Source: Patescibacteria group bacterium (GTDB taxonomy: Bacteria; Patescibacteriota; Patescibacteriia; PEXW01). From it: a DNA stretch of 64,000 nt. Below are positions 1 to 64,000 of this stretch, piece by piece. Where the stretch lies: positions 103,202 through 167,201 of the forward strand of contig JBAYJA010000003.1 in the NCBI GenBank assembly GCA_041665345.1, in the 5' to 3' direction. The notes under the pieces are model-generated. The model was not told the DNA's origin. It did not search any database and worked only from the letters and a program-made list of their open reading frames with translations. The translations under genes were made by a program, and so were the position numbers. Numbering within the stretch: the stretch's first letter is position 1; the number at the start of each line of letters is the position of its first letter.

Positions 1-117
1 CAAGCTCCCGCCTTCTGTAGCTTTGTTCACAGAGTGGGTTTGCTTCAGCAGAGCATCAACCAGGGTGGTTTTCCCGTGGTCAACGTGAGCGATAATGGCA
101 ACATTGCGGAGGGGCAT
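1..117 (-). CDS. typA: Translational GTPase TypA/BipA, N-terminal 39 aa only; the gene continues past the window start
   Basis: Reverse-strand translation from ATG (rc of 115-117) gives [26 protein letters not shown]..., the G1/P-loop of the BipA/TypA family. Confidence 0.7.
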
Positions 118-120
118 ACG

Positions 121-184
121 TTACGAATTACGAATACGGTTACGAATTACGAAAAGATGCTACGAAAATACGAATTACGAATGG
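121..184. repeat. Array of about 8 tandem or near-tandem TACGAA(T) hexa/heptamer units in the upstream region of typA
   Basis: ttacgaattacgaatacggttacgaattacgaaaagatgctacgaaaatacgaattacgaatgg; further isolated tacgaa copies occur near 262. Confidence 0.8.
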
Positions 185-461
185 GGAATGTGAGACAGTA
201 TCGCCCCGTCATACGACGAGGGCAGGCAGCCGTATTGGTTTACGGTTTCGTCACTAGGGGTACGAATCGTTTAACGATTTCCTTCCGCCGTAATCCGATA
301 CGGGTGGCGACCCCCTTCACCGAATTTCCCGACTTCGAAAATATGTAGGACTATCAAAAGCCGCACCTGTGCGGCACAAGCAGTGTAGCCGAGTGAAGGC
401 TTTTGGTCAACCATGTATACTGGGAGTGCCTACGGGTCTCACGCTTATCCCACAAACTCCT

Positions 462-815
462 ATGATGCTCCTCCTCCGCTGGGTTATCAATGCACTCCTC
501 GTCCTGCTCATTGCCTACGTTGTGCCAGGAATCCACGTGGCATCGTTCTGGAATGCCCTGTGGGTGGCGGTGGCTTTTGGTATTATCAATGCGGTAGTTC
601 GGCCTATTTTGCTGGTTCTGACCCTGCCGATTTCCCTAATTACCTTGGGTTTATTCACCCTGGTGCTCAATGCGGCGCTCTTCTGGTTCGTCAGTACCGT
701 GGTGAAAGGCTTTACGGTGGATAGTTTTATGGCCGCTTTTGTGGGTTCTTTGATCCTGTGGGTAGCCAGCTTTGTGACTAATCGGCTGCTCCACACCGCC
801 AAAGCAGTGGTCTAG
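462..815 (+). CDS. Small 4-TM membrane protein, DUF360 / phage-holin-4 superfamily-like (YvlD-like)
   Basis: ORF 369..815; hydrophobic core MMLLLRWVINALLVLLIAYVVPGIHV...; the internal ATG at 462 is the likely start (alternative GTG at 369). Confidence 0.55.
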   Translation: MMLLLRWVINALLVLLIAYVVPGIHVASFWNALWVAVAFGIINAVVRPILLVLTLPISLITLGLFTLVLNAALFWFVSTVVKGFTVDSFMAAFVGSLILWVASFVTNRLLHTAKAVV

Positions 816-1028
816 CACGGGTAGGTTATCCACATTCAGCCCACACCCCAGAGAAGTAACTTGGAGAAGTCTTTTCTTGGCTAATCTAAGCTAAAATATA
901 ACGTTTTTATCCTGGTCTCGCCCTTTGCTTTCTGGGGTTTTGCCTTGACTTATCCCAGGGGTGTGTTACAGTACCCCGTTCTAGAGGAACCTCCCGAAAT
1001 TGGGAGTTTTTCGTATTGATATTACCCT

Positions 1029-1568
1029 ATGCATTTTACCCGCAAGCAGTGGCGCCGTGCTCGATTGGTGCTCCAGATTCTGGTGGCACTCCTCACCTGG
1101 CAATTCGCCTTCCCCCAGCATGCTTTTGCCCAAGTGGTGGAAAGTACGCCGGAAGTGACTGAACAAACAACCACCATTCTTCCGCCCGATGTGGCGCCTG
1201 CCCCGGCCGTGCCCCCAGCAGTGCTGGAGGTGCCAAAACCGCCGGTTCCCAAGGACAAGCCACCCCGGCCAGTGGCCAAGGCACGAACAGTGGTGATGAC
1301 CGCCTACTCGTCTACAGTAGACCAGACCGACGGTGACCCGTTTACCACGGCCTCTGGGCAAAAGGTGCGGGATGGGATTATTGCCATGAATGGCGTCCCC
1401 TTTGGCACTAAGGTCCGGATCCCTGAGAAGTTTGGGAATAAGGTCTTCGTGGTGCAGGATCGGATGAACAGCCGCTATGGTTCTGCCCGCGCAGACATCT
1501 GGATGAAAACCCGCCATGACGCCAAGCAGTGGGGCGTGAAGCGGGTGAAGGTGGAAATTTTAAAGTAA
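1029..1568 (+). CDS. Secreted 3D-domain protein (YuiC/MltA-like peptidoglycan-binding fold) with a Pro-rich linker
   Basis: Signal peptide then a PAPAVPP linker; C-terminus TAYSSTVDQTDGDPFTTASGQKVRDGIIA...VFVVQDRMNSRYGSARADIWM matches 3D-domain signatures. Confidence 0.7.
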   Translation: MHFTRKQWRRARLVLQILVALLTWQFAFPQHAFAQVVESTPEVTEQTTTILPPDVAPAPAVPPAVLEVPKPPVPKDKPPRPVAKARTVVMTAYSSTVDQTDGDPFTTASGQKVRDGIIAMNGVPFGTKVRIPEKFGNKVFVVQDRMNSRYGSARADIWMKTRHDAKQWGVKRVKVEILK

Positions 1569-1571
1569 GAC

Positions 1572-1604
1572 ACTGGACTGGCGCATCTCGCGCCAGTCTT
1601 TTGT
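1572..1604 (+). terminator. Rho-independent terminator of the 3D-domain gene
   Basis: gactggcgc-atctc-gcgccagtc hairpin followed by ttttg. Confidence 0.75.
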
Positions 1605-1624
1605 TAGTGGTAGGATTTCTGTAG

Positions 1625-1711
1625 GCCAGGATGGCGGAATTGGTATACGCTGGAGACTTAAAATCTCCCGCCCGTAAGGGATTGAGGGTTCGACTCCCTC
1701 TCCTGGCACCA
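1625..1711 (+). tRNA. tRNA-Leu(UAA), type II, CCA encoded
   Basis: Acceptor gccagga/tcctggc, anticodon loop cttaaaa, long variable arm, T-loop ttcgact, 3' ACCA. Confidence 0.9.
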
Positions 1712-1759
1712 GGTGTTCATCACACTTTCCGCCAAAGGCGGATCCGCCTCTGGCGGAAA

Positions 1760-1807
1760 AATGTCGTCCCGAAAGGGTTGTCGGTTCGAATCCGACCGGC
1801 GGTACCA
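1760..1807 (+). other. tRNA-like 3' fragment (variable arm, T-arm, acceptor 3' strand, ACCA) with no matching 5' acceptor half nearby
   Basis: gtcgg-ttcgaat-ccgac T-arm then cggcggt-a-cca; no 5' partner of the form [ag][ct][ct]g[ct][ct]g was found within about 150 bp upstream (longer-range scan not done); upstream only GC hairpins (ccgcc aaa ggcgg; ccgcc tct ggcgg). Confidence 0.5.
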
Positions 1808-2004
1808 GCTCGTTTCGTGCTCCGCCCTGCGTGTAGCCGTTGCTACGGCTCCACTCCGGACTTTGCACGAAGCCTCGCTTTACCCCATTGATCGGTGCTC
1901 GCCCCAGAGCGGGCTGCGCTTCCGCTCAACGGGGACCCCGAAAAAACCCTGCTCCCCATTCGACTTTGCTCAGGGTGCGCGCCACATCTGTGGGGACCCC
2001 ACAA
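1805..2004 (+). repeat. tRNA-abutting structured repeat, copy A (longest and most diverged), starting at the CCA of the tRNA-like fragment
   Basis: CCAGCTCGTTTCG ... CGAAGCCTCGCTTTACCCCA ... TGCGCGCCACATCTGTGGGGACCCC; same modules as copies B-E. Confidence 0.75.
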
Positions 2005-2122
2005 GATAGAGCAATATGTATGAAACCTATTCAGAATACAATGTTGCTGGAGATACATGCTTCTGATTTTATGAAGCAGTATAAAATTTCCCAGTAGGAG
2101 TCTTGGGATTTCAGGTAAAACT

Positions 2123-2620
2123 ATGTTCTACAACTTCTGTCCAAAGTGCGGACATACATACTCGCATACGGAGAACCCGCACGCACTGGAGTGTAGTCAT
2201 TGCCATTTTACTTTTTTTCAACACTCAAAACCCACTGCGAGTGTGCTCATTGTTGATGGTCGGAAACTCCTGTTAGGCAAACGCCGAGTAGAGCCATCAA
2301 AGGGACAATGGGATGTTATCGGTGGGTTCTTGGAGTATGGCGAATCCCCGTCTGCAGGAGCAGCACGAGAAGCAAAGGAGGAAACTGGCCTCGATGTTGA
2401 GACGCATGATTTCTTAGGCTTTTTTATGGATACGTACGGTTCAGAAAAAGAAGCCACATTGAACATGTGCTTTGTGGGCACTGTTGTGGGCGGTGAACTT
2501 ACGCCAGGTGATGATATTGCAGAACTTCGGTGGTTTGCCATTTCGGATATCCCAAAAGCAATCGCCTTTCAAAATGGCCGCGACATGATTGATGCTTGGC
2601 TAGCGCAACTTTCTCCGTAG
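2123..2620 (+). CDS. NUDIX hydrolase with an N-terminal zinc-ribbon (NudC-like architecture)
   Basis: CPKCGH...CSHCH zinc ribbon; Nudix box GGFLEYGESPSAGAAREAKEETGL. Confidence 0.8.
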   Translation: MFYNFCPKCGHTYSHTENPHALECSHCHFTFFQHSKPTASVLIVDGRKLLLGKRRVEPSKGQWDVIGGFLEYGESPSAGAAREAKEETGLDVETHDFLGFFMDTYGSEKEATLNMCFVGTVVGGELTPGDDIAELRWFAISDIPKAIAFQNGRDMIDAWLAQLSP

Positions 2621-2628
2621 TGGCTTTC

Positions 2629-4440
2629 CTACTCTTCCCAAACGCTAGGTGTTGCGGCAATGTTTGGTGAGCCCGTGTAGCTGATAATTTGATTGGTATC
2701 CTTCGCCGTTATGGGCGCTGGATTTTTGCTCGATGCCTTCTCTTTGAGCCACTGTCCCAGGAGGTGCTTTTGCGATACCTGGTCTACCGCGTAGATTTTT
2801 CCTTCACCATTGCCATTTGCAATGAGTGCCACGGCTTGCATGGCCGCAATGTACATGAGGCTGCGGGTCAGGACAATATCCTCGCTTGGGGTTGCGTCTT
2901 TTTCGCGATCAAAATTAAAGGGGTAGCCGCCGTTGAGTACGGTTAGGGTGAAGCCCGCATGAACGTGCACTTTACGGGCGGCGAAAGGCTCGTTCGTTGG
3001 TAGCCCAAGCTTGAGTATTGAAGCAAATTCAACATCCGCTGAAGAAGCGCTGACCAGAATTTTGTTACCAGCCACTCGCTCAAGCGCAATCCCCTTTAGC
3101 GCATCTGTACCAGTGGTGCTAATCACAACTTCGTTGTCATTGAGCAATGCATCAATTGAGGCAGCGGTATTTTTCAATCCGACAGCAGCGCTAGCATCGT
3201 ATGACTGCGTGGAGAGGTTTTGCTTTTGCAAACAGGCGGCAATGGCTTGGCCAATGCTACCCATACCCAAGATGCCAATTTTTGTGGTGGGCGTCAGGAT
3301 TTTTTCCTGGAGCAGTTTGTCCACAATGGATTGCCCAATGAACTGTGATTCCAGAAGTTTCTTTATCCCGCTGGAGGCAACGCTCACGATGGGTGGGATG
3401 CGAAGGCCGTGGCTGGTAATCCGGGTTATGCCGCGTTGTGTTTGCTCCACTCCCGCAACCCGTACATTCGCCAGCTTGTCCCAGGGGAGGGAGAGCCAAA
3501 TATCACCACCGTCATCCACGATTAGCAGGTTTTTTGCCTTGCTCCGGCCCAGCTCTTCCAAGATTTTTGCCCAGAGGATTTCTACACTCTTCTGCACTGC
3601 GAATTCGTACGGCATGCCAGGTTCCATTCGCACTTGGACAACCTCGCATCCCGCTTGCACCAGGTTGGTGTAGGTTGCGCGCACGGTGGAATAGGGTTTT
3701 TCCAAAACGAACATTCGGCCAAAACCCACCAGGTGTGCTAGATGGCGGAACAATGGCTCATTATTCGGCAGCAAATGCGTGTGGGCGATGATGAGGTAGT
3801 CCCCCAACCGGGATTTCGTGGTGTGGCTCGCGACCCAGTCCAGGAGTGGGAGGGTCGTCAGCGGCTGCGGGACGCGATCGTTCCTGGCTAGCTCGGTAAG
3901 GTATACACGGAAGTCCCCCTGTGATTGGAGCGTTGCAGCACTGAAGAACAGAATTTCCGTGTGCTCATTTGCAACTAGCGTCCAGTCGCCAATATTCCGC
4001 GTGCGCTGCGTCAGCAGCCAATCGCTCGTTTCGAAAAGTCCAAGGAAGTCACCCGTGGAAAGTCGCTTGGTTGCCTTGCCGCCTTTTCGCACAACTACCT
4101 CACCTTTGAGGATGAGTCCCAAAGGGACAAAAGCGTACGTAAAAGCTGGGGTTTCTGGAAAATCGTTCGTCATTTTTCCTTGATCCACAATTGGCTGCAG
4201 TTTTGCATACTGGCCAATGAGAAACCCTTGCTCAGGCGAGTCAATCGCAGCAACTTGAGAAAAAAAAGTTTGCAACGCTTGGACATTTGCTCGCGCGGTA
4301 GAACCTAAGGTGTTGTAGGTCTCCGTAAGCTGCTGCAATAGCAATCCAGCCTGGCCAGCATCCAGTGTTGTGTACGGTTTGGTACGAAGTGCTGTTTCCA
4401 TAGGCTGAGTATAGGTACCCACTGGGAACAAGACAAACAC
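2629..4440 (-). CDS. Fusion protein: cyclic-nucleotide-binding domain plus S-adenosyl-L-homocysteine hydrolase-like (AdoHcyase fold, NAD-binding) domain
   Basis: cNMP motif FVPLGLILKGEVVVRK...TGDFLGLFE; AdoHcyase-like LLIVDDGGD, EQTQRGITRI (cf. TTTGVHRL), IPPIVSVASSG...SIVD (cf. VPAINVNDSV...SLVD), KIGILGMGSIGQAIA (cf. GYGDVGKGCA); GTG start. Confidence 0.6.
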   Translation of the reverse strand: MFVLFPVGTYTQPMETALRTKPYTTLDAGQAGLLLQQLTETYNTLGSTARANVQALQTFFSQVAAIDSPEQGFLIGQYAKLQPIVDQGKMTNDFPETPAFTYAFVPLGLILKGEVVVRKGGKATKRLSTGDFLGLFETSDWLLTQRTRNIGDWTLVANEHTEILFFSAATLQSQGDFRVYLTELARNDRVPQPLTTLPLLDWVASHTTKSRLGDYLIIAHTHLLPNNEPLFRHLAHLVGFGRMFVLEKPYSTVRATYTNLVQAGCEVVQVRMEPGMPYEFAVQKSVEILWAKILEELGRSKAKNLLIVDDGGDIWLSLPWDKLANVRVAGVEQTQRGITRITSHGLRIPPIVSVASSGIKKLLESQFIGQSIVDKLLQEKILTPTTKIGILGMGSIGQAIAACLQKQNLSTQSYDASAAVGLKNTAASIDALLNDNEVVISTTGTDALKGIALERVAGNKILVSASSADVEFASILKLGLPTNEPFAARKVHVHAGFTLTVLNGGYPFNFDREKDATPSEDIVLTRSLMYIAAMQAVALIANGNGEGKIYAVDQVSQKHLLGQWLKEKASSKNPAPITAKDTNQIISYTGSPNIAATPSVWEE

Positions 4441-4476
4441 CCCGTGGCCGGTTAGCCAACGAGTGTTTTGATGTCG

Positions 4477-4932
4477 TTAGTTCGTTACCGTCACCGTGCC
4501 CATCATCATGGTCGGGTGGATGTCACAGTGGTAGGGGAAGCTGCCGACGGCGTTGAACGTGAAGGAGAAGGTTTGCCCAGGTGCAATGCGGCTGCTGGCA
4601 AATTCATTTTTATCCCCGGCAATGATATGGGTCACACTGTCATTGTTGGTCCAGGTTACTTTCGTGCCTTTTTTCACGGAGATGGTTTGCGGGCTGAAGG
4701 CGAAGTTCTGCATGTTCACGCTTTCGGTTGCAGTGGTGACGGTAGTGTTCGTTGCAGCTGTATTGGCATTTGCGTTGTCCAGGTTTGACAGGTTCGTGTT
4801 TGCGACAGCAGTATTCACGTTTGCCGAATTCGTCACTGCAGTATTGGTACTGGCCTGCTTACTGCAGGCAGCGGTAACCAGCACAACAGCAAGAGCCAAG
4901 GGAAGAATAGTCATCAAACTGCGCTTGGACAT
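4477..4932 (-). CDS. Cupredoxin (plastocyanin/azurin-like blue-copper) lipoprotein
   Basis: Lipobox LVTAAC; Asn/Thr-rich linker; copper-ligand pattern H...YHCDIHPTMMMGTVTV. Confidence 0.75.
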   Translation of the reverse strand: MSKRSLMTILPLALAVVLVTAACSKQASTNTAVTNSANVNTAVANTNLSNLDNANANTAATNTTVTTATESVNMQNFAFSPQTISVKKGTKVTWTNNDSVTHIIAGDKNEFASSRIAPGQTFSFTFNAVGSFPYHCDIHPTMMMGTVTVTN

Positions 4933-5126
4933 AGGGCAAAGAGATTATTGGACGAGGCGATTGCACATCGCTTTGCTCCACTATACCCCTGTTCGGAGTT
5001 GTGGAACAGAGCTGAACATACTCTTGGGTATTTGCGAAAAATTCGGCGGTGGCAAAGGCCAGGCAGAAAGCCAGCAGGGTAAAGGCTCTTTTTATGCCTC
5101 AAACCCTAGACGTGTGCACTGCCGTG

Positions 5127-6698
5127 CTACCTCCTTATGAGCGAAGTGAGTTTTGCGGTACTTTTTAGTGTGGGTTTCTTCACCATGCGTGCCTCGACCG
5201 TGGCAGTAAATTTTTGGTACTTGGTTTTTTTTGGTGAGGTGAGGCGGACAACGAAGGTCTGCGTTTGACCCGAGACAATGACTGCTGTGGCAGATTTTTT
5301 CTTATTCACGGTTGCGGCCCAACCTTTGGGCAGGTTCGTGACGCGGAGTTCTGCTGTACGCCCTCCGCAGAGCACAGAGTTATGCTTCACGGTGACGTTG
5401 AAGCTGAGTTCTTGGCCGGGTTTCCCAATGCTTTTTATGGCTTTGGCGGTTACGGAGGGTGCTTTCCACTCGCAAAGCGATTCCCCGGTGAACCGCACCC
5501 GAATAGCCATGGCGGATGCATTCCGCGCCAGCACGCCAAAACTGACACCAGCCACGGGGTCGCTATAACTTGAACCAAGCGGCAGCGCTGGGTCGTAGAT
5601 ATCCATACCTCCACGCTGTGAACCCGGGGTCATGTCCAGTATCGTTGAACTGAACCGGGTGCCGGTAGAGTTTCCCATGTGGACGAGAACACCATTTGGT
5701 ACGCCCAATTGCTGCATGGTTGGAATGTAGCCAGTCACATTATCAAATCCGATGGACTGCCGGTATTCCAGGTAGTACCAACTAGTCACGTCGCCGTTGG
5801 CATCGCGAGCCTGGGGAATTTTCAGCACCTTTGGGCCAACGCCTGCGAGTTGGTATGGATATATAGTGAAGTCTTTTGATTGCGTTACCGTAATGACATC
5901 CGCTGGTGGTAGCCAGCCATAGTTCTCCCGTTGCTGCGCCGTCAAGAGCAACGACCGCGAGCCAGTTGCCCCCATGATATTGTAGTGGTCGGCATATTCA
6001 ACCTCCCTGCAGTTCGTGCCATTGATGACGGCCGGTGGGTCACATTGCCAAGAATTCGCGTGCGCCAATCCCATTAAGTGTGCCAGCTCATGGTGTGGAT
6101 TGCTGCCCATATTGCCGTTGATGTCCACAATGCCGTACCGTACATTCCCCGCTTCGGGCACTGGTGTATGCGACGCCAGACCTTCTGCGCCACACAGCTT
6201 CTGCCTGGAGAGCACCATGATCGTGTTGTACTGCGTATAGTCAATATCGGCGTCGGCTGCCGCAATTGCATCGCCGAAGTATGAGGTCCAATCACAGTCC
6301 CCGTCAGTCTCCGTCGCCGGCGTATCAATGACGTACCATGACCCGTTATTGTCGAACACATCGCCAGTGACGGAAACTTCGCCATTGGAAACTTCCGTAA
6401 AATACGAGGCCATGGAGTACGTATTGGAAAAGAGTTCGCCAGTCACAAAATTCTTTGTCCATGGATTTTTGGTACCGTAGATTTTTGGTTTTGTGGGATT
6501 ATCGGTAAAGGTTACCAGGATGACGGCAACTTTATAATTCGGGAAGGCTTCCAAGTAATTGTAACTAGTTGGAGCCGCCACGTAGCCTGCTTTCACCTGC
6601 AAGGGGAAAAGGAGTATTGCGATACACGTGACGAATACGCCGGTAGCGATGATTTTTTGGAGGGAGCGTGTGTATTGGTTCATGAAACTAGTATACAC
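5127..6698 (-). CDS. Secreted metzincin-type zinc metalloprotease
   Basis: Signal peptide; HELAHLMGLAH = HExxHxxGxxH; 523 aa. Confidence 0.7.
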   Translation of the reverse strand: MYTSFMNQYTRSLQKIIATGVFVTCIAILLFPLQVKAGYVAAPTSYNYLEAFPNYKVAVILVTFTDNPTKPKIYGTKNPWTKNFVTGELFSNTYSMASYFTEVSNGEVSVTGDVFDNNGSWYVIDTPATETDGDCDWTSYFGDAIAAADADIDYTQYNTIMVLSRQKLCGAEGLASHTPVPEAGNVRYGIVDINGNMGSNPHHELAHLMGLAHANSWQCDPPAVINGTNCREVEYADHYNIMGATGSRSLLLTAQQRENYGWLPPADVITVTQSKDFTIYPYQLAGVGPKVLKIPQARDANGDVTSWYYLEYRQSIGFDNVTGYIPTMQQLGVPNGVLVHMGNSTGTRFSSTILDMTPGSQRGGMDIYDPALPLGSSYSDPVAGVSFGVLARNASAMAIRVRFTGESLCEWKAPSVTAKAIKSIGKPGQELSFNVTVKHNSVLCGGRTAELRVTNLPKGWAATVNKKKSATAVIVSGQTQTFVVRLTSPKKTKYQKFTATVEARMVKKPTLKSTAKLTSLIRR

Positions 6699-6744
6699 CA
6701 GGGTGAGTTATGCAAAAGCTAACCCCGTAACTCCCCCTGTTCTA

Positions 6745-6887
6745 TTTTTTGGGCTCCCCACAGATGTGGCGCGCAACCCCGTCTTCGGGGTGAGCACGCG
6801 TCTGTGGGGTAAAGCGAGGCTTCGAGCGGAATCCGAAGTAGCCTCGCAGCAACGGGGCTACGAAGGGTGGAGCTCGAAACGAGCTGG
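6745..6887 (-). repeat. tRNA-abutting structured repeat, copy B (element on minus strand; ends at a CCA plus a 17-nt tRNA-Gly 3' fragment)
   Basis: rc reads ...cacccgctCCAGCTCGTTTCGAGCT...CGAAGCCTCGCTTTACCCCACAGACGCGTGCTC[accccgaagacggggt]TGCGCGCCACATCTGTGGGGAGCCCAAAAAA. Confidence 0.8.
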
Positions 6888-6904
6888 AGCGGGTGATGGG
6901 ATTC
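6884..6904. repeat. 21-bp direct repeat, copy 1 (ctggagcgggtgatgggattc): duplicate of the tRNA-Gly 3' end
   Basis: Identical to 7058..7078 (T-loop half to CCA of tRNA-Gly read on the minus strand). Confidence 0.85.
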
Positions 6905-7058
6905 CCCCTTCGGGGCCTGGGTTGCCCGGCGCCTCCGGCGCATCGGTCAACCCTGCTCATCCCAACGCGAGGCAAGCAGTTGCCTCGCTTCACCTCCAGG
7001 CCTTCCAAGGTGACAATTGTAGGTAGCAAAAAATACCTTGGAATTTTTAACTAAGGTC

Positions 7059-7133
7059 TGGAGCGGGTGATGGGATTCGCACCCACGGCCTCTTCCTTGG
7101 CAAGGAAGCGTTCTACTGCTGAACTACACCCGC
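7059..7133 (-). tRNA. tRNA-Gly(GCC), CCA encoded
   Basis: rc gcgggtgtagttcagcagtagaacgcttccttgccaaggaag...gtgggtgcgaatcccatcacccgctcca; anticodon loop ttgccaa. Confidence 0.9.
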
Positions 7134-7149
7134 ATAGTATTTATTGAAT

Positions 7150-7325
7150 TTTTTTCGGGGGTCCCCGCAGATGTGGCGCGCAGTCCCGCTGCGGGACGAG
7201 CACGCGTCTGTGGGGTAAAGCGAGCTGGCCTGCCAGCCGAAGCTTAGAGAAAACACTTTATGTCCTCCTACGCTCGGAAGCTTCGGAGGACAGCCTTCGC
7301 TCTCGCCAGAGCTCGTTGCGAAGGC
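7150..7325 (-). repeat. tRNA-abutting structured repeat, copy C (abuts the CCA of tRNA-Cys)
   Basis: ccccgcagatgtggcgcgca[gtcccgctgcgggac]gagcacgcgtctgtggggtaaagcgag...; the inner hairpin differs from copy B by compensatory changes. Confidence 0.75.
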
Positions 7326-7400
7326 TGGAGGCCACGGGCGGGATCGAACCGCCGAATAAGGGTTTTGCAGACCCTCGCCTTACCACTTGGCTACGTGGCC
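7326..7400 (-). tRNA. tRNA-Cys(GCA), discriminator U, CCA encoded
   Basis: rc ggccacgtagccaagtggtaaggcgagggtctgcaaaacccttattcggcggttcgatcccgcccgtggcctcca. Confidence 0.9.
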
Positions 7401-7469
7401 GCGCGCCCTTACCTCGCCCTGCTACAGGGCACAACCCATGCTACCAGACTCCCCTTGCAACGGCAACCC

Positions 7470-8573
7470 TTACCGATGGTCTGCGCCAACAGCCTGGCTC
7501 ACATTGGAGAATCCATCCCGTTGCAAAAGTGCCAGGAGACGCTTGTTGACGTGCTGAATGGTGGCTGGACCCCCAAAGATGAAACCGGTAATGAGCTGTA
7601 CCAGATTTGCGCCAGCGCGGATTTTTTCGTAGGCATGGTCACCGGTAAAAATGCCGCCTGTACCAATCAAAGTCAGTTTCCCCTGCGCGAGAGCGTATGC
7701 CCGTCGTATCGTTTCTGTGGAGAGGTTGCGAACAGGTTTGCCCGATAACCCACCTGGCCAGTCTGGATTATGGTCTGCTGGAAAATCTAGGAGCGTTCGG
7801 GCTTTGGCTTTGTCCTTGAGAAGATTGCCAATGACCAACCCTTGCATCTCGTACTTGCGTGCCAGATCTACAATTGCTTGAAGGTCGTTCTCATTCGTAT
7901 CTGGGCTGATCTTCAGGTAGGTTGGTTTACGAATATTGCCATTTTGTCGAGCTTTGTGCAGTGCCTGGAGCAATGGTTCAAGGGCTTGGGGATTGCTGAA
8001 TGGGGTGCCATCAGGAGTATTTGGGCAACTTAAGTTTATTGTGGTGTAGGCTCCTATTGCCCTCAGCCGAACGTAGGAAAGGACGTAATCCGCAATTGCT
8101 GCTTGGCCTATGCAGTCCGGTTGATTTGACTTTGCAATGGAAACGCCAAAGGGCATTTCCACGCGTGTGCGTTCCAGTCGCTGAGCAACGCGTTCCACCC
8201 CCTGGCTCCGTAAACCATAGTTCACCACCAGGGATTCGTTGCGCACCATGCGCCTGGCCCAGGGTTTGGGGTTGCCGGTGTAGGGCCGACCGGTAATGGA
8301 GCCAACTTCTGAAAAGCCAAAACCAAAGGTTTGCGCAAAATGGAGGTTGTGACCGTCCTTATCAAAACCCGCGGATAGGCCAATGGGGTTTTGGTATAGC
8401 ACGCCATCCACGGTTGTCTGTAGGGCCGGATGCTGCACCTGGAGAATGTGACGAAGCGCATGCCCAAGGATTGGCGTGCGTGCGGCAAATTCACTGCCGG
8501 TTGCTACGATTGGGTGAATGGTGTCTGGTGAGAAACGGTAGAGGATGGGTCGGAGGACGTGACGGTAGAGCAT
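7470..8573 (-). CDS. pyrD: Dihydroorotate dehydrogenase (quinone), class 2
   Basis: N-terminus MLYRHVLRPILYRFSPDTIH aligns to E. coli PyrD MYYPFVRKALFQLDPERAH; GLSGKP, IGTGGI motifs; the ORF extends to 8591, start chosen at the second Met. Confidence 0.85.
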   Translation of the reverse strand: MLYRHVLRPILYRFSPDTIHPIVATGSEFAARTPILGHALRHILQVQHPALQTTVDGVLYQNPIGLSAGFDKDGHNLHFAQTFGFGFSEVGSITGRPYTGNPKPWARRMVRNESLVVNYGLRSQGVERVAQRLERTRVEMPFGVSIAKSNQPDCIGQAAIADYVLSYVRLRAIGAYTTINLSCPNTPDGTPFSNPQALEPLLQALHKARQNGNIRKPTYLKISPDTNENDLQAIVDLARKYEMQGLVIGNLLKDKAKARTLLDFPADHNPDWPGGLSGKPVRNLSTETIRRAYALAQGKLTLIGTGGIFTGDHAYEKIRAGANLVQLITGFIFGGPATIQHVNKRLLALLQRDGFSNVSQAVGADHR

Positions 8574-8666
8574 GCAAAAAGTGTACCACACAGTGGTTTA
8601 CGTTGACTGGCTGTCAGCTCCTCGTGAGGCAGCACAAGCGCAACTTGTGCTGCGGGCAAGAGCAGC

Positions 8667-8921
8667 TTACTTCTGCATAGGCTGCATCGGCTGTGCCGCT
8701 GCGTCTTTCTTGGCAAAGGCCATAATGAGCATGTACAGTGCGCTGAGGCCAACCAAAATGTAGACAATTTTCGCTATGGTCGCATCGCTTCCAATTTCAT
8801 TGGTACCCTTAAAAATTGCACCCACGAGATCAAATTTTGCAACGCCAACCAAGCCCCAATTTAGGCCACCAATGATGAGGAGAACCATAGCGATCCAGTC
8901 GAGGACGGACATTTTTTTCAT
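8667..8921 (-). CDS. DUF378 family small membrane protein
   Basis: MKKMSVLDWIAMVLLIIGGLNWGLVG...; SD aaaggagg 8 nt upstream of the ATG at 8921 (the ORF track starts at an upstream GTG). Confidence 0.65.
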   Translation of the reverse strand: MKKMSVLDWIAMVLLIIGGLNWGLVGVAKFDLVGAIFKGTNEIGSDATIAKIVYILVGLSALYMLIMAFAKKDAAAQPMQPMQK

Positions 8922-8987
8922 ACGATCCACCTCCTTTCACTCCTTACGTTACCTTGCTGATAGTATACCGCATTTGCAAGGGGGCGA

Positions 8988-10301
8988 TTATTCGTGCCAC
9001 CCCTTCTCTTCCATGGTGTGCTTCAGGTCGCGTATCCGCTGCTCATCTTCATTGATGATTCGGTTAATGCTGTCAGCAAGTTTTTGAAAAGGCCCACCCG
9101 CTTTTACTGCAAGACGACGGTTTTCCCCAGTTTCTATGGACACTTCATGTACATTCTTTAGCTCGTCTTGCAACTCTGCAAACGGGTGGCTGATGGTTTT
9201 TCGGAAAATAAGGAAGAAAGCGAAGAGGAAGACTTGCGTGAGGAGGATATAGAAAACCGCAAATCCAACAGCGCGTGCTTGCAGTCCAGCAGCAGCAATA
9301 TCGGTTGTGGAGCCATCAAGGAAAAGCCGCAGCACGCCCAGCGTTCCTTGGCCCGAGTTGACGTGGAGGGGCATGGTTACAATCATGGCACTACCCAGAC
9401 TTTTTTCAGACTCTGGGAGGGAATTGCTGGTAGGCACATAGCGAACTGTACCAATACTCTTCAAACCTTGGGCTATATCCTCATCAATTGTCGTACGTGT
9501 ATTGACCCGATCAGCAACATCGGAACCAATGATCAAGCCGTCCGGGAGAATCACGTACACACGTTTTGTTGTCGCGGTCGTAAATTGTTCAACGAAGTTG
9601 GTAATTTCCTTTTGCCCTTCCTCGCTCTTTGGAATGAATGCCTTGGCAGTCAGGTGCATTTCTGATTGGCGGGCAATGAATTCTTGGAATACTTTGGTTT
9701 GGTTCTCAATGACAATGCTCTCCGTCCGGCCGTTCATTTGCCCAACGAACGTAGCGCCCACGACTAAGGTGGCAACGCTGCAAATGATGAAGAGTGCTTC
9801 CATCCCTGCGCCCGGGTACTGTGAGCGGGCGCGAGCGGCGCCAAAAGCCAGGCAGAGAATAGCCGCCACGCCAGTTGCACCTCGGGCAATGACCCCTCCC
9901 ACCCCCAGCGGCTGGAAAGCGGAGACAATTTGCAAGCAGAAAACCAGTGCGACAAACCCCAGGACATATGGCAGGGCGGCCGTGAGACGAGCCAAGTGCG
10001 GGTGTGCCCGAAGCTTCTTCAGCCACAGCCAGGCACTGGTGATGCAGACGAGGTTCAGGCCAAGGAGTCCAACACTCACCCACTGGACGGAGGGTTGGCT
10101 GGCAATGTTTCGCTCCACCAGCCAGATGGTGACAATGCTGGTTTGTGCGATTACCGTATTGAACACCAGGATTCGGAGCGGGCGTACAATTCTGCTCTCC
10201 GTGTACCGCCGTTGCATGAAGTACAGGAAGAAGAACGCGATGGTATTTGCAGCCAAGGCGATGCCGACGAAACCGTCTATGAGAATAGTTGGTGTGGTCA
10301 T
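8988..10301 (-). CDS. Membrane signalling protein: N-terminal multi-TM region, extracytoplasmic sensor-like domain, TM, HAMP domain; no kinase or other output domain
   Basis: Hydrophobic segments; HAMP-like AELQDELKNVHEVSIETGENRRLAVKAGGPFQKLADSINRII; the protein ends about 25 aa after the HAMP. Confidence 0.55.
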   Translation of the reverse strand: MTTPTILIDGFVGIALAANTIAFFFLYFMQRRYTESRIVRPLRILVFNTVIAQTSIVTIWLVERNIASQPSVQWVSVGLLGLNLVCITSAWLWLKKLRAHPHLARLTAALPYVLGFVALVFCLQIVSAFQPLGVGGVIARGATGVAAILCLAFGAARARSQYPGAGMEALFIICSVATLVVGATFVGQMNGRTESIVIENQTKVFQEFIARQSEMHLTAKAFIPKSEEGQKEITNFVEQFTTATTKRVYVILPDGLIIGSDVADRVNTRTTIDEDIAQGLKSIGTVRYVPTSNSLPESEKSLGSAMIVTMPLHVNSGQGTLGVLRLFLDGSTTDIAAAGLQARAVGFAVFYILLTQVFLFAFFLIFRKTISHPFAELQDELKNVHEVSIETGENRRLAVKAGGPFQKLADSINRIINEDEQRIRDLKHTMEEKGWHE

Positions 10302-10304
10302 ACC

Positions 10305-10754
10305 TTACGAGGTCGTTTGTGGACGGCCCTGGGCGTCAATGTGTAAAACTTCAATAAGTTGGGGATTGAGGACGTGTTCCGAGGGTTTTCCGGCGAGCAC
10401 GTCCCGGGTTTTTTGCACCAGTTGTTCGGGTGTTAAATCAGCTTTCACGACAATGTCTTTGGCGCCATACCAAAGCGCCTTTTGAATGGTCGCAGGATCG
10501 CTGAGGTTGGAGACGATGAGAACGGGAATGGCGCTCGTCCGTCGGTCGGACATGAGCGCGCGGGTCGCATCGAAACCATCAACTTTTGGCATGATGAGGT
10601 CCATGAGAATGATGTCTGGCTTCACCTTCTCTGCGACTGCCACAGCATCGGTGGCGTCAGACTTCACGGTAACCACAAATTTCGCTCGAGAGAATTTTTG
10701 TTGGTACATTGGCTGGAGCAGCTGATCGTCTTCAAAAATCAGGACGTGTGGCAT
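10305..10754 (-). CDS. Stand-alone response-regulator receiver protein
   Basis: MPHVLIFEDD...PDIILMDLIMPKVDGFD...IPVLIVSNLSD; start taken at the internal Met to avoid overlap with the upstream receiver gene. Confidence 0.7.
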   Translation of the reverse strand: MPHVLIFEDDQLLQPMYQQKFSRAKFVVTVKSDATDAVAVAEKVKPDIILMDLIMPKVDGFDATRALMSDRRTSAIPVLIVSNLSDPATIQKALWYGAKDIVVKADLTPEQLVQKTRDVLAGKPSEHVLNPQLIEVLHIDAQGRPQTTS

Positions 10755-10755
10755 A

Positions 10756-11163
10756 CTAGCGACGTTGCAGGATGGTACGCGCCTGGTTGATAATGTCTGC
10801 GACTGAGCTTTTATGCTTGACGATGAAGCACTCAACGCCAAGTTCTGCACATTTCTCTCGTTCAATATTGCTATCTAAGTGGGAGACAATCATCACCGGG
10901 ATGGAGAAGGTTGTCTTTCCTGCCCGTAGTTTCTCGAGGAGTTCTCGGCCACCAAGTTTTGGCATGATGAGGTCAAGGATCATGAGGTTTGGTTTCTGGC
11001 GCTGTGCCAATTGCAGCCCCTCTTCGCCGTTTGAGGCGACTTCCACGTTGTACCCAAGTGCTGTCAGTTCCTTCTTGAAGAGATTAGAAACCGGAGCGTC
11101 GTCGTCGACGACAATGATTCGTTGTGGTCGAGGTTGCTTGGTAGTTGGGGTAGAAAGCGCCAT
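10756..11163 (-). CDS. Stand-alone response-regulator receiver protein (CheY-like)
   Basis: RIIVVDDDAP...PNLMILDLIMPKLGGRELLEKLR...IPVMIVSHLD. Confidence 0.8.
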   Translation of the reverse strand: MALSTPTTKQPRPQRIIVVDDDAPVSNLFKKELTALGYNVEVASNGEEGLQLAQRQKPNLMILDLIMPKLGGRELLEKLRAGKTTFSIPVMIVSHLDSNIEREKCAELGVECFIVKHKSSVADIINQARTILQRR

Positions 11164-11174
11164 ACGCGTTTCAG

Positions 11175-12434
11175 TTACTCGTAGCGAAGTGCATCGAGCG
11201 CGTTGATTTTTGCAGCGCGACGCGCAGGATAGAGTCCGGTGATCAAACCCACGAGAATGATGATGCCGGCGATAATGAGCAGGAAGATGAAGGGAATGGT
11301 GAACAGGTCTACGGCTTGCCCACCCAAGCGCGCAGCCAGTCGGTTGATGATGTAGTTCACTAGTTCGCCAAAGGCAGTACCAACGATGAGTCCGGAAATG
11401 CCACCCAAGACACCAATGAGCAAGGCTTCGGAAAGGAAGAGGATGTAAATGTGTCGGCTGGTGGTGCCCAAGGACTTCATAATGCCCACCTCGCGCGTGC
11501 GTTCCAGCAAGGACACCGTCAGGGTGTTGAAGGCGCCCAATGAGGCAATGAGCATGGCGATGAGGCCGAAGATGAACATGACAATCTGGAAGATGAAGAA
11601 AATGCGGTCAATTTGCCCAACCGTATCTGCCACGGAGTCTACTTGGTACCCCTGCGCTTCAATAGCCGTTCTGGCCGCAGCAAGATTTTCTCGGGTATCC
11701 AGTTTGACCCGGGCTAAGTTGAAATTGGTTATGCCTGCATCGGTAAAAATTTTCAGCGGCATGTAGGCTAAACTATTATCACTCGGCACAATACCAACAA
11801 TTTTTACCTCCACATCTTTCGTCTTAATAGAACTCGTGCTGGTGTTCGTGTTGCCATTAGTATTTGCCGTGGAAGCATTTGTGTTGACCAGGGATCGTTC
11901 TTGTTCCACCGGACCGGTGTCGGGAAGGACAATACGCATCGTCACCTTTTGCCCCAGGAGGTCTTGCGGCACTTTTGCACCTAAGAGTTCTGCGGCGGTT
12001 GCGCTCACAATCGCACTCTGCTCATCGTCTGATGTGTAGGTTGTGCCAAAGTTGGTGACGACACCTTCGATGGTTAGGTACTGTGCCTGCACGCCGTAGA
12101 GCGCAATGTCCGTCACTGATTCGCCGCGCACCACTTGTCCTGATTGAGAGATTGAGGAGCTGACGCTAATGACGTTTGGCAATGCACGGAATTTTTTCAG
12201 TGATTCCTCATTAATTTTTAAGATGGTTGAAGCACCGACGCTGACATCAAGTACGGTAATGGCCGCGACGTTCGTGACACGGCTCACAATGAGCGCTTGC
12301 AAGCCAAAGCCTAAGCTTACTAAAAAGACGATGGCGCCAATGCCAATGGCCATGCCGCCGATGGTCAGGAATGACCGGAGCTTCCGCATGCGGAGGCTGG
12401 AGGCAGCTAAGTAAATGATGTAGCCGAATTTCAT
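11175..12434 (-). CDS. ABC transporter permease, FtsX/MacB family
   Basis: N-terminal TM, large periplasmic domain, C-terminal FtsX-like 3-TM bundle. Confidence 0.75.
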   Translation of the reverse strand: MKFGYIIYLAASSLRMRKLRSFLTIGGMAIGIGAIVFLVSLGFGLQALIVSRVTNVAAITVLDVSVGASTILKINEESLKKFRALPNVISVSSSISQSGQVVRGESVTDIALYGVQAQYLTIEGVVTNFGTTYTSDDEQSAIVSATAAELLGAKVPQDLLGQKVTMRIVLPDTGPVEQERSLVNTNASTANTNGNTNTSTSSIKTKDVEVKIVGIVPSDNSLAYMPLKIFTDAGITNFNLARVKLDTRENLAAARTAIEAQGYQVDSVADTVGQIDRIFFIFQIVMFIFGLIAMLIASLGAFNTLTVSLLERTREVGIMKSLGTTSRHIYILFLSEALLIGVLGGISGLIVGTAFGELVNYIINRLAARLGGQAVDLFTIPFIFLLIIAGIIILVGLITGLYPARRAAKINALDALRYE

Positions 12435-12439
12435 AGGGC

Positions 12440-13141
12440 TTAGCTCAGGAACGTACCGGTGCCAGAGAGGATTTTCCCATCGCGCACGTAAATGGTTTGG
12501 GAAGCGTAGTGCACGTACTCCATGTTGTGGGTGACCATGATAATGGTCAATTTCTTTTCTTCATTTAGTTGTTTAAAGGTTTGCATCACTTTTTCCGCAG
12601 ACTCCGTATCCAGGTTGCCGGTTGGTTCATCGGCGACGAGGATCGAAGGGTCATTCACCAATGCACGGGCGAGCTGGACTTTCTGCTGCTGACCACCAGA
12701 GAGTTCGGAGGGAATAAATTTTGCCCGCTGATCCATGTCAAACTTTTTGAGCAGCGCCATGGCGCGTGCTTCCCGTTCACTCCGTTTCACGCCCATGATT
12801 GCTAAGGGGAAGGCGACGTTGTCCAGCACCGTGAGCGAGCGAATCCAGTCTGACTTCTGGTACACAATCCCAATGCGGTGCAAGCGAAAGCGCGCCAGGT
12901 CGTCTGGTTTTTTCAGATCCAAGCGTTCACCCGCGATGGTCACCTGTCCACTCGTGGGATGCTCCAAGCCCAGGAGGGTATGCAACAGGGTAGACTTCCC
13001 ACTGCCAGACGGGCCCAGGAGAATCACAAATTGCTCCGGCATAATTTCCAGCGACACATCTTTGAGAATACGCACGGGCTCTTTGCCCAAGCGGAATTCT
13101 TTAATGACATTTTTGACCGTGATGAGCGGCTTTGTGGCCAT
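12440..13141 (-). CDS. ABC transporter ATP-binding protein (MacB/LolD-type)
   Basis: Walker A GPSGSGKST, signature LSGGQQQKVQLARAL, Walker B ILVADEPTGNLD. Confidence 0.85.
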   Translation of the reverse strand: MATKPLITVKNVIKEFRLGKEPVRILKDVSLEIMPEQFVILLGPSGSGKSTLLHTLLGLEHPTSGQVTIAGERLDLKKPDDLARFRLHRIGIVYQKSDWIRSLTVLDNVAFPLAIMGVKRSEREARAMALLKKFDMDQRAKFIPSELSGGQQQKVQLARALVNDPSILVADEPTGNLDTESAEKVMQTFKQLNEEKKLTIIMVTHNMEYVHYASQTIYVRDGKILSGTGTFLS

Positions 13142-13164
13142 AGTACTAGTGTAGCAGGCGTTCC

Positions 13165-16100
13165 CTATCCACCGAAGAGGTTCCCAACGCCTCCAAGCCA
13201 GGAGAAGGTGTCTTCCAAGTTGCCAATGACGATTTGCAGGAAGGATTGGCGAGCACGACTGGTGAGAATGCTGTAGCCTTGGGATTTGGATTCATTTCCT
13301 GCTTTATCTTTTGAAACCACCCGGAAGTGGTAGGTCTTGGCTGGCGTGAGGCCACCAATGACCACTAGGTGGTCGCGGACGCGCTCGGCATTTTCATCGG
13401 TCTCTGCGCTGTAGCTGGAACCAGAGAGGCCTTCACCGTACTGCACCTGTGAGCTGGTGGGCTCATTGGTCTTCCAAGAGACGATAATTTGGATTTTTGC
13501 CGCGTCACCAGAGCCCACGGTATTGGACTCAGATTTCACTTCGCTGATAACAGGCGGCGTGGTGTCTTCCAAGGTGCGGAACTTGTTTTCGCCAGAGACG
13601 GCTTCGTAGCCAAACTGGTCGCGACCACGGACTTTGAACTTGTACTCCGTGGCGTCTTCCAGACCGAAGACCAGAATGCTATGCTCCCGAACCAGCGAGC
13701 TGTTGCCCTGGGTTTTTGGAGCAGCATTCTCATTGTAGTACTCCACTTCTGAGGTCGTCTGCACGTTTGTGGTCCACTTCACTTCTGTCTGCCCCTCTGC
13801 TTTGTTCTCCGCCGAGACCGTCAAAATCTTTGGGAAGGTGAGGGTCGTGAAGTTGTAGTCGTCCGATGCGATTGGGTTATCGGCTCGGTCCACACCTTCC
13901 AGGCGGAAGTGGTAGGTGGTGGAGTCTTTTAAGTTTTCCAATTTTACAGTATGCGTACTGCTGAAGCCGCTAGCGGCGGTGTAGGTGAAGCCGTAGTCTG
14001 TCGTTGGGCCGTACTGGATAATTGCCGTTGCTTCTTTGGTTGATGTCCAGGAAATGATGGCATCGTTTAACCGGATGTCGGTAATTTTCACATTCTCCAC
14101 GCGGGGCGCTTCCAGGGTGGTGAATTGGCCAATGCTGGAGTAGGCAATGTTCTCATCAATGTCAATGCTCTTCACCCGGAAGAAGTATGTGGTTTTTGGT
14201 TGCAAGCCCGTTACCCGGACTTCATGCGCGTCAATCTGGGTTGCCGTGCCCTGCTCTTTGGAGAGCGCGTCAACCGTCGTTCCAAACTCAACGAAGGACG
14301 AGGCAGTACGTTCGGTGCGCCAGGTCACGACCGCAGCAAAAGAGTCTGGAGCGACTATTGGCCCCTCCACAATTGGTGGCGGGCTAGTGAACCGACCTTC
14401 GGGCTGCTCGGCTACGATGCTGGAATTTCCAGAGAGTGCGCCGCCAGTGCCAACCGCGCGGAGGAAGTACGCGTACACTTTGGTGCTGTCCAAACCAAGG
14501 TCCAGGTAGCCCAGCGTTTTGTTGGTTGCAATGCGGCTGTAATTCGTGGGTGGTTCATCGGTTGTGGATGGGCCATCACAATTCGTTGCAGTTGCTGACT
14601 CTTTGGTACAGCGGTAGATGGCGTACTGCTCCACGCCTGAGCCCTTGTCTGTGGGTTCGTCCCAGGTGAGGGTTACGGAGTACCGTTTGGTGGAGCGATC
14701 AGAAGAGTCAATGGCTTGCACGCTGCCCGGCGCACCGGGTGCCGTGGAGGTAAAAGTGAAGTCCACTGATGCGACGGCTGTGTAGTCAATATTTCCAATT
14801 GCATCGGCGGCAATCAGGTAGAACGTGTTCGTTCCTTGCTTGGTCGCAGCCGAGAAGGCGGCCAGGCTTCGGTCCGCGGTTTGCGTGGTGGTGGTCCAGC
14901 CACCATCTGGGCTGGGGGTGGCGCTGCCGGCGGTGTTGTAGCCACACGTATCTGCTGATGGCAGTTCATTCAAGGTGTAGCAGTACCGGAGTATGTCCGC
15001 CGCATCGCACGGCGTCTGCCCCAGACAGCTACTGGGCAAGCCCCAGGAGAAGGAGAAGGTATTATTATCCGTTTGGCTCGTGGGAGTCACCACCAAGCCC
15101 TGCGGTGCTGCCGGCGTGTTCCCAGAGAAGTAGTAGTTCACTGGTGCGTAGGCAGAGGAGTAGTTTCCTGCTAGGTCACGGCTCCGCACTTTGAAGACGT
15201 TGGCTCGCGCTTGGTAGGCTTGGATGTTTGCAATGGAGAGGGTGGCTGCGCTAACGCAGGTTTCGGTCGCACCAGGACCTTCGGTGGTGTAGCAGTACTG
15301 GTTGATGCCCGAGCCGCCGGTATCGCTCCCCGCAGTCCAGGTAAAGCCAAAACTATTCAGTGACGAGTACCCAGCCGGGGTAGCCACAATGCTCCCTGGC
15401 GCGCTGGGGTTTGCCACGTCTACTTGGAAGGTGAAGCCCGTCACTGCCGCGTCGGTCACGTTGGCATTGCGATCCCGGGACATGATTTTCAAGTAGTACG
15501 TGCCGGAGGTGAGCGCGGTGGAACTTTGCGACGCCGCATTCCAGCTACCGGTCACGCCGTCACCTGCAACTGCGTAGTAGTGTGAGCCACTGACGTGCGC
15601 CAGGTTACTGGCGTTGCACGCCGCACCAGACGGATCCGTGCAGCTGTTGTCTGTCCCAAAGTAGACGTAGAAGCCTTCCAAACCAATGCCACCAGCATTG
15701 TCACTCCCCGTCCACTCGAAGTAGGGTGTAGCATCATTGGTCCAGTCACCTGGGTTGATGCTGACGGTCTTCCCATTATCGGTGTACGCTCCGGCACTCA
15801 CTGGGTTCGTGGGGTCAGTGCCGTCGGTGTAGGATGACCAGGTGACGTCGTAGATAGTTGGCGTTGCTACTTGATCTGAACGGAACGTGATGCGCGCTTG
15901 GCCGTACCGTGCCAGCGTGGACGCCACCGTGGACGTTTTTACAGTTCCCACTGGATGGGTGTTTGTCACCGCAGTCCACGAGCCCCAGTGACTATCCGTG
16001 GCGCTGGCTGCGCAACCCGCGTCGCTGCACGTTCGGGTTTCCACGGTCATGGTTGTGTTCGTCGCTTCAGCCGCATTCACCGCAATGCCACCGAAGCCGT

Positions 16101-19100
16101 ACAGCCCTGCCCCAAAGTCCAGAATTTCTGAGGTCCACTGGCCAAAGTCTTCGTAGCCCGTGCTCGCAGTAGCTACAATGTAGCGGTCAATGGCTGACGT
16201 GCTGGTGCCGCGGTTTCCCAGAATCACGTTGTTCGTGGTCATGACTAATTGGCCATTGGTGTACGTCTGTGGCACTGCTCGAGTGGTCCATACCCCGTTC
16301 GAATCGCCGTCTGGGTCTAAGACGTACATGTTCGTGTTCGTGGTACCTTGTGGTACGAGGATGTTTCCCTGTCCATCTGCCACGCATGCATCAGCACCCA
16401 CAAGGACAGCTGGGGCGCTCTCCACTGTTGCAGCGGCATCCCACGTTTCCGTACCAATATTGAAGCGGTATATATTTGCCTGACTATTGGCACGTGTAAG
16501 GTAGATGTAGTCCGTTCCACTCACGTTGATGCGTACGGCACATGAACCGCTCCCGTTGAGGACGGGAATGGTGGAGGCCACCGTCGACCACGTGTTTGTG
16601 GAGATGACGTATTTGTAGTACGCCGTCGTGCCACCCTGAGCCGTGTAGATGGTGTTTGTGCCGTCCCACACCAAGTCTGCGCCCGCAGTTGGTTCACCCG
16701 GTGTGTTTGCTAAACGGGTCCACACATCGGTCGTTGGGTTGTATCGGTAGAAGAAACCAACGTTGTCACCTTGCGCTTCGTTTCCTGTCAGTACGTACAC
16801 ACCATCGTAGGAATCTGTACCGTGGTTGACGTACTCCGCATCGGCACCCGTGGAGAGTGTGTGCGGAACGTCTGCTTTGCGGAGCCAGGCATTCGTGGTT
16901 GGATTCAGCTGCCACCAGTCACTAAAGGTAACGCCCCGACCAGCGTAGACGTATCCAGTCTGCGTATCATAGGCCATTGTGCCTGTGCTAAAGCCAGCGG
17001 TGGAGAAGCCATGTGGGATAGCTGTGCCTTTCCAAAGGTTCCGCGTAATGTCAAAGGCTAGAACCGTAGCTTCAACGTTGTACCCACGGAGCGAGTACAA
17101 GGTGTTTGTGGCGGTATCGTAGGCCAAACCTTGTTCGCTCCCTTGACCTTTGATCGTTGGCAACGTTGGCATGCTTGTCCAGGTGCTGGTGCTCAGGTCA
17201 AAGCGGTAGAAACCATTACTTGCCGTACCTCGGATAAGGTAGAGGTAGGAGCCCACTCGACGAATAGCCGCGCCGTCACCTGTCCATACTGGGATGTTCG
17301 TGGTGTACGACCAGGTGACAGCTCCACTGGAGGCGATAGTACCTTTCCAGAAGTGGGACGTGTTGTTTCCACGGGTGGCGTACACGCAGCCACCGGCTGC
17401 AGTGCAGGCGCCGATGTTCGTTGGAACGTAGGATAACGCGCCGCCCAGGCCAACTGTTTGGTCCACGTCAGAGCGTTGCGTCCACACTCCTGTTCCCAAG
17501 TTGTAACTGTAGAATCGGGTGCTGGGCGCCGTGCTGCCACCCAGGAAGTAAATCGTATCCGACCCATTGTACGCCAGCGATGCGCCATTCGCGGCAGTGA
17601 GTGGAAGTACAGTAAGTGACCCAGCGCCAGGTGAGGCGGCGGTCCAGGTATTGGCGGTAATGTCGTACCGTCGCCACTCCGTCGTCGTCGCGCCACGGGT
17701 GGCAAACACGCAGCCACTTGCGTCAGCGCAACCGGTTGCTCCGCTGGAGACGAACACCGCGCTCGCACCCGTGTTCACGGCGGCACCATAGTTTGTTTTT
17801 GCGGTGATGACCTTGGTGTTGATGTTGTAGTGGTAGAAGGTTTGCTGCCCAGCTCCACGGAGAATGTACAGGCTGCCATTTCCATCACCCACAATTGCCG
17901 CACCGTTGCTGACTGCAGCTGGGAGCGGTGCCTCACTGGACCAGGCGCCGTTACTCACTGCTGAGAGCTGCAAGGCTGTGCCGCTGCTTGCATTGGTGTT
18001 CACATCCGTTGCCGTGGTGCCGGTGTAGGCGAAGTCAGCTTGGCTGCTCCACTGCCGGGTTGCGGCTGGGCTAATACCCGTGTAGGTGTAGAGGAAGAGG
18101 TTCGCAGCACTACTCACATTTCCAGCCACATCCTTGGTAGCAACGCGCAAACAGTACTGTGTCCCATTGACCACGCTACTGTTCACCGTATAGGTTGTGC
18201 CGGTTTGAAAGTAGTCTTCGCTGGTAGAAGGATTGAATGTGCTGCAGCTTGCGCCGCTAGTCCAGGCGACGTAGTAACCAGAAATTGGTGACTCAGTCTG
18301 TGCGGGTGGAGTGAATTCAAAGTATGGGTTGGTGGCAAACGTCGTGGCAGGCGTAGCTAAGGTTGTGGTCTTTGCGCTGGAGGTCCAAGCGCTCACTGTT
18401 GGGTTTGCAGGCGCCGTGCTGTCTTTCTCGTAGGTGATAGTGAAGTCATCCAGCACGGGTGCGTCATCCCCAGCGGCAGAGTTCAGCTGCGCTTTCACCT
18501 GGATGTAGCGATTAGCAGCCGAGGCAATGGTCGTGCCGCTCACGCTCGCCCAGGCGCTCCAGCTGGCGCCGTCGTCGGACGACCGGGTTGAGAAATCTAT
18601 AGTATTACCATTCAACGTGGCGTTGCTGGTCAGTGACGTGAAGGAGCTGACGTAGTGCAGATCCATGGGCGCGGAGACCCAGGTGGCGGCGGGGATGTAC
18701 GCATCCGTTTCAAAATTGAATTTGTGAATGCCGTTGAAGTTTTCACCGCGCATGAGGTACATGGTTCCCGCCGCGTTCCCATGCGTTACCCCATGGGAGC
18801 GACCCAGCCGAACCGGCGCATCCGCAGCACGTGACCAGGAGTTACCGCTCATGTCGTAGCGCCAGACTTCTTTACTCATCTTCCCAGGGAAGACGTAGAG
18901 GTTATCTGTTCGGTCGTACACCATGGTATTGGTGTACTGTGCCCCGGCAACGTTTGTGCCTGGCGCTGTCGGCATGTTGGTTAACTCGTCCCACGTGTCG
19001 CCGGCAATGTTGAATTTCAACAAGACGCCGCGGCCATTGCCAATGAGCGCGTACACATCTGTGGCGTCGGCCACGTCGGTCCGATTGCTTGCCAACGCAG

Positions 19101-21075
19101 CGCCGTAAGACACGTTCAGGTACGGCTCACCATTTGCGTTAATGGCATTTTCCGCGGCAAACGTCGGTGAAGGAAGAGCCTGGCCGTCATAGTAGGAGAA
19201 GAGGACACCGCCATTGCCGTGGAGCAGGTAGAAGCGATTGTCAGCAGTGCAGGCAATATCTGCGCCAGCGCCAGCAGCGGCAGGAGCAGTAAGCGTACTG
19301 AAGGCTTGATCCAGTGCTGCGTTTATGGGGAAGTTATACACTTGCGTATTGGTGCTGCCACCGCCACGGACAATGAATAAGTTTCCGCTTCCGTCGTAAC
19401 ACATTGCAGAGCCGGTTGAAAGCGCAGCAGGCGTGCTACTCACACTGGCTGCCCAGGTTCGGGCGCCAATCAGGTACCGGCGAATGGGAGCCGCCGCATT
19501 TGCTTGCGCCACGAATAGGCAACCGGACGCGTCGCTGCAATCTGCTCCGTTTGGTACGTAAGCGATGAGATTATCACCCGTAGTACTGGTTGCAGCTTGC
19601 GTGATGATTGCGTCCCACTTTGGCGTTCCCACATCGTACCGAACAAATTCTGGAACACCACCCAGAGTTGCGTACACGTACCCATTGAGGTAGATCATGG
19701 ATGCGCCTGCTGCGGTGGCCCGTTGGGTATTTTCCGTCGCGGCGGCATTCGCATCCCAGGTGCCACCCGAGCCAGAAATCGTATTCACATCGTATTTCAC
19801 GAATTCCGTGTTCCCGCCGTTGAAGACGTAAATGTCGTCATTCGTGTTATCGAATGCCATGGCACTGCCCGCTGCGATGTTGCCAGTACCAGTGTACGAA
19901 GGAAAATTTTGAAAATTTGTAAACCACTGCTCAAGTGCAAGGTCGTAACGGAAAAAGAAACGGTTACTACCCAGAACGCTATAGATACACCCCGTTGTGC
20001 AGTAGGTATCACTCCCGATGGTGAATGCAGTGTCAGAAAAGATTAGGGGGTGTGACGTGGTTGCGTTTACCGGGTCTGGCACGGATGTACCACTGGACCA
20101 GGCATTTGTCTGCGTGTCGTAAATGAAGAAGCCTGATTGCCCACCGCCTTGGACTGCGTAGAGTTTGCCATTGTTCCCGCTTTCAATGTCCGCGCCACCC
20201 TGTGCAGAAGTTGAGCCCCATACATCTGGCGCGTTGCTTAGCGTGGACCACGTGTCCGTGTAGATGTCGTACTTGAAGAATGCGCCGGTTGCGTCTGTCG
20301 TAGAAAGTCCGTCATTTCCGTTGATCGCGTAAATCGCGCCGTCGTAGTAGGTGATGGCGCTGCTATAGAGGAATGGCGTGGGCGCATCAGCAAGTTGCTT
20401 CCAGGTGTTCGTGTCTGGGTTGTACCGGAAGAAGTCAGGTTGCCGACCACCAACAATCATGTATACGTAACTACCATCAGTGGTCAGGTCCGTACCAATG
20501 TCAGCTGGTTCCGAAGCCAGACCGTAGTTCCCGCGGAGGTTTTCTGGAAAACCCGGCGTGCTGGCATCCCAGGTGCCAACCCCGCCGCTTTTGATGGTCA
20601 AACTCCCTGGGGTGGTTGCAGTGTCCAGGGTGTTGTTCCAAAATTCTCCCGCTTCCCAATCCGCTTGGCTAGAGACAACTCGCGTTTCCGCAACGGCCAG
20701 GATGCTGCGAACCGCAAAGATCATGCCTAGCGCTCCGAGGACAACAACTGCAGCCACGGTATAGCGTCGGTGATGTTCTTGGATCGAGATTTGCGCCTTG
20801 GTTACCTGTGGTCGGCTATTTCTGATGCTTGAAACAATTTTTGTAGCGTACCCTCGTGTTTTCTGTAAAAACCCCACGAATGTCAACGTTGTATTGTTGC
20901 TGGTACGCTTGTGGAAAGACCGGGTTTTTAGCGGAATTGACAAAGTAACCGGTTTTTTCGGTTTCTGAGGAGCTCGAGGGGTTTTTTTAGCTAATTTCAG
21001 CGAAAAATTTGACTTTTTCAGGCCTTTTTTCGCTGCTTTTTTGCCGTTTCGTGCCGACAAGCTAGAACGGGGCAT
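13165..21075 (-). CDS. Giant (2636-aa) membrane-anchored surface protein with kelch-type beta-propeller repeats and C-terminal fibronectin type III domains
   Basis: N-terminal TM YTVAAVVVLGALGMIFAV; many kelch-like units (YVYMIVGGRQPDFFRYNPDTNTWKQL...); C-terminal FN3-like units (...LTWDEPTDKGSGVEQYAIYR...); the AT-rich Lys-rich first ~90 codons may be 5' UTR, so the true start may lie downstream. Confidence 0.7.
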   Translation of the reverse strand: MPRSSLSARNGKKAAKKGLKKSNFSLKLAKKTPRAPQKPKKPVTLSIPLKTRSFHKRTSNNTTLTFVGFLQKTRGYATKIVSSIRNSRPQVTKAQISIQEHHRRYTVAAVVVLGALGMIFAVRSILAVAETRVVSSQADWEAGEFWNNTLDTATTPGSLTIKSGGVGTWDASTPGFPENLRGNYGLASEPADIGTDLTTDGSYVYMIVGGRQPDFFRYNPDTNTWKQLADAPTPFLYSSAITYYDGAIYAINGNDGLSTTDATGAFFKYDIYTDTWSTLSNAPDVWGSTSAQGGADIESGNNGKLYAVQGGGQSGFFIYDTQTNAWSSGTSVPDPVNATTSHPLIFSDTAFTIGSDTYCTTGCIYSVLGSNRFFFRYDLALEQWFTNFQNFPSYTGTGNIAAGSAMAFDNTNDDIYVFNGGNTEFVKYDVNTISGSGGTWDANAAATENTQRATAAGASMIYLNGYVYATLGGVPEFVRYDVGTPKWDAIITQAATSTTGDNLIAYVPNGADCSDASGCLFVAQANAAAPIRRYLIGARTWAASVSSTPAALSTGSAMCYDGSGNLFIVRGGGSTNTQVYNFPINAALDQAFSTLTAPAAAGAGADIACTADNRFYLLHGNGGVLFSYYDGQALPSPTFAAENAINANGEPYLNVSYGAALASNRTDVADATDVYALIGNGRGVLLKFNIAGDTWDELTNMPTAPGTNVAGAQYTNTMVYDRTDNLYVFPGKMSKEVWRYDMSGNSWSRAADAPVRLGRSHGVTHGNAAGTMYLMRGENFNGIHKFNFETDAYIPAATWVSAPMDLHYVSSFTSLTSNATLNGNTIDFSTRSSDDGASWSAWASVSGTTIASAANRYIQVKAQLNSAAGDDAPVLDDFTITYEKDSTAPANPTVSAWTSSAKTTTLATPATTFATNPYFEFTPPAQTESPISGYYVAWTSGASCSTFNPSTSEDYFQTGTTYTVNSSVVNGTQYCLRVATKDVAGNVSSAANLFLYTYTGISPAATRQWSSQADFAYTGTTATDVNTNASSGTALQLSAVSNGAWSSEAPLPAAVSNGAAIVGDGNGSLYILRGAGQQTFYHYNINTKVITAKTNYGAAVNTGASAVFVSSGATGCADASGCVFATRGATTTEWRRYDITANTWTAASPGAGSLTVLPLTAANGASLAYNGSDTIYFLGGSTAPSTRFYSYNLGTGVWTQRSDVDQTVGLGGALSYVPTNIGACTAAGGCVYATRGNNTSHFWKGTIASSGAVTWSYTTNIPVWTGDGAAIRRVGSYLYLIRGTASNGFYRFDLSTSTWTSMPTLPTIKGQGSEQGLAYDTATNTLYSLRGYNVEATVLAFDITRNLWKGTAIPHGFSTAGFSTGTMAYDTQTGYVYAGRGVTFSDWWQLNPTTNAWLRKADVPHTLSTGADAEYVNHGTDSYDGVYVLTGNEAQGDNVGFFYRYNPTTDVWTRLANTPGEPTAGADLVWDGTNTIYTAQGGTTAYYKYVISTNTWSTVASTIPVLNGSGSCAVRINVSGTDYIYLTRANSQANIYRFNIGTETWDAAATVESAPAVLVGADACVADGQGNILVPQGTTNTNMYVLDPDGDSNGVWTTRAVPQTYTNGQLVMTTNNVILGNRGTSTSAIDRYIVATASTGYEDFGQWTSEILDFGAGLYGFGGIAVNAAEATNTTMTVETRTCSDAGCAASATDSHWGSWTAVTNTHPVGTVKTSTVASTLARYGQARITFRSDQVATPTIYDVTWSSYTDGTDPTNPVSAGAYTDNGKTVSINPGDWTNDATPYFEWTGSDNAGGIGLEGFYVYFGTDNSCTDPSGAACNASNLAHVSGSHYYAVAGDGVTGSWNAASQSSTALTSGTYYLKIMSRDRNANVTDAAVTGFTFQVDVANPSAPGSIVATPAGYSSLNSFGFTWTAGSDTGGSGINQYCYTTEGPGATETCVSAATLSIANIQAYQARANVFKVRSRDLAGNYSSAYAPVNYYFSGNTPAAPQGLVVTPTSQTDNNTFSFSWGLPSSCLGQTPCDAADILRYCYTLNELPSADTCGYNTAGSATPSPDGGWTTTTQTADRSLAAFSAATKQGTNTFYLIAADAIGNIDYTAVASVDFTFTSTAPGAPGSVQAIDSSDRSTKRYSVTLTWDEPTDKGSGVEQYAIYRCTKESATATNCDGPSTTDEPPTNYSRIATNKTLGYLDLGLDSTKVYAYFLRAVGTGGALSGNSSIVAEQPEGRFTSPPPIVEGPIVAPDSFAAVVTWRTERTASSFVEFGTTVDALSKEQGTATQIDAHEVRVTGLQPKTTYFFRVKSIDIDENIAYSSIGQFTTLEAPRVENVKITDIRLNDAIISWTSTKEATAIIQYGPTTDYGFTYTAASGFSSTHTVKLENLKDSTTYHFRLEGVDRADNPIASDDYNFTTLTFPKILTVSAENKAEGQTEVKWTTNVQTTSEVEYYNENAAPKTQGNSSLVREHSILVFGLEDATEYKFKVRGRDQFGYEAVSGENKFRTLEDTTPPVISEVKSESNTVGSGDAAKIQIIVSWKTNEPTSSQVQYGEGLSGSSYSAETDENAERVRDHLVVIGGLTPAKTYHFRVVSKDKAGNESKSQGYSILTSRARQSFLQIVIGNLEDTFSWLGGVGNLFGG

Positions 21076-21223
21076 GGGATTTTGGTGTATTTTTAGCTAA
21101 CTTTAGCCAAAATTTTACGCAGAAGAACTTCTACTAATTAGTAGGAATTATAACCAATTTTGGCTGGAAACTGTATGTATATTGTATAACAAAAATCGAC
21201 TTTTGTCAAATATTGATAATCTC

Positions 21224-22318
21224 CTATTTCACCAACATTCCGTCCCCAAAGGAGAAGAAACGCAGCTTCTTGCGGATTGCCTGCTGGTAGATTCTCATGA
21301 GTTCTGATCGCCCGGTCAGGCTAGCAACCAGCATGAGCAAGCTAGACTGCGGAACGTGGAAGTTCGTTATGAGTCCATTCACCATTTGGCATTTGTAGCC
21401 TGGTTGAATGAAGAGGCGGGTTTCGTCATTTCCTGCCTTGAGTTTGCCATTTCTGACAGAAGACTCTAGGGCTCGGGCAACGGTGGTGCCCACGGCAATG
21501 ATTGGACGGTTTTGCAGCTTTGCTTTGTTCAGCGCCTGAGCAACAGTAGGCGAAATGGCAAAAGTTTCTGCATGGAGTTTTTTGGTTTTGAGTTTTTCCG
21601 GCGTCAGCGGGGCAAAGGTGCCAAGATTCACGTGGAGCGTTACGTATTCCATGCCAATCCCTTGTCGCTTCAGATCAGCGAGCAAACGTTTGGTAAAGTG
21701 TAATGACGCCGTGGGCGCGGCCACGGAGCCGCTACGTTTGGCAAAGATTGCTTGGTATTCTTTCTTACGCTGAGCTTCAGTTAACGGTGAGTGCTTCAGG
21801 TACGGCGGTAGCGGCGTGCTGCCGAATTTTTCCAAAACCGTAAAGAGTTTGGTAACTGGAAACGACGGTTTGAGGATGTACTCACCTTTCGCATGTCGAA
21901 TCACCGTGAAGGAGAGTTGTTTCGCCAGGGTCAATTGTTCGGCAGCACCCGCCTGGCTCGGCTGACCTCGCTTGGCGGGCAGGGACAGCAGCCGATCAGC
22001 CAGCACGCGTATATTTTTTCCAGCTGTGCCAACGTAGAGCACGCGAACTTTGCCTCCGGTTTTTCGCGTGAGGGTCAGCCGGGCGGGAATGACTTTCGTT
22101 TCATTGAAAACGAGCATGGCATTCTTTGGCAGGTATTTTCCAAGATTTCGAAAAGTGTCAAATTGTACATGCTTGGTTTTCCGGTCGTACACCAAAAGCC
22201 GGCTGCTGTCCCGTGGCCGCGCTGGGGTTTGGGCAATCAGCTCCTTGGGGAGTGTATAGTCGTACTGCTTCACAATACGTACAAAGCTCTTTGGGGCTTG
22301 ACGAAATGTGTTAGGCAT
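21224..22318 (-). CDS. queA: S-adenosylmethionine:tRNA ribosyltransferase-isomerase
   Basis: LITNFHVPQSSLLMLVASL...FFSFGDGMLV. Confidence 0.9.
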   Translation of the reverse strand: MPNTFRQAPKSFVRIVKQYDYTLPKELIAQTPARPRDSSRLLVYDRKTKHVQFDTFRNLGKYLPKNAMLVFNETKVIPARLTLTRKTGGKVRVLYVGTAGKNIRVLADRLLSLPAKRGQPSQAGAAEQLTLAKQLSFTVIRHAKGEYILKPSFPVTKLFTVLEKFGSTPLPPYLKHSPLTEAQRKKEYQAIFAKRSGSVAAPTASLHFTKRLLADLKRQGIGMEYVTLHVNLGTFAPLTPEKLKTKKLHAETFAISPTVAQALNKAKLQNRPIIAVGTTVARALESSVRNGKLKAGNDETRLFIQPGYKCQMVNGLITNFHVPQSSLLMLVASLTGRSELMRIYQQAIRKKLRFFSFGDGMLVK

Positions 22319-22353
22319 AGTTCAATAGTGGGAAACCAACAAGGAGGTTTACA

Positions 22354-22566
22354 GTGTTTGAAGTGCTTACGTACTGCACGGTTGCAGTCGTTTCAGTCGT
22401 CATTCTGTTTCTGGTTGGCCTGGGATGCTTCAGTGGTATCCAGATGCTTGTGCAAGGAATGCGTTGCAGGGATTGGCGCAGCATCCGCGAAGGACTGTGG
22501 TGCGCGGCTGGTCCAACGCTCTCGCTCATTTTCTATGTTCCAGTAGTAGGACGGCTCGTGTCCTAA
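22354..22566 (+). CDS. Small membrane protein (70 aa), hypothetical
   Basis: SD aaggagg 6 nt before a GTG start; hydrophobic; followed by terminator gctcctgg-atttcc-gggagc-ttttta. Confidence 0.55.
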   Translation: MFEVLTYCTVAVVSVVILFLVGLGCFSGIQMLVQGMRCRDWRSIREGLWCAAGPTLSLIFYVPVVGRLVS

Positions 22567-22721
22567 AAAGCATAGCTCCTGGATTTCCGGGAGCTTTTTA
22601 TTTGTAAGTACATTGGTTAGAATTTTTGGACATAGAGTCGAGATATATTACGGTTGACCCTTCCAGGGTAGTAAGAGTATAGTACAGAAAAGGAAAAATA
22701 CATTGAAAGCATGAGGTACGT

Positions 22722-22949
22722 ATGAGTCTGTTCGGTATTTTGTTTGTGCTGAGTTTTAGCGGCACGCTCTATGGTCTCATTAGCTGGTTTGCTTGCTTGA
22801 GCTCATTGCAAGCAAGTACAGGTTCAGCCAGTGATGCAGAGTTGAGGCAATTACGCGCAGAGGTTCGCAGGTCAAAGTTCATTACCATTACGTGTCTGGG
22901 TTGTGTAGTAGTGAGTTTTGGTATTTTATTGATTCGCGCCTTTCCGTAA
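22722..22949 (+). CDS. Small membrane protein (75 aa), hypothetical
   Basis: Two hydrophobic helices; weak gaggt SD. Confidence 0.35.
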   Translation: MSLFGILFVLSFSGTLYGLISWFACLSSLQASTGSASDAELRQLRAEVRRSKFITITCLGCVVVSFGILLIRAFP

Positions 22950-23096
22950 GAATCGTAGTTATTATTTGCCACGACGTAGATCGTGGCTTTTTTATTTTTT
23001 TTCTTTTACCACAGCCATCCCATTGCTATTGACAGTTTATGCGCGCGGTATAATACTTAAATACTTAAAACGTCCATTCAAAAAGTGAGGAAAAAT

Positions 23097-23324
23097 ATGT
23101 ATCACGGCGTCCCAATAAGTTTTGGGGAGGGACTTGCCCTCATTGGTATGATTGTCGGCGCAATCGCGATTACCATTGGCGGCCTTTTTGTCGGAGAAGA
23201 CGGTTGGTTGGAATGGGATAGTAAACTTGCGACCAAAGTTCCTTCCACTGCAGCAACGCTGCTTGTCGTTGGATTCATTATCTTCGGGGCAAGTATTTGG
23301 TATCTGTTTTCCATCTACCAATGA
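23097..23324 (+). CDS. Small membrane protein (about 75 aa), hypothetical
   Basis: TTGACA(23029)/TATAAT(23049) promoter-like pair; gtgagg SD; ATG at 23097; two TM helices. Confidence 0.5.
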   Translation: MYHGVPISFGEGLALIGMIVGAIAITIGGLFVGEDGWLEWDSKLATKVPSTAATLLVVGFIIFGASIWYLFSIYQ

Positions 23325-23367
23325 CAAATACAGGCAATCTTTTTTCAAGAGCTCCAAATGGGGCTCT

Positions 23368-24501
23368 TTACATTTTTCCATGCACAATGAGTTGTCGGTA
23401 CTCTGCCACCAGCGTATTGAAGAAGAAGAGATTGTGCTGGGTGAGCAATGTCAGCCCAGTAATTTCTTTCGCACGCAAAAGGTGGCACAGATATGCGCGG
23501 GAGTAGGTTTTGCAGACAGCACACTGGCAGGTTGGATCCAGTGGTTTTTTATCATTCAGCAACGCTCGCTTGGATACGTCCAGTTTTCCTTTGCTGGTAA
23601 ATGCCGTGCCATGGCGGGCATAGTGCGTGGGTACAATGCAGTCAAACGTGTCCACGCCGGATTTGATTACTTCAGGAATGTCTTTGATATGACCAATGCC
23701 CAACAAGTGCCGCGGTTTCGCCTCAGGGAGTTCTGCGTTGACCCAGCTGAGCATTTGCCGCATTGTTTTCGTGCTGCCGCCAAACTCCCCGCCTATAGCA
23801 AAGCCATCAAAGGGTAAGCTCGCAATGAATTTTGCGCTGGAAATGCGTAAATCTTTAAACGGTCCACCCTGCACAATTCCGTACAATGCTTGTCGCGAAG
23901 TTTTTTCTTTAAGACAGACTTTTGCCCAGGCGTGCGTTTTTTCCAATGACGCCGCGTGGTAGGCGTGGCTGGCATGGGGTGGCGGGCACTCATCAAAGGC
24001 CAGGATAATGTCCGCGCCCAGTTTTTGCTGGATGCGGATGGACATGCGGGGACCCAGAAAAAGTTTTTTGCCATCAATGGGTGACTGGAACCAGACACCG
24101 CGGTCGGTGATTTTCACGCGTTGCGGTTGGCGGCCAAGATTCACTTTTGCTCCATTTGACTTGCTCACTTTTCCCACGCCCAAATCTCGGCCGAAGCCCA
24201 GACTAAAAACTTGAAAGCCGCCGGAGTCAGTCATGAGCGGCACTGGGAGTTTGGAAAAAGCGTGCAAGCCGCCGTGCTTGGCTACAATTTTTTCGCCTGG
24301 TTTTAAGTGAAGGTGGAAGGTGTTGCAAATCGCCAATTGCGTGCCCGTGGCGCGAACCTGGTCAATGGTCAGGGCTTTCACCACGCCCTGCGTGCCAACA
24401 GCCACAAAGGCGGGTGTCTGTACCGTGCCGTGCGGGGTTTTTAGCACGCCCAGCCGTGCCTGGCTCCGCTTGGATGTTTTCGTGATACGAAAGGTGATCA
24501 T
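23368..24501 (-). CDS. tgt: Queuine tRNA-ribosyltransferase
   Basis: LMTDSGGFQVFSLG; zinc motif CQCAVCKTYSRAYLCHL (CxCxxC...H) of canonical TGT. Confidence 0.9.
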   Translation of the reverse strand: MITFRITKTSKRSQARLGVLKTPHGTVQTPAFVAVGTQGVVKALTIDQVRATGTQLAICNTFHLHLKPGEKIVAKHGGLHAFSKLPVPLMTDSGGFQVFSLGFGRDLGVGKVSKSNGAKVNLGRQPQRVKITDRGVWFQSPIDGKKLFLGPRMSIRIQQKLGADIILAFDECPPPHASHAYHAASLEKTHAWAKVCLKEKTSRQALYGIVQGGPFKDLRISSAKFIASLPFDGFAIGGEFGGSTKTMRQMLSWVNAELPEAKPRHLLGIGHIKDIPEVIKSGVDTFDCIVPTHYARHGTAFTSKGKLDVSKRALLNDKKPLDPTCQCAVCKTYSRAYLCHLLRAKEITGLTLLTQHNLFFFNTLVAEYRQLIVHGKM

Positions 24502-24588
24502 GAAAATATCCTAGCATAAAGCGCAGGCAGAGCCGCCCGCACTTGATAAATACCCAAGGGCGGCCCACTGTGGCCGCCGGAATGATAA

Positions 24589-24915
24589 TCATGCATGCCC
24601 CTCATGCATCTCGTCCCATTTCCATTCTCGATCTTTGTTGTTCTGCAATTTTTGCAGAATAGCTTTTTCCATATCAATATTGAAGACACCAGCTAAGTGC
24701 AGGACACGTTGGATGACGTCACCCAGCTCTTCAGCAAAACCGTGCGGGCCGTCCAGTTTTTTGTGTCGGTACGCTTCGTATGCTTCACTCACCTCGGCAT
24801 GGATGAGGGCAATTTTTTCCGCCACATGCACCTCGTCCGGCTGTGTGCCAAAGCCTTTCTGCTTTGCTTGCTCCAGAATGAGAGCGGTGAGTTCTTGAAG
24901 TGAAAGTTTTTGCAT
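24589..24915 (-). CDS. MazG-like nucleotide pyrophosphohydrolase (single-domain)
   Basis: 108 aa; EVSEAYEAYR...ELGDVIQRVLHLA core. Confidence 0.7.
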   Translation of the reverse strand: MQKLSLQELTALILEQAKQKGFGTQPDEVHVAEKIALIHAEVSEAYEAYRHKKLDGPHGFAEELGDVIQRVLHLAGVFNIDMEKAILQKLQNNKDREWKWDEMHEGHA

Positions 24916-24926
24916 GCACCTCTATG

Positions 24927-25343
24927 TTAAGGACGAAACCCCTGCTCCCGCAAATGGGTAATGGGCAGGAACAGTGGTTCAGGTAGTTTATCCCAGCCAA
25001 ACCATTCCCAGCGCTCGCACTTCTCAGGTTCCAGAACTTGCGGCTCTTTGCTCACCCAGTCAGCAATGACGTACAAGGTAATGTAGTGCTTTCCTTCGTT
25101 TTCGTGGACATCATTGGTGTATGGCCCGCGGCGGAGATTGGCTATTTCTACCCCACACTCCTCAGCCACTTCTCGCAAAGCGCATTCTTCCGGGGTTTCA
25201 CCATACTCCAAATGTCCCCCTGGAAAAGCCCACGTTCCATTACCGTGGAGACTCTTTCGTTTCTGCAAGAGGACCTTGCCATCTTTCATGACAATAACCC
25301 CAACGCCTACACGAGGTCGATTTGTAGGTACCACATCAGCCAT
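24927..25343 (-). CDS. NUDIX hydrolase (MutT-like)
   Basis: Nudix box GGHLEYGETPEECALREVAEECGV; start taken at MADVV (rc ATG at 25341-25343). Confidence 0.8.
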   Translation of the reverse strand: MADVVPTNRPRVGVGVIVMKDGKVLLQKRKSLHGNGTWAFPGGHLEYGETPEECALREVAEECGVEIANLRRGPYTNDVHENEGKHYITLYVIADWVSKEPQVLEPEKCERWEWFGWDKLPEPLFLPITHLREQGFRP

Positions 25344-25347
25344 ACAA

Positions 25348-25788
25348 TTATTTGTTGCGTTTGAGAAACGCCTCAAACGCGGGAATGAGGTTTGGGATGA
25401 GATTGTACTTTTGGAAGTCTTTCGGATCAATCCACTGTGCGTCATCATGGTCTTGGCTCAGAGTAACTGCGTCAGTGCTCGTTTCACACACAAAAAACGT
25501 TGCCACCACTTGCCAGGGTTCACCTTTGACCACTGGCCGCCACTCATCTACATGGAAAGGTTGGCCAAGGGTTACTTCCAAACCTGTCTCCTCCCGGATT
25601 TCTCGGCGCAGGCTTTCATCAAAGCGTTCACCGGGTGGAATGCGGCCGCCCACAATGTCATACCGGGCGGCATTGGTACCCTCCTCATACTTTTTTGACT
25701 CACGGAGAATAAGCACCTTTCCATTGAAGGTGATGAAAGCTTTCATGGCCACGAAGATTTTTGGAGTCATACAAATAGTGTACAACAA
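25348..25788 (-). CDS. NUDIX hydrolase
   Basis: GGRIPPGERFDESLRREIREETGL Nudix box. Confidence 0.8.
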   Translation of the reverse strand: MLYTICMTPKIFVAMKAFITFNGKVLILRESKKYEEGTNAARYDIVGGRIPPGERFDESLRREIREETGLEVTLGQPFHVDEWRPVVKGEPWQVVATFFVCETSTDAVTLSQDHDDAQWIDPKDFQKYNLIPNLIPAFEAFLKRNK

Positions 25789-25836
25789 AACCGGGCGCTT
25801 GGGGCAACCCGGTTGTGTAACGATCCATTGGGAATT

Positions 25837-26337
25837 TTATCGCCTTTTCCAATGTCGAGAGCCAGTGACCAACGGCTGCGGGTGGCGAGGTTCTGCGTGT
25901 GGCGCTTTTGGGGTTTCAGAGATTCTTGTTAGATCATTGTTGAGAACCACGATGTCCATGCTGGCCAACTCATCCGCGATGTACGGCTGGTTAGGTATGG
26001 GGTTGAGCAAGAAAATGGGCTTCTGCAGGTAGAACGCGTACTGCATTTCCCCAAAGGTATTGGCGCCAATGTAGTTTTCGATACTGTCCTTCAGTACATT
26101 AACCACCAGGATTGCATCCGCCGTTTCAATTTTCCGCATATGTTCGCGAATGAGATCCAAATCTTTCTTGGCTTGCACACGATGCGTAGAATTTTCGTCC
26201 CAGTAGTTCACGCCCTCTACGAGGATTGGCACCTGGCAGCTATGCCCAGCGTTTCGCAGTTCTTGGGCAATAGCCTGCATAAAATTGTAGAATTTCAAAG
26301 ACCCACAAATGACGATATTCACATATACTCCTTCCAA
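25837..26337 (-). CDS. Nucleoside 2-deoxyribosyltransferase-like protein (flavodoxin-like fold)
   Basis: VNIVICGSLKFY...ADAILVVN pattern typical of NDT/LOG-like proteins; weak. Confidence 0.45.
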   Translation of the reverse strand: MEGVYVNIVICGSLKFYNFMQAIAQELRNAGHSCQVPILVEGVNYWDENSTHRVQAKKDLDLIREHMRKIETADAILVVNVLKDSIENYIGANTFGEMQYAFYLQKPIFLLNPIPNQPYIADELASMDIVVLNNDLTRISETPKAPHAEPRHPQPLVTGSRHWKRR

Positions 26338-26369
26338 TTGATTTTTCTTTTCTTGACCTTATGCCATTT

Positions 26370-26789
26370 CTACCTTTTTGCCAAGAGGAAGTTCTGGATG
26401 TAGTTTTCTGCTTCAGACAGCGTTTGATATTCACCTACGGTGAAATATGGATTGCCCCGTACCATAAGCGAAAGACTTCGGTCTGGGCCGGGGCGGTACA
26501 AACACAACGTAGGCTTCTGCAAGCGCTCCGCAGTCGCCAGTTCATACCCCACACCCAGGCTGGGCGTGGTCACTTCTGCCACAACCACGTCAGACTGTTC
26601 AAGCCAGCGTAGGTCTTCAGTGTAAATTTCTTGGATGGTTTGGGTGTCCTCGCGTTTGGTGGAACGTTCCAAATCACCCACATGCTCCGTCAGCACCTGG
26701 CCAAATTGTCGCAGATATGAAATGAGTCTTTGGTAGTGTTCCCGATCTGGCAAGCCGCCGCGGATGGAACCCGCGAAGTAGATGGTCAT
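26370..26789 (-). CDS. 2'-deoxynucleoside 5'-phosphate N-hydrolase (DNPH1/Rcl)-like, nucleoside 2-deoxyribosyltransferase superfamily
   Basis: MTIYFAGSIRGG matches the DNPH1 motif YFCGSIRGGR; size 139 aa. Confidence 0.65.
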   Translation of the reverse strand: MTIYFAGSIRGGLPDREHYQRLISYLRQFGQVLTEHVGDLERSTKREDTQTIQEIYTEDLRWLEQSDVVVAEVTTPSLGVGYELATAERLQKPTLCLYRPGPDRSLSLMVRGNPYFTVGEYQTLSEAENYIQNFLLAKR

Positions 26790-27214
26790 TGGTTTACAAA
26801 ATATTCCGCCAAAGGTTCAAACACGTGCTCCGACCACCCGACCTTGTGCTCTCGGGCTTCTTTGGCGTTTGGCAGGTTCGCATGCGTGAGTGTCACTTTG
26901 GTGCCGGTTTTGGTCTTCGCAAAAGTGTAGCGCACTTCGGACGGTTCCCACGCCTCAGCCCACTCAGTTGTTTTCCACGTGTACCCAAGTTCTTTGCCGG
27001 GCTTGTAGGCCAAAACTTTGCCGCTCACCCAGCCGTCAAACATGGCAAAGCGCCCGCCGACTTTTGGTTGGACAATTCCCTCACCGCTCCAGGCAGCAAG
27101 TTTCCTACTATCCGTAAGTGCGTCAAAAACTTCAGCTGGTGAAGCATTGAAGGTTGCGGTGAGAGTGAATCTATGTTGCTGTTTTTTCGTTCTCAAAGTA
27201 ATCATTCTCCACAA
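26786..27214 (-). CDS. SRPBCC / AHSA1-domain protein
   Basis: FTLTATFNASPAEVFDALTDSRKLAAW...; 5' end overlaps the cupin gene by about 40 nt, so the start is uncertain. Confidence 0.6.
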   Translation of the reverse strand: MWRMITLRTKKQQHRFTLTATFNASPAEVFDALTDSRKLAAWSGEGIVQPKVGGRFAMFDGWVSGKVLAYKPGKELGYTWKTTEWAEAWEPSEVRYTFAKTKTGTKVTLTHANLPNAKEAREHKVGWSEHVFEPLAEYFVNQ

Positions 27215-27539
27215 AATTGAACTTAAAGGCCACGTAGCAAAAGTCTTCTTTGCTCAAATTTCGAACTTCGTGCACATCATTTGGTTCAACAATGAGCACG
27301 TCGCCCACCTGGAGTGGGATGACTTTTCCATTGACGCTAAATTCCCCCGCGGTGTTCAGGAAGTAGAAGATTTCCGTCTGCTGTTTGTGGTAGTGGTTTT
27401 CCGCAACCTGCCCAGGCGCAATGCGGAGCTCTTGAACCAGTAAGCCCGGTTGCTGCAAATCTTCCGGCGTGGCGTAGATGCGCTTACTGTAGCCGGGTTT
27501 GTGCTGCCAAGGAGTTTGTGATGCAGGAATGTGGCGCAT
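27171..27539 (-). CDS. Cupin-domain protein
   Basis: ENHYHKQQTEIFYFLNTAGEFSVNGKV...GDVLIVEPNDVHEV. Confidence 0.7.
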   Translation of the reverse strand: MRHIPASQTPWQHKPGYSKRIYATPEDLQQPGLLVQELRIAPGQVAENHYHKQQTEIFYFLNTAGEFSVNGKVIPLQVGDVLIVEPNDVHEVRNLSKEDFCYVAFKFNFVENDYFENEKTAT

Positions 27540-36100: not shown

Positions 36101-36246
36101 GCTCGTTTTGCCCTGCGGTCTCCGCGCGTCCCGCTGCTGCGTGACTCGCTCCAACCATAGGGCAAAGCCTCGCTTTACCCTATGAAGCCGTACTCCCTCC
36201 CTTCGGTCGGTCCGTGCCTGCTTCATGGGGACCCCGAAAGAAAATA
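36098..36246 (+). repeat. tRNA-abutting structured repeat, copy E (starts at the CCA of the split tRNA)
   Basis: CCAGCTCGTTTTG...ggcaaagcctcgctttaccc-tatgaagc-[hairpin]-gcttcat-ggggaccccgaaagaaaa; the stem X/X' (tatgaagc/gcttcata) covaries relative to copies B and C. Confidence 0.7.
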
Positions 36247-36388
36247 GAGACAAGGTGCTCATTCAGTTGCGGGACTGCGTCTCATCACGTGAACAACAAC
36301 ACAGTATACTCGCTACAGCATGTTTTCCAGTCTGCAACAATGCAGCCATGGTGATTCATGGTTGGACTTTTGCGTCGGTTGCCCTCCC

Positions 36389-37423
36389 CTAGACTTTTCT
36401 TGTGACTAGCTTGGGTTTCTGTCCCACGTGTCCCCAGTGGCCAAACCAGCGGACGAGTTTCGACATGACGCCACCCTCTTCTAGCTTAAGGAAGAAGAGC
36501 GTGGTGGCAACATACTGGAAGGACCAGAAGATGCCCGCGAACAGGAAGAGGATGATGAGCGTGATCACCAGCGACGCATTAATGTAGTTTCCAAGGCCGC
36601 TGAGGAATCCGGCACTGTCAGAGATGAACAGGTTGACGATTGGCGGGAAGAACAGCGTTGAAAAGGCAACGACAATAACCGTGAAGATGAGGAAGAGGAT
36701 GATGGCCATCTCCACACTCGCAAGCCAGTGCTGGCGGAAGAGGTGCCAGGCATCTTTGATTGCTTGGCGAACCGTGCGGCCACGCAACGCCACGTACGCC
36801 GAGGCAAACTGCAGTAAGAAGCCCACCACCACCGCAAACGGTACGAGGATAATGAAGGTAATGATCCCCAGGGTGGTTGCCCAGATTTCTTGACCGTTAC
36901 TGAGGTACAGTGAGACTAAGGGCACGGCAATGAGCATAGCAGCACCAGTGGTCACCACACGCTGCAGAATGTTCAACCAGAAAATGGGCCAGAAGGTTCG
37001 GGCGCCATCACGAAAACTCTCCTCTGGCTGCACAATTTTTCCGCGGCGGAGTTTTTCCGTAGCGGTGATGAGTGCACCCTGGGAGAGGACAGACATCCAA
37101 ATGAAGAAAGCGAAAATGCCAATGACGATGAGTAGTGTGAGAATGTTGGCAACGGACACGGTTTTCCAGAACTGCGATACGTTATTCAGAATGAATGACA
37201 GGGTTTCTGATTGGTAGAAGATTTTTGCCTGCGCCAGGTTCTCACCCTGATTCTGAATAATTGAAAGGTTGGTAAGGAAGGAGTCAATACCACTGACCAG
37301 GGCAGAGTTCATGAGGACAGCGAAAAACCCAAAGAACCACAGGAACTTGTGGCGGCGGGCAATGCGCCACGCCTCGCGGATAGTCTGCAGGTAGATGGTT
37401 TTTTGGATGGGTTTTTCCTCCAT
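36389..37423 (-). CDS. Polytopic integral membrane protein, hypothetical
   Basis: 344 aa, at least 8 hydrophobic segments. Confidence 0.5.
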   Translation of the reverse strand: MEEKPIQKTIYLQTIREAWRIARRHKFLWFFGFFAVLMNSALVSGIDSFLTNLSIIQNQGENLAQAKIFYQSETLSFILNNVSQFWKTVSVANILTLLIVIGIFAFFIWMSVLSQGALITATEKLRRGKIVQPEESFRDGARTFWPIFWLNILQRVVTTGAAMLIAVPLVSLYLSNGQEIWATTLGIITFIILVPFAVVVGFLLQFASAYVALRGRTVRQAIKDAWHLFRQHWLASVEMAIILFLIFTVIVVAFSTLFFPPIVNLFISDSAGFLSGLGNYINASLVITLIILFLFAGIFWSFQYVATTLFFLKLEEGGVMSKLVRWFGHWGHVGQKPKLVTRKV

Positions 37424-37728
37424 GGGTAAAAGTATAGCATTTGCTGGGGTGGAAGGTAAGGGTATGGATAGCAGTATGGATGGAGGGTTAGGGTGGGACG
37501 GTGTAAAAAATTTTTCCCTAGAGCACCCTCTCTAGGGTGCGAAGATCGTTGGTCACGAATCAGGTGTAAACAGAGTTGGCCCATTGACACAAAGTTTTTT
37601 CCCGGAGGGCGCGCGGGCACAGCGGCACCGCGCTGGGGTTTGGTTTTACATTTTCGTCCTCCGTTCCTCCGAAACCAAAAACCCCACTCGGGTAGAGCGG
37701 GGCCTTGTACTTCGAATTGTACAATATC

Positions 37729-39579
37729 TTAGACAGTCACTGGAGTTGGTACTGGTTTCAGGAATGGCTTGACTAGTGCGGCAAACTCTTCTTGCTCCAA
37801 GGTTTCCTTTTCCAAAAGTTTCGCCACAATCGCATCTAAAGCTGGGCGGGACTTCTGGACAATTTTTTTGGCAGTCTCGTGACCATGCTTCAGGAATTTA
37901 TCCACAGCAGCATCAATGTTTTCCGCAACTTTTTCGGAGTAGTCACGCTGTTCGGTAATTTCCCGACCCAGGAAGATCATTTCCTCCTTGTTGCCGTAGG
38001 TGCGGCTGCCCAGCTCGCTCATGCCAAACTCTGTCACAAGCTTCCGTGCTAAGCGCGTGGCTTGCTGCAGGTCGTTCCGGGCACCCGTGGTAATGTCGCC
38101 AAAGACTTCCTGCTCCGCCACCTGTCCGGCGAGCATGACGGCCAGGTCATCAATGAACTCGGCTTTGCTGTGCAGCTTCTTCTCAAACTCTGGTAGCTTC
38201 AGCGTGTACCCAGCAGCCTGGCCACGGGAAATGATCGACACTTTGTGCACCGGGTCAGCATTCGGCAAGCTGGCAGACACCAGCGCATGCCCGGCTTCGT
38301 GTACGGCGGTGATCTTCTTCTCCTGCTCGCTCAGCACGTGGCTCTTGCGCTCCGGCCCCAGCATGACTTTCTCAATAGACTCCAGGCACTCATTCTGCCC
38401 AACCTGCTTCAAATTTCGGCGGGCAGCCAGGATCGCAGCTTCGTTTAGCAAGTTTGCCAGATCAGCCCCGGAAAAGCCCGGTGTCCGCTGCGCAACTTTT
38501 TGCAGGTTCACGTCAGGCGCCAATGGCTTCTTGCGGCTGTGGACTTTCAGAATGGCTTCCCGGCTCTTCAGGTCAGGCAGGTCCAGAATCACGCGCCGGT
38601 CAAAGCGGCCAGGGCGGAGCAAGGCGGGGTCCAGCACGTCAGGCCGGTTGGTGGCAGCAATGACAATGACATTCGTCTCCGTATCAAAGCCGTCCATTTC
38701 CACCAGAATTTGGTTGAGGGTTTGCTCGCGTTCATCATGGCTGCCGCCTAAGCCCGAACCGCGCTGGCGTGCCACGGCGTCAATTTCATCCACGAAGATA
38801 ATGCACGGGGCAGCTTTCTTGGCGCGGCGGAACAGATCCCGCACGCGGGAGGCGCCGACGCCCACAAACATTTCCACAAATTCGGAACCAGAAATGTGGA
38901 AGAAAGGCACACCCGCTTCACCTGCCACGGCTTTGGCCAGCAAGGTTTTGCCGGTGCCCGGGCTGCCAACGAGCAGCACGCCACGGGGAATTTTTGCACC
39001 CAGCGCGGTGAACTTCTTGGGGAACTTTAAAAATTCCACAACTTCCATGAGTTCGGTCTTGGCTTCTTGCGCGCCAGCCACGTCGGCAAACGTGGTGGGG
39101 ACCCGCTTCTTCTGCTGGTCTGGCTGCTCCTTGGGCCCAGTTTGGCCAAAGGACATAGCGCGGTTGTTCACGTTCTGCGCTTGGCGCATCATGAACCAGA
39201 AGAAAAAGATGAACAATGCTAAGGGCAGGAGGATTGGCAGAATGGCGCCCAGCCACACCGAGCCGCTGGATGGTTGCTTCACCTGCAAATCAATGGCGGC
39301 AATTTTCTCCGGTGCCACGTTGTAGTTTTTCAACGCCGTGGTGAAGGAATCCGCCGGCTCTTTGTAGGCCGTGCGCTTCTCGTCAGACTTCAGGGTGATG
39401 TTCAGTTTCTCCCCATCCACCTGCACTTGCTTCACCTCATCTTTTTGGATGGCCACTACCAGTTCATTCAAGGGCATGGACTTGGGTTTGCTGCTCTCAC
39501 CTCCCACAAACGAGAAGACAGAGGAGATGACCAGCAGGGCGACCACGAAAATGAGGATATTTTTGCTAAGGTTTTTCAT
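37729..39579 (-). CDS. ftsH: ATP-dependent zinc metalloprotease FtsH
   Basis: [28 protein letters not shown]; ...IDEIDAV...; zinc site HEAGHALV. Confidence 0.95.
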
Positions 39580-39628
39580 AGAAAGGTTGCGTCAGTATGG
39601 TAAATCAGCCGGGGTAGGTAAACTTTCC

Positions 39629-40840
39629 CTACTCTGCTTTTTCTTCAGTCACTGCTTCGGCTGGCGCTGCTGTTTTTTCGGTCTCAGACTTGTCTTCGGT
39701 GTCGTCTGTTTTTTCTTCATCCGCTTTCTTTCCTTCTGGTTCTGGTAGCAGAGCCTTCATGGACAACCCCAAGCGGTGCTGGGTGGGATCAAAGGAAATC
39801 ACTTTGAATTCTTTTACGTCGCCTGGGCGGACAATTTCACCGGGATCCTTCACCCGGTCATGTGAGAGTTCAGAAATGTGGCAGAGGCCGTGGACAATGT
39901 CATCCAGTTCCACGAAGGCGCCAAAGGTGTTCAAGCGGGCAACCTTCCCTTTCACCGTGTCGCCAACTTTGTAGCGCTCGGCGGCTTGGGCCCACGGGTC
40001 ATCCTGCAAACGTTTGAAGGAGAGGGAAATCTTTGCACCATCAATGCCAATAATCATTGCCTTGGCATCGTCGCCAATGTGGAAGACGCCTTTGGGATTA
40101 TCAATACGCTGCCAGGCGAGTTCGGAAATGTGCACCAAGCCTTCCAGTCCGTCACCAAAACCCACGAAGACGCCGAAGTCCACCACGCCGGTAATTTTCC
40201 CTTCCACAATTTGGTTCAGCTGGAATTGCTTCAGCGTTTCCACGCGCTGCTCTTCCCAGGCAGCTTTTTCCGAGACAATGAGCTTGCTGGCTTCTTCATC
40301 AATATCCAAGACCTTCACGGCAAAAGATTGGCCAATGAATTTATTCAGGAGTTCCAAAATGCGGGATTTGTCGCCGCCTTCCACGCGGGGGTAGTGTTCG
40401 GGCGTGAGCTGGGACACGGGCAAGAAGCCGTCAATGCGGCCAAGTTTCACCATGAGTCCACCTTTGTTGGCAGCAACCACCACCACATCCACGGGTTTGC
40501 GCTCACTGAGGATGGCATCCAATTCGCCCCAGGCTTTCTCATGCCCGGCCAAGCGGAAGGAGAGTTCCATTTCTCCATTCTCATTTTCCATGTCTAACAC
40601 CGTTGCTTGGGCACGATCCCCAACTTTTAAGGTTGCGGTTTCACCAGATTCATCCACCAACTCTTTCCCCCGGATAATCCCGGTGGTAATCCCGTCAATG
40701 TCCAGGTGGACTTCAGATTTGGATAGCGCAATAACCGTCCCTTCCACCACATCCCCTACTTTGGGCAGGGTGGGCTGGTTTGGGGATTCCAGGAGCGAGG
40801 CAAACGCGGCTGACGTATGTTGATCGGTCATAGAGAACAA
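39629..40840 (-). CDS. rpsA: 30S ribosomal protein S1 (short form, four S1 domains, acidic C-tail)
   Basis: Repeated S1 OB-folds (GDVVEGTV..., GDRAQATVL..., IVEGKITGV..., GDTVKGKVARL...). Confidence 0.75.
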   Translation of the reverse strand: MFSMTDQHTSAAFASLLESPNQPTLPKVGDVVEGTVIALSKSEVHLDIDGITTGIIRGKELVDESGETATLKVGDRAQATVLDMENENGEMELSFRLAGHEKAWGELDAILSERKPVDVVVVAANKGGLMVKLGRIDGFLPVSQLTPEHYPRVEGGDKSRILELLNKFIGQSFAVKVLDIDEEASKLIVSEKAAWEEQRVETLKQFQLNQIVEGKITGVVDFGVFVGFGDGLEGLVHISELAWQRIDNPKGVFHIGDDAKAMIIGIDGAKISLSFKRLQDDPWAQAAERYKVGDTVKGKVARLNTFGAFVELDDIVHGLCHISELSHDRVKDPGEIVRPGDVKEFKVISFDPTQHRLGLSMKALLPEPEGKKADEEKTDDTEDKSETEKTAAPAEAVTEEKAE

Positions 40841-41003
40841 AAAAAATGCTTAACCACGCTCCAGCAAAGCTTGCTGGACGGGCTCGCAGCGCACGCTAGC
40901 GCCACGATTGCGGATGCGTAAGGAATAGGAATGAGCTTTTTGAGAGTACGCTGCTTTGGAAATCTTTGCAAGAATTGACAGAAGTGTATTTTTTTGGTAT
41001 AGT

Positions 41004-41882
41004 ATGGACATGGCAAAGATCTCTGGAATCAAAACCGATCTCCTCCTCCGCAATGCGCAACGGCTGGTTTCGCCTATCACCAGTAAGTACGGGGACAAGC
41101 CAATTTCGGCCATGAAGTTCAAAAAATTGATGGAACATGCGGATGTGGAGCATATTGAGAAGGTGCGTTTTCAAAAAACGGTTACCACCCACCAAGCCAA
41201 GAAGTTTCTGGGCTCGTTCTTGAAGCATATTCAGGAGCATCCTCAATATAAAGTTTCTGGGTTCGCCAAAGAAATGGTGCACGCCAAGTTGCACCAGGGG
41301 GATCACGCCATTCAGAATTTTGATCCCAAAATGCTGGGCGAACATGGCTTGGAGTACTTACGAGAAGAGCAGGCGAAAGAAACGCAGACTACGGGACCGT
41401 CCCTAGAAGAGAAGCAGCGCCTGGAACGCCGGCAAGCGGCAATCAAGAATTTGAACATACGCCACAGCGCAGAAGAACGAGACAAACTTACCTCCGTGGT
41501 TCCCAAAGATGTGGTTGGTTCGGCGAATGCTGCCAAAGCACAGAGCTCCGTCTTTGGTGATACGAAAACTGCTGGTACAGTGAATCCAGGTTCCACAAAA
41601 GCCGTTCCAGGAAATACGACAACGGGCGCGCCTCGGCCAGTGCAACTGGGTGGAGGTATGGCTTCACAGTTGGGTCACCAACAGCAGGAGAAAGCCACGG
41701 TGGTGCCAGTCTTTGGCGTGACGCAGGCAAAAGCCTCTGCTGACCCCGGGAAACCGGTTGCTGAAGATAATTTCCAAGCGTTGGTGCAAGCAGAAGCAGC
41801 GGCAAAGGCGGGGAATGTCAAGGCTGAGGATGACCTGCCGAACACGGATGATGTGGATACGAATTTGCCGCTCGCTGCCTGA
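41004..41882 (+). CDS. Hypothetical protein with low-complexity C-terminus
   Basis: ATG at 41004/41010 sits directly after a TTGACA(40975)-17 nt-TATAGT(40998) pair, suggesting a leaderless or very short-leader mRNA; the ORF track start at 40956 would read through the promoter. Confidence 0.45.
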   Translation: MDMAKISGIKTDLLLRNAQRLVSPITSKYGDKPISAMKFKKLMEHADVEHIEKVRFQKTVTTHQAKKFLGSFLKHIQEHPQYKVSGFAKEMVHAKLHQGDHAIQNFDPKMLGEHGLEYLREEQAKETQTTGPSLEEKQRLERRQAAIKNLNIRHSAEERDKLTSVVPKDVVGSANAAKAQSSVFGDTKTAGTVNPGSTKAVPGNTTTGAPRPVQLGGGMASQLGHQQQEKATVVPVFGVTQAKASADPGKPVAEDNFQALVQAEAAAKAGNVKAEDDLPNTDDVDTNLPLAA

Positions 41883-41972
41883 AAAATGCCCTTGATTCCA
41901 GAGCGTTTCCTTGCTACGCTGCAGAGGACGGCGAGCGTTTTTCTCGTCCTTCCTTGAACCGAAAAAATCCCC

Positions 41973-42623
41973 ATGATCATCACTTGGCTTGGTCACTCCT
42001 GCTTCAAAATCCAAACCGCAAACGCCATTGTCCTCATTGACCCCTACGAGCCTGGGGTGGGCTTGAAATTGCCCAAAGTCACGCCAGATTTTGTACTCAT
42101 CACCCACGACCATGCTGACCACAATTACCTGCAAGGCGTCAGTGGCTCGCCCTTTGTGGCCAAGGGTCCAGGCGAGTATGAAGTGCGTGGGGTGTTTGCC
42201 CAAGGTGTGGCGGGTTTCCACGATGCCACGCAGGGCACGGAGCGCGGGGGCATTACCATGTACCGGCTGGAAGCAGATGATTTGAAGTTGGCGCACCTGG
42301 GTGATCTTGGCCAACCCAAACTCACAGACGAGCAGTTTGAACAGCTCAACGGTGTGGACATTCTCTTCATCCCCGTGGGCGGGTTCTACACCATTGACGC
42401 CAAGGCGGCCTCGGATATCATCACCCAGCTGGAACCCCGGATTGTCATTCCCATGCACTACCTGGTGCACGGCATGGACAAGAAGCGCTTCCCCATTGCC
42501 GGCGTGGACGCATTTATTAAAGTCATGGGCGTGAAGAGCGAACCAACGGATAAGCTGAAAATTGTGAAAAAAGATTTACCGCAGGAAGAAACCCAAGTGG
42601 TCATTCTCAAACCAGACGCGTAA
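41973..42623 (+). CDS. MBL-fold metallo-hydrolase (UPF0173-like)
   Basis: ITWLGHSCF...VLITHDHADHNY. Confidence 0.75.
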   Translation: MIITWLGHSCFKIQTANAIVLIDPYEPGVGLKLPKVTPDFVLITHDHADHNYLQGVSGSPFVAKGPGEYEVRGVFAQGVAGFHDATQGTERGGITMYRLEADDLKLAHLGDLGQPKLTDEQFEQLNGVDILFIPVGGFYTIDAKAASDIITQLEPRIVIPMHYLVHGMDKKRFPIAGVDAFIKVMGVKSEPTDKLKIVKKDLPQEETQVVILKPDA

Positions 42624-42626
42624 GGT

Positions 42627-43031
42627 ATGCCCTCCCTCGACGCTATTACCCCAAACCCGAAGCGCCGGAAGCAGGCACCACGCGTGCGCGGCATGGCGGC
42701 TCCGTTGAGCCCCGAGGAAATGCAGCGTCGCCGCAAGCTGGTGTTCTGGTCTGTGGGTATTGTGACCGGTCTCATTGTCTTCCTGTGGATTGTCACCCTC
42801 CCTTCGGTGCTGGAATCGCAGAAGGGTTCCAGCCCGGCTTTTGGAAAATTCTCGGAGCAGGTGCGCAACCTGTTCAAGTTTGGGAAGGATGACCCCCGAG
42901 ATTCTATTAAAAATATCAATCCAAACAGCCCCACCCCAGAGCAGGTGCAGCAGCTCCGTGAGGCAATTTTCCCTGCTGCAAATACGAATTCCGCCAATGT
43001 AAATAGCCAGACGAATACCAATGCCTCCTAA
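42627..43031 (+). CDS. Hypothetical single-TM protein
   Basis: [22 protein letters not shown]; overlaps the gyrA start by 11 nt. Confidence 0.4.
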
Positions 43032-45525
43032 GCCTAAGCCTAAGTCCAGCCCAGCCTCAAAGCCCGTACAACCCACGCTTAGCCTCAACACTGGCCAGCT
43101 TCGTGCCCGGCCAATTGTGGAGGAAATGCAAACGTCGTACTTGGATTACGCCATGTCCGTCATTGTGGCGCGCGCGTTGCCGGACGTGCGGGACGGACTG
43201 AAGCCCGTGCACCGGCGCATTCTCTACGCCATGAAAGACCTGGGACTCACGCACGCGGCCAAGTACCGCAAGTCGGCCACCGTGGTTGGTGAAGTGCTGG
43301 GTAAGTATCACCCACATGGTGACGTGGCTGTGTACGATTCGATGGTGCGTTTGGCGCAGGACTTTGCCATGCGCTATCCATTGGTGGACGGCCAAGGGAA
43401 CTTTGGTTCCATGGACGGTGACTCTGCTGCGGCCATGCGCTACACCGAAGCGCGCTTGGAGAAGATCAGCCAAGAGATGCTGCGGGACATTGAGAAGAAC
43501 ACTGTAGACTTCATTCCAAATTATGACGGCAGCCGGCAAGAGCCAACCGTGCTTCCGGCCGCGCTCCCCAACCTCCTGCTCAACGGCGCCGTGGGTATTG
43601 CCGTGGGTATGGCCACGTCCATTCCTCCGCACAACCTGCGGGAGCTCTGCGATGCGATTGTCCACCTGATTGCTGAACCTGAGGCGACGGTGGATGACCT
43701 GATGAAGTTCGTCACTGGTCCCGACTTCCCCACCGGCGGGACGATTTTTGACCGGAAAGAAATTGAAGCCGCCTACACCACGGGTAAGGGCGCCATTGTG
43801 ATCCGCGCCAAGACCGACATTGTGGAAGCGAAGAATGGCAGCTACCACATTATCGTTACGGAAGTTCCCTACCAGGTGAACAAGTCCAGCTTGCTGGAGC
43901 ACATTGCCGACTTGGTGCGGGACAAGAAGCTGGAAGGCATTCGGGATTTGCGTGATGAGTCAGACAAAGACGGCGTGCGCGTGGTTATTGAACTGAAGAA
44001 AGACGCCTACCCCAAGAAGGTGCTGAACCGGCTGTACGACATGACGGATTTGCAAACCACGTTCCATGTGAATTTGCTGGCCTTGGTGGATGGCATTCAG
44101 CCGCGCGTGCTGCACCTGAAGGGCGTGCTGGAAGAGTACATCAAGCACCGCGTGGTGGTGATTCGTCGCCGCACGCAGTACGACTTGGACCGGACCAAAG
44201 AGCGCGTCCACATTCTCAAAGGTTTGAAGATTGCCGTGGACAATATTGACGCGGTCATCCGCTTGATCAAGAAGTCCAAAGATAAAGATGAGGCTCGGGT
44301 GAACCTCATGAAGCAGTTCAAGCTCAGTGAGATTCAGGCCGTGGCGATTTTGGAAATGCGCTTGCAGCAGTTGGCCAACCTGGAGCGCCTGAAGATTGAG
44401 CAAGAGCTGAAAGAGAAGCTGCAGCTCATCAAAGAGCTGGAAGCCTTGCTGGCCAGCCCCAAGCGCATCCGCGGCGTCATTTCCAAAGAGGTGACGGAGA
44501 TTCGGGAACTGTACGGGGATGACCGCCGCACGGTGGTGAACCCCAACCCGGTGGGTGAGTTCCGGCAAGAAGATCTTATTCCCAACGAAGCCACGGTGAT
44601 CATGCTTACCCGCGATGGGTACATCAAGCGGGTGGAGCCGGAGTCTTTCAAGACCCAAGGCCGGGGTGGCAAAGGCGTCATTGGTTTGACCACGAAGGAA
44701 GAAGACAGCGTGGAACAGCTGTTCGCTACCATGACCCATGCGGATCTGCTGTTCTTCACCACCCGCGGCCGTGTGTTCCAGCTGAAGGCCTACGATGTGC
44801 CACAGGCTTCCCGTACGGCCAAAGGCCAAGCCGTAGTGAACTTCCTGCAGCTGGGGCCTGACGAGAAAGTCTCCGCAGTCCTCTCCCTGGCGGAAATTGC
44901 TGAAGAGAAATACCTCATCATGCTCACCCGCCAAGGCACTATTAAGAAAACCGAACTTATTGCCTTCAAAGACGTGCGTCGCTCTGGGCTCATTGCCGTC
45001 AAACTCAAGCCCGAAGATAGGCTGGAGTGGGTGAAGCCCAGCAGTGGCAAGGATGACATCATCTTGGTCTCCGTGAATGGCCAGAGCATCCGCTTTGCGG
45101 AAAAGTCCGTCCGCCCCATGGGCCGTACCGCTGGTGGCGTGCGCGGTATGAACCTAAAGCGCGGTGACATGGTTGCGGGCATGGACATTATTCCCGAAGG
45201 CAAAGCCGGCACCAACGAGCAGCTCCTAGTGATCATGGGCGCAGGCTACGGCAAGCGCACGAACCTGAAGGAGTACCGCATCCAGGGCCGCGGCGGTTCC
45301 GGCATCAAGACTGCCAAGATTACCGAGAAGACCGGGAAGATTGTTTCTGCCTTCATTGTGAATGCCAAGCGCGAGCAAGAAGACGTGGTCATCATTTCTG
45401 AAAAAGGTCAGGTCATTCGTTTGCCGCTGAAGCAAGTTTCTGTCCTGGGCCGCGACACGCAGGGTGTGCGCCTGATGCGCTTCAAAGAGGTGAAGGACAG
45501 CGTGGCCTCAGTTACCTTTGTATAA
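43021..45525 (+). CDS. gyrA: DNA gyrase subunit A
   Basis: [29 protein letters not shown]; 834 aa; followed by terminator agcccgggtcccctgacccgggcttt. Confidence 0.95.
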
Positions 45526-45638
45526 TTTTTCGAAATGACCAACGTGGGTAGCCCGGGTCCCCTGACCCGGGCTTTGGTTTTGCAGTGACTTTATGAAAAT
45601 GAAAAAAAGCCCCTCGTTGTGTGACGAGGGGTGTTTGT

Positions 45639-45992
45639 TTAGTCTTTCCGAGCGCTTGGTGGTAGCCCAAGCACTTGTCGGTAGGTCTCAATGGTGGGTA
45701 GCTGTTGTAGCTCGTTTTCATCCCCGCTGGAGATGAATACATGGCCAAGTGCAGCATCCACCGATCGGGGTGAGAAAATGAGATCCGTGGGAACCGGTCC
45801 TTCCAGGCTCATTAGTATTTCCACCGGGATTTTAAAAAAGTGTCTTGCAACATCGCAGACTAAGAAACGATGCTCGGGAGGAGTGTTGCGGAGGACTTTC
45901 AACTCACCTTTTTTCTCCCCAGTACAGCGTGGGCATTCCATGGGAACCTCGTATGGCAAATGTGCATTTTCAATTTCAATGCGTTCCGCCAA
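45639..45992 (-). CDS. Hypothetical zinc-ribbon protein
   Basis: CPRCTG...; terminator cccctcgtcacacaacgagggg-ttttttt on the minus strand. Confidence 0.4.
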   Translation of the reverse strand: MAERIEIENAHLPYEVPMECPRCTGEKKGELKVLRNTPPEHRFLVCDVARHFFKIPVEILMSLEGPVPTDLIFSPRSVDAALGHVFISSGDENELQQLPTIETYRQVLGLPPSARKD

Positions 45993-46015
45993 CCTTACCT
46001 TGGCGCTACAGTGCT

Positions 46016-46064
46016 GTCAATAAAAAGACCCGCCTCCAGATTGGGGGCGGGTAAAAGTACCTTA
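46016..46064 (-). terminator. Terminator-bearing 49-bp repeat (copy 1), downstream of ORF 46062..47054
   Basis: gtcaataaaaagacccgcctccagattgggggcgggtaaaagtacctta; on the minus strand a hairpin then a T-run; near-identical to 47119..47167. Confidence 0.7.
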
Positions 46065-47054
46065 GAATTTTGCGTAGTACTGTTCTGAGCATTCCCAAGC
46101 CAAACGGACAGCTTCTTTTTCATCCGGGAAGTCGCCGAATTGGTCCAGAATTGCAACCAGCTCTGTGTTATTCGACGGTTGCGATTGCGCATTGGTCACA
46201 TACAGAACAGGTTCAGCCCAGTCCACTTCCCGCGCTTCTCGTTTCGGCTTGTCAAAATGAATGGTCAGTGCCTCAGGGGTTGCGGCAATGCATGGCTGTA
46301 AGCCGCACTGTTTGAGTTTAATAAGTTTCTGCGCAAATCCGATAGGTGGTTTTGGCAGCTGCACTTGGTAGCTGAACTGCTTTTGCTCTCTATCCCGCTT
46401 TTCGTCAATATGCCAGGGCCAAACATCTTGGAGTGCCATAAGAAATCTTCTGGACGTCATCTTCATGTTGAGAGAGATGATTTTCAGAACGATTGACGTT
46501 AGTATGCCAACGCCAGCGACAATAATACAAACCCCGGTGACTGTTGGGCTATCGTTGAAAAGAGCAATACAGCCAACGATAAGCGCAATTACCCACAGGA
46601 CGATAGTAAATACACGCGTTCCATGAATGTGGCCTGACCATTCGTCATTGACGTAAGTTCTGGATTCCCCGTCCAAATGTTCAAAGCGCCAGAGATTGCA
46701 CTTTATGCAGAAGTTCTTCCATAGCTCTGCCGGAATAACGGCAATGGGGGTATACCCTGTAGTGTTTCTCACTTTATCTTCAAAAGTTTGGACCTCCCGC
46801 GCCTCGGCTTGTAGTTGACCTTGGGTCACGGAATTTTTCCTTTCAGCTGCTTTCAGCTCATCTTTCCCACACGGAATATCAACTTCACAGCCGGCAATAA
46901 TCTCCTGCCGGAATTTGTCTTCGTCGTGCGTGGTTTTTAGCGAGGCTTCGATTTCCCCGAGCTGTTGCTCCAGGAGTAGTCCCCGTTTGTTTCGATTCGT
47001 TTGCGCGCCAACTGACAGCACCTCAATAGGCTTGCGTGTTTCTGTGTTTTGCAT
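46062..47054 (-). CDS. Hypothetical 2-TM membrane protein
   Basis: 330 aa; flanked by the two copies of the 49-bp terminator repeat. Confidence 0.45.
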   Translation of the reverse strand: MQNTETRKPIEVLSVGAQTNRNKRGLLLEQQLGEIEASLKTTHDEDKFRQEIIAGCEVDIPCGKDELKAAERKNSVTQGQLQAEAREVQTFEDKVRNTTGYTPIAVIPAELWKNFCIKCNLWRFEHLDGESRTYVNDEWSGHIHGTRVFTIVLWVIALIVGCIALFNDSPTVTGVCIIVAGVGILTSIVLKIISLNMKMTSRRFLMALQDVWPWHIDEKRDREQKQFSYQVQLPKPPIGFAQKLIKLKQCGLQPCIAATPEALTIHFDKPKREAREVDWAEPVLYVTNAQSQPSNNTELVAILDQFGDFPDEKEAVRLAWECSEQYYAKF

Positions 47055-47118
47055 GTTTTACCTCCAAATGTTAAAGTTCTTTTTGATTCAAGATACTATA
47101 ACGCTGGCAATGATTCGT

Positions 47119-47167
47119 GTCAATAAAAAGACCCGCCTCCAGAGGGGAGACGGGTAAAGGTGCTTTA
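47119..47167 (-). terminator. Terminator-bearing 49-bp repeat (copy 2)
   Basis: gtcaataaaaagacccgcctccagaggggagacgggtaaaggtgcttta. Confidence 0.7.
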
Positions 47168-47560
47168 GACTTCATCATCACGATCACGCCTGCGTGGTTT
47201 GGCTTCTTGCTGTTTCTTTTGATCAGCAATCGCCTGCTCCACACCAAGAAGGTACAAGTCCAGGAAGAGTAATGAGCTATCTGGAAGAGCGTCGAATGCT
47301 TTTTGAACCCGTTGGTTTTCTAGTTGGATATCGGATTGGGAGAGAATACTTTGCCCGGTCAGGTAGCCCTGCGCATAAATTGAGTCAGCAGCTGCGCTCC
47401 CAAGAGATGTGCTGTCGCCTGGCGAAACTTTTGTCAGGTAGTTGTTGATCAGTTCCGTTACACTGTCCTCCCAAGCAGAGCTCTTACTTTGAAGGGCGAA
47501 GATTCCCCCAACGCAAAGCGCGATAATTGCCCATTTAAAGGGCCGTAACTTCTCCAGCAT
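47165..47560 (-). CDS. Hypothetical membrane-anchored protein (131 aa)
   Basis: MLEKLRPFKWAIIALCVGGIFAL...; its start ATG overlaps the stop of the upstream ORF by 1 nt (TGATG), suggesting translational coupling. Confidence 0.45.
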   Translation of the reverse strand: MLEKLRPFKWAIIALCVGGIFALQSKSSAWEDSVTELINNYLTKVSPGDSTSLGSAAADSIYAQGYLTGQSILSQSDIQLENQRVQKAFDALPDSSLLFLDLYLLGVEQAIADQKKQQEAKPRRRDRDDEV

Positions 47561-47796
47561 CACTCCCCCACTTTCTTCAGGATTGGCCACACAAAAGGTG
47601 TAACCCGGAGTGTCCGAGAAGTTTCGCAGTCTGCGCACACGTGGCTTTGCTTCTCATGAATTGGATGACCAGGCGCATCCCAGATTCCTCCGGTTGGTTG
47701 GGCGACTGCATGGTCACAGCCGGCTGGGTCACGGAATAGCCCAGCTTGGGCTAAGAGCGCGCTGATTTGCTCATCTGTCAGGTGAAGACGAGGCAT
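47560..47796 (-). CDS. Hypothetical small protein (78 aa)
   Basis: Strong SD aaggagg + aaat + ATG at 47796. Confidence 0.5.
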   Translation of the reverse strand: MPRLHLTDEQISALLAQAGLFRDPAGCDHAVAQPTGGIWDAPGHPIHEKQSHVCADCETSRTLRVTPFVWPILKKVGE

Positions 47797-47934
47797 ATTT
47801 CCTCCTTGTTAAAAGATCATTTTTCGTACCCTTTGTTGTACCTTTCCTGGGGCAGAACGTCAATGGCTTGCCCAAGTGCCAGGAAATGCAGTAGGATTGA
47901 CTTATCACGTCCTTTCCTTTACCGTCTAGTTCCT

Positions 47935-48168
47935 ATGGGTCTCCCTGCCAAACGCCGAACCAAACAATCCAAACGCGAGCGCGCTGCGCACTTCGCCCTT
48001 TCCGCTGCCTCGCTCACCGTTTGCCCCAAGTGCAAATCCGCCATCCTGCCCCACCGCGTGTGTGCGAATTGCGGGTTCTACAAGGGCCGCGATGTGCTGA
48101 AGCTCAAGGACAAAGATGCACGGACTGCAGCTCGAACCAAGAAGCGCGACAGCCGCGCTAGCCGGTAA
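47935..48168 (+). CDS. rpmF: 50S ribosomal protein L32
   Basis: MGLPAKRRTKQSKRERAAHFALSAASLTVCPKCKSAILPHRVCANCGFYKGRDV. Confidence 0.9.
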   Translation: MGLPAKRRTKQSKRERAAHFALSAASLTVCPKCKSAILPHRVCANCGFYKGRDVLKLKDKDARTAARTKKRDSRASR

Positions 48169-48171
48169 GCT

Positions 48172-48696
48172 ATGTCCAACCGGCACCTTGCCCGTACCAT
48201 TGCCCTCCAATCGCTTTTTGAGTGGGATTTTAATGGGAATGCTGCGGATCCGGAGGCGTTGATTGAGAAGAACAAGCTGGAGTTTGCTCCAGATTTTGAC
48301 GACCATGACTTTGCCCTGCGATTGGTGCGTGGGGTGCTGAAGCACCAACCCGAGATTGATAAGCTCATTGTGCAGTACGCCCCAGAGTGGCCACTTGATC
48401 AAATCACCAATGTTGACCGGAACGTCCTGCGCCTGGGGATTTTTGAACTGAAATTTTCCACGGCGGAAGTGCCACCCAAAGTGGCAATTAACGAATCCAT
48501 TGAACTAGCCAAGAGTTTTGGCGGCGAATCTTCCGGCCGGTTTGTGAACGGTGTGCTGGGCTCCATTTTCAAAGACCATTTGGAAACGCAGGCGCAAACT
48601 CCGGAAAGCCAGGTGATTACCCCAGAGAATGTGAAGCGCATGCTGGGCGAGAAGCCACCGGAGATGCCCCCTGCGTCCCCGCCACCTGCTGCATAA
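48172..48696 (+). CDS. nusB: Transcription antitermination factor NusB
   Basis: [16 protein letters not shown]...[14 protein letters not shown]. Confidence 0.85.
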
Positions 48697-48702
48697 GTCT
48701 GT

Positions 48703-49392
48703 ATGAAACCTGTCCAGGAGTTTGCCAATGCCATGGGCTTGGAGTGCAAGAACCCCGAGATCCTGAAGCAAGCCTTTGTCCACCGGTCGTACCTCAACGA
48801 GCACCCCGAATTCCCCCTGGCGCACAACGAGCGTCTGGAGTTTCTTGGTGATGCCGTGCTGGAATTGGTCGTCACGGAGTACCTGTACCAAACCTACCCC
48901 AACCCCGAAGGTGAGCTGACCAACTGGCGCGCCAGCTTGGTGAACGCCAAGACCTTGTCCGAAATTGCGTCTGGCATTGGCATGGATGACTACCTCTACC
49001 TCTCCCGCGGTGAATCCCGGGACAAGAATTCCAAAGCGCGGCAAATTATTCTGGCCAACGCTATTGAAGCAGTGGTGGGCGCCATTTTCTTGGACCAGGG
49101 CTACCGCGCGGCGGAGAAGTTCATTTCTGACCACGTGCTCACCAAGTTCAAGTACATTTTGGAAAATCAACTGTACCGGGATCCCAAGAGCCAGTTCCAG
49201 GAAGCCAGCCAAGAGCGCATGGGCGTGACTCCGACCTATAAGGTACTGTCCCAATCCGGCCCAGACCACGCACGGAACTTCGTGGTGGGCGTGTTCATTG
49301 GCGATGAAAAAGTCGCGGAAGGTGAAGGCACGTCCAAGCAAGAGGCCCAGATGGCTGCTGCCGCGGCTGGGTGCAAGGTGAAGGGATGGTGA
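48703..49392 (+). CDS. rnc: Ribonuclease III
   Basis: HRSYLNE...NERLEFLGDAVLELVVTEYLY; dsRBD at the C-terminus. Confidence 0.9.
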   Translation: MKPVQEFANAMGLECKNPEILKQAFVHRSYLNEHPEFPLAHNERLEFLGDAVLELVVTEYLYQTYPNPEGELTNWRASLVNAKTLSEIASGIGMDDYLYLSRGESRDKNSKARQIILANAIEAVVGAIFLDQGYRAAEKFISDHVLTKFKYILENQLYRDPKSQFQEASQERMGVTPTYKVLSQSGPDHARNFVVGVFIGDEKVAEGEGTSKQEAQMAAAAAGCKVKGW

Positions 49393-49606
49393 GGGGGGTA
49401 AAAGGTTTGGGTGTGGCGGCGAGTGGGGTTGGAGGGTGAGGGTGGTAGGTAAAAAATGTAGGTGCACAGCTTGCTGTGCGCGGGGTTTGTTATTTGCAAA
49501 TCGTCATTTCTACAACTCTGTCATTGCGAGGAACGAGTCCTTGAGTGACGCGGCAATCCCGCTGTAATACGGAATCCATTTTGTGTAAGTGATGGGTTGC
49601 TTGTTA

Positions 49607-49634
49607 TTGACATTCCTGTTCCACAGGCGATAAT
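49607..49634 (+). promoter_or_regulatory. Sigma-70-like promoter (TTGACA-16 nt-GATAAT), first of two near-identical copies
   Basis: ttgttattgacattcctgttccacaggcgataatgg; paralogous copy at 50330..50357. Confidence 0.6.
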
Positions 49635-49665
49635 GGAATCAACATAGGGGGCAGGAGGAGGTTTC

Positions 49666-49752
49666 GTGAATACTATTGCACTAATCATCACAGGTGTTGC
49701 GTTCGTTGCTCTCGTTATTTTCCTTATACGCACTTCTCGAAAAGCTGAGTAG
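49666..49752 (+). CDS. Tiny membrane peptide (28 aa) ending RTSRKAE
   Basis: SD gcaggaggagg, GTG start; MNTIALIITGVAFVALVIFLIRTSRKAE; terminator gagctcgtctcccacgagctc-ttttt follows. Confidence 0.5.
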   Translation: MNTIALIITGVAFVALVIFLIRTSRKAE

Positions 49753-49871
49753 GGTCAGCTACGAGAAAACCCCTGAGCTCGTCTCCCACGAGCTCTTTTT
49801 GTTCGGCAGCATTGACAAAGTACACTTCCAGTGCTAGGGTTATGTGAAATAAATTAATCATAACCAAAGGA

Positions 49872-50240
49872 GTGAAAATGTCATTTTCAATGAAGAATCC
49901 TCGACCTGAAGTGACTGTATTTACCTGGTATGAGAACGATTTTGGGTATGCTCCCGACACGCTGCAGCTTTACGAGCGGGTACAAGAGTATATCCACGAT
50001 GAAATGATCACGGACATCGCATTTGATATGCGTCGGGTTCATCAGGTTAATGAACATGGTCTGAATCTGTTAGCCATTCTCCTCAGGGACATTCAGGCGG
50101 CGAAGCGGGTCTTTGTCCTACTGGGCAGTTCAAGAACAGTTCATTCTGCGCTCAAGCATGTCAATCCTGAGGCTCAGTTTCCAAGGTATCCCACTCTGAA
50201 AATGTACCTGGAAGCACTGCATAAGCAGCCTGCCCCATAA
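49872..50240 (+). CDS. STAS-domain protein (anti-sigma-factor antagonist SpoIIAA-like), paralog 1
   Basis: 122 aa; paralog of 50607..50969 with an identical C-terminus YPTL(K/D)MYLEALH(K/T)QPA. Confidence 0.65.
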   Translation: MKMSFSMKNPRPEVTVFTWYENDFGYAPDTLQLYERVQEYIHDEMITDIAFDMRRVHQVNEHGLNLLAILLRDIQAAKRVFVLLGSSRTVHSALKHVNPEAQFPRYPTLKMYLEALHKQPAP

Positions 50241-50329
50241 TCAATTAGCAAAGCTCACCAAAAGGGTGAGCTTTTTTTGCAAAAAAATTCCCTCGCCATC
50301 CGTGGATCGGCAAGCCTCGGTGTTTGTTA

Positions 50330-50357
50330 TTGACATTCCCATTCCACAGGAGATAAT
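50330..50357 (+). promoter_or_regulatory. Sigma-70-like promoter, second copy
   Basis: ttgacattcccattccacaggagataat. Confidence 0.6.
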
Positions 50358-50387
50358 ACAATCAACAGTCGTTCTTTTGGAGGTTCT

Positions 50388-50507
50388 GTGGAAAATATTT
50401 CCCCGTTGGAAATTGCACTCCTCTGCATTGCAATTGCCGTACTCGTTCTCATTTCAAGGCGCAATTTTCGGAAGGCTGAAAAAGATCAGCCTAAGCAACA
50501 ATCCTGA
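50388..50507 (+). CDS. Tiny membrane peptide (39 aa) ending NFRKAEKDQPKQQS
   Basis: SD ttggagg, GTG start; same terminator sequence as after the first peptide. Confidence 0.5.
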   Translation: MENISPLEIALLCIAIAVLVLISRRNFRKAEKDQPKQQS

Positions 50508-50606
50508 GCTCGTCTCCCACGAGCTCTTTTTCTTGGTCGCTTGACGTACCATAGCTGAAGTTATAGGGTTTTCTCAACACTGTTCATCAACAAGGAAGGA
50601 GAAGAA

Positions 50607-50969
50607 ATGTTGTTTCCCATCGCGTATCCGAAACCAGAAGTCGCTGTCATTACCGTGACGGTGAAAGTTTTTGGGGTTTCTCCCGATACTCTCGGAATTC
50701 GTGAACAGGTGCAGGAGCTTTTGCGAGAAAAGAAAGTACAGCACTTTGTTCTTGATTTGCAACACGTTGATTGGATGAACAGCTCTGGACTCGGGCTGCT
50801 CATTAGCCTTCTGAAGTACATACGGGATGCTGATTGCACGCTTGCCCTGCTCTGTGTTTCTGGAAAAGTTGAAGGAATACTTTTGAACACGAAGCTGGAC
50901 AAGGTGCTCCAAAGTTATCCCACCCTGGATATGTACCTGGAGGCGCTCCACACCCAACCTGCTCGTTAA
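50607..50969 (+). CDS. STAS-domain protein, paralog 2
   Basis: 120 aa; terminator gctcaccc-ttttc-ggtgagc-ttttttt. Confidence 0.65.
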   Translation: MLFPIAYPKPEVAVITVTVKVFGVSPDTLGIREQVQELLREKKVQHFVLDLQHVDWMNSSGLGLLISLLKYIRDADCTLALLCVSGKVEGILLNTKLDKVLQSYPTLDMYLEALHTQPAR

Positions 50970-51059
50970 CGCATTGGCAAAAGCTCACCCTTTTCGGTGA
51001 GCTTTTTTTGTAAAAAAAGTCCCCCGCCATCTGTTGATGACGAGGGGAAATTGCGTGCT

Positions 51060-51341
51060 TCATTCTTGCGCAGCGAACGTAAACATGTAGTACCCGTGTT
51101 GATTCGCCTTGAGTCCAGTAAGGACTGCAATGAGTTCAACCAACCGGCTATAGGTTCGCGGGTCTGGTCGCAGGTCCAGAGTTGTCGGAAGGCGTCTATG
51201 ATCTAGATCTAGTGGAGTATTGTCTTTACCGCGCGTGATGGAAAAGAGTGGTTCCGATTCTTGCGGTATTTCTGTTGGAAACCAGATTGAATCGCCTGGT
51301 TGCAGCGTCGTGGGCTCACCGTTGAAAAGAAGTTGTAACAC
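51060..51341 (-). CDS. Hypothetical protein (93 aa)
   Basis: ORF only. Confidence 0.3.
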   Translation of the reverse strand: MLQLLFNGEPTTLQPGDSIWFPTEIPQESEPLFSITRGKDNTPLDLDHRRLPTTLDLRPDPRTYSRLVELIAVLTGLKANQHGYYMFTFAAQE

Positions 51342-51487
51342 TTTTTACCTCCTGGTAATGGATTTTATATGTAGATACAGGAATTTTTTGTTTTGATTGT
51401 ACATCGTAAATCAACGCGCTTCCTCTGTCAATGGCTGCATTTATAAAAATTCCCCCCGCCATTTGTTGATGACGAGTGGTAGGTGTT

Positions 51488-51637
51488 CTAGTTGCGGTGC
51501 TTGGTGGGGTACACGCCGCGGTACTGTGAGGGAGTTTCTTTCCACTGCTCTCGCTTGCGGAAGATGATCCAGGCGCACCCGGCAAGCATTGCGCCGATGA
51601 TCAGTGTAATTCCGATTCCCTGCAATACGTTTCCCAT
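51488..51637 (-). CDS. Small membrane peptide (49 aa)
   Basis: SD ctggagg + aaaga + ATG; MGNVLQGIGITLIIGAMLAGCAWIIFRKREQW... Confidence 0.5.
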   Translation of the reverse strand: MGNVLQGIGITLIIGAMLAGCAWIIFRKREQWKETPSQYRGVYPTKHRN

Positions 51638-51808
51638 TCTTTCCTCCAGGAAAAGTTTTGTTTCCCTAATTTCCAAAAATTGTAGCAAAGTGTAAGTGGT
51701 TTGTCAATGGTCGGGTTGACGACCTGAGCGCACTCCCCTACACTTGGACGGAAAGAAAAATCGATTTTTCCCAAACCGTCTTAGAGAAAGGAACGGAGGT
51801 TTATAGTA

Positions 51809-52456
51809 ATGCGGAAATATACCGATGATGAAATGATTGCACGGCTGGAGCGAGTCGGTGTTATCGTCCATAACACGCACGTGAAACTCAGCAATGGTTG
51901 CTGTACCCGGACGTACGCCAATTTTGTGCCGGGGCTGGTGCCGCGGGAGGAACGCTCAGTATTGGTTTCCGAAGCAGCGGCGTTAGTGCAGCATTCTCAT
52001 TCATCTGCTCCAGTGATTGTGGGAGCGGGGTGTGGATCCTACTATGCGCTACAGGTTGCAGATTTGCTTGGATTAAGCTTTGCCTATGCAGAGCGGGCTG
52101 AGGGGGGCGTCTTCAGGTTTAAACGAGAACAAACCAAACTCATTGCAAATCGCAACATTGTGCTTTTCGATGACGTCCTCACCACATCCACCACGCTCAC
52201 GAAACTTGGAAAGCTTGTTAAGGCGTGTGGTGGAATGCCGACGCAAGGAATTGTACTGCTGAATCGCTCCCAGGATTCGCACGTGGTTCCCGAGCTGGAT
52301 GCCGAAGTACCAATCCACCAGCTTATGGAAAGGTACTATGAAATGTGGCCCTCAGAAGCTCTTTGCCCAGAATGTGCAAAAGGAAACCGTCCAAGCCCAA
52401 ATATTGAAGGCGGTGAAAGGGTTTTTCGGCAGCATGGCTATCGTGCCCAATCGTAA
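51809..52456 (+). CDS. Phosphoribosyltransferase-family protein (type I PRT fold)
   Basis: PRPP-binding motif NIVLFDDVLTTSTT. Confidence 0.65.
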   Translation: MRKYTDDEMIARLERVGVIVHNTHVKLSNGCCTRTYANFVPGLVPREERSVLVSEAAALVQHSHSSAPVIVGAGCGSYYALQVADLLGLSFAYAERAEGGVFRFKREQTKLIANRNIVLFDDVLTTSTTLTKLGKLVKACGGMPTQGIVLLNRSQDSHVVPELDAEVPIHQLMERYYEMWPSEALCPECAKGNRPSPNIEGGERVFRQHGYRAQS

Positions 52457-52559
52457 TCTGTACTCCGGCGAGTCCCCTACTCGCCGGTTTTTTTATTGTT
52501 TCCTTAGCATAAAATTGGTACACTACTAGCGTTGATTCTCGCTGTTTTTCTGTAACCCG

Positions 52560-55223
52560 GTGTATCTCGAAAAGCTCACCATTCAGGGATTCAAATCCTT
52601 TGCCAACCGCACGGAGCTCTTGTTCCAGCGTGGGATTGCGGCCATTGTGGGGCCCAACGGCTCGGGGAAGTCCAACGTGGCTGACGCCATGCGCTGGGTG
52701 CTGGGCGAGCAGAGTTTGAAGATCATTCGCGGGAAGAAGAGCGAGGATGTGATTTTTTCGGGTTCGGACAAGAAAACCCGGCTGGGTATGGCTGAGGTGT
52801 CGTTGACGTTGGACAACCGCGAAGGCCGGGCGCCTATTGATTACAAGCAGCTCACGGTCACCCGGCGGATCCACAAGGACGGGACGTCGGAGTACCTGGT
52901 GAATGGTAGCCAAAGCCGACTGTCCGACATTCAGCTGCTGCTGGCGCGGTCCAACATTGGCCAGCGAACCTATTCGGTCATTGGCCAAGGGCAGGTGGAC
53001 GCCGTGCTGGTGGCCACACCCATGGAGCGTAAGCAGTTTTTTGACGAAGCGGCCGGGGTGCGGCCGTTCCAAATGAAGAAAGAGCAGGCGGAGAATAAGC
53101 TGGCTGCCACTCGGGAGAACGTGGCGCAGGCGCAGCTGCTGATTGATGAAATTGCCCCGCGGCTCCGCTCCCTTACCCGGCAGGTGAAGCGTTTGAATGA
53201 CCGCGAAGAGATTGCCAAGGAGTTGCGCGACTTCCAGGTGCAGGCATACAGCGCCAAAGTTGCGTTGCTGAACAAAGAACTCCATGCGGCGCAGAAGGAA
53301 TTGCAGAGTGCGGAAAAGGCCCAGGCAAGCGCGTTGGCTGAGTTGCAGAAGATTCAGCGTCAGGTAGACGCGGAAGAGCGCGGGAGCTCCCGGCACGAAC
53401 ACTTCACCAAGCTCCAGCGCACGCACCAAGAACTGATTGACCAGCGGAACCGGTTGCTTACGGATCGTGCTGCCTTGGCGGGAAAAGTTGCTGCAACCTT
53501 GTCCCAGGCTGGTCAAGCAAATGTTTCCTGGCTCACCCACCGGCAGGCAGAAATTGCTGGTCGCCTGAGCGCCATTGCTGAGGAGCGTGCAGCCAGCGAC
53601 CGGAAACGAGAGAAGCTCACCAAGCACATGGCTGAGGTGCAGGAGAAACTGCACAGCCACGCCAAAGGCATTCAAGAATTGGAAGCCGGGTTGCTCCGGG
53701 CGGAACAAGCGCTCAAAACTCGGACGACCCTCACCGTGCCAGACTTGGCCAAGGAAGTAGCCGAAGTGCTCACTGGCCACCAGAAGTTCATTGCGGCGGT
53801 ACGCGCGGCTGACTCTATTGACGCGCTGAAAGCTTTGCACGGGGAAGCGCACCGTCTGGATACCCGCGCCGCGAAGTTCTTGGACAAGCTCTCTGCGCAA
53901 ACCCCCAGCGTTGATCCTGCCCAGCTCATCATCCTGCAACGGTCACTCCACCAGCACATGCAGGAGAAGGAACAGGTGGCCAATGAAGAGCACACGTTGC
54001 ACACGGAGCAGCATGCTCTGGAAGAGCGGGACCACACCTTTGCAGATGAAGTGCGTCGCTTGGAGCACGAGCATGCCAACGTCGCCAAAGAGCTGAAGCT
54101 GGCGCAGCTGAAGCCTGGCTCCAAAGCTGAGGCGGATGCTGCCGTGGCGCAGGCGCAGGCTGAGGTGGATGGGCAGCTTGCTACTGTTGATCGAGAACTT
54201 GGGCAAGCGCGCCATGCATTGGATGGGTTTAACCAAACCGAGCAGGATAAACGGGACACGCTCTTTGCTTTGCAGAAAGCCGCCCGGAGTGCACAGGACG
54301 AAGCGCGGGTTGCCGAAGGCAAACTGGCGGACGCGCGGGTGCAGCTGGCTCGCTTGGAAACTCGGCAGGAAGATTTACTCCGGGAAATCCGGGCAGAACT
54401 ACCAGCCGAACTTGCAGCCAAAGCAGAAAAAGCCACCACGGTTCCGGATGCGGACGTGGCTGCCCTGGAAGACACGATTGCCAAAGCCAAGCACAATTTG
54501 GAACTCATTGGTGGCATTGATGAAAACGCCAAGCAAGAGTACGACCAGACCAATGAGCGCTACACTTTCCTCACCACGCAGGTGGATGATTTGACCAAGG
54601 CGGGTGCAGATTTGGAAACCGGGATTGCGAAATTGGAAGCAACCATCAAGGAGAAATTTGAAAAATCTTTTGATCGGGTGAGCGAAGAATTCACCAAGTA
54701 CTTCAAAATGCTGTTCAACGGTGGAAATGCCACCTTGCAATTGGTGAAAGAAGAAGTGGTTGATCCTGTGGACGTGGCTGACGATGAGGATGAAGATGAC
54801 GAGGACGAGGAAGAAGAAGTACTGGTGAAGCCAAAAGCCAAGGGTGAGAAGGTGGTGACTGGCGTGGAAATATTCGCCACCCCACCCGGCAAGCGCCTGC
54901 GCGGCATAGCCATGCTCTCCGGTGGTGAACGGGCGTTAACCTCCATTGCCCTCATCTGCGCCATCCTGGCTTCCAATCCCTCCCCCTTCGTGGTGCTGGA
55001 TGAAGTGGATGCGGCACTCGATGAGTCCAACTCCATCCGCTTTGCGCAAATTCTGTCCAAGCTAGCGCACCGCACGCAGTTCATTACCATCACCCACAAC
55101 CGCGCCACCATGGCGGAAGCCGCCCTGCTCTACGGCGTGACTATGGGTGATGACGGCGTGTCCAAGCTCCTGTCCGTGAAAATGGAAGATGTCGGTAAGG
55201 TCATTGCAGGGGTGAAGAAGTAG
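52560..55223 (+). CDS. smc: Chromosome segregation protein SMC (short, 887 aa)
   Basis: GTG start; Walker A GPNGSGKSN; signature LSGGERALTSIAL; Walker B VVLDEVDAALD; long coiled coils. Confidence 0.85.
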   Translation: MYLEKLTIQGFKSFANRTELLFQRGIAAIVGPNGSGKSNVADAMRWVLGEQSLKIIRGKKSEDVIFSGSDKKTRLGMAEVSLTLDNREGRAPIDYKQLTVTRRIHKDGTSEYLVNGSQSRLSDIQLLLARSNIGQRTYSVIGQGQVDAVLVATPMERKQFFDEAAGVRPFQMKKEQAENKLAATRENVAQAQLLIDEIAPRLRSLTRQVKRLNDREEIAKELRDFQVQAYSAKVALLNKELHAAQKELQSAEKAQASALAELQKIQRQVDAEERGSSRHEHFTKLQRTHQELIDQRNRLLTDRAALAGKVAATLSQAGQANVSWLTHRQAEIAGRLSAIAEERAASDRKREKLTKHMAEVQEKLHSHAKGIQELEAGLLRAEQALKTRTTLTVPDLAKEVAEVLTGHQKFIAAVRAADSIDALKALHGEAHRLDTRAAKFLDKLSAQTPSVDPAQLIILQRSLHQHMQEKEQVANEEHTLHTEQHALEERDHTFADEVRRLEHEHANVAKELKLAQLKPGSKAEADAAVAQAQAEVDGQLATVDRELGQARHALDGFNQTEQDKRDTLFALQKAARSAQDEARVAEGKLADARVQLARLETRQEDLLREIRAELPAELAAKAEKATTVPDADVAALEDTIAKAKHNLELIGGIDENAKQEYDQTNERYTFLTTQVDDLTKAGADLETGIAKLEATIKEKFEKSFDRVSEEFTKYFKMLFNGGNATLQLVKEEVVDPVDVADDEDEDDEDEEEEVLVKPKAKGEKVVTGVEIFATPPGKRLRGIAMLSGGERALTSIALICAILASNPSPFVVLDEVDAALDESNSIRFAQILSKLAHRTQFITITHNRATMAEAALLYGVTMGDDGVSKLLSVKMEDVGKVIAGVKK

Positions 55224-55421
55224 GAAGCAGCCGTAAAGCCGTAAGCCATAAAGCTATAAGGGCAATAGTGGTTTTTTCCTTTAGCATTTGGTCATAGGAA
55301 AATAGAGAGGGGCAAACCCGCCATCTCCACCTTCCGATCCATAACGCTACCCAAAACCAAAACCTTCATCCCCCCGCCCCCTCTTGACGCATTCCCCCAT
55401 TCCCAGTACACTCTCCTCACT

Positions 55422-55910
55422 ATGGTTTCTATCCGACTTAGCCGCACTGGCAAAAAGAATCACGCGACCTTCCGCTTTATCGTGTCTGATAAGCAGCGGG
55501 ACACGGTTGCGCCTGCTTTGGAAATCTTGGGCTGGTACGATCCACATACGAATCCTGGCACCATTGAAGTGAAAGCTGACCGGGTGCAGTACTGGCTGAG
55601 CAAAGGCGCCCAAGCTTCCCCCAGCGCGCACAATCTTTTGGTTACGGCCGGGGTTATCAAGGCTGACAAAGTTGTGGTCGCCAAAGCCAAGAAGAAGGAC
55701 GAACCCAAGGTTGAGGAAAAACCTGCAGCAGCCCCAAAGGCCGAAGCCCCCAAAGCCGAGGAGAAAAAGGAAGAAGCTCCGGCAAATGCAGAAGAGCCAA
55801 AGATTGAAGTACCCAAGGCTGAAGTAAAACCTGAAGAAAAGAAGGAAGAGGCTCCAGCTACTGAAGCACCGAAGGCGGAGGAGAAGAAAGCGGAAGAAAC
55901 GAAGAACTAG
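55422..55910 (+). CDS. rpsP: 30S ribosomal protein S16 with a Lys/Ala/Pro/Glu-rich C-terminal extension
   Basis: MVSIRLSRTGKKNHATFRFIVSDKQRDTVAPALEILGWYDP; terminator agagccgagaggctct-ttttct. Confidence 0.9.
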   Translation: MVSIRLSRTGKKNHATFRFIVSDKQRDTVAPALEILGWYDPHTNPGTIEVKADRVQYWLSKGAQASPSAHNLLVTAGVIKADKVVVAKAKKKDEPKVEEKPAAAPKAEAPKAEEKKEEAPANAEEPKIEVPKAEVKPEEKKEEAPATEAPKAEEKKAEETKN

Positions 55911-55958
55911 GAACCTAGAACGTAGAACAGAGAACCAGAGAGCCGAGAGGCTCTTTTT

Positions 55959-56043
55959 CTGTCATCCTGAGTCCCGTCGCGGGGCGAAGGATCTCCGAAG
56001 GTTGTACATTCTCAGGAGATCCTTCGAAGACTCAGGATGACAG
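55959..56043. repeat. Palindromic element, copy 1 (about 27-nt inverted arms GTCATCCTGAGTCTTCGAAGGATCTCC around a TTGTACATT-containing loop; the left arm carries a 12-nt insertion)
   Basis: ctgtcatcctgagtc[ccgtcgcggggc]gaaggatctccgaaggttgtacattctcaggagatccttcgaagactcaggatgacag. Confidence 0.8.
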
Positions 56044-56121
56044 AGGAGGATTTGACACCCCTCACCCCCAGACGTAAGCTGGGTGGAATGCACATTGAAA
56101 ACCCATTAGGAGGATCAGAAT

Positions 56122-56550
56122 ATGGCGAAGAAACAAGTTCGAAACATGAGAACCGTTTTGACTGCAGCCCAAGCTCGAAAAGCATCAAAACGTGGGCGGC
56201 AGATTGCGACCGTTGCACAAGAAAAGAAGCAGACTGAAGCGCAAGCAAATTGGGCCAAACATATTCTACAAGGCAAGAAGCTTGCCCCGGCGTACTTTTT
56301 GGAGACCGTGCAGCCCCAAATTGCAGCAGCGACCGCTCGGGGTCAGCATGCAGTTTCCATTACCGTGCACAACAATCAGGGAGAAAACTACAACCTCAGT
56401 CCTCTCCTGAGTGGTTTAGTGTCTGGTCTCCTCAAAAAGTTGAAAGGCTTGGGATACACAGCGACATCAAAGTCAAAGTATAACAAGACATTCGGTAGCG
56501 ATGACCCGTACGGTAACGCGACCTACTTCACCCTGGAAATTTCCTGGTAA
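56122..56550 (+). CDS. Hypothetical protein (142 aa)
   Basis: SD taggagg; TTGACA-like box at 56052 just after the palindromic element. Confidence 0.45.
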   Translation: MAKKQVRNMRTVLTAAQARKASKRGRQIATVAQEKKQTEAQANWAKHILQGKKLAPAYFLETVQPQIAAATARGQHAVSITVHNNQGENYNLSPLLSGLVSGLLKKLKGLGYTATSKSKYNKTFGSDDPYGNATYFTLEISW

Positions 56551-56597
56551 CGAACCTTTCCACCCTACTTTGCTGGGCAGAGCAAGAACTATAATCC

Positions 56598-56641
56598 CTA
56601 AACCATAGCCGACGGTAGACAACCTAGGTACTGGAGAAAAA
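56598..56641 (+). promoter_or_regulatory. Conserved 5' leader CTAAACCATAGCCGA(C/T)GG...CCTAGG...ACTGGAG(G)A, copy 1 of 3 (others 57358..57404 and 58148..58192), each preceded by a TATAAT-like -10
   Basis: Three-way alignment upstream of the paralogs P1-P3. Confidence 0.65.
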
Positions 56642-57238
56642 ATGGACAATGCACATCTCGACGCTTTCTTAAAACATCTGCAAGCCAAGCGTTTGCTCCT
56701 TCGAGTAAAAGAATATCAGGGTTCACCGCCTCACTTGCCGCGTCGCAAGATTTGGCTACTGACTTCGGTTAGTCCCGAGAAAACATCTCATACCAAGCCT
56801 CTCATTCAGGTAGTGTTTTCAGAATTCGTTACTGATGTAGTTAAGCCAATAATGACACTTGACGTGACATTAGGCACCATTTTGGATTTTGGTAAGACAA
56901 AGCAACATGGTGAGTTTTTTGACCAGATTTGGTCAGAATGGTCCCGAAACAACTTGTTGGGTCGTAATGTTACCCAAGAAGCAATACAGGTACGGCTTAT
57001 GCAAAATCCTGGACGGTCGGATTTCTCCTACCAATGCCCCGAGACGCTCTCGCTGTACTCGATTCAGCTTATGCTCTCATTTGGATCTTTACGAGCACTG
57101 CTTGTTCGTGAGATTGAGGGCGGATGGGGAGAGAGAGAAGTTGCACTCTCAGTGCTTTTCAAGCGATTCGATGGTTTTCTCAAAGAGTTGCAAAGTAATT
57201 GGAATACGGTTACCACGCAGCTCAAAATGATAGTCTAA
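56642..57238 (+). CDS. Fast-evolving cassette paralog P1 (198 aa), unknown function
   Basis: Shares with P2/P3 the N-terminal helix + (I/L)(I/L)VR motif and a C-terminal L..F.GF...I..G block; own terminator gacagtcctgcccgactgtc-ttttttt. Confidence 0.55.
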   Translation: MDNAHLDAFLKHLQAKRLLLRVKEYQGSPPHLPRRKIWLLTSVSPEKTSHTKPLIQVVFSEFVTDVVKPIMTLDVTLGTILDFGKTKQHGEFFDQIWSEWSRNNLLGRNVTQEAIQVRLMQNPGRSDFSYQCPETLSLYSIQLMLSFGSLRALLVREIEGGWGEREVALSVLFKRFDGFLKELQSNWNTVTTQLKMIV

Positions 57239-57404
57239 TATTACCAGACAGTCCTGCCCGACTGTCTTTTTTTTGACAAAAATATTCCCAAGGTGTTAAA
57301 TGAGTATTCGTACATTTACAATTCTCATAGGGCAATTTGGGAATATTTGATTTCACCCCTAAACCATAGCCGATGGCCCGTGCGCCTAGGCGATTGGAGG
57401 AATC

Positions 57405-57995
57405 ATGTCCACACCACAAGAAGATCCTAAGCTGCAAAAGCAGCTCGCATCAAGTTCACTTCTCGAGCTGGCGTCGACTAAAATTGTTGTTCGAACGCAC
57501 ACGGATGTTGAGTACCAGGATGCCGCATCTTTCGCTGCATGTAGAGAAGATCGCGCATTCTTTACAACTGAAGTTGTCTGCTTCGCAACTGCATTTACCG
57601 GAAAACCCGGCCTGCTTACCCGCGCAAGCATGGTTCTTGAAAGTAGATGTCATCCCGACCTTGCAAGTCGCATTGGCCTCCGCGTGTATGACCAGAGGAA
57701 AAGTGAAGATGTAGAGGAGCTTCGGGCCTACCTTGAAGATTGGATAGTACGTCGGCCAATTTGGTTGGAACCCTTGGCATCAGTCCATAGCCAGGCCAGC
57801 AATATTGTCCCAACGCACGTTCCTGTCGATGGCCGTTCAGTGCACCACTTACTCTGCTATGCAGCCATTGAAACTCGGCTACGTGCTATTCTTAGCCAAG
57901 ATGCCGCAATAGCATTGTCCTCTCGTTTCAGTGGGTTCTTTGATGCGAGAATCCAAGAATTACAGAGAAGCGGTCGTTACCTGCGGAATAGCTAG
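57405..57995 (+). CDS. Cassette paralog P2 (196 aa)
   Basis: Same promoter/leader/terminator architecture; terminator ggacagtcaatatcggctgtcc-tttttt. Confidence 0.55.
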   Translation: MSTPQEDPKLQKQLASSSLLELASTKIVVRTHTDVEYQDAASFAACREDRAFFTTEVVCFATAFTGKPGLLTRASMVLESRCHPDLASRIGLRVYDQRKSEDVEELRAYLEDWIVRRPIWLEPLASVHSQASNIVPTHVPVDGRSVHHLLCYAAIETRLRAILSQDAAIALSSRFSGFFDARIQELQRSGRYLRNS

Positions 57996-58192
57996 ATCTT
58001 TTCTCGTCGTTCACGAACGGCACGAAATAGAGGACAGTCAATATCGGCTGTCCTTTTTTATTTGACATGCTGCTACAAGCAGCGTTAGAGTAAGGCATTC
58101 GTTCATTCACAATCTTCTTAGGGCAGTTTGAAGATATTATAATCAATCTTAAACCATAGCCGACGGTAGAAACCTAGGCGACTGGAGGAAAT

Positions 58193-58729
58193 GTGACTAA
58201 AGAAAAAGATGCGTTGCTAGCCTTAGCACGCAAACAGATTATCGTCAGGTTTGCGATCACGTTGCATGAGAAGGAAATTCGGGGTGACCTCATTGTTTTT
58301 ACGGTCGTTCATTCCAAGGCAATACTCATCTACAAACGCTACAATCAGATGGGTCACACTTGGGAGCACAGTATTGATCAGGGCATGAGCACCTTTGATC
58401 TCAACATAGAACAGCGGCGCTCCGCATTTTGGAGTAATCTTGAGGGATTATCGAAGGCGTATACTTGTATTGATGCGTATTTTCCTGCGGAGCAGTTTGT
58501 TGGTCGGTTTACGACAGTGGATGCTAGTGGATGTGCGTGTTCGCCGTCAAGTCCATTTTTCCTGATGTGCTGCGCCTCGTTGTTCACTGAAATCGGCTTA
58601 GCAGCGTATCCAGAAACGTACATGAGCCGGGAAGAGCGTCATACTTTGCAAGATCGTCTCTCAAGTTTTATAGCCGATTACGTGAATCGAATTCGTCAAA
58701 CTGGATCGGCAATCTTTGTGAAGCAGTAG
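58193..58729 (+). CDS. Cassette paralog P3 (178 aa)
   Basis: GTG start after ctggagg; terminator ggacaggtctgcccacctgtcc-ttttttt. Confidence 0.55.
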   Translation: MTKEKDALLALARKQIIVRFAITLHEKEIRGDLIVFTVVHSKAILIYKRYNQMGHTWEHSIDQGMSTFDLNIEQRRSAFWSNLEGLSKAYTCIDAYFPAEQFVGRFTTVDASGCACSPSSPFFLMCCASLFTEIGLAAYPETYMSREERHTLQDRLSSFIADYVNRIRQTGSAIFVKQ

Positions 58730-58808
58730 GGGAATTTTTTAAGGACAGGTCTGCCCACCTGTCCTTTTTTTCGTACAAAAAAGGCGCTCCACACGGAACG
58801 CCAGCATG

Positions 58809-58988
58809 TTACTCACCTTGGTTTGCGGACTTTTTGATGATCCTCAGGCAAATCAACCAGGTGGCAATGATTGCGCCTACGCTTGACCAGACTACTGTTG
58901 TGTCCCAACTAGCTAGATAAGCCCCTAGAAAAAACAAGCATCCAAGGCATATGGAAATGTAGAGCATGCTTCTCTTACTTTTTTGCAT
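58809..58988 (-). CDS. Small membrane protein (59 aa), not in the ORF track (<60 aa)
   Basis: SD aggagaaaaa + ATG; MQKSKRSMLYISICLGCLFFLGAYLASWDTTVVWSSVGAIIATWLICLRIIKKSANQGE. Confidence 0.45.
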   Translation of the reverse strand: MQKSKRSMLYISICLGCLFFLGAYLASWDTTVVWSSVGAIIATWLICLRIIKKSANQGE

Positions 58989-59165
58989 TTTTTCTCCTCG
59001 TGAGCAGTGTTCATGGAATTTTGATTCACGCTAACATGTGAGAAGCGTATCGTCAATCCTACTAAAATAACGAATGGTTGCAGAAATACTCGGTATTAAA
59101 ATCGGCCTCATTTCCCAGAAAAAACTGACGGAAAAATTATTTTCCGTCAGGGGGGTTGCTGCCAC

Positions 59166-59396
59166 TTAGGCAAAAACGAGCATATCATCAACGAGCACTT
59201 CAATGGCTAATTCCTCGTTGCCAGTCAAATCAAGAACGAGTGAAGCAAAGTTTGCGTGCTCCCCGCCTATGGCCTTCATGATTGCGTGTTTCGCGGCTCG
59301 TTCCGCCAGGATGAGTCGGGCGTTTTCTTCTGGGTCAGTGGATCGCTGTTTTTCCGGGATCGTGCCCCGGCCGAAGCAGAGTGGGCAAGTATGCAT
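59166..59396 (-). CDS. Hypothetical small CxxC protein (76 aa)
   Basis: MHTCPLCFGRG...; terminator-like palindrome 59470..59510 further downstream, separated by about 0.1 kb. Confidence 0.35.
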   Translation of the reverse strand: MHTCPLCFGRGTIPEKQRSTDPEENARLILAERAAKHAIMKAIGGEHANFASLVLDLTGNEELAIEVLVDDMLVFA

Positions 59397-59772
59397 TTTT
59401 TCTCCAGTTCGTAAGTTTTTTGGTTTCGCATCAAGCCTATTCCTAAGGCTACCTGCGTGTCAAGGAGTGGTTTGGTCGATGAATAAAAAGACACTCTCCA
59501 GGGAGTGACCATGTTCGTTTCTCGTTTATTTCCCAATACCCACTACCCCCCTACGCTCAGAAGCTCCGGCGGGCGGGCAGCTCTACCCCTCGATTCGTCT
59601 GACTCACTCGGGGCTCCGACCAAAGCGTCGGAGCAGCTTTATACCTCTATACCTTCTTCTTTTGACACCCTCCCCTACCTCTGCTATTTTTTTAGCACAG
59701 CGATACCGGTCCTGAAGAGTCGCAGGATACACGGTTCCTGGCAGTCCTTTCCCCAGTTTAACCAACGCCGAT

Positions 59773-60135
59773 ATGGCCGAAGAGCAGTTTGAAGACGCGC
59801 AGTTTGTGGAGTTTGTGGTGAAGTCCATTGTGGACAACCCACAGGAAGTAAAGGTAGAACGCATTGTGGATGAAATGGGTGTGCTGTGCACGTTGCATGT
59901 GAACCCAGCAGACCTGGGTCAGGTCATTGGCCGCCAGGGGCAGACTGCCAAGAGCATTCGCACCTTGCTGCGGGTGGTGGGCGCCAAGAACCATGCCCGG
60001 GTGAACATGAAGATCTACGAACCCGAAGGCTACCGCAAGCACAAAGGGGAAATGGGTGGGAAGCGGATGGATGACCAACCCGCAGCCCCTGCTGCCGCGC
60101 CAAGTGAAGACCTGGCCGACGACCTGAAACTCTAA
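59773..60135 (+). CDS. khpA: KH-domain RNA-binding protein KhpA (UPF0109/YlqC) with an acidic/Pro-rich C-tail
   Basis: FVEFVVKSIVDNPQEVKVERIVDEMGVLCTLHVNPADLGQVIGRQGQTAKSIRTLLRVV. Confidence 0.8.
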   Translation: MAEEQFEDAQFVEFVVKSIVDNPQEVKVERIVDEMGVLCTLHVNPADLGQVIGRQGQTAKSIRTLLRVVGAKNHARVNMKIYEPEGYRKHKGEMGGKRMDDQPAAPAAAPSEDLADDLKL

Positions 60136-60252
60136 GTAATAAGAAAACTCCTGGTAGCACTACCGGGAGTTTTTGGTATAGACAGATTTTTTGCCTGGAG
60201 TATACTCATTTTGACATTGCCCTTTGGCGAACAGAAATCCTTGGAGGAAATC

Positions 60253-60279
60253 ATGTTTTATCCGGAAGATGGAGAATAG
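60253..60279 (+). CDS. Micro-ORF MFYPEDGE (8 aa)
   Basis: SD ttggagg 5 nt upstream; followed 1 nt later by the next micro-ORF. Confidence 0.35.
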   Translation: MFYPEDGE

Positions 60280-60280
60280 T

Positions 60281-60346
60281 ATGAAGCAGCTGCTCTATCC
60301 TGATGGCGGGGAGAAGCCACTGCGACACCCCGAAGACTCCGAATAG
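60281..60346 (+). CDS. Micro-ORF MKQLLYPDGGEKPLRHPEDSE (21 aa)
   Basis: ggag inside the upstream micro-ORF serves as SD; terminator agagcgaccaaatggccgctct-ttttttc follows. Confidence 0.4.
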   Translation: MKQLLYPDGGEKPLRHPEDSE

Positions 60347-60482
60347 GGTGAGACCCTGTTTAGCACATTCCGAAGAGCGACCAAATGGCCGCTCTTTTTT
60401 TCATCTTTACAAAAAGTTTGCTTTTTGCTACCTTTTGTTTATCGATCAGAGAAAAGAAATCCCTTCTTTGACTGGAGGTAGA

Positions 60483-60584
60483 ATGTCAAAAAAGTTCCTT
60501 GGTGCGGGCAGCGAAACGCAGAAGCTCTTTGATGCCAGTACAGGCTGTCACAGATCGCTCGGTGGCGGTATTGACGGCAGCTAA
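60483..60584 (+). CDS. Micro-ORF MSKKFLGAGSETQKLFDASTGCHRSLGGGIDGS (33 aa)
   Basis: SD ctggagg + tagaATG. Confidence 0.4.
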   Translation: MSKKFLGAGSETQKLFDASTGCHRSLGGGIDGS

Positions 60585-60705
60585 AGCCAAAAAAGCTGCG
60601 TCAGAACCCATGTTCATTATCAGGGCGTGCTAGCAATAGCCGCCCTTGATTTTCTATTTCTCAGGTGTAGTATGGGGATATCCAAACAAACATCGAGGTT
60701 GTGTA

Positions 60706-60738
60706 ATGAAAAAACTTGAACCTTCGGATGGAGGGTGA
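60706..60738 (+). CDS. Micro-ORF MKKLEPSDGG (10 aa)
   Basis: SD gagg; stop overlaps the SD of the next micro-ORF. Confidence 0.35.
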   Translation: MKKLEPSDGG

Positions 60739-60740
60739 TT

Positions 60741-60809
60741 ATGCGAGGTCAACTCCTTGACCCAACCATTGGCGGGTACCCAATGCGGGATCCCACTGAC
60801 GGCGGCTAG
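60741..60809 (+). CDS. Micro-ORF MRGQLLDPTIGGYPMRDPTDGG (22 aa)
   Basis: SD ggaggg; terminator agacggctactctctgagcagccgtct-ttttctt follows. Confidence 0.4.
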   Translation: MRGQLLDPTIGGYPMRDPTDGG

Positions 60810-60927
60810 AGCGAAGCGCTCAAGCCATACCTAGACGGCTACTCTCTGAGCAGCCGTCTTTTTCTTGACGCATTTTTTGGGTGATGGTAGACAGAGGGAA
60901 AGGAATGATACACATTGGAGGTAGAAA

Positions 60928-61350
60928 ATGCACATTGTTATTGAAGAGCATGGCGATTTGCTGGTTGTAGCAGTGGAAGGCAGATTGGAAAGTGGTCTTG
61001 AGGCGGCAGAATTGAGCAGGTATTTTTCCCAAGCGTTTCAGGCGAATCGAGGACTGATTGTTGACCTTTCTCAATGTGAGGAGCTTGGCCCGCCGGCCTG
61101 CAGCATTCTTGTATACTATGCGAGTAAGTACAAGACCGCGCAGCTCTTCCTCTGCCTGATCATTACACCAGAGCAAGAAGGATTGCAGCAGGTGCTTGCC
61201 TCGCAACTTTTCAATAATTTTTCCATCTTTGAGAATGTCGACTTGGCTGATGCTGCGTATGCGAAGAGTCCAGAGAAGCAGCGGGCCGATAACGCCCTCC
61301 TCAGGTACATGGCAGAGCGTGCGACTGATGCTGAGCTTCGAGGTGAGTAA
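60928..61350 (+). CDS. STAS-domain protein, paralog 3
   Basis: SD ttggagg; HIVIEEHGDLLVVAVEGRL...; terminator gggcgatcgaataccggtcgccc-ttttttt. Confidence 0.6.
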   Translation: MHIVIEEHGDLLVVAVEGRLESGLEAAELSRYFSQAFQANRGLIVDLSQCEELGPPACSILVYYASKYKTAQLFLCLIITPEQEGLQQVLASQLFNNFSIFENVDLADAAYAKSPEKQRADNALLRYMAERATDAELRGE

Positions 61351-61630
61351 TCCTGGGACACATACACCATGGGCGATCGAATACCGGTCGCCCTTTTTTT
61401 ATCCTTGTTCCCTCATTTGCAAAGATATATACTCTCGGCAGATCCTAGGAGGTCTCATGAAACGTATTGGGCTTGTTGATGGTGGTTTCTCCCCATTGCA
61501 TGAGGGAGACGACGGAGGGCAGCTCATTTTTGGGAAGCGGCTGGTGCATACTGGCCGCTTTTTCATATTCCCTTGACCCTGTTGAAGCTAGTTGCTAGGG
61601 TTGGGGCAAAGAAAACTGATTGGAGGTTTT

Positions 61631-61990
61631 TTGAAAATTAAAGTAAAAGCGCAAGGCCCACTTTTGGTCATAGCAATTGACGGCCGAATGGCCGTGCCAC
61701 ACGACATTGCAACCTTTGATGATCAACTGAGTGAAATTCGAAACGACGGTCGTGGAGTAATCATCGATCTCACCAAATGTGCGTGGATTCCTTCGTCGGG
61801 TTTAAGCATTCTCATTTACCAGTACAAGCAGTACCGCGGTGCGAAATTGCCAATTTGCATGGTCCTTGGTACCAACGATAAGATTGGCAGAATTATGGTC
61901 ATATCACGGCTAGCTGAAGTTTTCCAACAGTACAGTACTGTTGAGGAGGCTGCGGAGGGGATGACTTCAAGTTCTGATGCAAGGAAGTAG
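61631..61990 (+). CDS. STAS-domain protein, paralog 4
   Basis: TTG start after attggagg (the ORF track starts 13 codons upstream); LKIKVKAQGPLLVIAIDGRM...; terminator gggcgatccaatgtgggtcgccc-ttttttt. Confidence 0.55.
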   Translation: MKIKVKAQGPLLVIAIDGRMAVPHDIATFDDQLSEIRNDGRGVIIDLTKCAWIPSSGLSILIYQYKQYRGAKLPICMVLGTNDKIGRIMVISRLAEVFQQYSTVEEAAEGMTSSSDARK

Positions 61991-62055
61991 CAAGTCCTGC
62001 CTAACAGGTGAAAGTATTGTGTACGGGCGATCCAATGTGGGTCGCCCTTTTTTTA

Positions 62056-62133
62056 CTGTCATCCTGAGTCTTCGAAGGATCTCCAAAGTTTTTTACATTG
62101 TCTGGGGATCCTTCATATGATTCAGGATGACAG
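62056..62133. repeat. Palindromic element, copy 2 (same ~27-nt inverted arms as 55959..56043)
   Basis: ctgtcatcctgagtcttcgaaggatctccaaagttttttacattgtctggggatccttcatatgattcaggatgacag. Confidence 0.8.
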
Positions 62134-62171
62134 AGGGGAGGGCAGAGCCGCCAGTCTGCTACAATGGCAGT

Positions 62172-62819
62172 ATGCAATTCGACATTATTACCGTCATACC
62201 CGAAGCGTTTGGGTACCTGGAGCAGAGCATTCTGGGTCGGGCGCAGAAGGGCAAGAAAATCAGCGTTCGAATCCATGACCTACGGAAGTGGACCACGGAC
62301 AAGCACCGGACCGTGGATGACCGGCCGTATGGCGGCGGGCCAGGCATGCTCCTGAAAGCTGAACCACTGTACAAAGCAATTTCCGCGGTCAAGAAAAAGC
62401 GCGGCAAGGTAAAGGTCGTGCTGATGAGCGCAAAGGGTGAAAGTTTCACCCAGGCACTGGCTCGGAAGTGGACGAAGCTGGATCAGCTGGTCTTCATTGC
62501 TGGCCGGTACGAAGGCGTGGACGAGCGCGTGCTGCAGTACGTGGACGCAGAAATTTCCACGGGTGATTTTGTGCTGACTGGTGGTGAGCTGCCTGCCATG
62601 GCCATCATTGATGCCGTGGCGCGGTTGCTGCCTGGGGTGTTGGGCAAAGATGCTTCGAGTGCTGATGAGTCACACACGGAAGCTGGGCTCTTGGAGTACC
62701 CGCAGTACACCCGGCCAGAAGTGTTCAAGCGGAAGCGCGTGCCAAAGGAGCTCCTGTCTGGTGACCACAAAGTCATTGCCGCCTGGCGGCAGAAACACCG
62801 TACTCGGCGGAAGGTATGA
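62172..62819 (+). CDS. trmD: tRNA (guanine37-N1)-methyltransferase
   Basis: MQFDIITVIPEAF...RPYGGGPGMLLKAEP...FIAGRYEGVDERV...TGGELPAMAIIDAV. Confidence 0.9.
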   Translation: MQFDIITVIPEAFGYLEQSILGRAQKGKKISVRIHDLRKWTTDKHRTVDDRPYGGGPGMLLKAEPLYKAISAVKKKRGKVKVVLMSAKGESFTQALARKWTKLDQLVFIAGRYEGVDERVLQYVDAEISTGDFVLTGGELPAMAIIDAVARLLPGVLGKDASSADESHTEAGLLEYPQYTRPEVFKRKRVPKELLSGDHKVIAAWRQKHRTRRKV

Positions 62820-64000
62820 AAGTCGACGCGTCAGTTCTCCGCATCCGGCCATTCCGGTTGCTGTGGGCAAACCAAATTGCGGCAGGGTTGGCCACGAACC
62901 TGCTGACCTTTGCGTTTGTGCTGGCGGTGTACGAGCAGTCCAACTCCAATGCAGCGGTGGCAATTCTCGTGGGGTTCCAAAGTGTGCCGCCAATTTTGTT
63001 TTCCTCTGTGGCCGGGGTTATTGCTGATAGCTACGATCGCCGGCGCATCCTGCTCCTCATCAACCTGCTCCGCGCAGGGGTTATTGCGCTCGCTTTGGTT
63101 GTAGGTCAGTGGACCATTGGTATTCTCCTGGTGGCTTTTGGCATGCACGTTATCACCCAGCTCTTCACTCCAGCATCTTCTGCTGCCATTCCCCAGGTGG
63201 TGCCCAAGGAAAAACTTTTTGCTGCGAATTCCTTTTTCACCCTCACCACGTACGCGCTCTTCCTCGTTGGGTATGGTCTGGCCGCGCCGTTGGTGGATAC
63301 AGTTGGGTACCCCACGACCTACGCCATTGGTGCAGCGCTCTTCCTGCTTGGCGCCTGGGCAACGGCTCGGCTCCCCCACCTGGCAGATCACCTGACGCAG
63401 CTCACGGGCCCTCGCTTGGTGCTCATGCACCACTTGCGTCTGGTGTGGGTGAGGTTTGTGGAAGGTGTGCAGTACGTGCGGAAAGATGCGATGATCGCGG
63501 TTATCCTGTTGCAAGTGTCCATTCTCATTGCCGTGGAAAAATCTTTTGCCTCGCTCATGCCTTCCTTTGCTCTGGACTTCCTGGGGTACCAGGTACGAGA
63601 TATTACGCTACTTTTCATTGTCCCCACCGCGGTTGGCACCCTTGTGGGCGTGTGGCTGGCAAACCGGTTGAAGGAACGCGTGGCCAAGCATCGGCTGATC
63701 ACCTTTGGCATGAGCTTGGATGCGCTAGCTTTACTCTTGGCAGTGATTATTGTTCCGCTCACGCATTTCTTGCCAGACCTGATTCCTGGCTTCACCCCTG
63801 ATGGCGTTCGCTTAGGTCTGGTTGTACTGCTTGCAACCATGTCCGGCTTTGCGGATCCATTCATCCTCGTCTCCGCGCAAACCATTTTTCAGGAACGCAC
63901 ACCAAATGCTGAGCAGGGCCGGGTGTTTGGTTTGCAGAACACAGTCCAAAATCTTTTCGCCTTTGTCCCCGTCATTGCCATTGGCGCCCTCAGTGGTGTG
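62816..64000 (+). CDS. MFS-type transporter, partial (runs off the window end)
   Basis: ATG overlaps the trmD stop (ATGA); 12-TM-like hydrophobic profile; ...SYDRRRILL... loop motif. Confidence 0.6.
   Translation, partial: MKVDASVLRIRPFRLLWANQIAAGLATNLLTFAFVLAVYEQSNSNAAVAILVGFQSVPPILFSSVAGVIADSYDRRRILLLINLLRAGVIALALVVGQWTIGILLVAFGMHVITQLFTPASSAAIPQVVPKEKLFAANSFFTLTTYALFLVGYGLAAPLVDTVGYPTTYAIGAALFLLGAWATARLPHLADHLTQLTGPRLVLMHHLRLVWVRFVEGVQYVRKDAMIAVILLQVSILIAVEKSFASLMPSFALDFLGYQVRDITLLFIVPTAVGTLVGVWLANRLKERVAKHRLITFGMSLDALALLLAVIIVPLTHFLPDLIPGFTPDGVRLGLVVLLATMSGFADPFILVSAQTIFQERTPNAEQGRVFGLQNTVQNLFAFVPVIAIGALSGV

What the first reader, a model, noticed from the sequence alone, without database searches (positions are those of the whole stretch)
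2629..4440. Cyclic-nucleotide-binding domain fused to an S-adenosylhomocysteine-hydrolase-like domain
The product combines a cNMP-binding beta-barrel signature with a domain that tracks AdoHcyase motif by motif (DDGGD, TTTGV-like, VPAINVNDSV-like, GYGDVGKG-like Rossmann). The exact residues diverge, which could mean a regulatory or altered-specificity enzyme. A cNMP-gated AdoHcyase-fold protein is not a standard architecture. It could link second-messenger signalling to methylation potential or to nucleoside metabolism (a NUDIX gene lies just upstream).
Basis: partly seen in the sequence, partly recalled or inferred. Interest (0 to 1): 0.55.

Follow-up and report, generated by a model that had tools for sequence, protein, structure and literature searches.

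The report
CNB-like domain fused to gate-less SAHH-like enzyme
This gene from a Patescibacteria genome really does encode a cyclic-nucleotide-binding-type fold fused to an S-adenosylhomocysteine-hydrolase-type fold, but it belongs to an undescribed enzyme family that repeatedly pairs with one particular methyltransferase, and nothing in its sequence shows that cAMP or cGMP controls it.

Summary
The ORF at 2629-4440 (minus strand; likely start ATG 4401, 590 aa) is a real, conserved gene. It has more than 140 full-length homologs, almost all in Patescibacteria.

Structure prediction (pLDDT 90) and fold search confirm both halves:
- Residues ~20-190 form a cyclic-nucleotide-binding (CNB) fold.
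- Residues ~195-603 form a two-domain SAHH fold.

Neither half is a curated-family member. No Pfam or NCBIfam model reaches threshold.
- The CNB phosphate-binding cassette is remodelled.
- The SAHH-like half keeps the chemistry residues (His55, Asp131, Lys186, Asp190→Glu) and the NAD-binding signature.
- It lacks the His-Phe gate, both Lys-tuning Asn residues and the adenine-recognition residues.

This signature is universal across a wider, unnamed SAHH-like superfamily in many phyla.

The CNB-like domain occurs in only 47 of 1.84 billion representative proteins. It is either fused to this enzyme or sits in a partner protein encoded beside it.

A HemK2/MTQ2-like methyltransferase is fused or adjacent in 12 of 71 loci, and ECF transporter genes flank 10.

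Best reading: an NAD-dependent SAHH-type enzyme acting on SAH or a related 5'-substituted ribonucleoside, with a dedicated CNB-like subunit. Canonical cNMP gating and the NUDIX link are unsupported.

The parts
2629..4401 (-). Gene (590 aa from ATG at 4401; the mechanical ORF extends to GTG at 4440)
   Evidence: P0001 is 100% identical, 590 aa; homologs begin near residue 14-20. The promoter-like site at 4436-4408 lies 6 nt upstream of the ATG.
3871..4383 (-). CNB-like domain (residues ~20-190): N-terminal helices, eight-stranded beta-roll and alphaB/alphaC helices
   Evidence: AF2 pLDDT 90. The top 50 Foldseek hits are all CNBD/CNBHD. Weak cNMP_binding and Cupin_3 hits occur in family members.
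3970..4053 (-). Remodelled phosphate-binding-cassette region GDFLGLFETSDWLLTQRTRNIGDWTLVA (residues 130-157). G130, D131, G134, F136, E137, G151 and W153 are invariant; R148 is conserved in at least 90% of members.
   Evidence: for conservation. The alignment to PfPKA-R shows a 4-residue insertion in the cassette helix and a 3-residue insertion after the Arg. Coordinates verified.
3835..3873 (-). Conserved linker VPQPLTTLPLLDW joining the two modules
   Evidence: P191, L199, L200 and D201 are invariant. Coordinates verified.
3334..3834 (-). SAHH-like substrate-binding domain, first part (residues ~203-369). Contains H222 (=His55), Y250-S251, DDGGD 309-313 (=Asp130/131), EQTQRG 332-337 (=EETTTG) and K360/E364 (=Lys186/Asp190).
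2911..3333 (-). Rossmann NAD-binding domain (residues ~370-510). Contains GMGSIG 392-397, D415 at the end of beta2, TTG 442-444, SASS 464-467 (replacing NIGH of the GHF gate motif), E471, and NGGYPFN 503-509 (N509 = Asn346).
2632..2910 (-). Return to the substrate-binding domain plus the family-specific C-terminal tail ending PSVWEE (W601 conserved in Patescibacteria, tail absent in distant relatives)

Best explanation
The gene encodes a fused two-module protein of an undescribed family.

**Enzyme module (residues ~195-603).** This is a divergent SAHH-fold enzyme. It most likely holds NAD+ as a catalytic cofactor. It most likely carries out SAHH-type chemistry, meaning 3'-oxidation of a ribose followed by C4' deprotonation and beta-elimination or exchange at C5'. 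The substrate would be S-adenosylhomocysteine or a closely related 5'-substituted ribonucleoside. Because the His-Phe gate and the adenine-recognition residues are replaced, gating and substrate preference should differ from housekeeping SAHH.

**CNB-like module (residues ~20-190).** This is a dedicated companion of the enzyme. In other phyla it is the N-terminal domain of a separate protein encoded next to the enzyme gene. It probably acts as a regulatory, lid or assembly subunit that binds a still-unknown small ligand. It is not a canonical cAMP/cGMP sensor.

**Partner.** The enzyme works functionally with a HemK2/MTQ2-like SAM-dependent N-methyltransferase. It either clears or uses that enzyme's adenosyl by-product, or processes the same substrate.

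**Shown:** the folds, the residue conservation, and the fusion, adjacency and co-occurrence pattern.
**Inferred:** NAD binding, catalysis, substrate identity and the role of the CNB-like module.
For: Fold:
- Foldseek top 50 hits are all SAHH, E down to 1e-16 over about 415 columns.
- The family profile finds SAHH/AHCYL first.

Chemistry residues. The SAHH review PMC13406329 assigns catalysis to three residues: Lys as the 3'-OH base, Asp as the C4'-H base, and His as the proton donor to sulfur. Their equivalents K360, D310 and H222 are conserved in all 17 Patescibacterial sequences. In the 53 distant family sequences K360 and H222 are invariant, and position 310 is D in 39, E in 12 and H in 2. 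E364 (=Asp190), T334 (=Thr157), N509 (=Asn346), GxGxxG and D415 are conserved as well. Such strict conservation of polar active-site residues across phyla argues for an active enzyme.

Methyltransferase link:
- One specific MTS-type methyltransferase is fused N- or C-terminally in P0116, L023, L024, L026, L035, L036, L043, L054, P0149, P0153, P0164, P0168 and P0169.
- It is directly adjacent in L004/L013, L010, L012, L014 and L031.
- One relative instead carries a radical-SAM domain.

CNB-like module as a dedicated partner:
- It was found in only 47 of 1.84e9 representative proteins, and 46 of these are fragments, fusions to the SAHH-like enzyme, or the adjacent partner protein.
- The partner's N-terminus is homologous to it (hhalign 95%, E 4e-8).
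- The partner is adjacent to the enzyme gene in at least 12 loci.
- The full-length model has pTM 0.90, which implies a fixed packing of the two modules.
Against: - No methyltransferase of this type lies in the 64-kb window. Twelve of the 16 Patescibacterial loci scanned lack it within 8 kb. The link is therefore by homology for this gene.
- Several features conserved in every true SAHH are missing: Asn181 is Ala, Asn191 is Ser, Glu156 is Gln, and the GHF gate is SSA. Hydrolysis of SAH itself may therefore be impaired.
- Relatives occur in lineages such as Bradyrhizobium, whose canonical SAHH has been crystallised (BeSAHH, per PMC13406329). Whether the hosts of these loci carry their own canonical SAHH was not tested. 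If they do, simple SAH clearance would be redundant there.
Confidence: 0.5

Rival explanations
1. cNMP-gated SAH hydrolase. The N-terminal domain binds cAMP or cGMP and allosterically switches a genuine adenosylhomocysteinase, coupling second-messenger signalling to methylation potential.
For: - The N-terminal domain has a CNB fold.
- A Gly, a Glu and an Arg are conserved in the cassette region (G134, E137, R148).
- Some family members give weak cNMP_binding hits.
- The catalytic Lys, Asp and His are retained.
Against: - The cassette carries two insertions and lacks GE...R[ST]A.
- The window protein has no cNMP_binding hit even at E <= 10.
- Only one canonical cNMP-binding protein matched the domain profile at E <= 0.001 in 1.84e9 proteins.
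- The domain never appears in other signalling architectures.
- SAHH hallmark residues (gate, Asn181, Asn191, adenine contacts) are replaced.
Confidence: 0.1
2. Non-catalytic sensor or scaffold (a pseudoenzyme analogous to AHCYL/IRBIT). The SAHH-like module only binds NAD(H) and/or SAH or adenosine. It regulates or stabilises the partner methyltransferase, much as Trm112 activates HemK2/Mtq2 enzymes.
For: - Loss of the His-Phe gate, Asn181, Asn191 and Glu156.
- The profile search ranks the non-hydrolytic AHCYL2/AHCYL1 structures among the top hits (3gvp, 3mtg).
- The protein is physically fused to the methyltransferase in many relatives.
Against: The catalytic Lys and His equivalents are invariant, the Asp equivalent is nearly so (D or E in 68 of 70), and E364, T334, N509 and the NGG[FY]PxNFD motif are conserved, across 70 sequences from many phyla. 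This is atypical for a degenerate pseudoenzyme. Most family members are not fused to the methyltransferase.
Confidence: 0.17
3. Enzyme of a dedicated small-molecule pathway unrelated to SAH disposal. It oxidises, cleaves or condenses a different ribose-containing metabolite, possibly one imported by the associated ECF transporter and N-methylated by the partner methyltransferase. It would be making or salvaging a modified nucleoside or thioether.
For: - ECF S, T and A genes lie immediately upstream in 10 loci.
- An MFS transporter lies next to the radical-SAM fusion.
- The base-recognition residues Thr57, Glu59, Thr60 and His353 are all replaced while the ribose-side residues are kept.
- Relatives occur in lineages such as Bradyrhizobium whose canonical SAHH has been crystallised (per PMC13406329); canonical SAHH in these particular hosts was not tested.
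Against: - No riboswitch or other clue to the substrate was found.
- The Patescibacterial loci, including this window, have no transporter or methyltransferase nearby in most cases.
- The recurrent association with SAM-using enzymes is most simply explained by SAH or an adenosyl product.
Confidence: 0.2
4. An ordinary D-2-hydroxyacid dehydrogenase-type oxidoreductase with an N-terminal cupin-like domain.
For: - The best Pfam hit is 2-Hacid_dh_C (22 bits, residues 386-442).
- PF02826 is precomputed for most homologs.
- Cupin_3 gives weak hits in 13 of 34 N-terminal domains.
Against: - The Pfam hit covers only the beta-alpha-beta core and is below the 25.1-bit cutoff.
- 2-HADH structures match only profile positions ~360-440, whereas SAHH matches 191-493 including the catalytic-domain motifs.
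- All 50 best structural neighbours are SAHH, and for the N-terminal domain all 50 are CNB domains.
Confidence: 0.03

Closest known systems
[quoted passage not shown] PDB 1LI4, 3X2F, 7R39)
   Same: - Same two-domain fold, with a substrate-binding domain and a Rossmann NAD domain.
- Same motif order: H..DDGGD..E-x-T..G..K...[DE]..GxGxxG..acid..TTG..N.
- The catalytic Lys186, Asp131 and His55 equivalents are conserved.
   Different: - 15-19% identity, and no curated SAHH model reaches threshold.
- Glu156 is Gln, Asn181 is Ala, Asn191 is Ser.
- The GHF His-Phe gate is replaced by S-S-A.
- Thr57/Glu59/Thr60 are Leu/Asn/Asn, and His353 is absent.
- There is no Lys/Tyr C-terminal NAD clamp.
- A CNB-like domain replaces the first ~25-50 residues of SAHH.
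AHCYL1/AHCYL2 (IRBIT; SAHH-like proteins with an added N-terminal regulatory region; PDB 3MTG, 3GVP)
   Same: Both are SAHH folds carrying an extra N-terminal module and not known to act as a housekeeping hydrolase. These structures are the top profile hits in PDB.
   Different: AHCYL proteins are eukaryotic, with a disordered phosphorylated N-terminal region rather than a folded CNB-like domain. They keep most SAHH residues. There is no evidence of shared ancestry beyond the SAHH fold.
Cyclic-nucleotide-binding domains and CNB-homology domains (Pfam PF00027; PKA-R, PKG, CAP, MloK1, KCNH CNBHD)
   Same: Same beta-roll with flanking helices. The GD-x-x-G turn before the cassette and a conserved Arg are retained.
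   Different: The cassette helix is about 10 residues long, with a 4-residue insertion and a further 3-residue insertion after the Arg. The R[ST]A element is replaced by R-x-I-G-D-W. The domain is not detectable as PF00027 in the window protein. It is restricted to a single enzyme context. Like the KCNH CNBHD or the many Crp/Fnr-type domains, it may bind something other than a cNMP, or nothing.
HemK2/MTQ2-type and MTS (PF05175) methyltransferases (the partner, not the query)
   Same: The partner enzyme fused to or adjacent to family members matches MTS, PrmA and HemK2/MTQ2 models and has an N-L-P-Y motif IV resembling NPPY.
   Different: It scores below the NCBIfam cutoffs (89 bits against 162, and 68 against 87). 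It has a family-specific N-terminal LPGVMSPxYDW motif. Its substrate is unknown. It is not present in this window.

Membership tests
SAHH (adenosylhomocysteinase) | Two-domain SAHH fold (substrate-binding plus NAD-binding Rossmann domain) | tested here: met
   Foldseek E 1e-16, target-normalised TM 0.74, about 415 aligned columns, and all top 50 hits are SAHH.
SAHH (adenosylhomocysteinase) | Match to curated family models (PF05221, PF00670, TIGR00936, NF004008) above threshold | tested here: not met
   No AdoHcyase Pfam hit at E <= 10. NF004008 scores 14.9 bits against a cutoff of 440.
SAHH (adenosylhomocysteinase) | Catalytic Lys186, Asp131 and His55 (plus Asp190) | tested here: met
   K360, D310, H222 and E364. 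K360, H222 and E364 are invariant in all 70 family sequences. Position 310 is D or E in 68 of 70 and H in 2. Roles are taken from PMC13406329.
SAHH (adenosylhomocysteinase) | Lys-tuning Asn181 and Asn191, and Glu156 | tested here: not met
   The equivalents are A355, S365 and Q333.
SAHH (adenosylhomocysteinase) | GHF motif: His301-Phe302 molecular gate | tested here: not met
   S466-S467-A468 aligns to G300-H301-F302. S467 is conserved family-wide, 69 of 70 sequences.
SAHH (adenosylhomocysteinase) | NAD-binding signature (GxGxxG, acidic residue after beta2, Thr157, Asn346) | tested here: met
   G392/G394/G397, D415, T334 and N509 are conserved. Actual NAD binding cannot be tested with these tools.
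SAHH (adenosylhomocysteinase) | Adenine-recognition residues (Thr57, Glu59, Thr60, His353) and the C-terminal Lys426/Tyr430 clamp | tested here: not met
   The equivalents are L224, N226 and N227. There is no His at the His353 position. The tail ends PSVWEE with no Lys/Tyr pair.
SAHH (adenosylhomocysteinase) | Reversible hydrolysis of SAH to adenosine and homocysteine | not testable with these tools
   Requires an enzyme assay.
Cyclic-nucleotide-binding domain (PF00027) | Beta-roll with alphaA, alphaB and alphaC helices | tested here: met
   AF2 pLDDT 90. All top 50 Foldseek hits are CNBD/CNBHD.
Cyclic-nucleotide-binding domain (PF00027) | Pfam model at or above the gathering score | tested here: not met
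   No hit for the window protein. Twelve of 34 family members match, best E 4e-4.
Cyclic-nucleotide-binding domain (PF00027) | Phosphate-binding cassette G-E-x-A...R-[ST]-A of canonical length | tested here: not met
   GLFETSDWLLT...R-N-I-G-D-W carries 4- and 3-residue insertions relative to PfPKA-R.
Cyclic-nucleotide-binding domain (PF00027) | Binding of cAMP or cGMP | not testable with these tools
   Requires a binding assay or a co-structure.
D-isomer-specific 2-hydroxyacid dehydrogenase | Match to the NAD-domain model PF02826 and the catalytic-domain model PF00389 | tested here: not met
   PF02826 scores 22.1 bits, below the 25.1 cutoff, and covers only 57 residues. PF00389 gives no hit. 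2-HADH structures align only to the Rossmann core.

The most novel reading that the evidence does not exclude
The protein is the fused core of a previously unrecognised multi-component system. The components are a gate-less SAHH-like NAD enzyme, a dedicated CNB-like ligand-binding subunit, a HemK2-like N-methyltransferase and, in many bacteria, the system's own ECF importer. The system makes, salvages or destroys a so-far unknown modified nucleoside or adenosyl-thioether metabolite. The CNB-like fold would have been re-purposed to sense an adenosyl compound (SAM, SAH or the pathway product) rather than a cyclic nucleotide.
Probability: 0.25. Interest if true: 0.8.

Novelty: new variant of a known kind. 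Interest (0 to 1): 0.6.

Why it matters
SAHH is regarded as one of the most conserved enzymes, with invariant catalytic and gating residues. A widespread sister family that keeps the chemistry residues but discards the gate, the Lys-tuning asparagines and the adenine contacts would extend what this fold is known to do. The same family has acquired its own CNB-type subunit and a dedicated methyltransferase.

Patescibacteria have tiny, scavenging metabolisms. For them this family could be the missing route for handling SAH or related nucleosides.

The family also provides another case of a CNB fold that has probably been re-purposed away from cyclic nucleotides.

It is directly testable, because the protein is soluble-looking, is predicted with high confidence, and has clear mutational targets.

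Tried and rejected
1. **Operon inference in the window.** The neighbours are a convergent NUDIX gene, a cupredoxin, a 523-aa HExxH protein and DHODH. They are unrelated and are not conserved next to homologs.
2. **Riboswitch search** on eight ECF-containing loci and on the window. Only tRNAs were found.
3. **Anti-phage defence libraries.** There was no PADLOC hit for the SAHH-like or partner proteins. The mad2 and mad3 hits of the methyltransferase and the ABC ATPase are generic family similarity.
4. **Partner-protein C-terminal domain.** No Pfam or PDB match.
5. **Literature searches** for the architecture, or for SAHH-like proteins in Patescibacteria or the candidate phyla radiation, returned nothing relevant.
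7. **hhalign of the CNB-like profile against a canonical three-CNB protein.** It aligned only to that protein's degenerate middle domain and was uninformative for the cassette.
8. **Weak N-terminal similarity to allophycocyanin beta** (E 0.07-1). Dismissed as chance, because it falls in the helical N-terminal segment and is not supported by the structure.
9. **2-hydroxyacid dehydrogenase assignment.** Considered and rejected (see rivals).
Full report
**1. The observation**

The window holds an uninterrupted ORF on the minus strand, 2629..4440 (603 aa from a GTG).
- The identical database protein (P0001, a Patescibacteria MAG, named 'hypothetical protein') is 590 aa and starts at Met14, the ATG at 4401.
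- Homologs begin at about that position.
- A -35/-10-like pair (TTGTCT-17-TATACT, 4436-4408) ends 6 nt before that ATG.
- I therefore take 2629..4401 as the gene.
- It is a real gene. At least 142 homologs of about 590 aa share 40-58% identity over the full length, with dozens of invariant columns.

**2. The C-terminal two-thirds is an SAHH fold**

The evidence builds from weak to strong:
- The sequence alone gives only sub-threshold Rossmann hits in Pfam (2-Hacid_dh_C, 22 bits, residues 386-442) and a 15-bit AdoHcyase hit in NCBIfam.
- phmmer against PDB already picks an adenosylhomocysteinase (7r39, E 1.5e-4), with DDGGD, EETTTG and GYGxVG aligned.
- A 43-sequence family profile finds SAHH/AHCYL structures first (3gvp, E 1e-10, profile positions 191-455). 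The 2-hydroxyacid dehydrogenases match only the Rossmann core.
- AlphaFold2 with the family alignment gives pLDDT 90.5 and pTM 0.90.
- Foldseek against PDB returns SAHH for all 50 top hits (E 1e-16 to 7e-13, about 415 aligned columns, target-normalised TM up to 0.74, 14-19% identity).

Residue mapping uses human numbering. My recalled human sequence was verified as identical to 1LI4 chain A, and the mapping comes from hhalign and hmmsearch.

| Window residue | Human SAHH equivalent |
|---|---|
| H222 | His55 |
| D309-D310-G-G-D313 | Asp130-Asp131-G-G-Asp134 |
| E332 / Q333 / T334 | Glu155 / Glu156 / Thr157 |
| A355 | Asn181 |
| K360 | Lys186 |
| E364 | Asp190 |
| S365 | Asn191 |
| G392xG394xxG397 | GYGDVG |
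| D415 | acidic residue after beta2 |
| T442-T443-G444 | TTG |
| S466-S467-A468 | Gly300-His301-Phe302 |
| N509 | Asn346 |

The 2026 SAHH review (PMC13406329) describes these roles:
- Lys abstracts the 3'-OH proton.
- Asp abstracts the C4' proton.
- His protonates the leaving sulfur.
- Two Asn residues and the Glu backbone tune the Lys.
- The His-Phe pair of the GHF motif is the molecular gate for the homocysteine channel.
- Lys426 and Tyr430 in the C-terminal tail clamp NAD.

In this family, the residues that do the chemistry and the NAD signature are kept. The two tuning Asn residues, the gate, the adenine contacts (Thr57/Glu59/Thr60 become L224/N226/N227, and no His sits at position 353) and the Lys/Tyr clamp are all replaced.

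**3. The N-terminal third is a CNB fold with a non-canonical cassette**

- The separately modelled residues 20-200 have pLDDT 90.
- Foldseek returns only cyclic-nucleotide-binding or CNB-homology domains in the top 50: CNG channels, PKA-R, PKG, MloK1, EAG/ELK, CAP and PycTIR (E 1e-5 to 1e-4, TM 0.4-0.6).
- At the sequence level the window protein has no cNMP_binding hit. Twelve of 34 family members have weak hits, best E 4e-4. PDB profile hits are all CNB domains but at E 0.06-1.
- The alignment to PfPKA-R places GDFIGLFETSDWLLTkkkRqIGDWTL opposite GDYFGEL----ALLKNKPRAA---TI.
- So the cassette helix is 4 residues longer, there are 3 extra residues after the Arg, and R[ST]A is replaced by R-x-I-G-D-W.
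- This remodelled motif is itself almost invariant in the family. That points to a conserved but different site.

**4. The family is part of a wider, unnamed module**

A scan of one genome per species returned 79 loci.
- Seventeen are full-length orthologs in Patescibacteria (Berkelbacteria, Parcubacteria, Moranbacteria, Paceibacterota, Saccharibacteria).
- The rest are relatives at 23-35% identity that match only residues ~190-570. They come from Proteobacteria, Actinomycetes, Acidobacteriota, Nitrospirota, Verrucomicrobiota, Cyanobacteriota, Bacteroidota and Woesearchaeota.
- A representative of the distant group aligns to the family profile at hhalign E 1.5e-41.

Across 17 Patescibacterial and 53 distant sequences the following signature is universal or nearly so: H222, Y250, D309, [DE]310, G311, E332, Q333, T334, G337, V354-A355, S357, K360, E364, GxGxxG, D415, S464, S466, S467, E471, NGG[FY]PxNFD, T525 and Q535.

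Three associations recur.

(a) A specific MTS/HemK2-MTQ2-like methyltransferase (LPGVMSPxYDW...NLPYH):
- It is fused N-terminally (P0116, L023, L024, P0149, P0169) or C-terminally (L026, L035, L036, L043, L054, P0153, P0164, P0168).
- It is directly adjacent in L004/L013, L010, L012, L014 and L031.
- That makes 12 of 71 full-length loci.
- The adjacent and fused methyltransferases are orthologous (39% identity, E 5e-54).

(b) A 420-470-aa partner protein:
- Its N-terminus is homologous to the CNB-like domain (hhalign 95%, E 4e-8).
- It is encoded immediately next to the stand-alone enzyme in at least 12 loci.
- L026 and L024 carry CNB-like, SAHH-like and methyltransferase modules in one polypeptide.

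(c) ECF-type transporter genes (a CD3073-like S component, a T component and an ATPase) lie directly upstream in 10 loci.

One relative joins the CNB-like domain and part of the SAHH-like domain to a radical-SAM domain.

An exhaustive HMMER search of 1.84 billion representative proteins with the CNB-like profile found only 47 proteins at E <= 0.001.
- All but one are fragments, fusions to the SAHH-like enzyme, or the partner protein.
- The exception is a canonical triple-CNB protein at E 1.7e-4.

**5. Context in this window**

- The neighbours are a convergent NUDIX gene (2123-2620, + strand), a cupredoxin lipoprotein, a 523-aa HExxH protein and dihydroorotate dehydrogenase.
- None of these is conserved beside homologs. 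A NUDIX neighbour appears in only one other locus.
- The 64-kb window has no methyltransferase of the partner type, no partner protein and no canonical SAHH.
- No riboswitch was found in the window.

**6. Interpretation**

Shown:
- The architecture and the folds.
- The family-specific active-site signature.
- The exclusive association of the CNB-like domain with this enzyme.
- The repeated fusion or adjacency with SAM-dependent enzymes.

Inferred:
- The protein binds NAD and catalyses SAHH-type oxidation-assisted elimination or exchange at C5' of a ribonucleoside. The substrate would be SAH or a near relative, such as the by-product or substrate of the partner methyltransferase.
- Gating and base specificity are altered.
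- The CNB-like domain is a dedicated regulatory, lid or assembly module with an unknown ligand.

The canonical cAMP/cGMP-gating model is not excluded, but nothing specific supports it.

The pseudoenzyme reading is weakened by the strict conservation of the catalytic residue equivalents across phyla.

The 'different substrate in a dedicated pathway' reading is favoured by three points. The proteobacterial operons include ECF transporter genes, relatives occur in lineages with a known canonical SAHH such as Bradyrhizobium (whether these hosts carry one was not tested), and the base contacts are replaced. It is the main rival.

**7. Novelty and verdict**

- No curated model (Pfam, NCBIfam, PADLOC) reached its threshold, and no paper in the searchable library describes the family.
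- Database names are 'hypothetical protein', 'NAD(P)-dependent oxidoreductase' or an automatic 'Adenosylhomocysteinase'.
- I rate it a new variant of a known kind: an SAHH-fold enzyme with a new signature and a dedicated CNB-like subunit.
- The finding is real and moderately to highly interesting.

Noticed in passing
window 4477-4932 (-): A lipoprotein-like cupredoxin (plastocyanin/azurin family, PF00127, E 2e-11) lies directly upstream of the target gene on the same strand. This is an unusual find in a Patescibacteria genome. It is not conserved next to homologs of the target.
   Followed up: partly
window 5127-6698 (-): A 523-aa protein with an N-terminal hydrophobic segment and an HELAHLMGLAH (HExxH) metalloprotease-like motif. 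It has no Pfam hit.
   Followed up: no
window 4408-4436 (-): The promoter-like site TTGTCT-17-TATACT ends 6 nt before the ATG at 4401. This suggests the 590-aa start and a near-leaderless transcript. The mechanical GTG start at 4440 is probably not used.
   Followed up: partly
window 2123-2620 (+) and 24927-25448 (-): Two NUDIX paralogs (28% identity). The first is convergent with the target gene, with 8 nt between the two stop codons. It is not an operon partner.
   Followed up: partly
window 369-815 (+): A Phage_holin_4_2 family membrane protein (E 3e-31). tRNA genes lie nearby at 1625-1708 (+), 7062-7133 (-) and 7329-7400 (-).
   Followed up: no
L030:6446-7846, L041:9296-10558 and nine others (alignment A3): The partner protein family is encoded beside stand-alone SAHH-like genes. 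It has the CNB-like N-terminal domain plus a ~250-aa C-terminal domain with conserved Trp and Pro positions. That C-terminal domain has no Pfam or PDB match at all.
   Followed up: partly
L031:5387-7931, L035:4061-6457 and eight other loci: An ECF-type transporter lies immediately upstream of the SAHH-like and methyltransferase genes in Proteobacteria, Nitrospirota and Verrucomicrobiota. It comprises a CD3073-like S component, a T component and an ATPase with a ~190-residue N-terminal extension. No riboswitch was found upstream.
   Followed up: partly
L085:6001-8529 (P0166): An 842-aa protein combines the CNB-like domain, part of the SAHH-like substrate-binding domain and a radical-SAM domain. 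An MFS transporter gene follows it.
   Followed up: partly
L049:7209-9110 and P0139: Some distant SAHH-like members give weak hits to HcgC (PF06690). HcgC is named in Pfam as a methyltransferase of FeGP cofactor biosynthesis. The hits might mean that the Rossmann domain of some relatives binds SAM or SAH rather than NAD.
   Followed up: no
L031:3602-4825, L030:9243-9737, L045:4159-4545: Several proteobacterial loci of the distant relatives sit next to mobile or conflict-type genes: a HipA toxin, plus ORFs resembling a tyrosine-recombinase fragment and an IS transposase, judged by eye only. This hints at island-borne spread of the stand-alone module.
   Followed up: no

Follow-up and report, generated by a model that had tools for sequence, protein, structure and literature searches.

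A 21-bp repeat of the tRNA-Gly 3' end occurs twice in the 64-kb stretch of Patescibacteria DNA analysed here (the window), and the copy at 6884-6904 is read as the 3' terminus of a 113-nt tRNA-like element, TLE-Gly. This element may be co-transcribed with the tRNA, processed as tRNAs are and serve as a mimic of the tRNA 3' end, a reading to which a probability of roughly 0.5 is given on the basis of the sequences compared. TLEs make up what is apparently an undescribed family of Patescibacteria RNA structures attached to tRNAs, and full-text searching of the literature yielded no description of these elements or of the module that follows them.

The tRNA-Gly repeat and the anatomy of TLE-Gly

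The repeat CTGGAGCGGGTGATGGGATTC is present in two exact copies in the window, the one at 6884-6904 lying 174 nt downstream of that in tRNA-Gly on the same strand with a gap of exactly 153 bp (6905-7057), which bears out the direct repeat reported in the first-pass annotation; no third copy was found in the window even with three mismatches allowed, and none was expected (100 shuffles). In the tRNA sense, on the minus strand, it reads GAATCCCATCACCCGCTCCA+G, i.e., nt 57-76 of tRNA-Gly including CCA (20 nt) plus the next base, and these nucleotides cover the 3' half of the T loop, the 3' strand of the T stem, the 3' strand of the acceptor stem, U73 and CCA. The tRNA-Gly itself is identical at 75 of 75 positions to that of two relatives, L010 and L021. 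Feature positions are collected in Table 1.

Table 1. Features of the window discussed in the text (parts of TLE-Gly are given in + strand coordinates)
Feature	Position	Strand	Basis or remark
tRNA-Leu(taa)	1625-1711	+	same theme as tRNA-Gly locus
Fragment and module at the tRNA-Leu(taa) locus	1757-1944	+	
Trailer module "copy B"	6747-6884	-	directly after CCA of the TLE; nhmmer E=9e-32
Repeat copy 1: 3' end of the TLE (20 nt) and first module base (G)	6884-6904	-	
TLE-Gly, tRNA-like element, 113 nt	6885-6997	-	fold, five-lineage alignment, covariance model, selection
TLE 3' 20 nt, equal to tRNA-Gly nt 57-76	6885-6904		
TLE hairpin H3	6905-6915		
TLE compound hairpin H2	6919-6953		inner hairpin 6929-6941
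TLE helix P_T, 5' strand TGGGAT	6959-6964		
TLE hairpin H1	6967-6988		
TLE closing stem, 5' strand GGAGGTGA	6990-6997		
AT-rich spacer, tRNA-Gly to TLE, 60 nt	6998-7057	-	unalignable with relatives
Repeat copy 2: last 20 nt of tRNA-Gly and next base	7058-7078	-	
tRNA-Gly(gcc)	7059-7133	-	ARAGORN; Rfam tRNA 69 bits
Trailer module after tRNA-Cys	7150-7325	-	nhmmer E=1e-14
tRNA-Cys(gca)	7326-7400	-	ARAGORN; Rfam 67 bits; trailer module directly after CCA
Trailer and module after tRNA-Leu(gag) (32601-32687)	32465-32600	-	
Fragment and module after tRNA-Ile(tat) (35948-36024)	36071-36239	+	

The interval between the repeat copies had been described as a structured 153-bp insert, and this holds for its distal ~95 nt (6905-6997), which are conserved and structured, while the tRNA-proximal 60 nt are AT-rich and cannot be aligned. 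The three hairpins named in that description are real (ccccttcgggg at 6905-6915, gcgcctccggcgc at 6929-6941, and gcgaggcaagcagttgcctcgc at 6967-6988), and copy B does abut the distal copy of the repeat, as its coordinates confirm. The spacer varies in length among relatives (0 nt in L021 and L025, ~51 nt in L023, ~82 nt in L018) without mutual alignment, and in L021 and L025 the TLE begins at the first base after the CCA of tRNA-Gly. A scan of 6600-7600, spacer included, found no sigma70-type promoter-like or terminator-like site.

The 113 nt have a predicted fold of -60.7 kcal/mol (z = -3.6) and match the covariance model with 120.8 bits (E=3.5e-27). In this fold a closing stem, formed by the inner acceptor pairs GGUGA/UCACC, is followed by the variable hairpin H1 and then by P_T, which joins the copied nt 57-64 of the tRNA to an antisense copy, further upstream, of the T-stem 3' strand and T loop and encloses two GC hairpins, H2 and H3. 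Within the 3' 20 nt, ATCCCA (6897-6902) pairs in P_T and TCACC (6892-6896) in the closing stem, and approximately the last 7 nt (CGCUCCA) are unpaired in the predicted fold. The closing stem (predicted 5-7 bp) and P_T (6-8 bp), ending in U-CCA, are both invariant within TLE-Gly and hence provide no covariation information there; between the Gly, Leu, Ala and Asp elements, P_T differs according to the tRNA. Five inner closing pairs never vary. The three outermost "acceptor" pairs are degenerate in L023, L025 and the window, which would disqualify the TLE as a canonical aminoacylation substrate. The 5' end of the element resembles the acceptor 5' strand plus nt 8-9 of tRNA-Gly (GCGGTG-AA vs GCGGGTG-TA), and the inner part of that strand is copied in the TLE. 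In the relatives the antisense T-loop copy has 11 nt; it is reduced to 6 nt (TGGGAT) in the window, where the TLE copy could be decaying.

TLE-Gly is not recognised as a tRNA: ARAGORN finds none at 6885-6997, and this segment has no match to the Rfam tRNA model even at E<=10. Compared with a cloverleaf, a single 9-bp hairpin with a tetraloop takes the place of the D and anticodon arms, and two hairpins take the place of the T loop.

Conservation in relatives and at other tRNAs

Five related Patescibacteria lineages, window included, have a homologous TLE downstream of tRNA-Gly. The others (L018-20, L021/22, L023/24, and L025/26) carry it directly downstream and come from independent assemblies (NCBI, ENA, JGI, and Logan). 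When the 153-bp insert was compared by BLAST with the window and the loci collected first, only chance matches of 11-12 nt were returned, and the homologues were found once orthologous loci had been collected through DHODH. All of these TLEs end in the same 20 nt, with a 36-nt hairpin interrupting that of L018. Outside H1, the lineages are 90-98% identical in the TLE, while synonymous third positions of the neighbouring DHODH are 38-59% identical, near saturation. In the five TLE-Gly sequences, 94.7% of the cells of the consensus pairing are paired, vs 40-49% with the partners slid, and each sequence folded independently gives the same MFE shape. Double compensatory changes occur in eight pairs, six of the nine in H1 and two in H2. 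All five one-sided changes give G·U on the tRNA-sense strand, and this asymmetry of wobble pairs points to selection at the RNA level. Judged from these comparisons, TLE-Gly is under strong purifying selection; horizontal spread, rather than constraint, could account for part of the high identity.

One intact TLE-Gly was found per lineage, always at tRNA-Gly, when 284 kb of partial genomes were searched with a profile and the covariance model. Further copies consist of one partial tandem copy in L025 and of truncated 5' halves beside variant-2 tRNA-Gly: L008, L015, and L028, in which the tRNA-Gly T arm is different, have only a truncated TLE 5' half, located after the trailer. TLE-Gly is coupled to its cognate tRNA and is truncated where the T arm of tRNA-Gly differs.

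Elements of the same build lie beside genes for tRNA-Leu(UAA), tRNA-Ala, and tRNA-Asp, so that the partial duplications of other tRNAs that the first-pass annotation had proposed looking for are indeed present. Each comprises an exact copy of the last 20-21 nt of the cognate tRNA and 11-12 nt that copy its T loop in antisense (exact antisense segments of the family: TGGGATTCGCA, TGGGACTCGAAC, GGGAATCGAAC, and AAGGGAATCGAA). A downstream cognate 3' copy accompanies 8 of the 44 tRNAs in the sampled loci (Gly five times, Ala, Leu-UAA, and Asp once each), and identity extends from nt 56/57 to A76, a run of 20-21 nt except in L018 (14 nt). The predicted folds of TLE-Leu and TLE-Ala keep the core architecture but show no copy of the acceptor 5' strand in a closing stem, and in L002 the order is reversed, with the TLE after the module.

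Other loci of the clade often hold decayed tRNA fragments. It is very improbable that TLE-Gly is such a remnant, i.e., a functionless, decaying pseudogene of a tandem-duplicated tRNA-Gly left from an array. Its 5' end like the acceptor 5' strand and nt 8-9, its 3' identity with the tRNA, the head-to-tail arrangement without spacer in L021 and L025, and the fragments elsewhere in the clade would fit that origin. The tRNA finders are nevertheless blind to it even at E<=10, and the replaced D, anticodon and T-loop parts, the strong purifying selection with compensatory changes, and the predicted TLE-Leu and TLE-Ala cores that lack the acceptor 5' copy all speak against it, as does the antisense T-loop copy, which is no decay product.

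Empty sites, as had been suggested for a check in related genomes, were found in L010 and L027, where the CCA of tRNA-Gly is joined directly to the module. In L010 the tRNA-Gly is the identical one and the module is the same downstream module; in L027 the tRNA-Gly differs only in the anticodon stem and variable region. Both tRNA-Gly sequence variants are seen filled and empty, with boundaries exactly at the 20-nt repeat. As tRNA-Gly is fused directly to the module in these two relatives, empty sites exist and a history of insertion or duplication is real. On a rough DHODH tree, lineages with and without the TLE are interspersed.

What defines tDNA islands is an intact tRNA accompanied by a displaced, directly oriented 3' fragment, and an identity block from the T loop to the 3' end is the classic footprint of tRNA-targeting tyrosine integrases (PMC4383910). 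At tRNA-Gly, the Islander features of an intact tRNA, a displaced cognate 3' fragment in direct orientation and an empty site in relatives are all present. The first-pass annotation had proposed site-specific integration, with the locus as the scar of a nearly deleted integrative element. Of this proposal, the part that stands is the insertion-like behaviour of the locus, with duplication of the tRNA 3' end. The scar of a larger element (prophage, island or CIME-like) that lost most of its content and left attL and attR 153 bp apart is hardly tenable and has been largely refuted, for all that the tDNA-island signature and the empty sites speak for it. The 153-bp interval contains no gene, and no integrase, transposase or RT domain was found among the window ORFs of at least 95 aa tested against Pfam, even with the search relaxed to E<=0.1 for ORFs without annotation; the two ORFs over the region (6628-7026 on the + strand and 6742-7029 on the - strand) give no Pfam signal and overlie covarying RNA. 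The interval is kept in sequence and structure across five lineages without decay, the same arrangement recurring in L018, L021, L023, and L025, a kind of finding that the first-pass annotation had named as counting against its proposal, and the same compact architecture is found at three other tRNA species. It holds sense and antisense tRNA-derived segments, which are not products of att exchange, and in L021 and L025 the element starts without any element-derived spacer.

The alternative in the first-pass annotation, a minimal mobile unit, would be a miniature, non-autonomous, site-specific mobile element of ~113-230 bp, with an att-like copy of the tRNA 3' end and a recombinase acting in trans. 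It is an unlikely explanation for which more can be said; the hairpins would then serve the element and not the cell. The exact filled and empty boundaries (nt 56/57-76) in both tRNA-Gly variants, the 20-21-nt boundary shared by four tRNA species, the tyrosine-integrase-like footprint (PMC4383910), the partial second tandem copy in L025, the variable order relative to the module (L002), and the interleaving of TLE-positive and TLE-negative lineages are all in line with mobility. In L023, a tyrosine recombinase gene adjoins the tRNA cluster, but its domain set is Xer-like and it is absent from the other loci, and the tested ORFs of the window yielded no recombinase. The element has a 20-21-nt direct target repeat and an internal inverted repeat (antisense T loop vs sense copy), the latter not placed at the element termini as TIRs would be. 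The many dispersed copies expected of a MITE were not seen, as there is one intact copy per cognate tRNA and none elsewhere in the 284 kb of partial genomes. A new antisense T-loop segment would moreover be needed for each new target tRNA. The wobble-pair asymmetry also argues against this explanation, and the divergence of H1 with compensation while the rest is fixed fits long vertical descent.

The trailer module and other tRNA loci

The module that follows the TLE consists of a P0/P1 hairpin, a single-stranded CCUCGCUUUA, a long P2 hairpin, and an ACCC tail. In its consensus structure 18 of 30 pairs covary and U·G pairs are near-invariant; on the basis of these covarying and U·G pairs, the module is taken to be an RNA on the tRNA strand. 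In all 17 distinct cases, nine of them intact tRNAs, its first base immediately follows CCA, which indicates a processing site at CCA|G common to tRNAs and TLEs. The 3' hairpin domain of the tRNA-Cys module (7154-7224) is the "copy A" of the first-pass annotation; its 5' domain is diverged in the window genome and standard in the closest relative, L012. Modules look homogenised within genomes, and a module pattern scan of viral contigs gave 0 matches. Rfam 15 held no match for the TLE or the module in a gathering-threshold search of the whole window, and a search at relaxed E-values recovered only tRNAs in 6600-7500, 1500-2150, and four related loci; weak matches to RsmY, SpF41, and Tymo-TLS were dismissed as chance or as overlap with real tRNA. 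A self-cleaving ribozyme of the HDV-like or hatchet type was rejected for the module, since the helix topology is unsuited and Rfam gave no match.

Modules and tRNA fragments also occur at other tRNA genes of the window. At tRNA-Leu(taa), 1757-1807 is the 3' half of another variant of this tRNA, resembling the one in L008 and running from the anticodon loop to CCA, and is followed by a module (1808-1944) and an extra partial module 3' half (1969-2003). After tRNA-Leu(gag), a 50-nt trailer ending in ...GAGACCA (32551-32600) precedes a truncated module (32465-32550), and the same trailer type follows tRNA-Gly in L028. After tRNA-Ile(tat), the T arm, acceptor 3' strand, and CCA of a different tRNA (~36071-36100) are followed by a full module (36101-36239). 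The spacers after tRNA-Ile(tat) and tRNA-Leu(gag) were rejected as TLEs, having no significant structure (z = -0.7 and -0.9), and look like decayed fragments or other trailers. In L010, one tRNA-Cys is inserted into a second one, within its anticodon loop. It is often near these tRNA loci that assemblies of such genomes terminate.

Such rearrangements bear on the idea that the structures act at the DNA level, as a folded single-stranded site for recombination, replication or cassette exchange, with tRNA-plus-module units being swapped. That tRNA and trailer appear to be replaced as units (variant-2 tRNA-Gly upstream of the truncated TLEs in L008, L015, and L028), the nested tRNA-Cys genes, the tRNA-Leu variant remnant in the window, and the apparent homogenisation of modules would agree with this. 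It is nonetheless highly unlikely, given that G·U/U·G pairs always fall on the tRNA-sense strand and would be A·C mismatches on the opposite strand, that every unit has the orientation of a transcribed tRNA and lies flush against the CCA end of a mature RNA, and that no associated recombinase was found. Several known structures were also rejected, namely, a tmRNA or permuted tmRNA (ARAGORN negative, multiple copies, no tag), an integron attC-like site (R-box consensus absent), a group II intron or retron (too small, without RT), and a retrovirus-like primer-binding site on the opposite strand (wobble pairs and orientation favour the tRNA-sense strand).

Possible processing, related systems and implications

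As a tRNA 3'-end mimic, TLE-Gly would be co-transcribed with tRNA-Cys and tRNA-Gly and released by an endonucleolytic cut directly after CCA, as the tRNA|module junctions suggest for the tRNAs here, and its 5' helix might be cut by RNase P. The product would be a stable, non-decoding RNA with a long helix on which UCCA and the 3' acceptor strand of tRNA-Gly are presented; encoded in cis, it would mimic the tRNA 3' end or act as a decoy for it, with a processing enzyme, a tRNA-binding factor or a nuclease as putative partner. It may have originated by insertion or duplication at the tRNA 3' end, and precise loss could occur via recombination between the 20-nt repeats. A more far-reaching proposal, which is considered quite unlikely, is that TLEs form a new class of cis-encoded, tRNA-specific RNAs in which an antisense T-loop guide, paired with a spare copy of the last 20 nt, acts on the tRNA or the tRNA gene, and the module is a companion processing or recognition RNA. 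The guide would be held in check by pairing with the exact spare 20 nt, and TLEs might provide quality control, a decoy or repair where tRNA-directed nucleases attack tRNA 3' ends, or alternatively RNA-guided recombination driving the observed cassette-like turnover of tRNA genes.

Satellite phage P4 reportedly uses a site in leuX with a 20-bp 3'-terminal core. Like tyrosine-integrase tDNA islands (PMC4383910), the locus combines an intact tRNA, a direct 3' copy from the T loop onwards, and empty sites. Unlike these islands, it has no integrase or cargo, an interval of 153 bp with a conserved, covarying, RNA-like fold, an antisense T-loop copy, and the same compact unit at four tRNA species. 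CIMEs, which are said to be cis-mobilisable, att-flanked remnants without recombination genes in Streptococcus thermophilus, share with the TLE the small size, the att-like flanks, the lack of a recombinase of its own, and an accretion-like partial tandem copy (L025). CIMEs are decayed elements of kilobase scale that are not known to contain a conserved RNA fold, whereas the TLE content is 113 nt of constrained structure.

Among RNAs, tRNA-like ncRNAs cut from longer transcripts by tRNA enzymes include mascRNA (MALAT1), the tRNA-like domain of bacterial YrlA, and viral 3' TLSs. As predicted, the TLE would resemble these in an acceptor-like stem, a long helix at the T-arm position, the 3' NCCA, and the absence of an anticodon, and RNase P/Z-type cuts could plausibly release it. 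It differs in lacking T-loop and D-loop mimicry, in its degenerate outer acceptor pairs, in having as its 3' 20 nt an exact copy of the cognate tRNA in cis, and in matching no Rfam family. 3'ETS-leuZ of E. coli is reportedly a tRNA 3' external transcribed spacer that acts as an sRNA sponge by pairing with sRNAs. The TLE and module are likewise structured, immediately 3' of a tRNA and predicted to be in the same transcript, and their 5' end would come from tRNA 3' processing; such spacers, by contrast, are not known to contain a tRNA copy or to form a multi-copy family on many tRNAs. Guide-bearing RNAs of mobile elements, such as the IS110 bridge RNA and the IS200/605 omega RNA, are similar in that the TLE is a scaffold with short segments matching both target strands (tRNA T-loop and 3' region). 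This likeness is only a lead, and unlike those RNAs the TLE has no associated recombinase or nuclease gene, its sense and antisense segments overlap and pair, and it sits at the tRNA instead of merely targeting it.

A locus that resembles an att scar is in these bacteria a constrained, predicted RNA element that copies the adjoining tRNA in sense and antisense, and tRNA-fragment-based island finders would mis-call TLE loci. It is accompanied by a covarying module, which in this Patescibacteria clade is fused to the CCA of many of the sampled tRNA genes. Should they be expressed as predicted, these structures would bear on tRNA 3' maturation by cuts after the encoded CCA in ultra-small, enzyme-poor bacteria, on tRNA gene replacement and turnover in these genomes, and on a regulatory or protective role of tRNA 3'-end mimics.

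Duplicated tRNA-Gly 3' end, with filled and empty sites in relatives

The window contains exactly two copies of the 21-mer CTGGAGCGGGTGATGGGATTC, and no third even when three mismatches are allowed (0 expected by chance). In the sense of the tRNA, the repeat consists of GAATCCCATCACCCGCTCCA followed by G; GAATCCCATCACCCGCTCCA corresponds to nt 57-76 of tRNA-Gly, namely, the 3' half of the T-loop, the 3' strands of the T-stem and acceptor, U73, and CCA, to which the repeat adds one base. The first-pass annotation was correct on the exact duplication with 153 bp between tRNA-Gly and the distal, downstream copy, on the three hairpins it named between the repeats, and on the structured repeat ("copy B") adjoining the distal copy.

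The orthologous DHODH-tRNA-Cys-tRNA-Gly locus was collected from eleven related lineages (L-numbers), represented by partial genomes of 5-20 kb around each locus. The closest protein-database match of the window DHODH is 76% identical, and source-named matches are mostly labelled Patescibacteria. Filled and empty sites both occur. In L018-20, L021/22, L023/24, and L025/26, a homologue of the tRNA-like element of the window (TLE-Gly), with the same final 20 nt, lies downstream of tRNA-Gly. Empty sites, which the annotation had proposed as a check, were found in L010, where tRNA-Gly is 75/75 identical to that of the window, and in L027, where the differences are confined to the anticodon stem and variable region; in both, the ~135-nt structured trailer module is joined directly to CCA. 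TLE-Gly starts at the base immediately after the tRNA-Gly CCA in L021 and L025, and an AT-rich, unalignable spacer of about 51-82 nt separates the two in the window, L023, and L018. L025 carries a second, partial TLE-Gly copy in tandem. In L018-20, an extra 36-nt hairpin splits the copied 20-mer and leaves an unbroken run of 14 nt. Contigs of other relatives (L007, L012, L013, L014, L016, and L017) end in or just past tRNA-Cys, tRNA-Gly, or the module, that of L007 (end 9446) exactly before the 20-mer inside tRNA-Gly; these ends may reflect assembly breaks at repeats or population heterogeneity.

Features of the window and of related loci (window positions unless a locus is named)
Feature	Position	Strand	Sequence or remark
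21-mer copies	6884-6904; 7058-7078		
tRNA-Gly(gcc)	7059-7133	minus	
TLE-Gly	6885-6997	minus	
tRNA-Cys(gca)	7326-7400		
Modules	6747-6884; 7150-7325; 1808-1944; 32465-32550; 36101-36239		follow 5/5 window tRNAs, directly or after a tRNA fragment/TLE; start exactly after CCA
TLE-Gly closing stem			predicted; 5' strand resembles tRNA acceptor 5' strand
TLE-Gly hairpin H1			predicted; 9 bp
TLE-Gly helix P_T			predicted; UGGGAU(UC) with copied (GA)AUCCCA
TLE-Gly compound hairpin H2 and small GC hairpin H3			predicted; enclosed by P_T
Antisense T-loop segment, TLE-Gly			TGGGATTCGCA
Antisense T-loop segment, TLE-Leu			TGGGACTCGAAC
Antisense T-loop segment, TLE-Ala			GGGAATCGAAC
Antisense T-loop segment, TLE-Asp			AAGGGAATCGAA
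Extra hairpin in TLE	L018 9208-9243		
Region downstream of tRNA-Leu(taa)	1712-2003		
Extra partial module 3' half	1969-2003		
tRNA-Ile(TAT) and following tRNA part	35948-36100		
Third trailer type	32551-32600; L028 7588-7632		CTCGACGCGTCCC...GTGGTCTGNGACCA
Vault-like ORF	29255-32341	minus	1028 aa
Nested tRNA-Cys genes	L010 9160-9390		inverted repeats cgactgctgaagcat / atgcttcagcagtcg
Small GIY-YIG, LAGLIDADG-like, HNH ORFs	L010 3818-4171; L021 988-1278; L028 2213-2473; L018 2620-3297; L020 10738-11214		
Tyrosine recombinase	L023 6945-7940	minus	Phage_int_SAM_1 + Phage_integrase, Xer-like

Fold and constraint of TLE-Gly

The five TLE-Gly sequences align over 113-114 columns with a mean identity of 89%, and each folds separately to one common shape. 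Across them, 94.7% of pair cells are paired, versus 40-49% when partners are slid; compensatory double changes (descriptive statistics from five sequences) affect 8 pairs, 6 of them in H1, and the one-sided changes are all (5/5) G·U on the tRNA-sense strand. The sequence of H1 differs completely between lineages, the closing stem and P_T are invariant, and in three lineages the outermost three "acceptor" pairs are degenerate. With H1 left out, TLE-Gly is 90-98% identical between lineages, versus 38-59% at synonymous third positions of DHODH in the same lineages, which points to strong constraint and not to a decaying scar. The distal copy of the 21-bp repeat forms the 3' terminus of a structured element that is conserved. 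Neither ARAGORN nor the Rfam tRNA model recognised TLE-Gly as a tRNA.

The annotation had read the repeat as the att-like scar of a nearly deleted integrative element; by the criteria for tRNA-integrated island remnants (PMC4383910), this reading fails on conservation, content, and recurrence. A decaying tandem tRNA pseudogene was also considered and is very unlikely in view of selection; in predicted folds, TLE-Leu and TLE-Ala contain no acceptor 5' copy.

Cognate elements and the trailer module

In 284 kb searched with a profile and a covariance model, TLE-Gly occurred at tRNA-Gly only; the covariance model also matched elements beside tRNA-Leu(taa) in L025 and tRNA-Ala in L003. TLE-Gly is a member of a tRNA-cognate family: the search for other partial tRNA duplications, likewise proposed in the annotation, revealed copies of the tRNA's own 3' end downstream of 8 of the 44 non-redundant tRNAs scanned (five Gly sequences and one each of Ala, Leu(taa), and Asp), with identity runs of 20-21 nt always starting at nt 56/57, except in L018 (14 nt). 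The Gly, Leu, Ala, and Asp elements hold an exact 11-12-nt antisense copy of the T loop and T-stem 3' strand of their own tRNA, cut down to TGGGAT in the window. This segment pairs with the sense copy inside the same TLE and runs 3-4 nt beyond it, complementary to nt 54-56, which are present only in the real tRNA. TLE-Asp (L002) is placed after the module, not before. In L008, L015, and L028, tRNA-Gly has a different T arm and only a truncated TLE 5' half is kept, after the trailer; intact TLEs thus stand only beside the matching tRNA variant.

In a 6-kb part of the window, the module follows CCA at three sites: after tRNA-Cys, after the tRNA-Gly fragment, and after the 3' fragment of a tRNA that lies downstream of tRNA-Leu(taa). 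It is also present downstream of the two other window tRNAs, tRNA-Leu(gag) and tRNA-Ile(tat). Genome-wide and metagenome-wide scans, with one strict pattern each, located the family in Patescibacteria (one GTDB MAG and five metagenome contigs). A profile search of all sequence collected gave 17 distinct modules matching from profile position 1, each immediately preceded by CCA (17/17); nine follow intact tRNAs (Gly x3, His, Arg x2, Asp, Leu, and Cys), the others tRNA fragments or TLEs. RNAalifold on 14 modules gave a two-domain structure in which pairing is kept through double changes in 18 of 30 pairs (descriptive statistics), and near-invariant U·G pairs turn into A·C mismatches when the opposite strand is read. 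The module adjoining the TLE is a covarying RNA, and this covariation, the strand bias, and the CCA junctions indicate an RNA structure encoded on the tRNA strand and joined to the 3' ends of mature tRNAs. No Rfam family matches it; judged from sequence, it may represent a new RNA motif associated with tRNA 3' ends. A third trailer type, ending in ACCA, follows tRNA-Leu(gag) in the window, where it stands before a module, and tRNA-Gly in L028.

Other tRNA genes at these loci are also rearranged. The region downstream of tRNA-Leu(taa) contains part of a second tRNA-Leu(taa) variant, namely its 3' half (anticodon loop to CCA), which matches the intact L008 gene and is followed by a module and an extra partial one; in sequence, this looks like one tRNA gene replaced by another. 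In L010, an intact tRNA-Cys (variant A), between 15-nt inverted repeats, interrupts the anticodon loop of a second tRNA-Cys (variant B), of which 5' and 3' fragments remain; an upstream tRNA-Cys 5' fragment is also present in L008, L025, and L028, the last with an additional 3' fragment downstream. After the window tRNA-Ile, whose UAU anticodon is unusual for bacteria, come a T arm and acceptor 3' end that belong to another tRNA. The loci of the relatives often contain small free-standing GIY-YIG, LAGLIDADG-like, and HNH ORFs, which might be related to cassette-like tRNA gene turnover; the HNH ORF of L020 has no counterpart in L018 and L019, which are otherwise nearly identical to it. Among the relatives, only L023 has a tyrosine recombinase beside the tRNA cluster, 150 nt upstream of tRNA-Arg-Cys-Gly-TLE. 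One window ORF shows similarity to the shoulder domain of the major vault protein (E=7e-15) and to a vault repeat; such proteins, as a rule eukaryotic, are unexpected in a bacterium.

Possible mobile element or proposed tRNA mimic

The main rival reading, considered unlikely, is a non-autonomous site-specific mobile element, close to the minimal mobile unit first proposed. It would account for the exactness of the boundaries, the scattered occurrence on a rough tree, the partial tandem copy, and the varying order relative to the module, but not for the restriction to a single locus, the wobble asymmetry of RNA type, or the absence of a recombinase from the window. Integrase domains, a search for which the annotation had advised, and transposase and RT domains were absent from the window ORFs tested.

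In Thermotoga, RNase Z cuts 3' of an encoded CCA; acceptor/T-like helices are cleaved by RNase P. The reading preferred here, with a probability of roughly 0.5, is that the TLE is co-transcribed with the tRNAs and released by cuts directly after CCA, the same cuts that would separate each tRNA from its module. The product would be a non-decoding RNA that imitates the 3' end of tRNA-Gly and leaves about 7 nucleotides unpaired at its own 3' end, the last of them CCA.

Follow-up and report, generated by a model that had tools for sequence, protein, structure and literature searches.

How did a member of the Patescibacteria come to hold, in one uninterrupted row, a gene for a protein of 2636 amino acids, an ABC ATPase with its permease and a set of signalling proteins devoid of any kinase, and what could such an assembly do at the cell surface? 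The genes lie within a 64-kb stretch of DNA (hereafter the window, meaning the whole stretch that was analysed), the host of which is a Kerfeldbacteria-like Patescibacteria MAG, placed in a lineage of small-genome bacteria as the original prediction had supposed. Attachment to other cells is believed to be the way of life of Patescibacteria. Most often, the very large proteins on their surface receive no more than the label of putative adhesin (e.g. PMC13059738), and the literature searched holds no description of a coupling between giant proteins and MacB in CPR, even if its coverage is limited and such an absence is no proof of novelty. Six ORFs fill positions 8988-21075 of the window, all on the minus strand, and are given below in the order of transcription, followed by the promoter predicted for them.

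13165..21075, minus strand: gene for the giant protein, 2636 aa, intact
12440..13141, minus strand: ABC ATPase, 233 aa, with Walker A GPSGSGKS, signature LSGGQ, Walker B ILVADE and H-loop VTH (ABC_tran E 6e-34)
11175..12434, minus strand: type VII ABC permease, 419 aa, with TM1, MacB_PCD and three TMs (FtsX domain)
10756..11163, minus strand: RR1, single-domain receiver, 135 aa, with DD, the phospho-acceptor Asp (ILDLIMP), Ser and Lys
10305..10754, minus strand: RR2, single-domain receiver, 149 aa, with a conserved C-terminal extension of ~30 aa
8988..10301, minus strand: sensor, 437 aa, with six TMs (1-188), a predicted WalK-like PDC/sCache domain (189-345), TM7 (346-367), a divergent HAMP (368-421) and no transmitter
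21181..21209, minus strand: predicted sigma70-like promoter TTGACA-17-TACAAT upstream of the giant gene, matching the consensus at 11/12 positions

The original prediction had spoken of seven co-oriented minus-strand genes, with the ABC pair directly preceding the giant gene; the shared strand and the adjacency stand, but six ORFs are counted within 8988-21075, and the giant gene is transcribed first, the ABC pair second. Spacing along the run is 23, 5, 11, 1 and 3 nt, taking as the plausible start of RR2 the ATG at 10754, 1 nt past the upstream stop (its mechanical ORF, 10305-10865, runs into the upstream receiver). Because the gaps are of 1-23 nt, and because a single promoter of 11/12 matches is conserved in relatives (the pattern TTGAC...TAnAAT and its spacing are kept in loci L018 and L019), the six genes probably form one operon behind this predicted promoter. 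The region 20760-21224 had been described as AT-rich upstream sequence with two direct repeats of about 30 bp; the repeats are real, whereas the upstream position applies to one part only, since 20761-21075 is coding and 21076-21223 alone is intergenic. The two copies are located as follows.

21084..21116, minus strand: repeat copy in the 5' UTR of the giant gene, containing a 9-bp hairpin ~17 nt before the ATG
20978..21010, minus strand: repeat copy inside the giant coding sequence (codons 22-33, FSLKLAKK)

The repeat measures 33 nt and its copies are identical at 27/33 positions, a value reached by none of 300 sequences simulated with a first-order Markov chain having the base-transition frequencies of the region (simulated maximum, 24). 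The hairpin appears in both MFE and centroid folds and its palindromic core, GGCTT..AAGCC, recurs at the equivalent position in L018 and L019, with covariation that is thin because it comes from three sequences only. Both repeat positions, which might be a pair of regulator sites, are kept in the same two relatives, as is the peptide SLKLAKK, but the copies there are less alike (in L018, ~14/23 core positions, counted by eye).

The first step towards an answer comes from the distribution of these genes. The trio of giant protein, ATPase and permease recurs in ~30 non-identical loci with unrelated flanks, while the identity of the giant protein descends to 27%; redundant loci were counted once (L001=L004, L002=L003, L006 within the contig of L018, L008~L009, L010~L011, L012~L013). 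Its order and tight spacing are kept in L001, L018, L019, L007, L010, L012, L014, L015 and L017, and in L016 one additional gene, bearing the C-terminal tail described below, sits within the trio. By its recurrence, the trio is an evolutionarily conserved core unit. The module proposed originally thus stands as a partnership between giant protein and ABC, but not with the receivers and the sensor in its core: the latter form a lineage-specific add-on, missing in most of the lineages with a core trio and lying beside this ABC wherever context is available, whereas sister lineages carry in their place a LOG/SLOG-like gene, a HisKA-only protein of 72-75 aa and other receivers. In relatives, the ATPase retains 89-96% identity, the permease 74-87% and the giant protein 75-83%, compared with 63-64% for QueA, 56-76% for PyrD (70-76% vs closer relatives) and 76-78% for Tgt; by these values, the conservation of the three core proteins equals or exceeds that of housekeeping genes. 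Fastest to evolve is the sensor, with 27-50% identity. A fast-evolving adhesin is ruled out by the identity of the giant protein, equal to or above that of housekeeping enzymes.

Along its length, the giant protein can be divided in the following segments.

20761..21075, minus strand: aa 1-105, Lys/Arg-rich N-terminus, poorly conserved (27 K+R, 1 D+E)
20686..20760, minus strand: aa 106-130, hydrophobic segment (hydrophobic stretch 110-128) followed by A-V-A|E, which may act as a signal anchor or as a signal peptide that is cleaved
18586..20673, minus strand: aa 135-830, first Kelch beta-propeller region (Kelch_6, Kelch_1, Beta-prop_ATRN-LZTR1)
18046..18585, minus strand: aa 831-1010, residues ~831-918 without Pfam match, then one FN3 (fn3 at 919-987)
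15976..18045, minus strand: aa 1011-1700, second Kelch beta-propeller region (Kelch families and a mutarotase-like Kelch match, TIGR03548)
14776..15975, minus strand: aa 1701-2100, FN3-like by eye only, no Pfam family at E<=1e-3
13267..14775, minus strand: aa 2101-2603, run of FN3 / Pur_ac_phosph_N type, the best-conserved part of the protein
13168..13266, minus strand: aa 2604-2636, conserved C-terminal tail, LTSRARQSFLQIVIGNLEDTFSWLGGVGNLFGG

Domain annotation agrees with the kelch/FN3 surface protein that had been proposed, since Kelch_6 (101 bits), fn3 (75 bits) and Pur_ac_phosph_N (83 bits) all exceed the Pfam thresholds and a hydrophobic segment, the single one in the protein, lies near the N-terminus. 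The ORF has no interruption of the kind that a frameshift would produce, its length agreeing with that of homologues of 2622-2642 aa; overall, there are ~27 near-full-length homologues of 2348-3315 aa (coverage 56-100%, mostly >=84%), and all the source names given for them are of Patescibacteria-group lineages. Conservation climbs towards the C-terminus: the N-terminal region shares 37% identity among close relatives and ranges in length from 0 to ~190 aa across homologues, whereas the C-terminal FN3 run shares 89-97% among close relatives, a value that drops to 58-68% for those at mid-distance. The first 105 residues may constitute either a cytoplasmic segment or the extended n-region of a signal peptide. 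In 22 homologues, a motif A-x-A/S is kept ~5 aa ahead of the conserved mature start, T.TSQ.DWEAGE. This evidence qualifies the previous description of the protein as membrane-anchored: the hydrophobic N-terminal segment is there, but the conserved motif suggests possible cleavage, so that the giant protein may be secreted with a cleaved signal peptide instead of being anchored by its N-terminus. Direct motif search retrieved neither LPxTG nor GGxGxD anywhere in the protein, which we predict to be Sec-exported and to consist of two Kelch propeller blocks, a C-terminal FN3 stack and the tail.

The tail has a consensus of ~30 aa, LTSRxRxSFLQxxIxNLExTFSWxG, that ends all members of the giant family, placed 19-25 aa from the stop in every case, and ends also neighbouring proteins with other bodies, namely a 524-aa FN3 protein and a 1677-aa DUF2341/FN3 protein. 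It has zero matches to Pfam and NCBIfam models and appears to be previously undescribed. A homologue search seeded with the tail alignment yielded short fragments only, one of which shows the tail in a Berkelbacteria record. When metagenomes were scanned for the tail alone, 32 loci were found, and in 22 of these an ABC+FtsX pair begins <= ~450 nt past the stop of the tail protein; in another arrangement, that of L049, the ABC+FtsX pair comes after two consecutive tail proteins. Several known sorting signals have been ruled out for this element: LPxTG and RTX by motif search, a TM anchor by hydrophobicity (the tail is moderately hydrophobic, with mean about 0.4 and moment about 0.3, and has no TM helix) and catalogued families by Pfam and NCBIfam. 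The tail, which is the most informative feature of the locus, had been overlooked by its earlier reader.

What, then, is the ABC pair that accompanies these proteins? The best PDB matches of the ATPase are Spr0694 (5xu1_A), MJ0796 and YtrE, the last with E 4e-49. The permease matches MacB_PCD at residues 21-260 (E 1e-15) and FtsX at 287-411 (E 2e-20), has hydrophobic segments at about 32-50, 278-296, 337-355 and 380-398, and aligns from residue 3 to 419 with residues 3-435 of Bacillus subtilis YtrF (9o9x_C), full length, with E 7e-31. Because MacB_PCD and FtsX are combined, the similarity to YtrF is full-length and the ATPase motifs are intact, we assign the pair to type VII; together the two proteins would form a complete (MacB/FtsX/YtrEF-like) ABC complex, predicted to be catalytically competent. 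More specific identities have been discarded on the basis of model scores: FtsEX (FtsX_Gpos 43 bits vs cut-off 225, FtsX_actino 41 vs 250, FtsX_Gneg 36 vs 255), LolCDE (lolCE 73 vs 362, LolD 219 vs 308) and MacAB (NCBIfam MacB model, 64 vs 966). Neither the operon nor the related loci inspected contain a gene for an adaptor of MacA/HlyD type or a partner of TolC type. The earlier idea of a MacB-type pump with a large surface substrate therefore survives in its pairing of ABC and giant protein, found in ~30 loci, while its pump is unproven: such partners are lacking, and type VII ABCs act by mechanotransmission on extracytoplasmic partners (PMC5985334, PMC7668044, PMC12646458), not by cross-membrane transport.

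The reading that we favour, and to which we would assign about even chances, is that the operon serves a regulated cell-surface apparatus, whose type VII ABC, controlled post-translationally, works on surface proteins that bear the tail; for the link between giant protein and ABC, the evidence is one of synteny. Since type VII ABCs work on extracytoplasmic partners, the extracytoplasmic domain of the permease would engage the giant protein at its membrane-proximal end, the likeliest contact being the highly conserved C-terminal FN3 stack with the tail, and through ATP hydrolysis the giant protein would then be held, loaded, extended or released. Were the N-terminal segment to stay uncleaved as an anchor, the C-terminus would lie far from the membrane, hardly within reach of the permease. 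The tail proteins of L008, L027 and L052, which have no ABC nearby (see below), tell against this reading. A more specific version, which we advance tentatively and would sooner bet against than for, takes the tail as the recognition or docking signal of an unrecognised protein-handling system of Patescibacteria, whereby a dedicated ABC anchors, tensions, deploys or releases the giant proteins by which the cell makes contact with hosts or particles; a 7TM-PDC-HAMP receptor and two CheY-like proteins would gate this "grappling" apparatus in Kerfeldbacteria, in chemosensory style and with no classical kinase in the operon.

The same tail could have a different meaning, namely that of a sorting signal residing in the outer leaflet, from which the ABC would transiently extract it, either passing the protein on to the wall or S-layer or releasing it, one ABC serving all clients. 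The modularity of the tail, present on several different proteins and sometimes on two in a row before one ABC, speaks for such a sorting, as does its moderate hydrophobicity; moreover, if the A-x-A/S motif indicates a cleaved N-terminus, the tail would be the sole attachment left. Extraction is also an established activity of the type VII class (PMC12646458), as exemplified by LolCDE on lipoproteins and YbbAP on hydrophobic compounds. Tail proteins without an adjoining ABC would be expected if one ABC had many clients, and they exist: no ABC was found within 10 kb of the tail protein in L027, nor within 8 kb in L052 (a divergent tail on a non-Kelch body), and possibly the same holds for L008, a complete genome in which the ~10 kb fetched downstream contain no ABC and are filled with FN3/DUF2341 genes. 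However, the tail has neither a predicted TM helix nor LPxTG, the operon encodes no LolA-like acceptor, and very high conservation extends over the entire C-terminal FN3 stack and not the tail only, which points to a structural interface that lasts. On balance we consider sorting by extraction rather unlikely.

A simpler explanation would be that giant protein and ABC are neighbours by coincidence or by co-regulation under stress, the ABC being an ordinary exporter of MacB/YtrEF type for resistance to peptides or antibiotics and the receivers and sensor serving general envelope stress. The best match of the ATPase is indeed Spr0694 (5xu1), which we take to be part of a pneumococcal MacAB-like efflux pump that is said to give resistance to antimicrobial peptides, and the extracytoplasmic domain of the sensor resembles that of the cell-wall sensor WalK. 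It is also known that cell-wall antibiotics induce ytr (PMC12772383). Against this, the adjacency has held in ~30 loci across very deep divergence while all flanking genes changed, with intergenic gaps down to 2-30 nt; the conservation of ATPase and permease, at or above housekeeping level, runs parallel to that of the giant protein; and a search with nothing but the tail retrieves the ABC. We regard coincidental co-regulation as improbable.

Returning to the apparatus acting on tail-bearing proteins, its control in the present lineage would reside in the last three genes. RR1 and RR2 are, as predicted, CheY-like receivers without output domains: both match Response_reg in Pfam (E 3e-20 and 8e-20) and both keep the phosphorylation residues (DDD/EDD, LDLIMP/MDLIMP, VSH/VSN, VKH/VKA), while the C-terminal extension of RR2 is found also in the L025 orthologue. 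The sensor belongs to a family of 8-9 members among 1.84e9 representative proteins, all of 423-447 aa, and its homologues with enough context (L001, L018, L007, L020, L025) all adjoin this ABC. It contains six plus one hydrophobic helices and stops ~16 aa past the HAMP-equivalent segment; Pfam and NCBIfam retrieve nothing from it even at E<=10, the HAMP model included. Nevertheless, residues 368-421 align with the HAMP of six sensors that are positive for the Pfam HAMP model (hhalign 99.8%, E 8e-28), with the Pro of ISHPFAEL matched; these aligned sensors, of TM-ECD-TM-HAMP architecture, bear HK (HisKA/HATPase_c), SpoIIE or HD-GYP outputs. An AF2 model built from 11 sequences (pLDDT 79.7), used instead of one from 3 sequences that had pLDDT 58, has a helix-loop-helix at the HAMP segment, and predicts for the extracytoplasmic region a PDC/sCache fold, in which a long N-terminal helix leads into an alpha/beta PAS-like fold of five strands. 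Foldseek searches with this model retrieve the sensor domains of WalK (top), CitA, KinD and TlpA with E 7e-7 to 5e-3, whereas a PDB sequence search with the family profile gave insignificant matches only (NarQ TM+HAMP, E 0.6). Neither Pfam nor the family alignment reveals HisKA/DHp, HATPase_c or a conserved cytoplasmic His. The label of kinase-less HAMP sensor hence fits, with transmembrane segments and extracytoplasmic domain present, the transmitter absent in all family members and the HAMP recognised by profile-profile alignment only; as to a cognate histidine kinase elsewhere, none was found in the 64-kb window (tblastn with six HisKA+HATPase_c kinases and a HisKA-only protein, E<0.3).

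Sensor, RR1 and RR2 would thus constitute a lineage-specific control unit and, because none of them has a DNA-binding domain or a kinase, this unit would exert its effect post-translationally, its proteins touching those of the ABC complex or else an unlinked kinase; the phosphate for the receivers could derive from an orphan kinase or from acetyl phosphate. That the sensor be instead a kinase with a lost transmitter (through pseudogenisation, misassembly or frameshift) and the receivers its remnants, as the outputs of its nearest remote relatives and the lack of a kinase in the window might suggest, is very improbable indeed, since all 8-9 family members stop at the same point in independent assemblies, the HAMP and the helix after it are the best-conserved stretch of the protein, gene order is conserved past its stop codon, both receivers have the full set of phosphorylation residues and an output-less HAMP has a precedent in Af1503 (PMC3585426). 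We reject a pseudogenised kinase on the constancy of length across the family, and neither a longer orthologue with transmitter nor a downstream out-of-frame HisKA/HATPase remnant was seen, DUF378 or pyrD coming directly after the sensor.

In evolutionary terms, the unusually strong conservation of giant protein and ABC favours a role at the core, structural or mechanical, over that of a variable adhesin. A regulated surface apparatus of this kind would offer a conserved and testable pairing of one giant-protein family with a specific ATP-driven type VII ABC machine, while the short C-terminal motif provides a handle to find client proteins in any genome. The dedicated set of sensor and receivers would let the apparatus respond to the environment; the range of partners of type VII ABCs would be widened past hydrolase activators, lipoproteins and efflux ducts; and, with the sensor, nature would offer a second HAMP receptor devoid of output, here with identifiable genomic partners.

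Among known systems, YtrEF is the closest solved relative of the ABC pair: the YtrE2F2 structure (PDB 9o9x) shares with it a permease formed by TM1, an extracytoplasmic domain and three TMs, a separate ATPase and, presumably, a monoderm envelope, whereas the ytr operon has a second ABC (YtrBCD) and a GntR repressor but no giant protein, receivers or HAMP protein. YtrEF is loosely tied to cell-wall homeostasis, its own function being obscure (PMC12772383). The mechanistic template is provided by FtsEX with EnvC/PcsB/CwlO/RipC and by YbbAP-TesA, in which cytoplasmic ATP hydrolysis is passed via the permease to a bound extracytoplasmic partner (PMC7668044, PMC10694151, PMC12646458) and the genes of partner and ABC are often linked; the present permease differs in having MacB_PCD in place of the FtsX ECD, and the partner proposed for it, a Kelch/FN3 protein of 2636 aa with a novel tail, is neither a lipase nor a coiled-coil activator of hydrolases. 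MacAB-TolC and LolCDE are similar in their MacB_PCD+FtsX permease and LolD/MacB-like ATPase but, unlike E. coli MacB, ATPase and permease are here separate polypeptides, and no gene for a MacA/HlyD-type adaptor accompanies them. Patescibacteria are presumably monoderm, and outer-membrane ducts or LolA/B are not expected in them. The adhesins LapA and SiiE and those of RTX type, exported by type I secretion, also combine a huge, repetitive beta-sandwich surface protein beside an ABC with a conserved C-terminal element; in contrast with them, our giant protein lacks the RTX motif GGxGxD and has an N-terminal hydrophobic segment of Sec type, while its ABC is of type VII instead of HlyB type and has no membrane-fusion protein. 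As to the sensor, its extracytoplasmic domain, TM and HAMP superpose best on WalK (Foldseek E 7e-7; top match 9a5d, a model of the WalK-YycH complex), even if sequence identity is only 13-17%. Like Af1503 of Archaeoglobus fulgidus, it ends just past the HAMP without an output domain (PMC3585426). It departs from both proteins in its six extra N-terminal TM helices, in a HAMP too divergent for the Pfam model and in its strict linkage to two single-domain receivers and a type VII ABC. For membrane proteins that have no kinase of their own and yet modulate a partner in signalling, WalH and WalI are a precedent.

The module between positions 8988 and 21075 consists of six minus-strand genes, one fewer than counted in the original prediction, which leave no free room in this interval and are listed here in transcription order.

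Genes of the module
13165-21075, minus strand: giant protein of 2636 aa (Kelch and fn3/Pur_ac_phosph_N), first in transcription order
12440-13141, minus strand: ABC ATPase (ABC_tran)
11175-12434, minus strand: permease (MacB_PCD and FtsX)
10756-11163, minus strand: receiver RR1, 135 aa (Response_reg)
10305-10754, minus strand: receiver RR2, 149 aa (Response_reg)
8988-10301, minus strand: membrane protein (sensor), 437 aa, last in transcription order

The domains, all assigned by Pfam, are those anticipated from the original prediction, and the giant ORF proved intact, with no interruption. These genes form an operon, with gaps of 23, 5, 11, 1 and 3 nt along the series and the sole strong sigma70-like site of the region (TTGACA-17-TACAAT, 21209-21181) lying 106 nt 5' of the ATG of the giant gene; hexamers, spacing and ATG are kept in two relatives, the giant proteins of which are 78-79% identical. 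For RR2, the start chosen by the ORF finder (TTG at 10865) would overlap RR1; the ATG at 10754, 1 nt past the RR1 stop, yields a normal receiver of 149 aa and agrees with the gene calls of related loci. The co-oriented run extends on both sides with housekeeping genes, namely QueA (Pfam) and a gene 76-78% identical to Tgt of two related loci (L018 and L019) upstream, and DUF378, pyrD and two tRNAs downstream. The source organism is a Patescibacteria MAG, whose relatives carry the label Candidatus Kerfeldbacteria.

The region 20760-21224, described earlier as upstream of the giant gene, is A+T-rich as claimed but about two-thirds coding, and its composition is explained at least in part by the Lys/Arg-rich N-terminus of the giant protein that is encoded by 20761-21075 (27 K+R, 1 D+E). 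The direct repeat reported there is real, spanning 33 nt with 27/33 identical, a value reached by 0 of 300 simulated sequences. Of the two copies, one belongs to the 5' UTR and is predicted to form a 9-bp hairpin, and the other corresponds to codons 22-33 of the giant gene; both positions are kept in relatives, but the copies resemble each other less there. A perfect 10-nt inverted repeat (20998-21007 and 21026-21035, within codons ~14-27) pairs into a hairpin when the mRNA fold is predicted, and for the leader plus start region of 215 nt the fold is better than for shuffled versions (z = -2.8).

The tail-bearing giant protein, the ATPase and the permease constitute a conserved trio. Their order is found again, with 2-120 nt between genes, in the related loci L001, L018, L019, L007, L010, L012, L014, L015 and L017, as well as in L016 with one additional tail-bearing gene inserted; the flanking genes of these loci are all different, and the identity of the giant falls to 27%. 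When metagenome contigs were scanned with nothing but the final 60 residues of the giant as seed, 32 loci came back, in 22 of which the ATPase-permease pair begins within ~450 nt of the stop of the tail protein. Four others (L024, L028, L030, L031) have a further large gene at their end, like the L016 arrangement, and in L049, which has two consecutive tail-bearing proteins, the ABC pair comes after the second. Two loci (L032, L042) have downstream sequence too short to judge ABC presence, two are FN3-only matches, and in one (L027) the nearest 10 kb contain no ABC. Protein look-ups, separate from the scan, added two exceptions: no ABC was seen in the ~10 kb fetched downstream in L008, a stretch full of FN3/DUF2341 genes, nor within 8 kb of the divergent-tailed, non-Kelch protein of L052. 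On this comparative evidence, the giant protein and the ABC pair would probably work as one functional unit.

The tail, the conserved C-terminal ~30 aa of the family, reads LTSRARQSFLQIVIGNLEDTFSWLGGVGNLFGG in the giant of the window. In all family members the stop comes 19-25 residues past the start of the conserved motif, and the most distant ones keep a recognisable version of it, VITPKATxSALDLVxxNLxxxFGFL. The same tail ends neighbouring proteins of other build, a 524-aa FN3 protein in L008 and a 1677-aa DUF2341/FN3 protein in L016. No model of Pfam or NCBIfam covers it and no TM helix is predicted in it, while a search of the giant protein for LPxTG and RTX motifs found none. In L052 (4437-16835), the tail protein (2944 aa, CBM_4_9/FN3) lies beside a diversity-generating retroelement (bAvd plus reverse transcriptase) and an AbiEii gene.

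The giant family includes ~27 near-full-length homologues of 2348-3315 aa (27-83% identity), named in databases only as 'hypothetical' or 'fibronectin type III domain-containing protein'; wherever a source name is given, it is that of a Patescibacteria-group lineage. Two contigs (L003, L006) with this Patescibacteria-specific module were deposited as 'uncultured Gammaproteobacteria bacterium' MAGs; an error of binning or labelling, or else a co-binned epibiont, is the probable cause.

Architecture of the giant protein (residues)
1-105: variable basic N-terminus
106-130: single hydrophobic segment
~135-830: first Kelch propeller block
831-1010: stretch without Pfam match, then one FN3
1011-1700: second Kelch propeller block
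1701-2100: no Pfam match
2101-2603: run of FN3/Pur_ac_phosph_N domains
2604-2636: C-terminal tail

An A-x-A/S motif follows the hydrophobic segment in 22 of 22 aligned homologues, ~5 residues ahead of the conserved mature start T.TSQ.DWEAGE, and some homologues have a short classical signal peptide as their entire N-terminus. Given these features, signal-peptide cleavage would be just as probable as N-terminal anchoring. When proteins of the window were compared with those of three relatives, identity was 75-83% for the giant, 63-64% for QueA, 56-76% for PyrD (70-76% with the closer ones) and 76-78% for Tgt; the ABC pair, at 89-96% for the ATPase and 74-87% for the permease, shares the unusually high conservation of the giant. 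Within the giant, identity is 37% over residues 1-100 and climbs to 97% over residues 2501-2600, and this pattern does not fit a rapidly diversifying adhesin. In L010 (2276-9997) a second giant of 2573 aa, with NHL/Big_1 domains, lies 3 nt directly upstream of the Kelch/FN3 giant.

The kinase-less signalling trio formed by the two receivers and the sensor is lineage-specific and dedicated. The sensor has no match in Pfam or NCBIfam, and among 1.84 billion representative proteins, searched exhaustively with HMMER, its full-length relatives number only 8-9; since all have 423-447 aa, the absence of a transmitter, noticed originally, is the native state. Weaker matches span residues 170-430 and belong to TM-ECD-TM-HAMP sensors with HisKA/HATPase_c, PAS-SpoIIE or HD-GYP outputs; profile-profile comparison with six of them (99.8% probability, E 8e-28) puts the HAMP at 368-421. 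The AF2 model (11 sequences, pLDDT 79.7) has six N-terminal TMs, a long helix into an alpha/beta domain, a seventh TM and a helix-loop-helix. Its best Foldseek match is WalK (extracellular domain, TM and HAMP; E 7e-7), other leading matches being the isolated WalK receptor domain, CitA, KinD and TlpA. Both receivers lack an output domain, as predicted, and keep the acidic pair, phospho-acceptor Asp, Ser and Lys; no histidine kinase is detectable within the 64 kb.

Of the six genes in the operon, that of the sensor evolves fastest, with 27-50% identity where PyrD has 56-73%. Sensor homologues with enough context (L001, L018, L007, L020, L025) lie directly behind this ABC pair. In L025 the trio is permuted (12103-14436: receiver, 447-aa kinase-less sensor, receiver) and follows a 2966-aa giant with its ABC; a C-terminal extension of RR2 of ~30 aa is kept there (AGK..H[VI][LI]N..L...[LF]HID.Q), suggesting a docking peptide. 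Most core-trio lineages are without the signalling trio and have a LOG/SLOG-like gene instead. After the ABC pair in L029 (12526-15210) and L012 (20987-23356), this gene is accompanied by a small TM protein, a stand-alone HisKA-only (DHp-only) protein of 72-75 aa and one to three single-domain receivers, a set reminiscent of a phosphorelay for which the locus itself supplies no ATP-binding kinase domain.

Elsewhere in the window, a minus-strand ORF of 1028 aa (29255-32341) matches the Major Vault Protein shoulder (E 7e-15) and Vault_3 repeats, and its product is, judging from these matches, an MVP-like protein in a Patescibacteria genome. A tRNA-Ile with anticodon UAU lies at 35948-36024 (plus strand); this anticodon is uncommon in bacteria, AUA being usually read with lysidine-modified CAU, and might be a sign of TilS absence. 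Four minus-strand ORFs of 330-603 aa (2629-4440, 5127-6698, 36389-37423, 46062-47054) match no Pfam family at E<=1e-5.

Regarding the type of ABC system, the permease shows type VII topology and aligns over its full length with Bacillus subtilis YtrF (9o9x, E 7e-31), while the ATPase has intact catalytic motifs and Spr0694, MJ0796 and YtrE as best PDB matches. Type VII ABCs move no substrates across the cytoplasmic membrane, passing instead ATP-driven movements to partners at its outer face (PMC5985334, PMC7668044, PMC12646458). It is on this basis that we propose that the extracytoplasmic domain of the permease would bind the giant protein at its C-terminal FN3 stack and tail; specific contact of the tail with the permease is a tentative part of this proposal, and somewhat doubtful. 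The permease could keep the giant as a lasting partner, for anchoring, tensioning or conformational switching, or the ABC could be a Lol-like sorter that pulls out the tail and hands the protein on. Being unable to act on DNA, the receiver/sensor trio would be expected to tune the apparatus at the post-translational level, and the phosphate would come from acetyl phosphate or an unlinked kinase; how the receivers connect to the apparatus is speculation.

A type I secretion adhesin locus, a MacAB-TolC pump, FtsEX and LolCDE are all excluded as the identity of the system, since the defining features tested for were lacking. Both ABC proteins fall far under the curated cut-offs for LolCDE, MacB and FtsEX, and no MacA-type adaptor is present. 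In the searchable literature we found no description of the tail, of the pairing of a giant protein with a type VII ABC, or of the sensor family. We would place the system among the type VII ABCs that have an extracytoplasmic partner of their own. Nearest to the ABC pair by sequence is YtrEF, whose function is unknown (PMC12772383), with MacB, LolCDE and FtsX as more distant relatives; by logic, the closest analogies are FtsEX with EnvC/PcsB/CwlO/RipC and YbbAP-TesA. In fold the sensor is similar to WalK, and it stops after its HAMP as does Af1503 (PMC3585426).

Follow-up and report, generated by a model that had tools for sequence, protein, structure and literature searches.

In Escherichia coli and Bacillus subtilis, the trmD operon carries rpsP, (khpA), rimM, trmD and rplS. 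Members of the CPR (Patescibacteria) have a reduced set of ribosome-biogenesis factors, with RimM described as "missing in most CPR genomes" (Meheust et al. 2019, PMC6744442) or "nearly absent" (Mol Biol Evol 2025, PMC12641178); the passages of these two papers on RimM, KhpA and TrmD report presence or absence of RimM only, and local gene order and spacers were not found in them. The locus analyzed here lies within a 64-kb stretch of DNA from a Patescibacteria group bacterium (64,000 nucleotides; hereafter, the window) and likewise lacks rimM. Compared with the E. coli/B. subtilis operon, the rpsP-khpA-trmD order and the shared strand are kept, whereas rplS is 30 kb off on the other strand, and predicted terminators, separate promoters and kilobases of unrelated genes lie between the backbone genes. 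The rpsP, khpA and trmD genes retain their ancient order, spread apart by small lineage-specific genes. The backbone features are as follows (relatives bear L numbers, L004 being the closest):

29255-32341, minus strand: MVP-like gene, after rplS and tRNA-Leu
32601-32687, minus strand: tRNA-Leu, directly after rplS
32688-33095, minus strand: rplS (L19; Pfam PF01245, E 2.5e-34)
55384-55412, plus strand: rpsP promoter-like site, TTGACG-17-TACACT, with the same layout in L004 and L005
55422-55910, plus strand: rpsP, ribosomal protein S16 (Pfam PF00886 S16, E 1.5e-15)
55940-55958, plus strand: rpsP intrinsic terminator, read from sequence, with an equivalent in L005
59662-59772, plus strand: khpA promoter-like site, TTGACA-17-TATTTT, and conserved 5' leader
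59773-60135, plus strand: khpA, KH-domain RNA-binding protein (Pfam PF13083 KH_KhpA-B, E 3.5e-21)
60145-60174, plus strand: khpA terminator
62157-62165, plus strand: trmD extended -10 box, TGCTACAAT, 6 nt before the ATG
62127/62172-62819, plus strand: trmD, tRNA (m1G37) methyltransferase (Pfam PF01746, E 2e-57)

Pfam assignments agreed with the predicted positions of rpsP, khpA and trmD, as well as of two STAS genes described below. The backbone order in the window (L32, nusB, rnc, smc, rpsP, khpA, trmD and an MFS transporter gene, by Pfam) is common to relatives, according to Pfam and their gene tables, and was thereby shown to be typical of this Patescibacteria clade; the relatives of TrmD come from Patescibacteria MAGs. 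Upstream, the presence of rnc and smc is reminiscent of B. subtilis, where the order is rnc-smc-ftsY-ylxM-ffh-rpsP-khpA. The rpsP product, orthologues of which were found in relatives, has a C-terminal tail rich in Lys, Glu, Ala and Pro; the trmD ATG at 62172 agrees with the starts in relatives, and the 3' end of trmD overlaps the start of the MFS gene. The predicted separations of about 3.8 kb (rpsP-khpA) and 2 kb (khpA-trmD) were confirmed at 3.86 and 2.0 kb, compared with typically 45-550 nt and 50-300 nt, respectively, in CPR-type relatives. Three independent assemblies (ENA, JGI and Logan) are identical in layout, which rules out an artefact of assembly.

To search for RimM, a profile was constructed from ORFs of 14 non-CPR loci, one of which was confirmed as RimM by Pfam. 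Its matches were restricted to non-CPR loci: no RimM was found in a six-frame translation of the 64-kb window, in agreement with the predicted absence of rimM between khpA and trmD, and none in about 45 CPR-type loci, some of which carry the CPR label by similarity and several of which are clearly mistitled "uncultured Gammaproteobacteria". The rplS gene does lie about 30 kb from trmD, on the opposite strand and beside the MVP-like gene, as predicted; among the CPR-type loci, none has rplS within 10 kb downstream of trmD, bar one at 6.5 kb. Since RimM is nearly absent from the phylum and rplS does not follow trmD in relatives, both states are old; the lack of rimM and the distant rplS reflect a phylum-wide condition, and are not, as the original prediction had it, part of cassette insertion. 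That prediction had allowed that the same interrupted order in related genomes, with lineage-wide absence of rimM, would mark an old arrangement rather than recent insertions, and such an absence is what the CPR-type loci and the literature display.

The rpsP ATG lies 10 nt past the -10 box, so its mRNA would be nearly leaderless, and the position of the trmD -10 box, equivalents of which occur in L005, L204, L209 and L211, implies a leaderless trmD mRNA. In the window, rpsP and khpA are each followed by a terminator, as are almost all of the inserted units. In L005, each gene pair is separated by a predicted terminator with a promoter-like site behind it, despite gaps of only 165 and 52 nt. 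Promoters were called by match to the consensus alone, with 12 found versus 7.3 expected by chance. From these signals, rpsP, khpA and trmD appear to be separate transcription units even in this most compact relative. Nothing functional appears to have been fragmented, contrary to the earlier reading of a broken ribosomal operon, as the "operon" would already be a row of separate units in L005.

The rpsP-khpA spacer contains the following features:

55958-56044, no strand: hairpin element 1 (fold z -6.8)
56122-56550, plus strand: hyp142, orphan gene with no Pfam match and no terminator of its own; promoter-like TTGACA at 56052-56057
56598-56645, plus strand: leader hairpin motif, copy A (covariance model R1, 48 bits), overlapping the Shine-Dalgarno sequence of casA
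56642-57238, plus strand: casA, orphan, 198 aa; terminator 57246-57275
57359-57408, plus strand: leader hairpin motif, copy B (R1, 65 bits), kept in L004
57405-57995, plus strand: casB, orphan, 196 aa; terminator 58029-58063
58149-58196, plus strand: leader hairpin motif, copy C (R1, 62 bits)
58193-58729, plus strand: casC, 178 aa; terminator 58741-58773
58809-58988, minus strand: sm59, small protein with a ribosome-binding site; terminator 58783-58802
59166-59396, minus strand: sm76, small CxxC protein with a ribosome-binding site; terminator 59125-59150

No relatives of the inserted genes were detected beyond this clade. A search of 5.8 billion proteins with hyp142 returned hyp142 itself only, beside a weak match to phrog_5321 (E 2e-5), and a search with casB returned itself and its L004 orthologue (84% identity), while casC is homologous over its full length to a 179-aa protein of L207 (L207_179; BLASTP E 2.5e-4). 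The three cas genes had been called cassette paralogs: pairwise BLASTP gave no significant protein similarity (E 0.39, 0.15 and 13), but they do have in common a leader motif of about 45 nt, similar terminators and a similar size (about 190 aa). As the proteins are not demonstrably related, an origin by tandem duplication followed by fast divergence is suggested by the shared flanks and similar size. The two small minus-strand genes were upheld as predicted, each with its ribosome-binding site and terminator; sm59 looks, by eye, like a two-helix membrane protein, and the sm76 leader is similar to the 3' half of the cas leader motif (repeat I3; weak R1 match, 14.6 bits). Promoter-like and terminator signals of their own, predicted for every inserted unit, were found for most, together with a ribosome-binding site; hyp142 has a promoter-like site but no terminator. 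Comparison of the window with L004 gave dN/dS values of 0.20 (casB) and 0.14 (hyp142), versus 0.03-0.07 for core genes; on these ratios, both are real genes under purifying selection.

Seven instances of the leader motif were found across four genomes; the L207 instance, left out of model building, scored 44.9 bits (E 3e-12). Over the seven sequences, the hairpin has 95% of its cells paired and two pairs that differ on both sides. Support from covariation is modest, in that the observed score was matched in 8 of 500 shuffles and the sequences had been aligned by fitting to the model. The overlap of this hairpin with the ribosome-binding site makes control of translation its most likely role.

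The khpA-trmD spacer contains six micro-ORFs (m1-m6), the two STAS-domain genes and a second hairpin:

60253-60279, plus strand: micro-ORF m1
60281-60346, plus strand: micro-ORF m2
60483-60584, plus strand: micro-ORF m3
60706-60738, plus strand: micro-ORF m4
60741-60809, plus strand: micro-ORF m5
60928-61350, plus strand: first STAS-domain gene, 140 aa (Pfam STAS E 8.5e-4, under the curated cut-off; weak TIGR00377 match); terminator 61371-61400
61457-61576, plus strand: micro-ORF m6, 39 aa with DGG motifs, called as a gene in L001
61592/61631-61990, plus strand: second STAS-domain gene (Pfam STAS E 3.8e-7; TIGR00377 E 1e-10); terminator 62025-62054
62056-62133, no strand: hairpin element 2, directly 5' of trmD (fold z -8.3)

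The micro-ORF units at 60253-60809 have terminators at 60374-60401 and 60833-60863. Their peptide sequences are conserved in L004, L204, L207, L210 and L211, with 11 synonymous and 8 nonsynonymous codon changes between the window and L004. For the second STAS gene, the probable start codon is TTG 61631 (119 aa), although its ORF is open from 61592. The terminators of the two STAS genes are 87% identical (repeat D4), and STAS genes occur in four copies in 12 kb, each adjoining a micro-ORF.

Both predicted palindromic elements proved to be hairpins of about 80 nt. Element 1 has outer arms CTGTCATCCTGAGTC/GACTCAGGATGACAG and inner arms CGAAGGATCTCC/GGAGATCCTTCG, and L004 carries at this site an element with the same ends and a different interior. 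Elements of the element 2 kind, with GTCAT...ATGAC arms, precede trmD in L004, L011 and L211; L204 has a GTCATTGCGAG arm there, and L209 and L210 only degenerate resemblances. Judged by positional conservation, the micro-ORFs and the hairpin ahead of trmD date back to the ancestor of the clade and are not the recent insertions that they had been taken for.

The spacers themselves differ among relatives:

L005: rpsP-khpA empty (165 nt); khpA-trmD empty (52 nt)
L209: rpsP-khpA empty (190 nt); khpA-trmD with one micro-ORF only (485 nt)
L210: rpsP-khpA empty (135 nt); khpA-trmD with one micro-ORF only (326 nt)
L004: rpsP-khpA with hyp142 and casB; khpA-trmD with micro-ORFs and one STAS gene
L006: rpsP-khpA with a 312-aa, apparently membrane-bound protein; khpA-trmD about 500 nt
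L204: rpsP-khpA with a 158-aa protein; khpA-trmD with micro-ORFs
L207: rpsP-khpA empty; khpA-trmD with a cas-like 179-aa gene and a 121-aa gene
L211: rpsP-khpA with a 225-aa protein; khpA-trmD with micro-ORFs

The window differs from L004 by two whole-unit indels and one STAS-block replacement between conserved flanks; core genes have meanwhile accumulated a dS of about 0.9. The whole casA unit (56563-57360), casC and sm59 are missing in L004, and since no outgroup carries casA or casC, gain and loss are both possible. Comparison across the clade showed spacer genes to be gained, lost and swapped as whole putative promoter-to-terminator units. The predicted filling of the spacers by insertion agrees with the independent units implied by the compact L005, L209 and L210 and the partial set in L004, although "autonomous cassettes" overstated the case; likewise, the synteny comparison called for by the original prediction confirmed that the spacers vary, but assigned an old age to the rimM and rplS states, the micro-ORFs and the trmD hairpin. 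Since rimM absence and a distant rplS are normal for the phylum, the locus, as read from sequence, is one of ordinary local gene turnover and not a recently wrecked operon.

The locus is thus probably best explained by a clade-typical backbone and phylum-wide rimM and rplS states, combined with spacer turnover of separate units. Each backbone gene would be transcribed from its own promoter-like site to its own intrinsic terminator, so that insertions would fall harmlessly in the stretches between a terminator and the next promoter. In this genome, the rpsP-khpA slot holds a hairpin repeat, hyp142, casA-casB-casC and two opposite-strand small genes, and the khpA-trmD slot a multiplied older micro-ORF unit, two STAS-domain genes and a hairpin repeat. 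Units were probably added and removed by recombination between short regulatory repeats, candidates being the cas leader hairpin of about 45 nt and the similar terminators. The L004 junction, which is of the casA type 5' of a common AAACCATAGCCGA and of the casB type 3' of it, looks exactly like a casA deletion via recombination of two leader copies.

Alternatively, the units could be recombinase-driven cassettes of an integron or transposon, with the hairpin repeats or the leader motif as recombination sites. This is suggested by the occurrence of a module of leader plus gene of about 180 aa at differing sites (rpsP-khpA in the window and L004, khpA-trmD in L207, and a site next to genes of sugar metabolism in L173), by hairpin repeats at the edges of filled spacers (the 13-nt arm has only two matches in 64 kb, in elements 1 and 2) and by the exact swap of the STAS block between conserved flanks. 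However, no integrase or transposase was found in about 50 window ORFs (Pfam) or in the gene tables of relatives, no attC-like site was found at unit ends, and viral contigs yielded no copy of the leader motif. In addition, the units have their own promoters and mixed orientation, and L204 and L211 carry the hairpin before trmD without inserted genes there. A recombinase is therefore unlikely to have driven the turnover, and the cassettes do not appear to be autonomous.

A recent breakup by mobile cassettes of a contiguous rpsP-khpA-rimM-trmD-rplS operon, including the rimM and rplS changes, as originally predicted, is highly improbable. While gaps far larger than those of most relatives, units bearing their own signals and a closest relative with fewer units are consistent with it, the phylum-wide rimM and rplS states already contradict it; L005 already lacks rimM and a linked rplS and has terminators between its backbone genes, and both the micro-ORFs and the trmD hairpin go back to the clade ancestor. 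It is just as hard to credit that the gaps hold only decayed rimM or other remnants, or spurious ORFs in junk DNA. Most ORFs do lack homologues or known domains, the casB AlphaFold model is unconfident (pLDDT 36), and hyp142 seems to be frameshifted close to its start in L004. However, casB and hyp142 are under purifying selection, micro-ORF peptides have been preserved in five relatives and despite synonymous codon changes, and the spacers have well-formed ribosome-binding sites and terminators. The RimM profile picks up no relic of a decayed rimM, for which an ancestral khpA-trmD spacer of about 50-300 nt leaves no room.

Parts of the locus resemble several known systems. The STAS fold (PF01740; TIGR00377) relates the two spacer genes to single-domain anti-sigma-factor antagonists such as SpoIIAA and RsbV, although scores are below family cut-offs, TIGR00377 included, and the window shows neither a partner kinase nor a phosphatase. 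Like integron gene-cassette arrays, the spacers hold small genes in a row, most of them unknown, with repeated sequences at their boundaries and content differing between relatives; in contrast to such arrays, intI, attI and attC are absent, promoters and terminators are the units' own, and two units lie on the opposite strand. The hairpins resemble REP/BIME and MITE-type repeats in being 80-130 nt long, with conserved terminal inverted repeats (GTCAT[CT]..GAG ... CTC..ATGAC), in their intergenic position just past terminators, and in having related copies in distant phyla (L035 and L072); they differ in that only two copies occur in 64 kb and that the site before trmD is occupied in several relatives by differing sequence. 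This GTCAT...ATGAC repeat type is not known to have a formal name or a transposase. Flexible genomic islets likewise combine conserved flanks with differing content, mostly orphans, and whole-gene gain, loss and replacement; here, in contrast, a tRNA, integrase or phage hallmark is absent, the slots are very small (0-4 kb), several lie in a row between housekeeping genes, and the units share short regulatory sequences.

Pfam searches bore out the gene calls on which the original prediction rested, namely rpsP, khpA, two STAS-domain genes, trmD and rplS. The features that matter here are the following.

32688-33095 (-): rplS, followed by tRNA-Leu and then a gene for a 1028-aa protein with major-vault-protein domains
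55422-55910 (+): rpsP
55958-56044: hairpin 1
56122-56550 (+): hyp142, orphan gene
56642-57238 (+): casA, orphan gene
57405-57995 (+): casB, orphan gene
58193-58729 (+): casC, orphan gene
58809-58988 (-): sm59, small gene
59166-59396 (-): sm76, small gene
59773-60135 (+): khpA
60253-60809 and 61457-61576: regions of the micro-ORFs m1 to m6
60928-61350 (+): first STAS-domain gene
61592-61990 (+): second STAS-domain gene, with a likelier start at TTG 61631
62056-62133: hairpin 2
62172 (ATG) to 62819 (+): trmD

The wider order in the window is L32, nusB, rnc, smc, rpsP, khpA, trmD and a gene for an MFS transporter, with extra genes interspersed. The MFS gene lies directly 3′ of trmD, in the canonical place of rplS, and rplS itself is far off on the opposite strand beside the vault-protein-like gene, as had been proposed. 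The spacer between rpsP and khpA measures 3.86 kb and that between khpA and trmD 2.0 kb, and both contain strong predicted terminators, several in all. An assembly artefact is ruled out as the source of this arrangement, because three independent assemblies (ENA, JGI and Logan contigs) agree on it.

Other features of the window include the vault-protein-like gene itself (29255-32341, minus strand), which adjoins tRNA-Leu and rplS and encodes shoulder and repeat domains (PF11978, E 7e-15; PF17795) that are unusual in bacteria; a tRNA-Ile with anticodon TAT (35948-36024, plus strand), an uncommon bacterial way of reading AUA codons; and a single ORF of 2636 aa (13165-21075, minus strand).

The original prediction attributed the absence of rimM and the relocation of rplS to recent insertions into a ribosomal operon. 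Relatives were collected by a TrmD scan with one genome per species; the nearest were metagenome-assembled genomes (MAGs) of Patescibacteria (CPR), with TrmD identities to the window of 93% in the closest relative, L004, 73% in L005 and 67% in L006, a Parcubacteria MAG, and several record titles among the relatives (e.g., 'uncultured Gammaproteobacteria') are plainly mislabelled. When window proteins were mapped by tblastn onto all 80 loci, those from other phyla had a gap of 530-690 nt before trmD and rplS after it. In CPR-type loci, khpA usually lies 50-300 nt upstream of trmD, leaving no room for rimM, and rplS was found within 10 kb downstream of trmD in none of them, save one at 6.5 kb. 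A RimM profile, built from the gap-filling ORFs of 14 non-CPR loci (one of which was Pfam-checked as RimM) and run against all six-frame ORFs, matched 17 non-CPR loci and nothing in the 64-kb window or in any CPR-type locus; the claim that no rimM lies between khpA and trmD is upheld. According to two papers (PMC6744442, PMC12641178), RimM absence in nearly all CPR genomes is already published. Absence of rimM and separation of rplS are old, phylum-wide states, which refutes, on the original prediction's own terms, their reading as recent events. Gene order around trmD is loose in CPR, and the headline of a ribosomal operon wrecked by cassettes with loss of rimM dissolves into known CPR biology. 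Separately, eight loci from Planctomycetota, Verrucomicrobiota and Omnitrophota (L026, L029, L030, L032, L036, L042, L051 and L083) also lack rimM beside trmD; there, rpsP or khpA abuts trmD, and rplS is kept downstream.

A backbone of rnc-smc-rpsP-khpA-trmD-MFS without rimM is common to nine relatives whose KhpA is at least 75% identical, and its order and strand in the window match theirs; the contents of the spacers differ, from empty in L005 and near-empty in L209 and L210 to gene-filled.

Contents of the two spacers in relatives of the window (rpsP-khpA; khpA-trmD).
L005: 165 nt, empty; 52 nt, empty
L209: 190 nt, empty; 485 nt, one micro-ORF
L210: 135 nt, empty; 326 nt, one micro-ORF
L004: hyp142 and casB; micro-ORFs and one STAS gene
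L006: 312-aa protein, membrane-bound by appearance; about 500 nt
L204: 158-aa protein; micro-ORFs
L211: 225-aa protein; micro-ORFs
L207: empty; 179-aa gene and 121-aa gene

Occasional large gaps at the same junctions also occur in more distant CPR genomes (L025, L052, L056); together with the gene-filled spacers of this clade, they mark the two spacers as recurrent sites of gene gain, and the window carries the most heavily loaded spacers among the loci seen. The spacers have been filled, comparatively recently, by self-contained gene units. Thus, the repeated filling that was originally proposed stands, but the recent break-up of an operon with attendant loss of rimM and relocation of rplS does not.

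The compact relatives also bear on whether there was an operon to fragment. In L005, an intrinsic terminator follows rpsP, its T-run merging into a khpA promoter (TTGACA-17-TATTTT), and a further terminator follows khpA, after which only a few bases separate a -10 box from the start codon of trmD. In the window, TTGACG-17-TACACT ends 10 nt before the ATG of rpsP, a promoter-like site and leader precede khpA (59662-59772), and TGCTACAAT ends 6 nt before the ATG of trmD. The presence of such signals even in L005, the most compact locus, suggests that, before any insertion, rpsP, khpA and trmD would already have been transcribed as separate units, two of which would have been essentially leaderless. 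Judged from these sequence signals, the clade probably never had its backbone genes in a single operon, and the idea of a ribosomal operon fragmented by insertions gives way to terminators and promoter-like sites that L005 already has between its genes. The inserted DNA in the window sits exactly between each predicted terminator and the next promoter-like site, where newly arrived DNA would be harmless to the backbone genes.

Two side observations concern these leaders. For rpsP (55384-55422) and trmD (62157-62172), the -10 box stops 6-10 nt short of the ATG, with no Shine-Dalgarno sequence, a layout also seen in L005, L204, L209 and L211, and both mRNAs appear to be leaderless or nearly so. 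The khpA 5′ leader contains an element of ~40 nt (59703-59744; ACCGGTCCT..AGTCGCAGGAT..CGGT..CTGGC) that is kept in six of nine aligned sequences, the window included, the other relatives having a different hairpin there; RNAalifold gave no consensus structure for the aligned leaders, because their component pieces vary from relative to relative.

Aligned by blastn, the window and L004 are collinear apart from three stretches. L004 lacks the casA unit (56563-57360) and also the block with casC and the two minus-strand genes (58063-59635). In place of the third stretch, which runs from the start codon of the first STAS gene through hairpin 2 (60933-62126), L004 has one STAS gene, only 38% identical, and a different hairpin, within flanking DNA that is 78-84% identical. 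At the casA site, the L004 junction is casA-type 5′ of the shared AAACCATAGCCGA and casB-type 3′ of it. Recombination between two leader copies would leave such a junction, suggesting that L004 lost casA rather than that the window gained it. In the window, the two STAS genes between khpA and trmD have terminators that are 87% identical and proteins that are only 25-29% identical; here too, the flanks are conserved and the coding sequence has diverged.

One of these two khpA-trmD STAS genes scores 30.3 bits against PF01740 (cut-off 22.6) and the other 19.5 bits; against TIGR00377 the pair reach 41 and 18 bits versus a cut-off of 53, and no partner anti-sigma kinase, such as would accompany an anti-sigma-factor antagonist of the SpoIIAA/RsbV type, turned up among the window ORFs scanned. 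Elsewhere in the window, a tandem-duplicated module lies between rnc and smc (49666-50240 and 50388-50969), each copy combining a small ORF (28-39 aa), by appearance one membrane helix, with a STAS gene, and the two copies having similar terminator regions; these STAS proteins are 40% identical and have a common C-terminal motif, YPTL.MYLEALH.QPA.

From 5′ to 3′, the rpsP-khpA spacer holds hairpin 1, hyp142, casA, casB, casC and the two minus-strand small genes. The casA, casB and casC genes each have a leader, a ribosome-binding site and a terminator, and the minus-strand genes have a terminator each; hyp142 has its own promoter-like site but no terminator, so that the claim of separate promoter-like and terminator signals for every inserted unit holds for most units but not for that gene. 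The description of casA, casB and casC as three cassette paralogs has no demonstrable basis at the protein level; what the three units have in common is the leader, terminators with related stems and similar lengths. None of the genes inserted in this spacer has a Pfam match. Among 5.8 billion proteins, casB and hyp142 have no relatives except the L004 copy of casB, and a casA/casB/casC profile run against 1.84 billion representative proteins recovered nothing beyond its three inputs and one match to a repetitive 982-aa protein, taken as spurious. In scans with m3 set aside, PADLOC gave no defence-system match, and PHROGs gave a weak match for hyp142 only. The AlphaFold model of casB has a pLDDT of 36. 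The dN/dS ratios relative to L004, 0.20 for casB and 0.14 for hyp142 (core genes, 0.03-0.07), indicate that both are real genes. In the L004 copy of hyp142, the reading frame is shifted by 1 nt some 11 codons into the gene (L004 6853-6895), and the rest is under purifying selection; the copy has either become a pseudogene recently or been misassembled.

The leader common to the casA, casB and casC units (56598-56645, 57359-57408 and 58149-58196) is ~45 nt long, reads AAACCATAGCCGAYGG-N-CCTAGGCGAYTGGAGGA-ATG, and folds as a hairpin with three stems, its 3′ strand running into or overlapping the GGAGG ribosome-binding site. Further copies lie in L004 (7324-7373), L207 (8750-8798) and L173 (2165-2215 and 2219-2269). 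A covariance model, R1, built from six copies found the seventh, independent copy in L207 (44.9 bits, E 3e-12), where it precedes, in the other spacer (khpA-trmD), the 179-aa gene, a full-length distant homologue of casC (24% identity, E 2.5e-4). In L173, an unrelated metagenome contig, two tandem copies stand before a ~171-aa orphan gene beside sugar-metabolism genes. In the seven copies, paired cells make up 95% of the total and changes on both sides are seen at two pairs; 8 of 500 shuffles reach the observed score, which, for a sample of only seven sequences, is suggestive of a conserved structure supported by covariation. The R1 search of 47 sources and then of eight further loci yielded L207 as the only new instance, a marginal match in L010 being rejected as antisense inside an ORF. 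The leader matched no Rfam family and no viral contig, and a metagenome scan with its 16-nt core gave at least 120 single-copy matches; among the matches listed, all are chance except L173. The proteins that follow the leader, orphans of ~170-200 aa, are not detectably related, and the chromosomal site of the leader differs between genomes. It may be that an RBS-covering hairpin and a ~170-200-aa gene form a portable module, at a site that varies from genome to genome, in which the proteins have diverged beyond recognition and the leader is still 80-90% identical.

The khpA-trmD spacer was also thought to have received its micro-ORFs and second palindrome by recent insertion. The micro-ORFs in the window encode m1 (MFYPEDGE), m2 (MKQLLYPDGGEKPLRHPEDSE), m3 (ending ...GGGIDGS), m4 (MKKLEPSDGG), m5 (MRGQLLDPTIGGYPMRDPTDGG) and m6 (39 aa), and similar peptides recur in the relatives.

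Micro-ORF regions in relatives.
L004, 8620-9285: near-identical micro-peptides
L204, 8500-8720: MRKLLDPTDGDQRLRDFPNGG and a peptide ending ...GGGIDGTQKLRGEDGC
L207, 9992-10170: MQGKHFEPSDGG and a peptide containing ...GGGIDGS...
L210, 7495-7575: MKKLMDPTIGGGDGG...
L211, 4207-4640: three micro-ORFs of this kind

Between the window and L004, 11 codon changes in these micro-ORFs are synonymous and 8 are non-synonymous; one serine codon has switched between TCC and AGC. As a family, the micro-ORFs span 8-63 codons and are Asp/Pro/Gly-rich, many ending in DGG and others containing GGGIDG[ST] and often a Cys; they have no NCBIfam match, and no known family fits them. Compact relatives have the order khpA terminator, promoter, micro-ORF(s), terminator, trmD, and a GTCAT...ATGAC hairpin precedes trmD in L004, L011 and L211, with only an arm in L204 and only degenerate resemblances in L209 and L210. 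Because micro-ORFs and hairpin recur before trmD in relatives, they belong to the ancestral spacer of the clade and are not recent insertions; specific to the window and L004 are multiplied micro-ORF units and STAS genes. Both palindromic elements are real: within the 64 kb, their arm sequence is confined to 55958-56044 and 62056-62133, and they fold far better than shuffled sequence (z -6.8 and -8.3). A permissive Rfam search of 55200-62300 gave only a chance match between the hairpin and a microRNA model, and literature on the arm sequence gave only unrelated primer sequences. Hairpins with the same arms (GTCAT[CT]C[CG]GAGCG...ATGAC) are also present in L035 (10686-10769; Chthoniobacterales) and L072 (1065-1180; Dehalococcoidia), one of them directly after trmD, which indicates that this type of repeat is very widespread.

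What keeps the locus of interest is the leader hairpin attached to its orphan genes, together with the micro-ORFs that are conserved ahead of an apparently leaderless trmD. The micro-ORF unit, with its Asp/Pro/Gly-rich peptides of 8-60 residues (e.g., ..EPSDGG and ..GGGIDG[ST]) followed by a hairpin, might act as a system of small peptides or as a sensor tuning trmD expression. That it and the leader module are real regulatory or peptide systems of this clade nevertheless seems unlikely. The leader hairpin before hyper-divergent orphan genes, the micro-ORFs conserved upstream of trmD and the hairpin repeat at the same position in several relatives may interest researchers of small proteins and RNA regulation in uncultivated bacteria.

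Among known systems, an integron has intI with attI beside its array, and its cassettes are promoterless, in one orientation and attC-ended. In contrast, no integrase, recombinase or transposase domain was found by Pfam among about 50 window ORFs, nor an integrase or transposase in the gene tables of relatives; promoter-like sites and terminators accompany the inserted units, two of which run on the minus strand. An integron-like system is not supported by the window, because the units have predicted promoters of their own, occur in both orientations and do not end in anything like attC. With no recombinase, transposase or attC-like site found there, the term autonomous cassettes goes too far. 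The hairpins resemble MITE/REP-like repeats in having terminal inverted repeats that form a stable hairpin. Such repeats also have many dispersed genomic copies, target-site duplications and a cognate transposase; the window has two copies in 64 kb, and related elements exist in other genomes. Unlike the canonical trmD operon (rpsP-khpA-rimM-trmD-rplS), whose genes are contiguous and co-transcribed, with rimM before trmD and rplS directly after it, the window lacks rimM, has the MFS gene after trmD, and has gaps of 3.9 kb and 2.0 kb with strong predicted terminators. The locus is instead a new example, from a CPR genome, of a known phenomenon in which short slots of flexible content separate conserved core genes. 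On a small scale, it illustrates the way in which these tiny genomes gain and exchange lineage-specific genes, with new genes entering the stretches from terminator to next promoter of housekeeping genes that were apparently already transcribed separately.
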